From Methanobacteriota archaeon (GTDB lineage: Archaea > Thermoplasmatota > Thermoplasmata > RBG-16-68-12), in the NCBI GenBank assembly GCA_020029475.1, contig JAIBJG010000020.1, forward strand, positions 18,114-42,113: a stretch of 24,000 nt of DNA, written 5' to 3'. This document shows, one piece after another, positions 1 through 24,000 of this stretch. A model generated the notes under the pieces. That model worked only from the letters and a program-made list of their open reading frames with translations. It was not told the DNA's origin and ran no database searches. Both the position numbers and the translations under genes were made by a program. Within the stretch, counting starts at the first letter, position 1, and the number at the start of each line of letters is the position of its first letter.

Positions 1-534
1 GGATTCGCGCGCGGGGCGCCAGGGTCTGGACCTCCCCGAGGATCGCCCGGGTCGGCACGACGACGCCCTCGCAGTGGTTCAGGAACACGCGGAGGTACAG
101 CCGGAGGCCGCGCTCCAGAAGGTGCAGGTTCAGCCCGAGGGGGGAGTAGAACGGGATCGCCTCCTGGACGAGGGTGTGGAACGTCTGGACGATCGGGATC
201 TGGGAGGCCCAGGAGCACCACAGCCCCTTGATCCCCATGAAGCCGATCCCGTGGCTGTGGATCAGGTCCACGTCGAGGTCGTTCAGGGCCTCGATCTCGT
301 GGCCCGGGAAGATCGCCAGGCGGTACCCGGGGTACGGGCGGAACTCCTTCGCCTTCACGAAGATTGTGTCCCGCTCGACGTGGTGGCCGTTGCTCGGGTC
401 CTCCGGCGCGAACGTGAAGACCCGGTGGCCGTGGGCCTCGAGCTCCCGCCGGGTCGCGAGGACGCTGTTCACGACCCCGTCGACCGTGGGGAGGTAGGAG
501 TCCGTGAAGAGCGCGATGCGAAGGGACGTCGGGA

Positions 535-538
<4 letters not shown>
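1..538 (-). CDS. Glycosyltransferase, GT-B fold / family 4-like (N-terminal part only; the gene runs off the left edge)
   Basis: This ORF is not in the track because it has no stop in the window. My manual minus-strand translation from GTG 538-536 reads VIPTSLRIALFTDSYLPTVDGVVNSVLATRRELEAHGHRVFTFAPEDPSNGHHVERDTIFVKAKEFRPYPGYRLAIFPG... The 'R(I)ALFTDSYLPxVDGV' N-terminus is typical of GT4 glycosyltransferases. The GTG overlaps the thiDN stop codon (GTGA). The plus-strand ORF 74..1243 here is a shadow ORF. Confidence 0.7.
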
Positions 539-1833
<1,295 letters not shown>

Positions 1834-1855
1834 CGAGGCCGCAATCGGAGGGGGC

Positions 1856-1865
1856 GCTTAAAGAT
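1856..1865. promoter_or_regulatory. Putative shared, nearly palindromic TATA-like box (GCTTAAAGAT) for divergent thiDN and ORF 1892
   Basis: This is the only AT-rich patch in the 58-bp divergent intergenic region. Its centre lies about 27 nt from the thiDN ATG (1833) and about 31 nt from the GTG at 1892, which fits leaderless transcription in both directions. Confidence 0.35.
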
Positions 1866-1891
1866 TCGGCGCGGGGGCGGCGAACGTTTAT

Positions 1892-2296
1892 GTGTCCTCC
1901 CCTCATCGCCGCTTCCCCATGCGGGCCCACAGCGGACACTTCAGGTTCGACCGGTCCGTGACGTGGAAGAAGCTGCTGCCCGCATTCCGGCCCCTGTTCA
2001 CGAAGCTCCTCGAGGAGAGCGGCCAGATGCCCCAGGACCCGGAGATCCTCGCGGTGCTGATCGAGGAGAACCTCCGGGACCTCCGGGAGAACCGGAAGCC
2101 CGAGGGGTACAACCGGGAGGGGACGATGCGGATGATCTTCCCGATCTCCAAGAACGTCGAGTTCTACGTGTACAGCCGGACGAAAACAACGGAGGTGGGG
2201 CGGGTCGTCGAGGCCCTGAGCCGGATCCTCCAGAAGTACCGCCTGAAGCACACCGTGGAGTGGGACAAGCTCCTCGCGTTCCAGGACAAGAAGTGA
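1892..2296 (+). CDS. Hypothetical protein (134 aa from GTG 1892; alternative ATG at 1919)
   Basis: The ORF shows consistent G/C third-position usage and lies opposite no better ORF. I recognise no motif (…PEILAVLIEENLRDLRENRKPEGYNREGTMRMIFPISKNVEFYVYSR…). Confidence 0.55.
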   Translation: MSSPHRRFPMRAHSGHFRFDRSVTWKKLLPAFRPLFTKLLEESGQMPQDPEILAVLIEENLRDLRENRKPEGYNREGTMRMIFPISKNVEFYVYSRTKTTEVGRVVEALSRILQKYRLKHTVEWDKLLAFQDKK

Positions 2297-2299
2297 GGG

Positions 2300-2851
2300 T
2301 CACAGCGGGACCTCCTCGACGGTCGAGTACACGGGCCCCTGCGGGGTCAGGACGCTCTTCTTCAGCCGGACCCGGTCCACGAGAACCTCACCGAACGGGT
2401 CCCGTGCGTGGGCCCCCAACACCCGCCGCAGGTCGTCGAGCCCCCGCGGGCCCTTCACCCGCGCGACCGTGACGTGCGCGGAGAAGTCCCGCCCCTCCCT
2501 CGGATAGCCGAGGGGTTCCATTCCCGCCTCGAGACGCCGGGCGATTTCGACGAGGGGCTCCGCGCCCTCCATGCCGACCCACACGACGTTCATCCGGCGC
2601 AGGTTCGGGAAGGCGCCCGTCCCCACGAGGCGGACCGCGAAGGGGCGGTTCCCCGCCACGGTCGCCCGCATCGCCTCGACGATCCTCGGGACCAGGGCCT
2701 CCTCCGTGTCCCCCAGGAACTTCAGGGTTAGATGGACCTGGCCCAAGTCGACGATCTTCAGGGCGGCCCCCGTCCGTCGGAGCTCCTCCCCGAGCGCCCT
2801 TAGCGCATCGAGTTCCGGGAGGTCAACGGAGATGAACGCGCGGAACGCCAT
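2300..2851 (-). CDS. thpR: RNA 2',3'-cyclic phosphodiesterase / 2'-5' RNA ligase family (2H phosphoesterase)
   Basis: It carries two HxTx motifs at the expected spacing, VHLTLKFLG and AHVTVARV. At 183 aa it matches the typical LigT/ThpR length. Confidence 0.85.
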   Translation of the reverse strand: MAFRAFISVDLPELDALRALGEELRRTGAALKIVDLGQVHLTLKFLGDTEEALVPRIVEAMRATVAGNRPFAVRLVGTGAFPNLRRMNVVWVGMEGAEPLVEIARRLEAGMEPLGYPREGRDFSAHVTVARVKGPRGLDDLRRVLGAHARDPFGEVLVDRVRLKKSVLTPQGPVYSTVEEVPL

Positions 2852-2855
2852 CCCC

Positions 2856-3230
2856 TCACGGCCCTTCGGACTTCCGGAACGTGCGGGTCTCCGGGTCGAT
2901 CCGGCCCCGCGCGTGCCCCTCCTTGATGCTCAGGGCCATCAGCTGCTCCGCCTCGTCCACGGGCCGGCCGAGCCGTTCCGCGATCGTCTCCACCGACACC
3001 TCCCCATACCCCTCGAGGAGGGCGCCGACCTGCGCGAGGCCGCGGTCCCTCCGGTGCGCGGACCAGAACAACCACGCGAACGCCAAGGCGGGGAACAGCG
3101 CGATCCCCGCGCAGAGGCCCGCCGCGGGCGCGAGGGCCGCGGTTGTCCCCCCCGCGGCGACGGCGAACAGGGCGATCACGGAGAGCACGGCAACGGTGAG
3201 GAGCCCACCGAGTCCGAGGATGAAGTACAC
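2856..3230 (-). CDS. Small membrane protein with a soluble C-terminal, possibly winged-helix-like, domain
   Basis: Two hydrophobic segments are present (ILGLGGLLTVAVLSVIALFAVAA; LCAGIALFPALAFAWLFW). They are followed by EVSVETIAERLGRPVDEAEQLMALSIKEGHARGRID, which looks HTH-like. The start is GTG. The gene sits between pyrH and thpR with 25-nt and 4-nt gaps. Confidence 0.6.
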   Translation of the reverse strand: MYFILGLGGLLTVAVLSVIALFAVAAGGTTAALAPAAGLCAGIALFPALAFAWLFWSAHRRDRGLAQVGALLEGYGEVSVETIAERLGRPVDEAEQLMALSIKEGHARGRIDPETRTFRKSEGP

Positions 3231-3255
3231 GTGCTTCGGCTTCGGCGGGATCGGA

Positions 3256-3939
3256 TCACCCCGAGACCGTCGTCCCGTGGAACGCGTCTCCGCAGATGGC
3301 GGCCCGCAGGGCGGTGAGGTCCCGCCCGTCCACGACGAGGAGGGGGAACCCCGCCTTCGCGGCGACCCTCGCCGCGACGGGGTCGAAGACGATTCTCGGG
3401 CCCGCGCGGGTGTGCCCCTCCCCCGTGAGCTCGATCAGCTTCGCGTACGTGAGCCGGTCGAACCGCCGCGCGAACGGGTTCTCCTTCGGGTCCTCCGCGT
3501 ACACGCCATCCACGCTCGTCGCGTTCACGAGCCGGTCCGCCTTGACGACGCGGGCGAGGCTCGCGGCGACCCGGTCCGTCGTCCATCCCGGGGACGTCCC
3601 GCCCATCAGGACGATGGGATGGCGGCGCGCGAGGCGGGCGGCCTCCGTGTACGTCTTCGCGGGCTCCTGGTTCGCGTGGGCTCCGAGGGGGATCGCGAGG
3701 AGCCGGGCGTTCATCCGCGTGATCTCGATCCCGAGCTCGTCGAGGCGGCGCTCCTTCGCCCCGAGGGCCCGCCCGGTCTCGATGTAGAACCGCGCGATCC
3801 GCCCGCCACCCGTGACCGCGAAGACCTTGTGGCTCGTCGTGAGCTCGACGAGGAGTTCCGCGAGCTTCGCGAGGTACGACGGGTCTCCATCCCCGGGCAC
3901 GAGGATGGACCCGCCCAGGGAGATCACGACCCGTTCCAT
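3256..3939 (-). CDS. pyrH: Uridylate (UMP) kinase, archaeal type
   Basis: The sequence MERVVISLGGSILVPGD…VFAVTGGGRIARFYIETGRALG…HPIVLMGGTSPGWTTDRVAASLA matches the amino-acid kinase fold and UMP kinase signatures. I started it at ATG 3939 (227 aa). The track's 324-aa version adds an implausible N-terminal extension across the divergent promoter. Confidence 0.9.
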   Translation of the reverse strand: MERVVISLGGSILVPGDGDPSYLAKLAELLVELTTSHKVFAVTGGGRIARFYIETGRALGAKERRLDELGIEITRMNARLLAIPLGAHANQEPAKTYTEAARLARRHPIVLMGGTSPGWTTDRVAASLARVVKADRLVNATSVDGVYAEDPKENPFARRFDRLTYAKLIELTGEGHTRAGPRIVFDPVAARVAAKAGFPLLVVDGRDLTALRAAICGDAFHGTTVSG

Positions 3940-4042
3940 GGGGACCGCGAGCGAATCCCCGCCCGCCGGAAATACCTTCCCCCGCTCCGACGCCGGAGGC
4001 CGGGAGAAAGGCTCTTTATCCGTGGGACCCCTCGTTCCGTCG

Positions 4043-4252
4043 ATGGTGGAGAACCCCTGCCCGTCGTGCGGGAAGCCGATGGAGCAGGGCTTCGTGATCG
4101 CGGAGAACTTCGTGGAGGGGGCGCGGTGGACGAAGCAGAAGACCCGCCTCGGCGCGGGCGGCGAGAAGATCGTCGAGGCGGACGCGTTCGGGAACCAGTA
4201 CATCCCGGGGTACCGCTGCCCGTCGTGCAAGCTCCTCCTGCTGTTCTACTAG
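4043..4252 (+). CDS. Small zinc-ribbon protein (69 aa)
   Basis: MVENPCPSCGKPMEQGFV…GYRCPSCKLLLLFY contains two CxxC pairs. The ATG at 4043 lies about 27 nt downstream of the AT-rich CTCTTTATCC (4012-4021). The track ORF start at 3812 would overlap pyrH. Confidence 0.65.
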   Translation: MVENPCPSCGKPMEQGFVIAENFVEGARWTKQKTRLGAGGEKIVEADAFGNQYIPGYRCPSCKLLLLFY

Positions 4253-4310
4253 GCCGACGCCCCGGAGTACTTTCAGCCATCTCCCCATGGAAAGACCAAG
4301 CACCCGGACG

Positions 4311-4334
4311 CGTTTCGACAATTTAGTCGAAACG
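4311..4334. repeat. Palindromic element, copy 1: CGTTTCGAC-AATTTA-GTCGAAACG
   Basis: The arms are a perfect 9-bp inverted repeat around an AT-rich 6-nt centre. The centre could itself serve as a TATA box about 24 nt upstream of ATG 4347. A near-identical copy lies at 4659-4681. Confidence 0.8.
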
Positions 4335-4346
4335 GCGGCGAGGTCC

Positions 4347-4658
4347 ATGATGCGAAGATCGATGATGCGAAGGGTGAGGAGGGGGAAGCGGCGAGCGCGC
4401 GAGTCCGGTCACATCGTAACATGGGACGTGAACAGTGCGGACTCCGCCGCGGTGAACCGACTCCGGCGCTTCGTGTTCGGGGACGTCTCCCGATCACGGG
4501 GCCGGACGTACCGGTATCCGGGGTTCGTCGAGCGCGACGGAGTCCGCTACCTGGGGCAGTCCGTCCTGTTCGTCCGCCCCTCGTTGTTGGCCGAGATCCA
4601 GACGTTCCTCTCCTGCATCGCGATCGATCACGAGGTCACCCCCGCGAGCGTCGGGTAA
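4347..4658 (+). CDS. Small basic hypothetical protein (103 aa from ATG 4347)
   Basis: The N-terminus is Arg-rich, MMRRSMMRRVRRGKRRARESG, and is encoded partly by a 15-bp tandem duplication (ATGATGCGAAG at 4347 and 4362). The remainder, HIVTWDV…AVNRLRRFVFG…VRYLGQSVLFVRPSLLAEIQTFLSCIAIDHEV, has a beta-alpha-beta-beta-alpha-beta pattern loosely reminiscent of Cas2/VapD-like folds; that is only a guess. The track start at 4287 would place copy 1 of the palindrome inside the CDS. Confidence 0.5.
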   Translation: MMRRSMMRRVRRGKRRARESGHIVTWDVNSADSAAVNRLRRFVFGDVSRSRGRTYRYPGFVERDGVRYLGQSVLFVRPSLLAEIQTFLSCIAIDHEVTPASVG

Positions 4659-4681
4659 CGTTTCGACAATCTAGTCGAAAC
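4659..4681. repeat. Palindromic element, copy 2: CGTTTCGAC-AATCTA-GTCGAAAC
   Basis: It starts 1 nt after the TAA stop at 4656-4658. Relative to copy 1 it has the same arms with a single substitution in the spacer. It lies about 50 nt upstream of the putative prf1 TATA (CTCATAAC, 4724-4731). Confidence 0.8.
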
Positions 4682-4756
4682 ACCCGCGGGTCGACTCGGC
4701 CCCGGACTCCGTGCTGAGAAAGCCTCATAACGACTCGGTCCTTTGCTTCGCACATC

Positions 4757-6001
4757 ATGGCGGAAGCACAGGCCCCCGCGAAGCTCTCCCCGATGGAGAA
4801 GTACCGCTTCAAGCGGGCGCTCGAGGAGGTCGAGAAGATCCAGGGGCGGGGCACGGAGCTCGTCTCCGTGTTCATCCCGCCGGACCGGCCGATCTTCGAG
4901 GTCACGAACTACCTGCGGGGCGAGTACTCGCAGAGCTCGAACATCAAGAGCGCGAGCACCCGGAAGCACGTGATGCAGGCAATCGAGTCCATCATCAACC
5001 GGTTGAAGGAGTACAAGATGCCCCCGCCAAACGGCCTCGTCTGCTTCGTGGGCCACATGGACGTCGGGGCGGACCAGACGAAGATGGTCGCGTACGTCCT
5101 CCAGCCGCCGGAGCCCGTCCCGTCGTTCCTGTACCGCTGCGACTCCCGGTTCTACACGGAGCCCCTCCACGAGATGCTCGCGGAGAAGGATGTCTACGGC
5201 CTCCTCGTGATCGACCAGGGGGAGGCGACGATCGGCCTCCTGGAGGGGAAGCGGATCACCCCCCTGAAGAACGTCCAGTCCCAGGTCCCCCGGAAGCACC
5301 GGATGGGGGGGCAGTCCGCCCGCCGCTTCGAGCGTCTCCACGAGCAGGCGGTCCACGAGTTCTTCAAGAAGATCGGGGACCTCGCGACGGAGGCGTTCCT
5401 GAACCGCCGGGAGCTGAAGGGGCTGATCATCGGCGGGCCCGGGTTCACGAAGGACACGTTCGTCAAGGAGGGGCACCTCCACCACGAGCTCGCGAAGACG
5501 GTCCTCGGGACGTTCGACACGGGGTACACGGACGAGTCGGGGCTGCGGGAGCTCGTCGCGAACGCGGCGGAGGTCCTCCGGGACCTCGACCTGATGCGGG
5601 AGAAGAACCTCGTCCAGCACCTGATGGACGAGATCCGGAAGGCGGAGGGCGGCCTCGCGGCCTACGGGGAGGAGCAGGTCCGCCGGGCCCTCGAGCTCGG
5701 GGCCGTCGACACCCTCCTGATCTCCGAGGGCCTCCGGAAGCTCCGCCTCGACCTCCGGTGCCCGAACTGCGGGCACACGGAGACCCGCACGGTCGCGGAC
5801 GAGTCGACGTTGCCGAAGTGCCCGGACTGCGGAAAGGACTTCGAGATCGCGTCCCGCACGGACATCGTGGACGTGTTCACGTCCCTCGCGGACCGGACGA
5901 ACGCGAAGGTCGAGCTGATCTCCGCGGACTCCGACGAGGGGGAGCTCCTGATAAAGGCCTTCGGTGGGATCGCCGCGATCCTCCGATACCGGGTGGCGTG
6001 A
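4757..6001 (+). CDS. prf1: Peptide chain release factor aRF1
   Basis: The NIKS motif (SSNIKSASTRK) and GGQ motif (KHRMGGQSARRFERL) are both present, and the 414-aa length fits. The C-terminal domain carries a CxxC…CxxC insert (CPNCGHTE…CPDCGKDF). Confidence 0.95.
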   Translation: MAEAQAPAKLSPMEKYRFKRALEEVEKIQGRGTELVSVFIPPDRPIFEVTNYLRGEYSQSSNIKSASTRKHVMQAIESIINRLKEYKMPPPNGLVCFVGHMDVGADQTKMVAYVLQPPEPVPSFLYRCDSRFYTEPLHEMLAEKDVYGLLVIDQGEATIGLLEGKRITPLKNVQSQVPRKHRMGGQSARRFERLHEQAVHEFFKKIGDLATEAFLNRRELKGLIIGGPGFTKDTFVKEGHLHHELAKTVLGTFDTGYTDESGLRELVANAAEVLRDLDLMREKNLVQHLMDEIRKAEGGLAAYGEEQVRRALELGAVDTLLISEGLRKLRLDLRCPNCGHTETRTVADESTLPKCPDCGKDFEIASRTDIVDVFTSLADRTNAKVELISADSDEGELLIKAFGGIAAILRYRVA

Positions 6002-6002
6002 C

Positions 6003-7724
6003 GTGGCGCGCGACCCGTGGGCCGCGGTCCTCGCGGAGGCGGAGTCCCTCCGGACCCGCGCCGTCCTCTCCCTCAGCATCCCCCCGATCCCCGTCCCCTT
6101 CGAGGAGCCGGACGAAACCCTCGGGGACCTCGCGTTCGCGTGCTTCGTGTACGCGAAGCGGATGCAGCAGGCGCCGGACGTGATCGCCTCCCGGCTCGCG
6201 CCCCTAATCCCGCGGGGAAAGTTCATCGCCTCCGCGACCGCGACGGGCGGGTACGTGAACCTCCGCGTCGACCCCGCGGCGCTCGCATCGGAGACCCTCG
6301 GGGCGCTCCGGACCGCGGGGGAGGCGTACGGGGCGGGGGAACCCGGAAAGGAGCGGGTCCTCCTCGAGCACACGAGCGTGAACCCGACGGGGCCGATCCA
6401 CGTGGGCCGCGCGCGGAACCCGGTCATCGGGGACAGTCTCGCCCGGATCCTGCGCAAGGCGGGGTTCCCCCTCACGACCGAGTACCTCGTGAACGACGTC
6501 GGGAGGCAGATGGTCCTCCTGTACTGGGGCGTCACCCACCTGAAGCCGTCCGACGTGGCCCCCCCGCAATCCGCGAAGGAGGACCACGCGCTGCTCCCGT
6601 ACTACGTGAAGGCGAACGAGCTCGCGGAGAATGACCCGAACGTGAACCAGGAGGTGGAGGCCCTGATCCGTGCGTTCGAGGGCGGGGACGCGGACCTCAC
6701 GAAGGCGATCAGCTCCGTGTCCCGCCAGATCCTCTCCGGGATCCTGCAGACCCTGGACCGGATCGGGGTCGCGTTCGACCGCTTCTTCTGGGAGAGCGAC
6801 CTGATCCTCCAGGGGAAGATCGGCCCCGTGATCGAGCGCCTGAAGGCGCTCCCGGTGGTCCAGCAGGAGGACGGAGCGTACTACATCGACATGGCTCCCT
6901 TCGGCGTGAAGGGCCGGGAGACGAAGTGGTTCCTCACGAAGCGGGACGGCACGAGCCTGTACCCGACCCGGGACATCGCGTACCACATCGACAAGTTCAC
7001 GCGGTGCGACCTCGCAATCACCGTGCTCGGGGAGAACCACCGCCTCGAGTACGAGCAGCTGTGCACCGCGCTGAAGCTCCTCGGGGAGCGGCTGGCGGAA
7101 GCGGTGTTCTACTCGTACGTCGTCCTGCCGGAGGGGAAGATGCAGACCCGCCGCGGGCGGATCGTCGCGATGGACGACCTGATCGAGGAGGCCGTCGCCC
7201 GGGCCCAGGAGGAGGTGCGGAAGCGCCGCCCGGAGCTCCCGGAGTCCCAGATGCGGGAGATCGCCGAAGCCGTCGGGATCGCCGCCCTCCGGTACAACAT
7301 CGTCCGCGTGCAGGCGGAGAAGAAGATCACGTTCCGGTGGGAGGAGGCGCTGAACTTCGAGGGGAACTCGGCCCCGTTCCTCCAGTACGCTCATGCCCGC
7401 ACGCGCGGGATCCTGGGAAAGGGAGGACCCTTTGAGCCCGGGGACCCCGCGCTCCTCACGCATCCGGAGGAGGCCCGCCTCATGAAGCTCCTAGCGAGGT
7501 TTCCCCACGTGATCGGGAAGGCCGCGGAGAGTCGCCGGCCCCACGAGGTCGCCACGTTCGCGTACGACGTCGCCGCCCAGTTCAACCTGTTCTACCGGGA
7601 CTGCCCTGTGCTCACGGCGGACCCTCCGCTCCGGGCGGCCCGCCTCGGGCTCGTGGACGGCACGCGAATCGTCCTCCAGGGGGCGCTGGACTGCCTCGGG
7701 CTCCCCGCGCCCCACGAGATGTAA
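6003..7724 (+). CDS. argS: Arginine--tRNA ligase (class I)
   Basis: The HIGH-type motif HTSVNPTGPIHVGRARN is present, together with the typical ArgRS core (…YPTRDIAYHIDKF…) and the anticodon-binding C-terminus ending …HEM. The start is uncertain. GTG 6003 lies 1 nt after the prf1 stop and best fits the N-terminal length of other ArgRS proteins. GTG 5964, the track start, would overlap prf1 by 38 nt. Confidence 0.9.
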   Translation: MARDPWAAVLAEAESLRTRAVLSLSIPPIPVPFEEPDETLGDLAFACFVYAKRMQQAPDVIASRLAPLIPRGKFIASATATGGYVNLRVDPAALASETLGALRTAGEAYGAGEPGKERVLLEHTSVNPTGPIHVGRARNPVIGDSLARILRKAGFPLTTEYLVNDVGRQMVLLYWGVTHLKPSDVAPPQSAKEDHALLPYYVKANELAENDPNVNQEVEALIRAFEGGDADLTKAISSVSRQILSGILQTLDRIGVAFDRFFWESDLILQGKIGPVIERLKALPVVQQEDGAYYIDMAPFGVKGRETKWFLTKRDGTSLYPTRDIAYHIDKFTRCDLAITVLGENHRLEYEQLCTALKLLGERLAEAVFYSYVVLPEGKMQTRRGRIVAMDDLIEEAVARAQEEVRKRRPELPESQMREIAEAVGIAALRYNIVRVQAEKKITFRWEEALNFEGNSAPFLQYAHARTRGILGKGGPFEPGDPALLTHPEEARLMKLLARFPHVIGKAAESRRPHEVATFAYDVAAQFNLFYRDCPVLTADPPLRAARLGLVDGTRIVLQGALDCLGLPAPHEM

Positions 7725-7740
7725 GCGCGAGTCGTCGGGC

Positions 7741-10700
7741 TCAGAGCCGTTTCTTGCCCTTGTTGTCCTCTTCGGGCTCGGCCGCCTCGTCCTTGTCCTC
7801 GAGCTTCTTCTTCTCTTTCTTCTCTTTCTTCTCCTTGCGGCGGAAGACGAGCTCTCCCGAGCGGTACCGGCTGTATGTCCGCGCGGCGAAGGCGACCCCG
7901 ATCACGAGGGCGATGAACAGGATGATCGCGAGGGGGATCACCCAGCCCGCGAGCTTCACGAACACGCTCCCCGTGATCCGGTTCTGGCTGTCCACCCACG
8001 TGTACGGCTCCTTGCCGTCGTAGACCTTGATCTCCAGGGACTTGTTCCCCTGTGCCGGGAAGCTGATCAGGAAGATGAGCCGGACCCTCGCACCCGTGTT
8101 CACGCGCCGGTCGGTGATGGGGTTCCAATTCACGTCCAGCCATTGGGGGCTCGTGTTATTGAGAACGTTGACACCGTTCGGGTCTTTCGCTTCGAGGACC
8201 ACATGGACATCCGTCGCGTTCGCTCGGTTCGCGCCGTTCTCGATCATGAACGACACGTTGATCAGCTGGCCCTCCTCGGGCTGGCCGGGCTCGATCTTCA
8301 GGGAGGCGGCGATGTACTTCAGGTCCGGGTGCTTCGCGAGATCCACCGCCACTGCGATCCCCGACGTCAGGTTCGCGTAGTTCGGCGGGCGCCCGAGGAA
8401 GCCCGTGTCCGTCACGTTCACGGTGACGTTGTAGGAGACGTTGAACTCCCGCCACCAGACGGTGACGTTCCAACCCCATGTGGACGTAATCGCATTGTAG
8501 CCCTTCTGGCTGGAGATGTTCCCTTTCGAGTCGCAGGCGGGCGTGCAGTTCACGGGACCCGGGAAGTGCCATGTGTAGGAGAGGTTCCGGTTCGAGTCGT
8601 AGTTGTCCGAGGATGAGGAGGCGTTGAACGAGTAGTTCTTCCCCTCGACGAGGCTCGTCGTGACGATCCAGTCCCTCGAGGGGTCCAGGATCACGAAGTT
8701 CGGCGTGGGCTTCGTCTGGTAGCTGGGGATGCTGGCCGTGTGGTTGTTCAGCCAGGGGGGAGCCGTTGACCACGCCACGTCGCTGGAGCTGTCCCCATAG
8801 AACTTGATGGGACTGTCCTCGTCGACCTGGAGGTTCTTTCCCGTCCAGTCTCCGACAGTCCGGTTTGTCCTGAGCCTCGCGACGGGCGGCGTGTCGTCCA
8901 CGAAGATCTTGATGTCCCGATACGTCCGGTTCCCGCCCGCCTCGACGACGGTCAGGTTCACGGTGAACTCGTGGCCCTCCGCGGCGAGAATCGCGGCCGT
9001 GTAGTTGAACGTCGACGTGATGTTGTATCCGATCCGGGCCCGGTTCGTGTTGTTCGTAAAGTGCCAGGTGAAATTCGCGTCCCGAATGTTTCCGACGGGG
9101 TCGATCGACTGCTCGGCGGAGAACGTGATGTTCGTGTCCTCCGCGACGATCGCCGTGTAGTTCTTGTCGGTGTCGCTGAGCACGTGGAACTTCCCGATGG
9201 GGCCCGCCACGGCGGCCCGGGCGGTCCCGTTAATGGACTTCCGCACCGTCATCTCGATCTCCGACGTGGCCCCACTCGCCGAAAGGCCGGGATCCAGTGT
9301 GACGACGGTCCACAACGACGTCGTGATCGTCCCCGTGACCTTCTTGTCCGTCATCTCGTAGCCGCGGGGGAAGTCCACGACGATGACCTGGTCCTGGTAC
9401 ACGCTCTCGTTCACGTCGTTCGGCGTGGTCACGTTCACGAAGTACGTGGGCGCGGAATTCGCGAGCGGGGTCGTCGCACGCAGTCTGTAGGAAGCGGATC
9501 TGTTGATCCAGATCGCCCGGCCGCCCTCTGCGAAGTAGTTGACAGACCACGTGGGCGGCGGGACGCTCCAGTTGTGGATCGCGCCGTTCGTGGTCAGGAA
9601 GTCGTTTGTCGTCACATAGTACGGACTCCGGGTGCCCAGCCATGCTACGAAGGAGGCGTTTTCGCCAGCGTCCCGGACCCCGTTCGCGGTGCCATTGGGC
9701 AAGCCGAAGTGGTAGTCGATCTGGAGGTCCAGGCTGCGGATCTCCGCGAGCTTGAGCGCGGGAAGGGTGCTGTCCGAGCGGAGGGTCAGGTTTCGGCTCA
9801 CCGCCATCCTGCTCCAGTTCGTTTCGGCGTAACTGACCGTGGATCGGTACACCTCCTTCTCCGACACCGCGAGGAAGGAGTCGACCGGATTCCCCGCGTA
9901 CGGCGGGTTCAGCGGCGTCGTGATCGTCCGCGTCGCCGCCTTGTAGCCGTTGGCGTCGACGACCATCCGATACGTCTGGCCGGGCTCCGCATAGAAGGTA
10001 TACAGGCTGGCGACGACCTGCGCCTCGATCACCTTCCTGAACGCCGGCCAGGTCCTGTCCACGTTGTACAGGAACCCCACAACCCCCTGGTCGATCCGAC
10101 GGAAGTTGTCCGATCGGAAGGCGTGCCCGACGATGATGATGCCCCGCGTCAAGACAACGCGGGTGAAGTTCGTCGTGGCCGTGTCCACCAGCAACGTGAC
10201 CGGGTGGTATTCGTCCTTCGACACCTGGACCTCCAGCACGCCCCGCCAGATGGGGAAGGTCGCGAATCCCGTACCGTTCGTCGCGGAGGTCGAGACGACC
10301 TGGTTCTGCCCCTGATCGAGGAGGTTCACCGTCGCATCCGCGAGGGCCCCTGCGCTCCGGTAGGTCACGGTGAGTGTGTTGGTCCCGAAGAGGAAGTCGT
10401 TAAGGATCCGGACGCCGCCCGTGCTTTCGTCGAGCGTCCAGTTCTGCCCGGAGACCCCCCACAGCACACCGTCCTTGAACACGATCGCGCTCCCGGGGAT
10501 TACGGGATAGGAACTGAGGCGGGAGGTCGTGGACGCGTACCAATACGTCACGTTCAGGAACTGATGGGTCGAAGCGAGGCTCGCGGCGACCGTGGGGTTG
10601 AGGATCTGAAGGGTTCCATCGAAGAAATTGGACCACGTGTAGTCGACCGACGGGTTCAGGAACGTCCCCCGGTAGCGGACCTCGTAGTCCGTGGTCCACA

Positions 10701-11232
10701 CCGGACTGAACTTCGTTCGCGTGAAGTTCCCGTTCGAGTCGAATCGGGGTCCGGCGTCCTCCACCGGGACCTGCGTGCGGGCGAAGGCAACCGTCTCGTT
10801 CGGGTGAAGGAGGTTCGCGTCGTCGACGACAAGCACCTGGAGGCTCGCATCGCGATCGGGCATCTTCGTGAGGCACACGTTCACCGCCGGGAGGTCCCGG
10901 CTGCCGTCGAACCGGAACGCGCCGATCTCCCTCGAATAGTATCCGTCACGGGTGAATCGAAGGAGGAACGTACCGGGCGAGGGCGAGAACTCGTAGTAGC
11001 CGTCGCCGAGGGTCGTCTGCCCCTCCGGCCCGCGGATGCCCTGTGCGTCGACGAGGCTGACCGCGACGGTGGCCAGGAACTTCGGCGGGTTCGCGCCGCA
11101 CTCCTGGACGAACCCGAAGACGATGTGGTCCTGGGCCGCGGCGGTCCAAGAGGGCAGCGCGGCGAGCCCCCCGACGAGGACCGTGAGCATCGCCAGAATC
11201 GCGCCTATTCTCGTGTACAGAGCCTTGTTCAT
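7741..11232 (-). CDS. Large secreted, C-terminally membrane-anchored surface (S-layer-like) glycoprotein candidate
   Basis: From ATG 11232 the sequence MNKALYTRIGAILAMLTVLVGGLAALPSWTAAAQ reads as a signal peptide. I counted about 40 N-x-S/T sequons by hand. There are repeated beta-rich modules resembling carboxypeptidase-regulatory/PKD-like domains (e.g. SLVDAQG…TTLGDGYYEF…RFTRDGYY; ANFTWHF; LSYTWHF). A C-terminal TM helix (WVIPLAIILFIALVIGVAFAA) is followed by a Lys/Glu-rich tail, RRKEKKEKKEKKKLEDKDE…KGKKRL. Confidence 0.8.
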   Translation of the reverse strand: MNKALYTRIGAILAMLTVLVGGLAALPSWTAAAQDHIVFGFVQECGANPPKFLATVAVSLVDAQGIRGPEGQTTLGDGYYEFSPSPGTFLLRFTRDGYYSREIGAFRFDGSRDLPAVNVCLTKMPDRDASLQVLVVDDANLLHPNETVAFARTQVPVEDAGPRFDSNGNFTRTKFSPVWTTDYEVRYRGTFLNPSVDYTWSNFFDGTLQILNPTVAASLASTHQFLNVTYWYASTTSRLSSYPVIPGSAIVFKDGVLWGVSGQNWTLDESTGGVRILNDFLFGTNTLTVTYRSAGALADATVNLLDQGQNQVVSTSATNGTGFATFPIWRGVLEVQVSKDEYHPVTLLVDTATTNFTRVVLTRGIIIVGHAFRSDNFRRIDQGVVGFLYNVDRTWPAFRKVIEAQVVASLYTFYAEPGQTYRMVVDANGYKAATRTITTPLNPPYAGNPVDSFLAVSEKEVYRSTVSYAETNWSRMAVSRNLTLRSDSTLPALKLAEIRSLDLQIDYHFGLPNGTANGVRDAGENASFVAWLGTRSPYYVTTNDFLTTNGAIHNWSVPPPTWSVNYFAEGGRAIWINRSASYRLRATTPLANSAPTYFVNVTTPNDVNESVYQDQVIVVDFPRGYEMTDKKVTGTITTSLWTVVTLDPGLSASGATSEIEMTVRKSINGTARAAVAGPIGKFHVLSDTDKNYTAIVAEDTNITFSAEQSIDPVGNIRDANFTWHFTNNTNRARIGYNITSTFNYTAAILAAEGHEFTVNLTVVEAGGNRTYRDIKIFVDDTPPVARLRTNRTVGDWTGKNLQVDEDSPIKFYGDSSSDVAWSTAPPWLNNHTASIPSYQTKPTPNFVILDPSRDWIVTTSLVEGKNYSFNASSSSDNYDSNRNLSYTWHFPGPVNCTPACDSKGNISSQKGYNAITSTWGWNVTVWWREFNVSYNVTVNVTDTGFLGRPPNYANLTSGIAVAVDLAKHPDLKYIAASLKIEPGQPEEGQLINVSFMIENGANRANATDVHVVLEAKDPNGVNVLNNTSPQWLDVNWNPITDRRVNTGARVRLIFLISFPAQGNKSLEIKVYDGKEPYTWVDSQNRITGSVFVKLAGWVIPLAIILFIALVIGVAFAARTYSRYRSGELVFRRKEKKEKKEKKKLEDKDEAAEPEEDNKGKKRL

Positions 11233-11308
11233 GGTCCCACGTCTCGCAGGGAGTTCTGCCGTCCACCTCCCGGCGCACCGCCGGAAGCATCGCGCCAAAA
11301 GGATGTGG

Positions 11309-11318
11309 GTATTTAAGG
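11309..11318. promoter_or_regulatory. Putative TATA-like box (GTATTTAAGG) between the divergent surface-protein and permease genes
   Basis: This is the only AT-rich element in the intergenic region. It abuts ATG 11319 and lies downstream of the minus-strand track start at 11298. That argues against both track starts and for ATG 11385 (+) and ATG 11232 (-). Confidence 0.35.
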
Positions 11319-11384
11319 ATGCGTCCGGAGAACGTCCTAAGGACGGGGCTCGAACTCCGCGATGATTCCCGCGCCGAAAGTTCC

Positions 11385-12677
11385 ATGGAGGGAACGCGGT
11401 GTCCGGGCCCCGTGGAGTACGCCTTCGTCGCGGGCGCCGCGGTGTTCGTCCTCACATATGTGCTGATCTCCGCCCGGAAGGTCGGCGTCCTCAAGATCGA
11501 GCGCCCTGCCGCGGCGATGCTCGGGGCCGCGCTGATGATCGTCCTCGGCGTCGTCGGCCCGCTCGAGGCAATCCAGGCGATCAACCTCGACGTGATCGTC
11601 CTCCTCCTCGGGATGATGCTCCTCGTGGCGGGGCTGGACGCGTGCGGGTTCTTCGTCACCGTCTCCGAGTTCATCGCGCGCCGGGCCCGGACCCAGGTCG
11701 AGCTCCTCGCGGCCCTCATGGTCGCGGCGGCGGTCCTCAGCGCCCTCGTCCTGAACGACACGATCGCCCTCCTGATGACCCCAATCGTCGTGCGGGCGTG
11801 CCAGGCGATGAGGCTCGACCCCGTCCCGTTCCTCGTCGGGGAGGGGATCGCCGTGAACGTCGGGAGCGTCGCGACGGAGATCGGGAACCCGCAGAACGCG
11901 TACATCGGGATCCGTAGCGGCATCCCGTTCGTCGAGTACGCCGCCGTGATGACTCCGATTACCGCCGCGTGCCTCGCAATCGCGATCGTGGGCGTGACCC
12001 TGGCGTTCCGAGGGCGTCTCGGGAAACCGATCCCCGCCCGCCCTCCCCAGGCGGACGTGGCGAAGCTCCACCGCCCCGGGCTCGCGTTCACCCTCGCGGT
12101 CCTCCTCGGGTCCGTCGTCGCGTTCTTCCTCAGCGCTCCGACGTGGCTCCCCGCGATCGCCCTCGCGGGCGGGAGCTTCGTCCTGTTCGGCCTCCCCATC
12201 GTGAACCGGAACGCCTCCGGCCGCGCCCTTATCGGGTCCGTGGACTGGTCCATCCTCCTGTTCTTTGTCGGCCTCTTCGTCGTGATCGCGGGGGTCGAGC
12301 GGTCCGGGGTGCGGGCGTCGATCCAGGACACGTTCACGTTCGTCAGCGGGGGGAGCACCGGCGGCGTGTGGTGGCTCTCCGGCCTCTCCGCGGTCCTCTC
12401 GAACCTCGTGTCGAACGTCCCCGCGGTCCTCCTCCTGGAGCCCGTCGTGCGCGGAGCCCCGCTAGCGCAGCAGCGAACCCTGTGGCTCGCCCTCGCCGCG
12501 AGCTCGACCCTGGCGGGGAACGCAACGATCCTCGGGGCGGCGGCGAATGTGATCGTCGTCCAGGCCGCCGCCCGCCGGGGGGTGGAGGTCACGTTCCGGG
12601 ACTGGGTCCGCGCCGGGCTCCCAGTGACGATCGCGACCCTCGTCCTCGCGACTGCGGTCCTCGCGGCCCTCCCGTGA
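11385..12677 (+). CDS. ArsB/NhaD (citrate-transporter-like) family permease
   Basis: The protein is polytopic and highly hydrophobic. LDVIVLLLGMMLLVAGLDACGFF and SNVPAVLLL…ASSTLAGNATILGAAANVIV are typical of the ArsB/NhaD ion transporter superfamily. The start was moved from 11319 to ATG 11385 because of the TATA position, and it remains uncertain. Confidence 0.78.
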   Translation: MEGTRCPGPVEYAFVAGAAVFVLTYVLISARKVGVLKIERPAAAMLGAALMIVLGVVGPLEAIQAINLDVIVLLLGMMLLVAGLDACGFFVTVSEFIARRARTQVELLAALMVAAAVLSALVLNDTIALLMTPIVVRACQAMRLDPVPFLVGEGIAVNVGSVATEIGNPQNAYIGIRSGIPFVEYAAVMTPITAACLAIAIVGVTLAFRGRLGKPIPARPPQADVAKLHRPGLAFTLAVLLGSVVAFFLSAPTWLPAIALAGGSFVLFGLPIVNRNASGRALIGSVDWSILLFFVGLFVVIAGVERSGVRASIQDTFTFVSGGSTGGVWWLSGLSAVLSNLVSNVPAVLLLEPVVRGAPLAQQRTLWLALAASSTLAGNATILGAAANVIVVQAAARRGVEVTFRDWVRAGLPVTIATLVLATAVLAALP

Positions 12678-12690
12678 CGAGCGTTCAAGT

Positions 12691-13371
12691 ATGCGCGGGG
12701 CCGTGCCATCCCCGATGGGTGCGGATTTCGAGAAGGAACGTCACAGGCTGGTCAAGAGGCTGGAGGAATGGGGATACGTGAAATCTCCTTCCGTGCGGGC
12801 GGCGTTCCTGAACGTCCCTCGGGAGCGGTTCGTCCCGGACGACCTGCGGGCGTCCGCGTACGACGACGCGCCCCTCCCGATAGGCCACGGCCAGACGATC
12901 TCCGCCCCGTCGATGATCGCAATCATGCTCGAGGAGGCGGACCTAGGGCCGGGGGAAAACGTCCTCGAGATCGGGACGGGCTGCGGGTACCACGCGGCCC
13001 TCCTCGCGGAGATCGTGGGCCCGGACCGCGTCGTCTCCGTGGAGCGGATCCCCGCCCTCGCGGACCTCGCCCGCGCGAACCTCGCGGCGTGCGGGTACCG
13101 GGTGGAGGTCGTCGTCGGGGACGGGACGTTGGGGTACCCGCCCCGCGCACCCTACGACTGCGTGATCGCGACCGCGGGCGCCCCGCGAATCCCGAACGCC
13201 TGGAAGGAACAGACCCGGGTCGGGGGGCGGATCGTCGCGCCCGTGGGGAAGTCCCGGATGAACCAGGTCCTCGTCACCGCGCGCCGGGTGTCCGAATCGA
13301 AGTGGGAGGTCCGCGAGGGGACGGCGTGCGCATTCGTCCCGATGATCGGTGCGGAGGGCTGGAAGGCCTAG
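12691..13371 (+). CDS. pcm: Protein-L-isoaspartate O-methyltransferase
   Basis: …VPRERFVPDDL…YDDAPLPIGHGQTISAPSMIAIMLE…VLEIGTGCGYHAALLAEIVG… contains the PIMT signature and the SAM-binding GxGxG. An alternative ATG at 12715 lies about 27 nt downstream of TTCAAGTAT, so the mRNA may be leaderless. Confidence 0.9.
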   Translation: MRGAVPSPMGADFEKERHRLVKRLEEWGYVKSPSVRAAFLNVPRERFVPDDLRASAYDDAPLPIGHGQTISAPSMIAIMLEEADLGPGENVLEIGTGCGYHAALLAEIVGPDRVVSVERIPALADLARANLAACGYRVEVVVGDGTLGYPPRAPYDCVIATAGAPRIPNAWKEQTRVGGRIVAPVGKSRMNQVLVTARRVSESKWEVREGTACAFVPMIGAEGWKA

Positions 13372-13374
13372 GTC

Positions 13375-13758
13375 TCAGGGGGCCGGCGGGGAGTGGCTCC
13401 ATGCTTCCTCGGGGAGCTCCCGGTACACGGGTTCATCCCGGTCCGTCTCCGCCTCCCCCTCGCCGACGATCCGGTCGATGTCCCCCTCGTTCAACTCCCA
13501 GTAGAAGATCCTCCAGTTCCTCCCGCTCAGCAGGAGGACGGTCTCCCACGAGGATCGGAGAATCCCCGCGTCGTGGAGCGCGTAGAACAGCTTGCGGTCC
13601 TCCGGGAGGATCGCGTTGTCGATGATGAAGTTCTCGAACCCGAAGTAATCCATCACGCGGGCGGCCATCGCGTACGCCTCGTCGTGGGGCAGCCCCAGCC
13701 GCTTCTCGATCGCCTTCGCCAGCTTCTCCACCGTGACCGCCATCGGTTGGTCCCGCAC
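13375..13758 (-). CDS. Hypothetical protein (127 aa; GTG 13758 or ATG 13743)
   Basis: Third-position G/C usage is consistent. The plausible globular sequence MAVTVEKLAKAIEKRLGLPHDEAYAMAARVMDYFGFENFIIDNAILPEDRKLFYALHDAGIL… has an acidic C-terminal tail. I recognise no motif. The TATA-like ATCTTAATAC (minus strand, 13794-13785) lies upstream. Confidence 0.6.
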   Translation of the reverse strand: MRDQPMAVTVEKLAKAIEKRLGLPHDEAYAMAARVMDYFGFENFIIDNAILPEDRKLFYALHDAGILRSSWETVLLLSGRNWRIFYWELNEGDIDRIVGEGEAETDRDEPVYRELPEEAWSHSPPAP

Positions 13759-13940
13759 TCCTGAGGTAGATTCCCCGCTCGGACGTATTAAGATTTCACC
13801 ATAATTAGCAATTCAACTGGGGGCGGGAACCGGCTGCCCTCTCCGTCCCGCAACCCTCGAGAACATCCCCGCTTATCACCCGTGACTCTGGCGGGCGACC
13901 CTTTAAGTATCGTCCCCGGCGATTCAATCGCGGGAGCCTC

Positions 13941-14114
13941 GTGAAGCGGAAGAGCGGGAAGGCGATGCTCGACATCGACGAGAAGGTGAAGGTCGTCCAC
14001 TTCAACGTGGGCTCCGGGTACGTCTCGTACCTCGAGGAGGACGAGCGCGGCGGGAAGCCCCGGGTCCACGGGATCCTCCTGGACAAGGGGAAGGACTCGA
14101 AGAAGAGGGTGTAG
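13941..14114 (+). CDS. Unlisted small ORF (57 codons from GTG 13941; 49 from ATG 13965)
   Basis: My translation is (V/M)KRKSGKAMLDIDEKVKVVHFNVGSGYVSYLEEDERGGKPRVHGILLDKGKDSKKRV*. Every sense codon I read ends in G or C, matching the genome's coding bias. The TATA-like CTTTAAGTAT (13901-13910) lies about 35 nt upstream. The ORF is below the track's length cutoff. Confidence 0.45.
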   Translation: MKRKSGKAMLDIDEKVKVVHFNVGSGYVSYLEEDERGGKPRVHGILLDKGKDSKKRV

Positions 14115-14152
14115 GGCCAGCCCTTATTAGCAGGGCGGGACTCGTGTTCTCC

Positions 14153-14554
14153 ATGGAGCCGGACGAGGACGGAGACGATTTCGAACTCCCGCAGCCGCCG
14201 GCGCCCCCAGGTCCTCCCCCAAAGGCAGAGCTCAAGATCCGGGACGCCTCCGTCCGCCGCCGCGGGAAGGCGTGCGTCGTGTGCGGGCGGGCGAAGCCCG
14301 CGTACATCGAGGTCGAGATCGACGGCGTCGCGGAGTACACGTGCCGGGACTGCTACGAGCTCCAGTCCCAGGGCCTCTCCGGCGAGGTCACCCAGTTCTG
14401 CACGAAGTGCGGCACCGCCCTCCTGAAGGGGGACAACTTCTGCGGCCGCTGCGGCACCCCCGCGTCCCTGCGGTGCCCGAAGTGCGGCGCCCGCCCCGAG
14501 GAGGAGGACGCCTTCTGCGGGAAGTGCGGGGCCGCCCTACGCCCGCCTCCGTAG
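14153..14554 (+). CDS. Double zinc-ribbon protein with an acidic/Pro-rich N-terminus
   Basis: Four CxxC pairs are arranged as zinc ribbons: CVVCGR…CRDCY; FCTKCGTAL…FCGRCGTP; RCPKCGA…FCGKCGAAL. ATG 14153 lies about 27 nt downstream of CCCTTATTAGC (14121-14131). The track start GTG 14144 is also possible. The 3' end overlaps the convergent JAB gene by 18 nt. Confidence 0.7.
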   Translation: MEPDEDGDDFELPQPPAPPGPPPKAELKIRDASVRRRGKACVVCGRAKPAYIEVEIDGVAEYTCRDCYELQSQGLSGEVTQFCTKCGTALLKGDNFCGRCGTPASLRCPKCGARPEEEDAFCGKCGAALRPPP

Positions 14555-15514
14555 GACCGTCGCCCGCTTCGGGGCCCGGTACACCTTCTTCGGCAGCGGG
14601 GTCGTCTCGTGGACGCTGAGGGACCCGAGGTTCGCTTCGAACCGCTCCACCCCCGCGAGGTCCACGGCGCTCGCGTCGAACCCCCGCCACAGGAGGAAGA
14701 GGACGTCGTCGAGGATCTCGTTCCGGGTCGCGAGGAGCACCTCGTCCTCGTCCGACCCCGCGACGAACACCGTGGGATCGAGGCGTAGGGAGAGCTCGAC
14801 CCGGTGGGCGTCGTCGTCCCTTTGGATCACCAGACGGTTCCGGATCGCACCCGCCCCGAGGCCGTCGAGCTCCACGGTCCCCCGCCCCACGCTCGCGGAC
14901 CGGACCGCGCGATCGAGGTCCGCGGACACCTTCTTCTCCAGGGCCGCGACGACCCCGGCGGCGTTCGCCTCCGAGACCTTCAGGGAGAACGACGGCGCCA
15001 CGGAGGTCGTGTACCGCTTCAAATGGCCAGCCATGGAGAGGGTCTCCACGATTGCGGGCGTCACGGGGGCGGGGAACCCGTCACGCAGCACGAAGCATTC
15101 CGCGGAACGGCCGTCGGTAACGACGGAGACGAAGTTCTCCCGCCGTGACGCGCGGCTCGTCAGGGTCGCGTCGTCCGTCGCGCTGTGGAAGATCGCGTGG
15201 CGGGTGTCGTCCTTGAACGGGTGGGAGTGGTACAGCCCGACGATCCCGACGTTCCTCGGGTACCGCATCACGATCTCCGCCTCCTCCATGGGGTCCGCGA
15301 TCGCCCCGTACCGGCTCTGGTGCTTGTACCGGGTGGCGGGATGGGCGTCGAGGACGTACGGCTCGCCCCCGACGTAGAATCCGAGGAGCCAGCCGATCGC
15401 CTCCCGGCCCGAGCTCCGGGCGACGTTCCCTGCATGTTGGAGTAACGCCCGCCACGCGGTCCGCAGGATGTGGGCCGGGCCGTTCATCGGCCTCTCCGCC
15501 CGCACGTGCCGCAT
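14537..15514 (-). CDS. JAB/MPN (JAMM) metalloprotease with an approximately 170-aa uncharacterised C-terminal domain
   Basis: The N-terminal domain has the JAMM elements: Glu in SSGREAIGWLLG, then GLYHSHPFKDDTRHAIFHSATD (HxH … SxxD, with a longer-than-canonical spacer). The C-terminal half, from about TLSMAGHLKRY to …VLRRRA, contains no motif I recognise. Two ATGs are possible. The one at 15487 forms an ATGA overlap with the E1 stop codon, suggesting translational coupling. Confidence 0.8.
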   Translation of the reverse strand: MRHVRAERPMNGPAHILRTAWRALLQHAGNVARSSGREAIGWLLGFYVGGEPYVLDAHPATRYKHQSRYGAIADPMEEAEIVMRYPRNVGIVGLYHSHPFKDDTRHAIFHSATDDATLTSRASRRENFVSVVTDGRSAECFVLRDGFPAPVTPAIVETLSMAGHLKRYTTSVAPSFSLKVSEANAAGVVAALEKKVSADLDRAVRSASVGRGTVELDGLGAGAIRNRLVIQRDDDAHRVELSLRLDPTVFVAGSDEDEVLLATRNEILDDVLFLLWRGFDASAVDLAGVERFEANLGSLSVHETTPLPKKVYRAPKRATVLRRRA

Positions 15515-16245
15515 TTCGGGTCACGCTTCCAGTCCACCCGCTCGAGCCGGCCCTCGAGGCCGAAGTACATGAGGTACGGCGCGACGCTCCCGAACCCGAG
15601 GAGCACCTTCAGCGCCTCCTGGCACTGGAGGCTCGAGACGACTGCCATCGTCGTGGGCAGGGAGGTGAAGTGGCACGCCCCGCCGTCCTCCCGCCGGGCG
15701 GGCCGCATCGCGGACCCGTCTTTCAGGGCGGGACGGTTGCACCGGTAGCACGCGGTCTTCCCGGGGATCACGACGTGGACGCTCCCGTTCACGCCGTCCT
15801 CGGAGGCCCCTCCGTCGATGAACGGGACCCGGGCCGCGACGGACCTCGCGTTCAGGAACAGGCGCACCGCGAAGGAGTCCACGCACCCGAGGAGGAGGTC
15901 GCTCTCCGGGATCTCCTCCCGAAGGGCCTCCAGGCCCTTTCCGTCCGTCACGTCGAACGCGTACGACGTGACCCGGACGTCCGGGTTCGCCGCGCGGAGG
16001 TGGTCCCGGATCGCCTCGACCTTCTTCTCCCCGACCTGGTCCGTCCGGTACACGAGGCGGTTCAGGTTCGCCTCCTCGACCGTGTCGTAGTCGAACAGGG
16101 CGAGCTCCCCGACCCCGAGGCGGGCGAGGATCTCCGCGCTCAGGGCTCCGAGGCCGCCGACCCCGACGATCGCGACCCGCTTCCCCCCGAGCTTCGAGAG
16201 GTCCGCGTGGCCGAACAGTCGGAGGCGGGCGTACCGCCCCGTCAC
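15484..16245 (-). CDS. E1-like Ubl-activating enzyme (ThiF/MoeB fold), UBA5-like minimal adenylation domain
   Basis: It carries the nucleotide-binding motif KRVAIVGVGGLGALSAEILARLGVGELALFDYDTVEEANLNRL. Zinc-site CxxC pairs are present (CYRC, CGTC). The candidate catalytic Cys lies in GGACHFTSLPTTM. I set the start at GTG 16245, which overlaps the E2 stop codon (GTGA), giving 253 aa. The track's extension to 16674 overlaps the E2 gene out of frame and looks like non-protein low-complexity sequence. Confidence 0.85.
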   Translation of the reverse strand: MTGRYARLRLFGHADLSKLGGKRVAIVGVGGLGALSAEILARLGVGELALFDYDTVEEANLNRLVYRTDQVGEKKVEAIRDHLRAANPDVRVTSYAFDVTDGKGLEALREEIPESDLLLGCVDSFAVRLFLNARSVAARVPFIDGGASEDGVNGSVHVVIPGKTACYRCNRPALKDGSAMRPARREDGGACHFTSLPTTMAVVSSLQCQEALKVLLGFGSVAPYLMYFGLEGRLERVDWKRDPKCGTCGRRGR

Positions 16246-16745
16246 ATCCAGCCCTTTCCCTTCATGTCCGCGACGACGCTCTGGAGCCAGTAGCTCACCT
16301 CCCGCTTCAGGTACAGGGCGATGGAGGAGTGGTCGTCCCACCAGTAGTTCCTCTCCATGTGCATGTCGCAGATCCGGAGGCCGAGGCTCGGGTCGTCCAC
16401 CTTCCGGTCCGTGTAGTGCATCAGCTCCGGGATCCGGCACGCGGGCGGCACCTGCGGGTACGCGTCCTTCAGGACGAGCTCGATGTCCCACGATCGGCCC
16501 CCGTGGACGACCTTCCCCGTCCATCGGGTCTTCTTCGGGCTCGTCGGGCGGATCGCGAACCACTCGTTCTTCTCGAGGAACCTCAGGTACTCCTCGAACC
16601 GTTCGAGGGCGTACACCTCCTCCGCGGCGCGGTCCTTCCACGCCGGCTCCTTCGGGGACGCGACCGTCGCGCACTGGAGGAAGTAGAAGAGATCGTCGTC
16701 CGTCTTCAGGTGGGCCTCGCCGTAATCCCGGATCCGGAGGGGCAT
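16242..16745 (-). CDS. E2-like Ubl-conjugating enzyme candidate, UFC1-like (non-canonical, no HPN motif)
   Basis: At 167 aa it is the same length as human UFC1. By eye it shares with my remembered UFC1 sequence NEWF (UFC1 NDWF), TRWTGK (TRWFGK), YPQVPPACRIPEL (YPTTAPEIAVPEL) and LRICDMH (KICLTDH). That places Cys126 opposite the UFC1 catalytic Cys. The operon position between a Ubl and an E1 supports the call. Confidence 0.7.
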   Translation of the reverse strand: MPLRIRDYGEAHLKTDDDLFYFLQCATVASPKEPAWKDRAAEEVYALERFEEYLRFLEKNEWFAIRPTSPKKTRWTGKVVHGGRSWDIELVLKDAYPQVPPACRIPELMHYTDRKVDDPSLGLRICDMHMERNYWWDDHSSIALYLKREVSYWLQSVVADMKGKGWM

Positions 16746-16770
16746 CCGGGTGCAGCGTAGGCGGGCCGGT

Positions 16771-16780
16771 GGCTTAAACC
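16771..16780 (-). promoter_or_regulatory. Possible internal TATA-like box (minus strand GGTTTAAGCC) upstream of the E2 gene
   Basis: It lies in the 42-nt Ubl-E2 spacer, with its centre about 31 nt upstream of ATG 16745. That is the same geometry as the other putative leaderless promoters in this window. Confidence 0.3.
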
Positions 16781-16787
16781 GTGAGGC

Positions 16788-17060
16788 CTACAGAATCGAG
16801 GGCGGGAGCGAACCGACGATGCTCGGGTCGATCACGTGGATGTTCGTGGACTTCTCGGCGACCTCGCCCACGGTCCCGCCCGCGATCGGGGAGCCGCCGG
16901 GGTACGTCGCGGTCATGATCCCCGCATCCTTCCCCTGACGCTTCGCGGCGAGGACGAACGCCTCCTGGAACAGCATCTCCTCGGGGACCTTCAGGGTCAC
17001 CGCGGGCTTGTCCGCCTCGGAGATGAAGATGAACCGGAGGGTGATCGCCATGGACGCCAC
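16788..17060 (-). CDS. Ubiquitin-like protein, UFM1-like, with a C-terminal VG followed by a 7-residue tail (SLPPSIL)
   Basis: It is 90 aa from GTG 17060, or 87 aa from ATG 17051. The pattern fits a beta-grasp fold (ITLRFIFI / AVTLKVP / helix MLFQEAFVLAAKRQG / IMTATY / NIHVI). By eye it aligns with human UFM1: [21 protein letters not shown] matches TLKVPEEMLFQEAFVLAAKRQ, and ELRIIPRDRVG-SC matches NIHVIDPSIVG-SLPPSIL. It does not end in GG. Confidence 0.65.
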   Translation of the reverse strand: MASMAITLRFIFISEADKPAVTLKVPEEMLFQEAFVLAAKRQGKDAGIMTATYPGGSPIAGGTVGEVAEKSTNIHVIDPSIVGSLPPSIL

Positions 17061-17087
17061 TGGGCGCGCCCTCGAAACCCGTCCCCG

Positions 17088-17097
17088 CTTATTTAGA
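17088..17097 (-). promoter_or_regulatory. Putative TATA-like box (minus strand TCTAAATAAG) for the Ubl gene/operon
   Basis: This is the only AT-rich element in the 72-nt rhodanese-Ubl spacer. Its centre lies about 32 nt upstream of GTG 17060. It implies that the Ubl cluster is transcribed separately from the suf-JAMM-rhodanese unit. Confidence 0.4.
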
Positions 17098-17132
17098 CGT
17101 TCCCTCGCGGTTCCCTGCGGCGATTCCGTCCC

Positions 17133-17480
17133 TCAATACGGCGTGAGGCTCGGGTCCACGCGCTGGATCCACGCGTCGATCCCGCCCTCGAGGTTCTTCG
17201 CTTTCGGGAAGCCGAGCCGCCTCAGGTAGAAGACGGCCTGCTCGGAGCGGGAGCCCATCTTGCAGTACGCGACGACCTCCGCCTTCGGGTCGAGCTCACG
17301 GGCCCGCTGCGGGAGCGTCATCAGGGGGATCAGGGTCGCGCCCTCGATCCGGTTCACGGCCCACTCGTCCGGCTCCCGCACATCGAGGAGGACGACCGCA
17401 TCCCCCCGATCGAGCTTCGCCTTCAGCTCCTCCGGGGTGATCGTGAAGGACTCGCCGGTTCCCCGCCTAGACCAGGTCAA
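17133..17480 (-). CDS. Single-domain rhodanese (sulfurtransferase)
   Basis: …VVLLDVREPDEWAVNRIEGATLIP… is followed by the active-site loop YCKMGSRS (Cx5R-type), then GGIDAW. The protein is 115 aa. Its start overlaps the upstream JAMM gene by 14 nt. Confidence 0.85.
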   Translation of the reverse strand: MTWSRRGTGESFTITPEELKAKLDRGDAVVLLDVREPDEWAVNRIEGATLIPLMTLPQRARELDPKAEVVAYCKMGSRSEQAVFYLRRLGFPKAKNLEGGIDAWIQRVDPSLTPY

Positions 17481-17940
17481 TCTCCACCTCCGTGAACGCC
17501 CGCCTCCCGTCGCGGTCGTCGAGGCTCCAGGCCCGGAGGTCGACGGGCTTCCCCTTCTCCACCGCGACGACCACGTACGTGTACCAGGTGAACCCGCGGT
17601 CCACGTCGATCGCGGACGGCCGCGCGGGATGGTCAGGATGGGAATGGAAGAACCCGAGGATCTCGCGCCCGGACCCGGAGAGCTCCTTCGTCAGCCGCAG
17701 GGTCTCCGCGGGGTCCACTCGGTATCGGACGTCGCGGTCCTCCGTCTCGACGTTGCGCGTCGGTCGGAACTCGTCGATCCGACGCGGCGTCGCGTCCGGC
17801 CCCAGGAGATACCCGCACCCCTCCTCGGGGTACGTCTCCTTCCCGTGGCGCTTCATCGCGTCGACGACCGCCTTCGTGATCTGGACCGCGCCTTCGATTG
17901 GTGCGACCCCGGCGGAGCCCTTTGACGCGTCGACCTTCAT
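17467..17940 (-). CDS. Stand-alone prokaryotic JAMM/MPN+ metalloprotease (Mec+/QbsD/HvJAMM-like)
   Basis: The JAMM motif is canonical: PEEGCGYLLG (Glu) followed by GFFHSHPDHPARPSAID (HxHx7SxxD). The protein is 157 aa. A strong SD (GGGAGGGACGGG) sits directly upstream of the ATG, 37 nt after the sufS stop. Confidence 0.85.
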   Translation of the reverse strand: MKVDASKGSAGVAPIEGAVQITKAVVDAMKRHGKETYPEEGCGYLLGPDATPRRIDEFRPTRNVETEDRDVRYRVDPAETLRLTKELSGSGREILGFFHSHPDHPARPSAIDVDRGFTWYTYVVVAVEKGKPVDLRAWSLDDRDGRRAFTEVEIDLV

Positions 17941-17977
17941 CCCGTCCCTCCCATGCTCCCGAGGTCTCGCAAGGACC

Positions 17978-19225
17978 TCACGCGAAGACGTCCAGCACCT
18001 TCCGGAGGCCCGCCGCCAGGCGGTCCGCTTCCTCGGGCGTGTTGTACACGTAGAACGACGCCCGCGCGGTCGCGGGGACGTTCAACCGCTCCATGAGGGG
18101 CTGCGCGCAGTGGTGGCCGGAGCGGATCGCGATCCCCTCCACGTCCAAGATCGAGGCGATGTCGTGCGGGTGGACGTCGCCCAGGGTGAACGAGATCACG
18201 CCCCCGCGGCGGGAGGCGTCCTTCAGGCCGAACCCGTGGAACCCCTTCACGTCGGAGAGCGCGTCGAGGGCGTACTCCGTGAGCTCGACCTCGTGCTGCC
18301 GTACGTTGTCCATCCCGATCTTGTTCAGGTAGTCCACGGCGACCCCGAGCCCGATCGCCCCCGCCATGTTCGGGGTGCCGCCCTCGAACTTGAACGGGAC
18401 GTCGTTCCACTTCGCGATCCCGAGGTGGACCTCCCGGATCATCTCCCCCCCGCCCATCAGGGGCTCCATCTCCTGGAGCCGCTCCTCTTTCCCGTAGAGG
18501 ACCCCAATCCCCGTGGGCCCGAGCATCTTGTGCCCGCTGAACGCGAGGAAGTCGCAGTCGATCTTCTGGACGTCCACGGGCATGTGGGGGACGCTCTGGG
18601 CCGCGTCCACGACGCAGATCGCGCCGACCTCGTGGGCCCGCTTCGCGATCTCCTGGACGGGGTTGATCGTCCCGAGGACGTTTGAGCACTGGGTCACGGT
18701 GACGACCTTCGTCCGCTTCGTGATCATCGTGTCGTAGTCCTCCATCTTCAGGGCGCCGTCGTCGCTCATCCCGACCCACTTCATCTTCACGCCCTTCGCG
18801 TCCTGGACGAAGAACCACGGGACGTGGTTCGAGTGGTGCTCCATCACCGTGGAGACGATCTCGTCCCCCTCCCGGAGCTTCCCCTTGATCCCCCAGCCGT
18901 AAGCGATCGTGTTGATGCTCTCCGTCGTGGACTTCGTGAACGCGACCTCGTTCGGGGACCGGGCGTGGATGAACTGGGCGATCTTCTCCCGCGCGCCCTC
19001 GTACGCGCGCGTCGCCTCCTCCCCGAGCTCGTAGATCGCCCGGTGGACGTTCGCGTTGTACCGGCTGTAGAAGTCCGAGACGGAGTCGATCACGGCCTGC
19101 GGTTTCTGCGAGGTCGCCGCGCTGTCGAGGTACACGAGAGGCTTGCCGCGGACCGTGCGCGAGAGGATCGGGAAGTCCGCCCGGATCTTCTCGACGTTCA
19201 TCAGAAGCTTCGTCTTCGAGACCAT
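17978..19225 (-). CDS. sufS: Cysteine desulfurase, SufS type (PLP-dependent, class V aminotransferase)
   Basis: FLAFSGHKMLGPTGIGVLYG contains the PLP-binding Lys, and RSGHHCAQPL contains the catalytic Cys loop. The protein is 415 aa and lies within a suf cluster. Confidence 0.92.
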   Translation of the reverse strand: MVSKTKLLMNVEKIRADFPILSRTVRGKPLVYLDSAATSQKPQAVIDSVSDFYSRYNANVHRAIYELGEEATRAYEGAREKIAQFIHARSPNEVAFTKSTTESINTIAYGWGIKGKLREGDEIVSTVMEHHSNHVPWFFVQDAKGVKMKWVGMSDDGALKMEDYDTMITKRTKVVTVTQCSNVLGTINPVQEIAKRAHEVGAICVVDAAQSVPHMPVDVQKIDCDFLAFSGHKMLGPTGIGVLYGKEERLQEMEPLMGGGEMIREVHLGIAKWNDVPFKFEGGTPNMAGAIGLGVAVDYLNKIGMDNVRQHEVELTEYALDALSDVKGFHGFGLKDASRRGGVISFTLGDVHPHDIASILDVEGIAIRSGHHCAQPLMERLNVPATARASFYVYNTPEEADRLAAGLRKVLDVFA

Positions 19226-19307
19226 GGCCTCCCCTACCCGAGCGGGTTCCGCGATACGGCTCCCACCCCTTTAATCCTGCGACATGAGCGTCGTGACATC
19301 GATCTCC

Positions 19308-19748
19308 TCACTCCATGGAGATGCTCCCCTTCGATTCGAGGGCGGCCTTCAGGGTGTGCCACGAGAGGCTCGCGCACTTCACCCGGATCGGGAACTCCGA
19401 GACGCCTTGGAACACGGCGAGCTTCCCGAGGGAGTCCGGGTCCGCCTCCTTCCCCATCACGAGGTCGTGGAAGCGGTCGAAGAGGTGCTCCGCCTCGTCC
19501 TCCGTCTTCCCCTTCACGGCCTGGGTCATCATCGACGCGGATGACTTCGAGATCGCGCACCCCTGACCCTCGAAGGCGACATCCGCGATCCGGTCCCCCT
19601 CCATCCGGAGGTACACCGTGAACTGGTCCCCGCACAGCGGGTTCCGCCCGAGGGCGGTGCGGTCCGCGGGCTCGAGCTTGTGGAAGTTCCGCGGGTTCTT
19701 GCTGTGGTCCAGGATCTGCTCCTGGTACAGCGCCTTCAGGTCCGCCAT
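19308..19748 (-). CDS. sufU: SufU/IscU-like sulfur-transfer/scaffold protein
   Basis: From ATG 19748 the sequence reads MADLKALYQEQILDHSKNPRNF…NPLCGD…GQGCAISKSSASMM…IRVKCASLSW, with three conserved Cys and an Asp. The track's upstream extension to 19976 is Arg/Pro/Ser-rich shadow sequence overlapping sufD. Confidence 0.85.
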   Translation of the reverse strand: MADLKALYQEQILDHSKNPRNFHKLEPADRTALGRNPLCGDQFTVYLRMEGDRIADVAFEGQGCAISKSSASMMTQAVKGKTEDEAEHLFDRFHDLVMGKEADPDSLGKLAVFQGVSEFPIRVKCASLSWHTLKAALESKGSISME

Positions 19749-19797
19749 CAGCGCGCCTCCGTCCGACCAGACGCGATGGAGGCATCCCGCGGGACGT

Positions 19798-21153
19798 TCA
19801 TAAGGCCTCCCGCACCGCCTCGCTGTTCGGGAGGCGGGAGAGCAGGAGGACGCCAAGGGTCGCCCGCATCGCGGGGACCCGGACGAGGTCCACGACCTCG
19901 CGGGCGAAGGCGTACGTGAGGATCGCCCTCGCGGTCTCCGCGTCGATCCCCCGGGACCGAAGGTAGAACACGGCATCCTCGTCGATTTGGCCCGTCGTCG
20001 ACCCGTGTTTGCACTTCACGTCGTTCGCGTAGATCTGGAGACCGGGGATGCTGTCCACGAGCGCCTCCTTCGAGAGGAGGAGGTTCTTGTTCGTCTGGGT
20101 CGCGTTCGTCTTCTGGGCGCCCGGATGGACGATGATGTTCCCGTAGAACACGCCCCGCGCGCGGCCGTCCAGGATCCCCTTGTACAGCTCCCGGCTCGTG
20201 CACTGCGGGGTGAGGTGGTCGATCCTCGTGTGGTTGTCCACGTGCTGGTTTCCCGTGACGGAGTACAGGCCGTTCATCGCGAGCTCCCCGCCCTCCGCCG
20301 TGAACCGCTGGTTCACGTCGTTCCGCACGAGGCCCCCGCCTAGGGAGAACGAGCTGTCGGAGACGTTCGTCCCGCGGCCCTGCTCGATCTCCAGGGTCGC
20401 CAGGTGGAACGCCCGCTCGCTCTCCCGCTGGAGCTTGTAGTGGTCGAGGACGCCGCCTCCCTTCACGATCGCCTCCGTGACCGCGTTCGTCAGGTAGACG
20501 CCCGCATCGAGGCCCGCGTAGCTCTCCGTGACCGTCACCTGCCCGCCATCCTCGACGACGATCAGGTTCCGGGGATGCGCGACGGCGGGCTCCCGCTGCG
20601 CGGTGGAGACGAACAGGAGGTGGATCGGCTCCTCGACGACCTTCCCCCGGGAGACGTGGATGAACGCCCCGTCCTGGAGGAACGCCGTGTTCAGGGCGGT
20701 GAACGGGTTCGCGTCGAACCGGGCGATCCTCGAAAGGTACGGCTCGAGCTCCGTCGGGTCCTCCCGCAGGGCCTCCGCGAGGCTCCCCACCTGGACCCCG
20801 GCGGGGATGTTCCGCAGAGAAGAGAGCCGCTTCGAGTAGCGGCCGTTCACGAAGACGAGTTCGCTCCCCTCGAACTTCCCGAACACGACCGGCTCCAGTC
20901 TCTCCGCGGACAGGCCGTCCCCGGGGATCGTCACGGCGGGCGTGAACCGTCCCCTCGCGATCGGTTGGATGTTCGTGTACTTCCACATCTCGTGCTTCTG
21001 GGTGGGGAACCCGAGCTCGCGGAACTGCGCGAGGGCCTTCCTCCGCGTCTCTTGGAGCCAGCGGGGGTCGCCCGCGAAGTGCTCCCGCTCCAGGGCCTTG
21101 AAGTCCGACAGATAGGGTTCGCGGGGGTCCGCGACGTCCGGCACGGCCACCAC
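19798..21153 (-). CDS. sufD: Fe-S cluster assembly protein SufD
   Basis: The protein is 451 aa with a GTG start. The C-terminal beta-helix region …THIDHLTPQCTSRELYKGILDGRARGVFYGNIIVHPGAQKTNATQTNKNLLLS…PGLQIYANDVKCKHG is typical of SufB/SufD. Its position after sufC also fits. Confidence 0.88.
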   Translation of the reverse strand: MVAVPDVADPREPYLSDFKALEREHFAGDPRWLQETRRKALAQFRELGFPTQKHEMWKYTNIQPIARGRFTPAVTIPGDGLSAERLEPVVFGKFEGSELVFVNGRYSKRLSSLRNIPAGVQVGSLAEALREDPTELEPYLSRIARFDANPFTALNTAFLQDGAFIHVSRGKVVEEPIHLLFVSTAQREPAVAHPRNLIVVEDGGQVTVTESYAGLDAGVYLTNAVTEAIVKGGGVLDHYKLQRESERAFHLATLEIEQGRGTNVSDSSFSLGGGLVRNDVNQRFTAEGGELAMNGLYSVTGNQHVDNHTRIDHLTPQCTSRELYKGILDGRARGVFYGNIIVHPGAQKTNATQTNKNLLLSKEALVDSIPGLQIYANDVKCKHGSTTGQIDEDAVFYLRSRGIDAETARAILTYAFAREVVDLVRVPAMRATLGVLLLSRLPNSEAVREAL

Positions 21154-21156
21154 CGC

Positions 21157-21933
21157 CTACGGCCCCGCCGCCACGGGCCCGGGGGCGGCCTCGTCGACCC
21201 AGCTGTACCCGCGCTTCTCCAGCTCGAGGGCGAGCTCCCGCCCTCCCGACTTCGCGATCCGCCCGTTCACGAGGACATGGACGAAATCCGGGGTGATGTA
21301 GTTCAGGATCCGCTGGTAGTGGGTGACGACGACGATCGCGCGGTCCTTCGCGCGCATCGTGTTCACGCCGTTCGCGACGACCCGGAGGGCGTCGATGTCG
21401 AGCCCGGAGTCCGTCTCGTCGAGGACCGCGAGGCGGGGCTCGAGCACCGCCATCTGGAAGATCTCGTTCCGCTTCTTCTCCCCGCCCGAGAAGCCGTCGT
21501 TCAGGGAGCGGCCGAGGAAGCTCTCCTCGAGCCCGAGGAGCTTCATCTTCTCCGTCACGAGGCTCATGAAGTCCATCGCGTCGAGCTCTTCCTCCCCGCG
21601 GTGCCGCCGGATCGAGTTCAGCGCGGACTTCAGGAAGTACGCGTTGCCGACGCCGGGAATCTCCACGGGGTACTGGAACGCGAGGAAGAGCCCTTCCCGG
21701 GCCCGGAGCTCCGGCTTCATCGCGAGGAGGTCCTTCCCGTCGTACCGCACGGTCCCGCCTGTGACCTCATAGTTGATGCGACCCGCCAACACGTTGGCGA
21801 GGGTGCTCTTCCCGGAGCCGTTCGGGCCCATGATCGCATGGACTTCGCCGACGTTCACGGTGAGGTCGACCCCCCTCAGAATCTCCTTGTCGCCGACCTT
21901 CGCGCGCAGTCCCTTGATCTCGAGCAGTGCCAT
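21157..21933 (-). CDS. sufC: Fe-S cluster assembly ATPase SufC
   Basis: From ATG 21933, preceded by the SD GGAGGGAGGAGAG, the sequence reads MALLEIKGLRAKVGDKEILRGVDLTVNVGEVHAIMGPNGSGKSTL (Walker A). The ABC signature GFSGGEKKR and Walker B LAVLDETDSGLD follow. The track extension to 22692 lies inside sufB and was rejected. Confidence 0.93.
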   Translation of the reverse strand: MALLEIKGLRAKVGDKEILRGVDLTVNVGEVHAIMGPNGSGKSTLANVLAGRINYEVTGGTVRYDGKDLLAMKPELRAREGLFLAFQYPVEIPGVGNAYFLKSALNSIRRHRGEEELDAMDFMSLVTEKMKLLGLEESFLGRSLNDGFSGGEKKRNEIFQMAVLEPRLAVLDETDSGLDIDALRVVANGVNTMRAKDRAIVVVTHYQRILNYITPDFVHVLVNGRIAKSGGRELALELEKRGYSWVDEAAPGPVAAGP

Positions 21934-21953
21934 CTCTCCTCCCTCCGGTGGGC

Positions 21954-23402
21954 TCAGCCGACGGTCCCCTCGAGGTTCAGGCTCACCGCGAGCAGCTTCT
22001 GCGCCTCCACGGCGAACTCCATCGGCAGGTTCAGGAACACCTTCTTGCAGAAGCCGTTCACGATCATGTTCGTCGCGTCCTCCGGGGTGATCCCGCGCTG
22101 CTGGCAGTAGAAGAGCTGGTCGTCCCCGATCTTCGAGGTCGACGCCTCGTGCTCGAGCTGCGCCGTGGGCTCGTTCACCTCGATGTCCGGGAACGTGTGG
22201 GCCCCGCACTTGTCCCCGATGAGGAGGGAGTCGCACTGGGAGTAGTTCCGGGCGTTCACCGCGCCCTTGTGGATCTGGACCCGCCCCCGGTACGTGTTCT
22301 GGCCGTGGCCTGCGCTGATCCCCTTCGAGATGATTGTGCTCTTCGTGTTCTTCCCGATGTGGAGCATCTTCGTGCCCGTGTCCGCCTGCTGGCGGTTGTT
22401 CACGACCGCGACGGAGTAGAACTCGCCGACCGAGTTGTCCCCCTGGAGGATGCAGCTCGGATACTTCCAGGTGATCGCGCTCCCCGTCTCGACCTGGGTC
22501 CACGAGATCTTGGAGTTCCGTCCGAGCGCCTTCCCGCGCTTCGTGACGAAGTTGTAGATCCCGCCCTTCCCGTCCTTGTCGCCCGGGTACCAGTTCTGGA
22601 TCGTGGAGTACTTCACCTCGCCGTCGTCCAGGGCGATCAGCTCGACGACCGCGGCGTGGAGCTGGTTCTCGTCCCGCGCAGGTGCAGTGCATCCCTCGAG
22701 ATATGATACATATGCACCCTTATCCGCAATAATCAGGGTGCGTTCGAACTGCCCAGTGTTCGCCGCGTTGATCCGGAAGTACGTGGACAGCTCCATCGGA
22801 CACCGCACGCCCGGCGGGATGTATGCGAAGGACCCGTCGCTGAAGACCGCGGAGTTCAGGGCCGCGAAGAAGTTGTCGTTGAACGGCACCACGGTGCCGA
22901 GCCACTTCCGGACGAGGTCCGGGTGCTCCTTCACTGCGTCCGAGAACGAGGAGAAGATGATCCCGAGCTCATTCAGTTTCTCCTTGAACGTCGTCGCGAC
23001 GGAGACGCTGTCGAAGACCGCGTCCACGGCGACCCCCGCGAGCGCGGCCCGCTCCTGGAGGGGGATGCCGAGCTTCTCGTACATCGCCTTGATCTCCGGG
23101 TCCACCTCGTTGTAGTTCGCGGGCTTCTTCTTCGGGGCCGCGTAGTAGTACGTGTCCTGGTAGTCGATCGGGCCATAGTGGATGTTCGCCCACTTCGGCT
23201 CCTTCATCGTGAGCCAGTGCCGGTACGCGCGGAGCCGCCAGTCAAGGAGCCACCCCGGCTCGCCCTTCTTTTCGGAGATGTACCGCACGATGTCCTCGCT
23301 CAGACCCTTCGGGGCGAACTCCTCCTCGATGTCCGTGACGAACCCGTGCTTGTACTCCTGTGGAGCGGAGTACTTCTCCTCGAGTTCCGCCTTCGTGACC
23401 AT
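21954..23402 (-). CDS. sufB: Fe-S cluster assembly scaffold SufB
   Basis: The protein is 482 aa. …[49 protein letters not shown]…[26 protein letters not shown]…[21 protein letters not shown]… is highly characteristic of SufB. Confidence 0.95.
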
Positions 23403-23459
23403 GATGTGCGCTCCGAACGCGAGGGCTTAGAAATCCCTTCGCCCCGCGACACTCATTCC

Positions 23460-23480
23460 TATATAACCGCGTTATAAATA
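23460..23480. promoter_or_regulatory. AT-rich divergent promoter region (TATATAA … TTATAAATA) between sufB and the rightmost gene
   Basis: Two TATA-like boxes lie in an otherwise GC-rich 180-bp intergenic region. They sit 58-78 nt upstream of the sufB ATG, so the suf operon probably has a 5' UTR, unlike most first genes in this window. Confidence 0.35.
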
Positions 23481-23582
23481 GCTTCTGTCGCGGCTCTCCA
23501 GATGGGAACGAAGTCCTCACGGGAACCTTGGCGGGGAGGGGGAGTGTAAAGGATAAAGGACGCGCCGGACATCCCGCGGCGG

Positions 23583-24000
23583 TTGAGAGGGTTGGCCGCA
23601 ACATCGTGTCCCGGATGCGGCGCGCCCCTGCAGTGGGTCGCGCAGTACAGTCAATGGTGGTGTGCGAAGGAACAGAAGTACTACCCGCCGGGGGGAGCCC
23701 CAGTGGCCCCGCAAGTCGCGGCACCCGCGCAGACGGCCGCGCCCGCGACGGCCCAGGCGGTCCCCTCCCTCTGGAACCTGAACTTCTACCGGATCCGGAA
23801 GAAGGTGCTCGCGATCACGGGCCAGTACTGGGTCGAGGACCAGGCCGGGACCCACCTCGCGTACAGCAAGCAGAAGCTCCTCCGGCTGAAGGAGGACATC
23901 CGCGTGTACACGGACGAGAGCATGGCGCGGGAGCTGTTCCAGATCCGGCAGACCCAGATCCTCGACATCTGGGGGACGTTCGCGATCGTGGACTCGGCGA
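23583..24000 (+). CDS. Hypothetical protein: N-terminal zinc-ribbon-like motif + Pro/Ala linker + LURP-one/scramblase-like (tubby C-terminal-like) domain; partial, runs off the right edge
   Basis: This ORF is not in the track. My translation reads …SCPGCGAPLQWVAQYSQWWCAKEQKYYPPGGAPVAPQVAAPAQTAAPATAQAVPSLWNLNFYRIRKKVLAITGQYWVEDQAGTHLAYSKQKLLRLKEDIRVYTDESMARELFQIRQTQILDIWGTFAIVDSA. The second half resembles the DUF567/LOR family. The frame opens after a TAA at 23547, and the only start candidates upstream of the Cys motif are TTG 23583 and TTG 23592, so the start is uncertain. Confidence 0.5.
   Translation, partial: MRGLAATSCPGCGAPLQWVAQYSQWWCAKEQKYYPPGGAPVAPQVAAPAQTAAPATAQAVPSLWNLNFYRIRKKVLAITGQYWVEDQAGTHLAYSKQKLLRLKEDIRVYTDESMARELFQIRQTQILDIWGTFAIVDSA

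Follow-up and report, generated by a model that had tools for sequence, protein, structure and literature searches.

A putative UFM1-type ubiquitin-like conjugation operon in uncultured Thermoplasmatota

In published surveys the UFM1 pathway is either restricted to eukaryotes or shares its tag alone, and only with Asgard archaea, in which a Ufm1-like protein by itself has already been reported. No paper describing an archaeal UFC1 was found in the searchable literature. Here we analyse an archaeal operon that encodes a ubiquitin-like protein (Ubl), an E2, an E1 and a JAMM/MPN+ metalloprotease (JAB). A preliminary description of this DNA had likened the first three to UFM1, UFC1 and UBA5, respectively, and our analysis supports that likeness: all the tests proposed for overturning it were run, and none overturned it. 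The novelty also claimed there largely holds in the searchable literature, although it is limited by the Asgard Ufm1-like protein and by the existence of related Asgard clusters. With a probability of roughly 0.8, we read the operon as a UFM1-type ubiquitin-like conjugation system that is chromosomal and apparently inherited vertically within uncultured Thermoplasmatota.

The window, meaning the whole 24,000-nt stretch of DNA analysed, belongs to a soil or sediment member of the archaeal phylum Thermoplasmatota. As the preliminary description had stated, it carries four co-oriented ORFs on the minus strand, encoding in order the Ubl (16788-17060), the UFC1-like E2 (16242-16745; 167 aa), the UBA5-like E1 (15484-16245; 253 aa, GTG start) and the JAB protein (14537-15514). 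The stop codon of the E2 gene overlaps the E1 start by 4 nt (GTGA), and the E1 stop overlaps the JAB ATG at 15487, also by 4 nt (ATGA). Counted from this ATG, which is the start in most orthologues, JAB has 316 aa (325 aa if the start is put at the ATG at 15514), and an identical 316-aa protein is on record as P0151. The Ubl has 90 aa with its GTG as start and 87 aa with the ATG at 17051 (MAITLRF), which the orthologues prefer. A TATA-like box, TAAATAAG (17088-17095, minus strand), which probably serves as the promoter, lies 28 nt 5' of the GTG and 37 nt 5' of the ATG. In 18 orthologous loci, too, an AT-rich box with a preceding 'aac'-type stretch stands at equal spacing 5' of the Ubl gene. 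The box is AT-rich in a window whose GC content is about 68%.

Against the Pfam UFC1 model the E2 scored 33.8 bits (E 3.4e-8; curated cut-off, 25 bits) over profile positions 11-146 of 155, while Prok-E2_B and UQ_con gave matches below threshold only; the proposal that it might belong to another family thus failed. The same UFC1 model was matched by all 24 members of the E2 family tested (best E 2.8e-15). Among all PDB sequences, the significant matches of the E2 were UFC1 chains only, and the family profile, searched against 1.84 billion proteins, retrieved, apart from the family itself, only Asgard E2s and eukaryotic UFC1. Alignment of the family with eukaryotic UFC1 by hhalign gave a probability of 99.2% (E 3e-19). 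The identity of the E2 to the eukaryotic protein is 26%. The proposed catalytic residue, Cys126, lies within the invariant motif L-R-I-C-D-M-H-M-E and aligns with UFC1 Cys116. Computed alignments reproduced the motif blocks previously recognised in human UFC1, except that the motif given as I-C-x-x-x-H is in fact I-C-x-x-H. Conservation of the UFC1 'TAK' motif is unclear: the archaeal E2s show an invariant T-D-R-K, in a loop whose alignment is ambiguous. Judged by its sequence, the E2 is supported as a relative of UFC1.

The best PDB match of the E1 was human UBA5 (156 bits, E 8.6e-45), with 37% identity over 241 aa of the adenylation domain, and the lower scores of MoeB (111 bits), ThiF (88), Uba4 (58) and Cap2/BubCD (about 42) spoke against the suggestion that its nearest relatives might be MoeB, ThiF or UbaA. 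The protein scored 184 bits against Pfam ThiF, and fell below the cut-off of each NCBIfam family it matched, being far below for ThiF, MoeB and UbaA, the SAMP-activating E1. The motif blocks and cysteines noted earlier as UBA5-like reappeared in the alignment with human UBA5: the proposed catalytic residue, Cys191, pairs with the catalytic cysteine of UBA5 (GVCAASLPTTM), and the proposed zinc ligands Cys166, Cys169, Cys245 and Cys248 pair with its zinc cysteines. These comparisons support the E1 as a relative of UBA5. The C-terminal tail of UBA5, which recruits UFM1 and UFC1, is missing from this E1, as had been remarked before; the protein consists of the adenylation domain alone.

The sequence of the Ubl (about 22% identical to its eukaryotic counterpart) bears a marginal likeness to UFM1, with faint signals specific to that family. 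No significant match to UFM1 was obtained by sequence, and the Ubl of the window had no Pfam match. The only PDB match of the family profile was Trypanosoma UFM1, at E 0.69; in a Pfam scan only Ufm1 was touched, by 4 of 26 members and below threshold; and hhalign gave probabilities of 46% or 17%. Since this signal is not significant, the assignment leans on the AlphaFold model and on context, namely the C-terminus and the neighbouring genes. The model (pLDDT 87) is a beta-grasp, and its predicted fold is UFM1-like: the best 14 Foldseek matches in the PDB were all UFM1 (rmsd 1.2-2.9 A), followed by SUMO, and neither ThiS, MoaD, SAMP nor Urm1 was among the 50 PDB matches listed, so the doubt raised earlier about a beta-grasp protein closer to ThiS, MoaD or SAMP was answered in favour of UFM1. 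At the C-terminus, ...HVIDPSIVG is extended by a tail of seven residues, SLPPSIL. The Val-Gly is invariant in the 26 aligned members, 14 of which end exactly there (the tailless members have about 80-81 aa), the other 12 carrying unrelated tails of 1-12 residues. The UFM1-type assignment of the Ubl consequently stands on predicted fold, C-terminus and gene context, but not on a significant sequence match. Its terminal glycine had been numbered Gly83, as in human UFM1, which is correct from the GTG, whereas the ATG favoured by the orthologues makes it Gly80.

The JAMM residues E29, H87-x-H89, S102 and D105 of JAB (numbered on the 316-aa form) recur without exception in 36 sequences, and the score of the window protein against Pfam Prok-JAB was 22.7 bits, slightly below the cut-off of 25. 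In the predicted structure (pLDDT 86.8), the N-terminal 160 or so residues match a Caldiarchaeum Rpn11 homologue, Rpn11, CSN5, BRCC36 and AMSH. The C-terminal part comprises an uncharacterised domain of about 170 aa, for which no significant match was found among PDB sequences, and a basic tail. The protease is kept even where the Ubl is tailless, which suggests deconjugation as its main role.

A scan with family-specific patterns, which do not reach distant relatives in other phyla, showed the operon to be conserved across 31 species genomes of Thermoplasmatota, as well as in metagenome contigs. The order Ubl-E2-E1-JAB was held in essentially all informative loci, across which identity falls to 54% for the E2 and 29% for JAB; the 44 Ubl homologues have identities of 63-98%. 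At one locus (L031) the Ubl gene is missing beside the E2. All members of the operon families are annotated as hypothetical. A Heimdallarchaeota contig carries a related cluster, consisting of a UFC1-like E2, a Ubl of 91 aa ending in VINRGDVG-LL, a ThiF E1 (42% identical to ours) and a long JAB protein.

A candidate fifth component is encoded convergently on the plus strand (14144-14554; 136 aa), by a gene whose last bases overlap those of the JAB gene. The protein matches Pfam DZR and Zn_Ribbon_1, and has a family-specific ribbon (CxxC...PYIE.E..G..E.TC..CY) followed by a double zinc ribbon. A profile of the first ribbon found one convergent gene just past JAB in 23 of 35 Thermoplasmatota loci; where it is missing, the sequence in most cases ends, or is masked, soon past the operon. 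At the loci that diverge most, the protein has 380-445 aa, and its sequence there looks like a hydrophobic, membrane anchor-like N-terminal stretch with a long, charged and helical region behind it. From this conserved position we infer a tie to the operon, in which the zinc-ribbon protein, apparently anchored in the membrane in relatives that branch deeply, may serve as adaptor or substrate.

Could the genes instead form a sulfur-carrier or cofactor system, like ThiS/ThiF, MoaD/MoeB, Urm1/Uba4 or the dual-use SAMP/UbaA, in which the E1 would make a thiocarboxylate rather than tags? The E1 does belong to the ThiF superfamily, with ThiF and MoeB models matched at E values of about 1e-35, and genes for a rhodanese, a small JAMM protein and SufS/NifU/SufBD lie directly upstream in the window, on the same strand. 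However, besides the window only the three closest relatives have the small JAMM and Suf neighbours (two of them the rhodanese), which are absent from all other loci, the E1 scores higher with UBA5 than with these families, the Ubl ends in Val-Gly and not Gly-Gly, and sulfur transfer offers no role for the conserved E2 and its invariant cysteine; we consider this reading the least probable of all. Scarcely more probable is an antiviral system of the bacterial type (Bil/Bub or CBASS Cap2/Cap3), tagging phage or signalling proteins, with the UFM1 likeness reflecting common E1/E2 ancestry. Bil operons have the same gene content, Ubl, E2, E1 and JAB; moreover, the E1 matches CBASS E1-E2 models with up to 96 bits, JAB weakly matches a PADLOC JAB model, and Cap2 and Citrobacter BubCD are among the PDB matches. 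But matches to the models of defence systems are weak on the whole, and the scores of both enzymes favour the UFM1 counterparts, the E2 reaching only 14-15 bits with the defence E1-E2 models as against 34 with UFC1, in a comparison that used the PADLOC-DB of 2023, which possibly lacks Bil models. The surroundings also argue against defence: the operon stands among housekeeping genes (aRF1, ArgRS, PCMT and Suf genes), flanking synteny is conserved (DUF6015, PCMT), and nothing belonging to mobile elements or to defence was seen around the locus. The viral contigs searched contained no relative of the operon, and sequence conservation is high, with 62-92% identity of the Ubl between species.

It is also possible, though less likely than not, that the enzymes are of true UFM1 type but were gained horizontally from Asgard archaea or an early eukaryote, in which case the Thermoplasmatota genes would be of little help in tracing how the pathway arose. 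Asgard archaea are the only source-named prokaryotes with related E2s, the Thermoplasmatota E2 family is tight (one full-length representative at 50% identity), which fits a single acquisition, and all 31 genomes carry Thermoplasmata, Thermoplasmatota, Methanomassiliicoccales or Methanobacteriota labels, a restriction to be read in the light of the family-specific scan. Against this, the low identities to the eukaryotic proteins mean that any transfer was ancient, and the operon form, with overlapping genes and a JAMM protease, is prokaryotic. In addition, the eukaryotic UFC1 profile favours the Thermoplasmatota E2s, at a median of 54 bits, over those of Asgard archaea, at a median of 32, unlike what a simple Asgard-to-Thermoplasmatota copy predicts.

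Most likely, then, the operon encodes a working UFM1-type conjugation cascade, with catalytic steps assigned by homology. The Ubl would be made in mature form, ending in Val-Gly, or, as in the window, with a short tail (SLPPSIL) that the JAMM protease would trim. The E1, which like UBA5 and MoeB probably forms a homodimer, would adenylate the terminal glycine using ATP and then bind the Ubl through a thioester at Cys191, before handing it to Cys126 of the E2, which would transfer it to lysines of target proteins, directly or via a partner outside the four genes. The protease would also undo the modification. No E3 of the UFL1/DDRGK1/CDK5RAP3 type was visible in the window, in agreement with what had been noted of UFL1. 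The archaeal system also differs from eukaryotic UFMylation in that its E1 does without the C-terminal tail with which UBA5 binds UFM1 and UFC1, and in that a zinc metalloprotease stands in for the UfSP cysteine proteases.

The four genes that the preliminary description had read as a UFM1/UFC1/UBA5-like cassette are present as four minus-strand open reading frames at 14537-17060, in the order Ubl (16788-17060; 90 aa from a GTG codon), E2 (16242-16745; 167 aa), E1 (15484-16245; 253 aa) and JAB (14537-15514; 325 aa). The GTG start of the E1 gene overlaps the E2 stop codon (ATGTGA), and the E1 stop codon is in turn overlapped (ATGA) by a second ATG of the JAB gene, located at 15487. Starting there, the JAB product has 316 aa, the length found in most orthologues, and an identical protein is on record (database handle P0151). 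These 4-nt overlaps look like those of translationally coupled operon genes. Upstream of the Ubl gene, TAAATAAG lies at 17088-17095. Since this AT-rich box stands in a window of about 68% GC, and 18 related loci have an equivalent box equally far upstream of their Ubl gene, we can reasonably infer a dedicated archaeal promoter for the operon. The start of the Ubl gene itself is ambiguous between the GTG (17060; 90 aa) and an ATG at 17051 (87 aa). As the N-termini of the orthologues (M-x-x-T-L-R-F) fit the ATG better, the proposed coincidence of the terminal glycine as residue 83, as in human UFM1, is not a firm one.

The E2 has 106 homologues, all of them unnamed or 'hypothetical', and where the source is named it is a MAG of Thermoplasmata, Methanomassiliicoccales or 'Methanobacteriota'. 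Scanning one genome per species, we found 31 operon loci, all in Thermoplasmatota; the search patterns were family-specific, so more distant relatives would have been missed. The order Ubl-E2-E1-JAB is kept in every informative locus, down to 54% identity for the E2 and 29% for the JAB protein, the exceptions being contig ends, a masked stretch in locus L027 and locus L031, which has no adjacent Ubl. The loss of JAB in L027 is only apparent, the masked N runs lying just past the E1 gene. No Ubl gene was found beside the E2 gene in L031, and for the adjacent position this absence is real; the place where the Ubl would be expected (L031 5718-6000) holds overlapping ORFs of low-complexity, Lys/Arg/Glu-rich sequence.

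The window E2 matched the Pfam UFC1 family (PF08694) with 33.8 bits against a curated whole-protein cut-off of 25 (E 3.4e-8), over profile positions 11-146 of 155, and Prok-E2_B remained below its own cut-off. All 24 members of the E2 family tested against Pfam matched UFC1 (best E 2.8e-15), with weak extra matches to Prok-E2_B in 10 and to UQ_con in 5 of them, and the only significant matches among all PDB sequences were UFC1 chains. The proposal that the protein belongs to the UFC1 family, rather than being a generic UBC enzyme, is borne out by these scores. The aligned blocks shared with UFC1 are NEWF, TRW-GK, YP...P...PEL and IC, and the proposed catalytic residue, Cys126, invariant in the family, falls on the UFC1 catalytic cysteine (human Cys116) in both the HMMER and the MAFFT alignments. 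Hallmarks of UFC1 are the lack of an HPN motif, in place of which a TAK motif stands upstream of the cysteine, and a fold in which the E2 core has gained an N-terminal helix and lacks the last two UBC helices. No HPN motif occurs anywhere in the 167-aa archaeal E2. The loop ahead of its cysteine has an invariant T-D-R-K and four extra residues, and the two aligners place this loop differently with respect to the T-A-K of UFC1.

A profile of 24 archaeal E2 sequences, searched against 1.84 billion representative proteins, gave 55 matches at E <= 0.001. Besides the profile's own Thermoplasmatota family, these comprised about 15 proteins with an ICHDHM motif, the named ones from Promethearchaeota, Heimdallarchaeota and Lokiarchaeota MAGs, and about 35 proteins 45-90% identical to human UFC1, including two clusters in which moss, Selaginella and salmonid members are named 'ubiquitin-fold modifier-conjugating enzyme 1'. 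None of the 55 was recognised as an ordinary UBC or Prok-E2 protein. In profile-profile comparisons, the Thermoplasmatota E2s reached a probability of 99.2% with eukaryotic UFC1 (E 3e-19) and 98.7% with the Asgard E2s (E 2e-16), and the Asgard E2s 97.7% with eukaryotic UFC1 (E 2e-12); scored with the eukaryotic UFC1 profile, the medians were 54 bits for Thermoplasmatota and 32 bits for Asgard E2s. As a matter of similarity, not of phylogeny, the Thermoplasmatota family is no less UFC1-like than the Asgard proteins. The human UFM1 and UFC1 queries of several comparisons were entered by hand, UFC1 being confirmed by the PDB alignments over approximately residues 18-157; the UBA5 sequence used to compute its identity to the E1 came from a PDB alignment.

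Human UBA5 has its catalytic cysteine, Cys250, inside the adenylation domain, together with a four-cysteine zinc site, and a C-terminal tail that binds UFM1 and UFC1. The archaeal E1 carries a full ThiF-family adenylation domain (Pfam ThiF, 184 bits), and its best solved relatives among the PDB sequences were five constructs of human UBA5, each scoring about 156 bits, followed by MoeB (111), ThiF (88), MccB (77), UBA1 (75), Uba4 (58), Cap2 (43) and BubCD (42 bits). It stayed under all NCBIfam curated cut-offs (ThiF 124 against 275, MoeB 122 against 266, UbaA 99.5 against 450). With these scores the earlier claim that the E1 lies nearest to UBA5, and not to MoeB, ThiF, Uba4 or UbaA, stands. Identity to the human UBA5 adenylation domain is 37% across 241 residues. 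The proposed catalytic Cys191 lies within GGACHFTSLPTTM, opposite GVCAASLPTTM of UBA5, and the ACYRC that contains the first two proposed zinc ligands (Cys166 and Cys169) aligns with ACFAC. The distal pair, Cys245 and Cys248, is found where the UBA5 alignment stops, on the first distal cysteine of UBA5; the human protein has a second distal zinc ligand as well. The archaeal protein ends at 253 aa, five residues past its last zinc cysteine. Because it stops directly after the zinc site, the C-terminal elements of UBA5 are absent, in agreement with the preliminary description, and because the UFM1-interacting and UFC1-binding sequences are missing we file the E1 as UBA5-like and refrain from calling it an orthologue, which would have the complete architecture of UBA5.

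The single window Ubl gave no match in Pfam, NCBIfam or the PDB sequences (phmmer). Its close homologues number 44 (identity 63-98%), and across 26 aligned Ubls the C-terminal ...H-V-I-D-P-S-x-V-G is nearly invariant, the final Val-Gly strictly so. Fourteen of the 26 end exactly at Val-Gly and 12 continue with unrelated tails of 1-12 residues, SLPPSIL in the window. Val-Gly followed by a variable tail or none is the signature of a modifier that would use its terminal glycine. Searched against the PDB, the family profile had a sole, non-significant match to Trypanosoma (T. brucei) UFM1 (E 0.69), and Ufm1 (PF03671) was the only Pfam family touched by the 26 Ubls (4/26, best E 0.007). With hhalign, the comparison with human UFM1 (sequence entered by hand) gave a probability of 46% for an alignment of the N-terminal half that takes in the VPE...F...AA region, and a second comparison gave 17%; the targets were human UFM1 and an alignment of Asgard and human sequences. 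None of these searches (Pfam, NCBIfam, phmmer, profile against PDB, hhalign) found a significant sequence match between the Ubl and UFM1.

The AlphaFold model of the Ubl, built with the family alignment (pLDDT 87), was searched against the PDB with Foldseek. Ranks 1-14 were all UFM1 (E 1e-5 to 4e-4; TM-scores 0.70-0.89), superposing with an rmsd of 1.2-1.5 Å over 74-79 columns for most and of 2.4-2.9 Å for four. SUMO came next (rmsd 2.2-3.1 Å), and ThiS, MoaD, SAMP and Urm1 were not among the 50 PDB matches listed. Because the sequence searches gave nothing or marginal signals, the assignment rests on model and context: the predicted structure, the C-terminus and the gene context support the UFM1 nature of the Ubl. 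Of the earlier claim, the beta-grasp fold closest to UFM1 (in the model) and the Val-Gly end hold; a significant match at the sequence level did not emerge.

The JAB protein is predicted to be a JAMM/MPN+ metalloprotease: none of the five residues of the zinc site (Glu, His-x-His, Ser, Asp) varies among 36 diverse homologues, and the model (pLDDT 86.8, pTM 0.83) has an MPN fold. For the N-terminal ~160 residues, the best structural match was the Caldiarchaeum Rpn11 homologue bound to ubiquitin, followed by Rpn11, CSN5, BRCC36 and AMSH. In Pfam, the window protein scores 22.7 bits with Prok-JAB, just under the cut-off of 25, and many of its orthologues have precomputed PF01398 or PF14464 matches. 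By analogy with the Bil/Bub cassettes, the enzyme would be expected to perform both processing and deconjugation. Since the gene is retained even in loci with a tailless Ubl, deconjugation, and not precursor processing, would be its constant role. The C-terminal half (14537-15040, minus strand) forms a separate, confidently modelled alpha/beta domain of ~170 aa with the conserved motifs NEILDD, LLW and EANLG and a basic tail, PLPKK-Y--PKR. The family profile of this domain had no significant match among the PDB sequences, and the Foldseek alignments obtained with the full model covered the JAB half, none of them the C-terminal domain. One may speculate that the charge of the tail hints at nucleic-acid or ribosome binding.

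A candidate fifth gene lies on the plus strand at 14144-14554, convergent with the JAB gene, and encodes a distinctive first zinc ribbon (CxxCG...PYIE.E..G..E.TC..CY) followed by a double zinc ribbon. A profile of the first ribbon found one gene, at the matching convergent position by JAB, in 23 of 35 loci, and in most of the other loci the sequence runs out, or is masked, shortly past the operon. The most divergent genomes have long forms of 380-445 aa (L001 10444-11649, L026 8438-9583, L029 8433-9581, L031 8757-10094) that keep the C-terminal ribbons and add a long charged helical region and a hydrophobic N-terminal stretch, which looks like a membrane anchor. From its conserved position, the zinc-ribbon protein is a candidate adaptor or substrate of the Ubl system.

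On the other side of the operon, a rhodanese gene (17133-17480, minus strand) lies directly upstream, and its end overlaps a small JAMM gene of 157 aa (17467-17940, minus strand). Past these follow SufS, a NifU-like gene and two SufB/D genes, and the whole minus-strand group (17133-23402) looks like a sulfur-handling (Suf) cluster. The group is found with the operon in no relatives but the three closest, and on that ground rhodanese, small JAMM and SufS, which had been considered as parts of the system, were rejected. The other neighbours in the window are housekeeping genes: ThiD/ThiN, LigT, aRF1, ArgRS, a CitMHS transporter and PCMT. DUF6015 is syntenic with the operon in ~18 of 35 loci and the protein-L-isoaspartate O-methyltransferase gene, PCMT, in ~8 of 35 (window 12691-13758; L002 11775-12805; others). 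Further away, an ORF of 1185 aa (7741-11298, minus strand), with only a weak CarboxypepD_reg-like match, probably encodes a large surface protein; the GC content of this region (0.62-0.64) is somewhat below that of the rest of the window.

A related set of genes is found on the Heimdallarchaeota contig WJIK01000029.1 (135 kb; L036 1990-12554). It comprises two UFC1-like genes, a 91-aa Ubl that ends VINRGDVG-LL (RIIPRDRVG-SC in human UFM1), a ThiF-family E1 that shares 42% identity with that of the window and is extended by an acidic C-terminal region, and two long JAB proteins, with 35% identity to the window JAB in the catalytic domain. One of these JAB proteins has hydrophobic N-terminal stretches, and the cluster adjoins two ESCRT-II-like EAP30 genes and a Band_7 gene. 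Seven database proteins (P0309, P0311, P0317, P0319, P0324, P0325 and P0338), of which only P0338 is named, were picked up by the E2 profile and look like the Asgard-named E2s of the ICHDHM type. In six (258-303 aa), an N-terminal Ubl and a UFC1-like E2 are fused into a single chain, the Ubl part ending in ...VG or ...AG in five of the six; P0338, an 866-aa Lokiarchaeota 'SIR2 family protein', has a C-terminal UFC1-like E2 and what we read as a TPR-like region in between. The Asgard clusters thus match the Thermoplasmatota operon in their set of components and have related E2 motifs (ICHDHM, against ICDMHME in the window), but gene order and strand differ, and Ubl-E2 and SIR2-TPR-E2 fusions are peculiar to the Asgard side of this comparison. 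The window organism is itself not an Asgard archaeon.

Published surveys confine UFM1 and UFC1 to eukaryotes and report prokaryotic homologues for UBA5 alone (PMC10183829, PMC4327156). Grau-Bove et al. 2015 gave Ufm1 as absent from archaea and bacteria, and Picchianti et al. 2023 placed UFM1, UFC1 and UFSP2 in eukaryotes only, with UBA5 homologues in archaea and bacteria, and traced UFL1 and DDRGK1 to an Asgard archaeal origin. Kostlbacher et al. (Nat Microbiol 2026; PMC12962969) reported an Asgard Ufm1-like protein alone, stated to be absent from other prokaryotes, and do not mention UFC1 or UBA5. In a search of the freely accessible literature, we found no published description of UFC1 in Thermoplasmata or Thermoplasmatota, nor, among the papers listed, in Asgard archaea, and Pfam matches on Thermoplasmatota E2 homologues are already in public databases; for these reasons our claim of novelty is limited to no description having been found. 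Within that limit, what is new is a complete set of UFM1-type Ubl, E2 and E1 genes in a predicted operon, with its own protease, in Thermoplasmatota, and a related set in Asgard archaea.

Taken together, the evidence supports the proposed UFM1/UFC1/UBA5-type interpretation of the operon: homology of the E2 to UFC1 and of the E1 to UBA5 is established at the level of sequence comparison, and the Ubl joins them through its model, its C-terminus and its context. The catalytic steps, and a role for the zinc-ribbon neighbour, we infer. The Ubl-E2-E1-JAMM cassette of Thermoplasmatota and Asgard archaea may represent a prokaryotic forerunner of eukaryotic UFMylation, a tentative reading to which we assign a probability of about 0.4. 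If it is true, the whole triad, and not UBA5 or Ufm1 alone, predates eukaryotes and is not confined to Asgard archaea, a JAMM enzyme was the original protease that UfSP later replaced, and the zinc-ribbon neighbour would have served early on as a membrane adaptor or substrate, loosely analogous to DDRGK1. Confirmation would move the origin of UFMylation back before eukaryotes and outside the Asgard archaea. With its four small proteins, and with neither an E3 nor a UBA5 tail, the operon would also offer a minimal system in which to study UFM1-type activation and transfer. It raises the question of what the tag's target is in a cell that lacks an endoplasmic reticulum, with the ribosome as the obvious candidate. 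The main target of UFMylation in eukaryotes is uL24/RPL26 (PMC10120006).

Among prokaryotic systems, sampylation (SAMP/UbaA/HvJAMM1) likewise combines an archaeal Ubl with a ThiF-family E1 and removal by a JAMM protease. To our knowledge it has no E2, and SAMP Ubls have a Gly-Gly end and also act as sulfur carriers; by contrast, the window Ubl has a Val-Gly end, the operon always includes an E2 and the E1 falls far short of the UbaA model. The ubiquitin operon of Caldiarchaeum subterraneum, with Ub, E1, E2, a RING E3 and an Rpn11 homologue (PMC5654768, PMC6043591), is also an archaeal operon in which a Ubl cascade resembling that of eukaryotes is combined with a JAMM protease, but it is of the ubiquitin/UBC type, whereas the window system is of the UFM1/UFC1/UBA5 type and has no recognisable E3. 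A prokaryotic four-gene Ubl/E2/E1/JAB cassette is shared with bacterial Bil/Bub and CBASS Cap2/Cap3, which could suggest a role in defence. Those systems belong to other sequence families, the archaeal E1 being much closer to UBA5, and the archaeal operon has a housekeeping setting and not that of a defence island. The defence models of PADLOC-DB 2023, which may lack Bil models, gave 14-15 bits for the E2, at most 96 for the E1 and 20 for the JAB protein, and no relatives of the operon proteins were found in viral contigs. These weak matches, the setting and the lack of viral relatives argue against a defence system.

The closest relatives of the core trio, by sequence or fold, are UFM1, UFC1 and UBA5 of the eukaryotic system. 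Like UBA5, the archaeal E1 is an adenylation domain with a predicted internal catalytic cysteine and a four-cysteine zinc site, but without the C-terminal tail; like UFC1, the E2 lacks HPN and has its cysteine aligned to Cys116, although the TAK motif is not clearly retained; and like UFM1, the Ubl ends in Val-Gly, sometimes with a short tail that needs removal. In eukaryotes, the E3 consists of UFL1, DDRGK1 and CDK5RAP3, and the proteases are UfSP1 and UfSP2. No homologue of UFL1, DDRGK1 or CDK5RAP3 is visible within the 24,000-nt window, and the archaeal genes, unlike the eukaryotic ones, stand in a single operon whose protease is a JAMM metalloenzyme instead of a UfSP cysteine protease. The description that fits the window system best is that of a prokaryotic variant of the UFM1 cascade, encoded in an operon, with no visible E3, a tail-less E1 and a JAMM protease.

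Follow-up and report, generated by a model that had tools for sequence, protein, structure and literature searches.

A tailed, predicted UFM1-like modifier and its candidate conjugation cassette in a Thermoplasmata archaeon

The window, by which we mean the whole 24,000-nt stretch of DNA analysed, comes from a soil archaeon and carries four minus-strand genes in the order ubiquitin-like protein (Ubl), E2, E1 and JAMM metalloprotease. Relatives of this cassette were found in Thermoplasmata and in MAGs labelled Methanomassiliicoccales, and the MAGs came from grassland soil. The features of the locus are as follows.

16788..17060, minus strand: Ubl, predicted UFM1-like ubiquitin-fold modifier; ORF of 90 aa if read from the GTG at 17060; the likelier start is the ATG at 17051, which gives 87 aa
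16812..16814, minus strand: codon of the conserved terminal glycine, Gly83 (GTG start) or Gly80 (ATG start); predicted site of adenylation and cleavage
16791..16811, minus strand: tail SLPPSIL, seven codons 3' of the conserved VG; intergenic DNA translated through loss of a stop codon
16746..16790, minus strand: spacer between Ubl and E2, conserved in the DNA alignment, with a TATA-like TTTAAG at 16773..16778
16242..16745, minus strand: UFC1-family E2, 167 aa, catalytic Cys126 (Pfam UFC1, 3.4e-8)
15484..16245, minus strand: UBA5-like E1, adenylation domain only, ~253 aa (ThiF, 1.5e-53)
14537..15487, minus strand: long JAMM/MPN+ metalloprotease, 316 aa from its probable start; MPN domain at the N-terminus, conserved domain at the C-terminus
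14144..14554, plus strand: multi-zinc-ribbon protein, divergently oriented (Pfam DZR and Zn_Ribbon_1)
13375..13758, minus strand: DUF6015 protein, usually adjoining the cassette (Pfam DUF6015, 8.6e-16)
17133..17480, minus strand: stand-alone rhodanese like the MoeZ C-terminal domain (Rhodanese, 2.6e-22; MoeZ residues 286-392, E 2.3e-24)
17467..17940, minus strand: short stand-alone JAMM of the desampylase type (Prok-JAB, 2e-22)

Translation of the minus strand from 16820 to 16788 gave IVGSLPPSIL followed by the stop codon, TAG at 16788..16790. The ending ...IDPSIVG-SLPPSIL-stop proposed in the first-pass annotation was thus read correctly. Its numbering of the glycine as residue 83 holds from the GTG start and becomes Gly80 from the ATG at 17051, which is codon 4 of the ORF. 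We consider this ATG the more likely start, because homologues begin with MAITLRF or MPITLRF and several annotation pipelines also predicted exactly the 87-aa protein.

The conserved Ubl domain always ended at VG in ~70 relatives. V82 and G83 (GTG numbering) were at least 90% conserved in the Ubl alignment, with the pattern [ILV]VG, and most homologues terminate there; a stop directly follows VG in 24 of 41 metagenomic homologues and 20 of 27 genome loci. The alignment agreed with the earlier suggestion that the domain does not extend through SLPPSIL and that a conserved ending is followed by tails differing in length and sequence. Tails occurred in a minority of the relatives and were unrelated, 1 to 12 residues long, with eight residues in one divergent member. 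The short ones were R, Q, C, S, T, HP, RP, QP, RL, TL, FQ, SC, SR and FR, and the longer ones included SRPA, RGGEV, TAARVR, SPRPRP, RPRASRPAP, CVAAGGRA, (V/L)VSAPDSVGLTV and GLPALDSGALTV. At least eight unrelated tail types could be distinguished. In a divergent clade of low GC content, L024-L028, each of the five members had a tail of one or two residues, and in one of them, L026, the Ubl ends in VG followed by SC, as pro-UFM1 does. Near-identical strains had the tails SLAPPIL, SLPRSIL, SLPVPIL, SLPAPIL and SLPPPIL. Within this subclade with 7-aa tails, pairwise differences per site were 0.039 in the domain and 0.199 in the tail, which was ~5 times more variable, indicating that the Ubl domain is still under constraint.

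The origin of the tail could be read from the relatives. The sister genomes L002 and L003 carry GGG TAG at the place of GGT TCG in the window, and the reading frame runs on without any indel against these two loci as far as the stop position. Judged from this DNA alignment, the tail of the window is the product of a single-base stop-codon loss, TAG to TCG. The DNA 3' of the lost stop (CGATTCTG..GGCCTCACGGTTTAAGCC) was conserved whether translated or untranslated, and L001 translates it in a different frame. Stop loss with read-through into conserved intergenic DNA makes the tail evolutionary debris and not a part of the fold. Most relatives produce the Ubl in its mature form from the outset, so the tailed pro-form is a lineage-specific accident. 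The sequence is MAG-derived and one base separates TCG from TAG, so errors of sequencing or assembly, a frameshift and a wrongly called stop had to be weighed. Against this, the identical tailed protein, in its 87- and 90-aa versions, occurred on several contigs in NCBI, JGI and ENA, sister alleles carried one or two substitutions inside the tail, and independent assemblies agreed at position 16810. With the tail present in several independent assemblies, a sequencing error is not its cause, and we find an artefact scarcely credible. A frameshift behind this C-terminus, a concern raised at the outset, gave way to a reproducible substitution. No tRNA gene was found in the window, and therefore nothing there bears on alternative decoding of TAG.

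The spacer between Ubl and E2 is the DNA that becomes tail after the stop is lost. Its TTTAAG sits ~30 nt upstream of the E2 ATG, and because this is the usual TATA-to-start distance for archaea, the spacer probably carries the E2 promoter. The constancy of tail positions 1, 2, 6 and 7 (SL...IL) within the subclade could instead be taken to mean that the tail is a selected functional propeptide, perhaps with a regulatory or targeting role. However, the same DNA is conserved untranslated in relatives and in another frame in L001, and conservation regardless of translation places the constraint on the DNA, likely the promoter, and not on the peptide. The middle positions change non-conservatively among P, R and V, the tail is absent from most homologues, and its pLDDT in the AF2 model was only ~63. 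We consider a selected propeptide very unlikely.

The AF2 model of the Ubl had a pLDDT of 89. In a Foldseek search of the PDB, ranks 1-13 were all UFM1 (E 7.5e-6 to 4e-4, TM 0.73-0.89, rmsd 1.2-2.9 Å), and most of the top matches had an rmsd of 1.2-1.4 Å over ~76 residues at 20-23% identity. SUMO ranked after UFM1, with a TM of ~0.62 and an rmsd of ~3 Å. With hhalign, the Ubl aligned in register with human UFM1 at E 4e-4, with a probability of just 34%, versus E 0.27 for ubiquitin. The remaining sequence searches were nearly silent. The HMMER profile of the Ubl family had a single match in the PDB, T. brucei UFM1 at E 0.73; Pfam gave no family at E<=0.1 and NCBIfam was also empty; BLASTP found no match to human UFM1. 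The profile search of 1.8 billion representatives returned 13 matches, all from the family itself or spurious repeat proteins, and no eukaryotic UFM1. The Ubl therefore reaches no sequence threshold for UFM1 in Pfam or HMMER, and sequence alone does not place it. By modelled fold and by its partners in the cassette, the Ubl is specifically UFM1-like. Its mature end is of the UFM1 type, with one glycine preceded by valine and with tails that are absent or variable.

Ubl, E2 and E1 were syntenic in all 28 loci. The full order, with the UFC1-family E2, the UBA5-like E1 and the 316-aa JAMM following the Ubl, was kept in 25 of the 28 Thermoplasmata loci, and the remaining three were broken off or masked before the protease gene. 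The long JAMM seemed to be missing from L026, but that locus is N-masked directly after the E1 and is uninformative.

The E2 scored 33.8 bits with Pfam UFC1 (PF08694), above the gathering cutoff of 25, and the same family is precomputed on most of its 106 homologues. Searched against the PDB, its family profile matched UFC1 only, at E 1.3e-8 and near full length. Cys126 aligned with the cysteine in the KIC motif of UFC1, and it was conserved in 29 of 29 sequences. The E1, whose GTG start overlaps the E2 stop (GTGA), had UBA5 as its best PDB match (8e-45, 239 residues aligned) versus MoeB at 5e-31; matches to Bub and Cap2, the nearest PDB relatives from bacterial systems, were ~1e-9 to 1e-10. 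It scored far under all MoeB, ThiF and UbaA cutoffs in NCBIfam. Cys193 lies in the motif GAC-x2-SLPTTM (GAC-HFTSLPTTM in the window), aligned to GVC-AASLPTTM of UBA5, and was conserved in 28 of 29 sequences. The zinc cysteines 168, 171, 247 and 250 were also conserved. The match to UBA5 stopped at E1 residue 249, and the C-terminal extension through which UBA5 binds UFM1 and UFC1 was absent. The parallel with UFM1 drawn in the first-pass annotation from the terminal VG was stronger than it had claimed, since it takes in the fold, a UFC1-family E2 and an E1 nearest UBA5.

Over the long JAMM ORF, 14537..15514, the Prok-JAB match (9e-5) reached 22.7 bits versus a gathering score of 25. The protein probably starts at Met10 (15487), as does a 100%-identical 316-aa protein (P0055). 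This ATG overlaps the E1 stop (ATGA), so E1 and long JAMM are likely translationally coupled. E29, H87, S88, H89, S102 and D105 were invariant in 51 sequences. The spacer from HxH to SxxD was atypical, at 12-22 residues and not 7, and the loop was modelled with low confidence. The AF2 model (pLDDT 86.7) confirmed the MPN fold, with Rpn11 and the Caldiarchaeum Rpn11 homologue as the best Foldseek matches (E ~1e-6); the C-terminal half had no PDB match among the top hits.

The E1, E2 and JAMM of the window have lost none of their catalytic residues and share 71-91% identity with the copies in tail-less relatives. This conservation bears on the possibility that the tail stays on and that loss of the stop has left an inactive or weakened modifier, the pathway being idle or decaying in this lineage. 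The purely accidental origin of the tail would fit such decay, as would the fact that most relatives need no processing. The intact enzymes argue against it, however, and so does the tailed subclade, which retains an 80-residue domain that is near-unchanged, with conservative substitutions alone, over at least eight distinct alleles from many samples. The variety of tail types, together with one clade whose short tails are obligatory, is also hard to square with lethal tails. We judge an inactive modifier unlikely.

The short JAMM matched the NCBIfam desampylase at 3e-23, under the cutoff, and in the PDB it matched 2kcq at 1e-24 and PfJAMM1 at 6e-8. The first-pass annotation had placed two JAMM ORFs within 1.2 kb of the Ubl; their positions were correct, and the nearest end of the long one lies ~1.3 kb away. 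A stand-alone rhodanese was found only in the window, L001 and L003 among the 28 loci, and in the window a cysteine desulfurase, SufS, lies near it. In the short enzyme the HSHx7SxxD motif is canonical and the Prok-JAB and desampylase-like signal is strong. It lies 0.4 kb upstream of the Ubl on the same strand beside the MoeZ-type rhodanese and SufS and occurs in the same high-GC clade that shows tails of 7-12 residues. A second JAMM closer to the Ubl in exactly the long-tail clade counts against the long JAMM. The short JAMM might therefore trim the tail, and in this clade SufS and the rhodanese might also supply the Ubl with sulfur to carry, in the manner of QbsE/QbsD or CysO/Mec+.

Several observations speak against this arrangement. 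Apart from the window, only its three closest relatives among the 28 loci, L001-L003, have a short JAMM near the Ubl. L002 and L003 possess the enzyme but no tail, while L024-L028 are tailed and show no short JAMM up to 6 kb away. In L003 the short JAMM and the rhodanese are parted by a further E1, of MoeB-like type, which points to a distinct SAMP/CysO-type module merely abutting the cassette. The conserved E2 with its invariant Cys favours conjugation over sulfur transfer. The Ubl ends in VG and not GG, and the adjacency of rhodanese and SufS is not conserved, which sets the Ubl apart from the sulfur-carrier class. No other small Ubl ending in GG was found in the window as a client for the short JAMM. 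Gene content thus makes it more likely that the short JAMM belongs to a separate sulfur-carrier module, and trimming of the tail by this enzyme is improbable. Either JAMM protein had been proposed as a possible maturase or deconjugase. Both are indeed candidates, but they are not equally likely, with the long JAMM syntenic in 25 of 28 loci and the short one near the Ubl in the window and three relatives. On synteny, the long JAMM is the better candidate for both maturation and deconjugation. Most family members need no maturation, and therefore the conserved role of the protease cannot be tail removal.

Two other genes travel with the cassette. The divergent multi-zinc-ribbon gene was syntenic in 19 of 28 loci, and a role as adaptor, E3 or substrate is conceivable for its product. 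The DUF6015 gene was syntenic in 14 of 28, and its product had no PDB relative.

We infer the following scheme, in which an accidental pro-Ubl is cut by a JAMM, is then conjugated by the UBA5-like and UFC1-like enzymes, and is released again by the same JAMM; we regard this as fairly probable. After mutation of the stop behind the reactive glycine from TAG to TCG, the ribosome would read 21 more bases of the spacer and add SLPPSIL. This tail probably must be clipped before the Ubl can work. A JAMM metalloprotease, with the 316-aa product of the last cassette gene as the best candidate, would cut the Gly-Ser bond to leave ...IVG-COOH. The UBA5-like E1 would adenylate the exposed glycine and take the Ubl onto Cys193, from which it would be handed on to Cys126 of the UFC1-like E2 and then joined to lysines of target proteins. 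The same JAMM would undo the conjugation. Loss of the stop codon would be tolerated, and tails would come and go, because the protease is needed anyway for deconjugation. Counting against the scheme are the Ubl's failure to reach any UFM1 sequence threshold, the atypical spacer of the long JAMM, the missing C-terminal extension of the E1 and the tail-less state of most relatives. There is a precedent in the bacterial JAB/JAMM enzyme BilC, which both pre-processes the prokaryotic Ubl BilA after its reactive glycine, cutting between Gly97 and Ala98, and deconjugates it (PMC10557695).

One close comparison is with the eukaryotic UFM1 pathway. The two share the UFM1 fold, a single glycine after valine and a variable precursor tail, together with an E1 nearest UBA5 whose catalytic Cys lies within the adenylation domain and an E2 in Pfam UFC1. 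In contrast, the archaeal cassette holds a JAMM in place of UfSP, the C78 protease, which had no match among the ORFs of the window or the flanking ORFs of L017 and L025. The archaeal E1 is without the C-terminal UFM1- and UFC1-binding extension, and none of UFL1, DDRGK1 and CDK5RAP3 was seen on the archaeal side. The archaeal genes also form one operon-like cassette, and most of its Ubl proteins are made tail-less.

Among prokaryotes, Ufm1 homologues have been reported in Asgard archaea, in a paper where UBA5 and UFC1 are unmentioned (Nat Microbiol 2026, PMC12962969). Like the Ubl described here, these are prokaryotic UFM1-fold proteins recognised mainly by structure. The cassette family, however, occurs in Thermoplasmata and in MAGs labelled Methanomassiliicoccales. 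The bacterial BilABCD operon likewise combines a Ubl, an E2, an E1 and a JAB/JAMM enzyme. Its E1 comprises an inactive and an active adenylation domain plus a separate CYS domain, whereas the archaeal E1 is a single adenylation domain of the UBA5 type; Bil lies in a phage-defence island, whereas the archaeal cassette lies among housekeeping genes.

In the QbsE/QbsD and CysO/Mec+ systems, a JAMM enzyme removes the residues that follow the C-terminal glycine of the carrier. The window resembles them in having a rhodanese and a cysteine desulfurase near the Ubl. It differs in that those carriers end in GG and work without an E2, whereas the archaeal cassette has an E2 with an invariant Cys, and its neighbourhood of rhodanese, SufS and short JAMM is not conserved. 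With the haloarchaeal SAMP/UbaA/HvJAMM1 system and the Caldiarchaeum operon, the cassette shares archaeal Ubl conjugation, which is predicted here, and reversal by a JAMM/MPN+ enzyme; in structure, Rpn11 and its Caldiarchaeum homologue come nearest to the MPN domain of the long enzyme. Unlike the cassette, SAMPs need no E2 and end in GG, and the Caldiarchaeum operon encodes a true ubiquitin, a UBC-type E2 and a RING E3 where the window has UFM1, UBA5 and UFC1 types.

Surveys have restricted UFM1 and UFC1 to eukaryotes (Grau-Bove 2015, PMC4327156; Picchianti 2023, PMC10183829) or have treated them as Asgard-only, and a search of the literature readable without subscription found nothing relevant on an archaeal UFM1/UFC1/UBA5 operon. 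On balance, we lean slightly towards the view that non-Asgard Thermoplasmata encode a complete, active UFM1-type pathway in which a JAMM performs the maturation and deconjugation for which eukaryotes use UfSP cysteine proteases, so that the turnover of tails would be a footprint of the protease. If this is true, the UFM1, UBA5 and UFC1 core predates eukaryotes and is neither an Asgard nor a eukaryotic invention. A four-gene Thermoplasmata cassette with intact catalytic residues would shift the origin of this core outside a eukaryote-only or Asgard-only frame. If the JAMM does cleave it, the Ubl would represent the first case of metalloprotease maturation for a UFM1-type modifier. The cassette would further provide a minimal system, suitable for expression in bacteria, in which to study how an adaptor-less UBA5-type E1 recognises its partners, the Ubl and the E2. 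For testing whether the system is active and which protease serves it, the tail offers the best handle. The C-terminal peptide of a VG-ended Ubl is STNIHVIDPSIVG, which is non-tryptic, and its tailed counterpart is STNIHVIDPSIVGSLPPSIL.

The Ubl gene (16788..17060, minus strand) translated to 90 residues ending in NIHVIDPSIVGSLPPSIL, confirming the C-terminus VG-SLPPSIL read in the first-pass annotation. Translation placed its end as follows.

16812..16814, minus strand: Gly codon of the Ubl
16791..16811, minus strand: seven codons of the Ubl tail
16788..16790, minus strand: stop codon TAG of the Ubl

The glycine had been numbered Gly83, which holds if counted from the GTG. However, the ATG at 17051, three codons in, is the more likely start, because homologues open with MAITLRF or MPITLRF, and exactly the 87-aa form was called by several pipelines. 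The predicted Ubl would then comprise 87 aa, with the glycine as Gly80.

A homologue search returned 44 proteins, and every named source was a Thermoplasmata-type MAG. V82 and G83 were at least 90% conserved in the alignment. Twenty-four of the 41 homologues with an intact C-terminal motif ended exactly at VG, and the other 17 carried mutually dissimilar tails of 1-12 residues, the outlier being a 21-residue tail in P0022, which is likely frameshifted. Scanning one genome per GTDB species gave 28 Ubl loci, with a readable C-terminus in 27; the stop codon directly followed the glycine in 20 of these. The tail had 12 residues in L001, one of the loci closest to the window; in L024-L028, five loci that form a divergent low-GC clade, it read FQ, T, SC, SR or FR. 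The alignment thus came out as the first-pass annotation had predicted, with VG fixed and the tail varying in length and sequence. At one low-GC locus, from a Methanomassiliicoccales-labelled MAG (L026:5980-6243), the Ubl ended in VG|SC, a dipeptide tail identical to that of human pro-UFM1. This match is probably a coincidence. The locus was masked with N immediately past the E1.

An artefactual origin of the tail was considered and rejected. The exact tailed Ubl was present on several contigs from NCBI, JGI and ENA, and sister alleles carried the tails SLAPPIL, SLPRSIL, SLPVPIL, SLPAPIL and SLPPPIL. An adjacent subclade carried (V/L)VS(A/T)PDSVGLTV, and 80-aa tail-less forms shared 90%-identity clusters with tailed ones. 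Among the eight alleles with a 7-residue tail, 7 of 80 domain positions varied, all conservatively, and 3 of 7 tail positions varied, P/R/V included. The mean pairwise difference per site was 0.199 in the tail versus 0.039 in the domain (Fisher p = 0.03). The domain remains under purifying selection in the tailed lineages, and the gene does not look dead. Constraint of this kind would follow from a Ubl that loses its tail and still functions.

We aligned the DNA of the window and its three closest relatives (L001-L003) through the 3' end of the Ubl gene. The gene ended GGG TAG in L002 and L003; at this point the window has GGT TCG, a single base from a stop, and the corresponding bases in L001 were GGC GGG. 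The bases that follow (CGATTCTG..GGCCTCACGGTTTAAGCC) were conserved in all four, translated or untranslated. The window reads them as ...SIL-stop, and L001, which has one additional base, translates this stretch in a different frame until a TAA within GGTTTAAGCC. The alignment delimited the following element.

16746..16790, minus strand: conserved spacer between Ubl and E2; the E2 ATG follows TTTAAG by about 30 nt

TTTAAG is probably the TATA element of an internal E2 promoter. Since the window and L001-L003 share this spacer irrespective of translation, and it is read in two frames, the constraint is on the DNA, and the tail peptide is a by-product. The high G+C of the window (63-71%) accounts for a read-through of 7-12 codons here, compared with just 1-2 in the low-GC clade. 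The pro-form is an accidental, lineage-specific outcome of stop-codon loss.

The AlphaFold model of the Ubl was confident (pLDDT 89), with the exception of the tail (about 63). In a Foldseek search of the PDB, the top 13 matches were all UFM1, most of them superposing about 76 residues at an rmsd of 1.2-1.4 Å and 20-23% identity. SUMO ranked after them, with clearly worse TM-score and rmsd. The sequence signals are weak but agree with this fold: hhalign gave E 4e-4 against human UFM1, in register starting at residue 1, compared with 0.27 against ubiquitin and 0.018, out of register, against SUMO1. Trypanosoma UFM1 (E 0.73) was the sole PDB sequence that the family profile reached at E<=10. The Ubl falls outside formal UFM1 sequence membership, and its UFM1-type assignment is decided by the neighbouring genes.

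16242..16745: E2, passing the Pfam UFC1 gathering score
15484..16245: E1, matching UBA5 at 8e-45 versus MoeB at 5e-31
14537..15487, minus strand: long JAMM of 316 residues, with E, HSH, S and D residues invariant in 51 sequences
14144..14554, plus strand: multi-zinc-ribbon protein, accompanying the cassette in 19 of 28 Thermoplasmata loci
13375..13758, minus strand: DUF6015 protein, accompanying it in 14 of 28

PF08694 was precomputed for most of 106 E2 homologues, and the E2 family profile matched UFC1 alone in the PDB (E 1.3e-8, almost full length). The invariant E2 Cys126 aligned to the KIC-motif cysteine of UFC1. In the E1, GAC-HFTSLPTTM aligned to the UBA5 segment GVC-AASLPTTM; the motif cysteine and four zinc cysteines were conserved, and the UBA5 C-terminal adaptor region was absent. 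The N-terminal half of the long JAMM adopts an MPN fold whose nearest matches are Rpn11 and the Caldiarchaeum Rpn11 homologue. Its HxH-SxxD spacer was unusually long (12-22 residues; canonical 7), with a loop pLDDT <50. Its conserved C-terminal domain (~150 residues) had no match among the top PDB hits, and it carries a basic tail, PLPKKVYRxPKR. Four-base stop/start overlaps join E2 to E1 (GTGA, 16242..16245, minus strand) and E1 to the long JAMM (ATGA, 15484..15487, minus strand), which suggests that the three genes are translationally coupled. The order Ubl, E2, E1 was kept in all 28 loci, and the long JAMM came next in 25; the remaining three met a contig end or masking. The flanks beyond the zinc-ribbon and DUF6015 genes were variable. 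DUF6015 had no relative with a solved structure. The zinc-ribbon and DUF6015 proteins may act as the E3 that the cassette lacks, as an adaptor or as a substrate.

The first-pass annotation had treated two JAMM proteases as equivalent candidates for maturase. This was not borne out, as the long JAMM belongs to the conserved cassette and the short one does not.

17467..17940: short JAMM, a canonical desampylase-type enzyme
17133..17940, minus strand: short JAMM and MoeZ-type rhodanese, in the closest relatives only

Only the window and L001-L003 had the short JAMM close to the Ubl. There it was placed between SufS and the Ubl gene, in most of them with the rhodanese beside it. In L003 (L003:4023-5922) the short JAMM and the rhodanese flank a separate MoeB-like E1 that shares 33% identity with its counterpart in the cassette. 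No GG-ending small Ubl was found within the window. This arrangement looks like a degraded second Ubl module of the sulfur-carrier type, abutting the cassette by chance. Tail and short JAMM do not track each other: in L002 and L003 the short JAMM is present and the tail absent, and L024-L028 carry tails but no short JAMM within 6 kb. Tail-less genomes also contain the long JAMM, so its conserved job must be other than tail removal, and deconjugation is the presumed one. Clipping the tail would come as a bonus that renders stop-codon loss harmless. BilC, the JAB enzyme of a bacterial ubiquitination-like system, does both jobs on its Ubl BilA, cutting between Gly97 and Ala98 (PMC10557695). The syntenic long JAMM is thus the better maturase candidate. 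The pro-protein reading itself is supported by the comparative alignment, refined as to the accidental tail and the likelier protease.

By analogy, the cassette would work like the eukaryotic UFM1 pathway, and we infer cleavage of the Ubl and its conjugation to targets. Where that pathway has the cysteine protease UfSP, the cassette has a metalloprotease; its E1 is minimal, unlike the eukaryotic one, and no UFL1-type E3 was visible in the system. Ufm1 has been described as 'absent from Archaea and Bacteria' (Grau-Bove et al., PMC4327156), and UFM1, UFC1 and UFSP2 as exclusively eukaryotic, with prokaryotic homologues for UBA5 (Picchianti et al., PMC10183829). Within the literature searched, we found no report of the Thermoplasmata Ubl-E2-E1-JAMM cassette. 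A pro-Ubl per se is of a familiar kind; the interest lies in the system it belongs to, and it provides a simple experimental handle on whether that system is active.

The surroundings (1..24000) were housekeeping in character, with no defence island and no tRNA genes within the window. The genes included ThiD/ThiN, LigT, aRF1, ArgRS, a CitMHS transporter, PCMT and a SufS-SufU-SufD-SufC-SufB cluster. A 124-aa ORF (2856..3230, minus strand), 10 kb from the cassette, scored barely over the gathering score of Pfam PCI (E 6.6e-5, 23.5 versus 22 bits).
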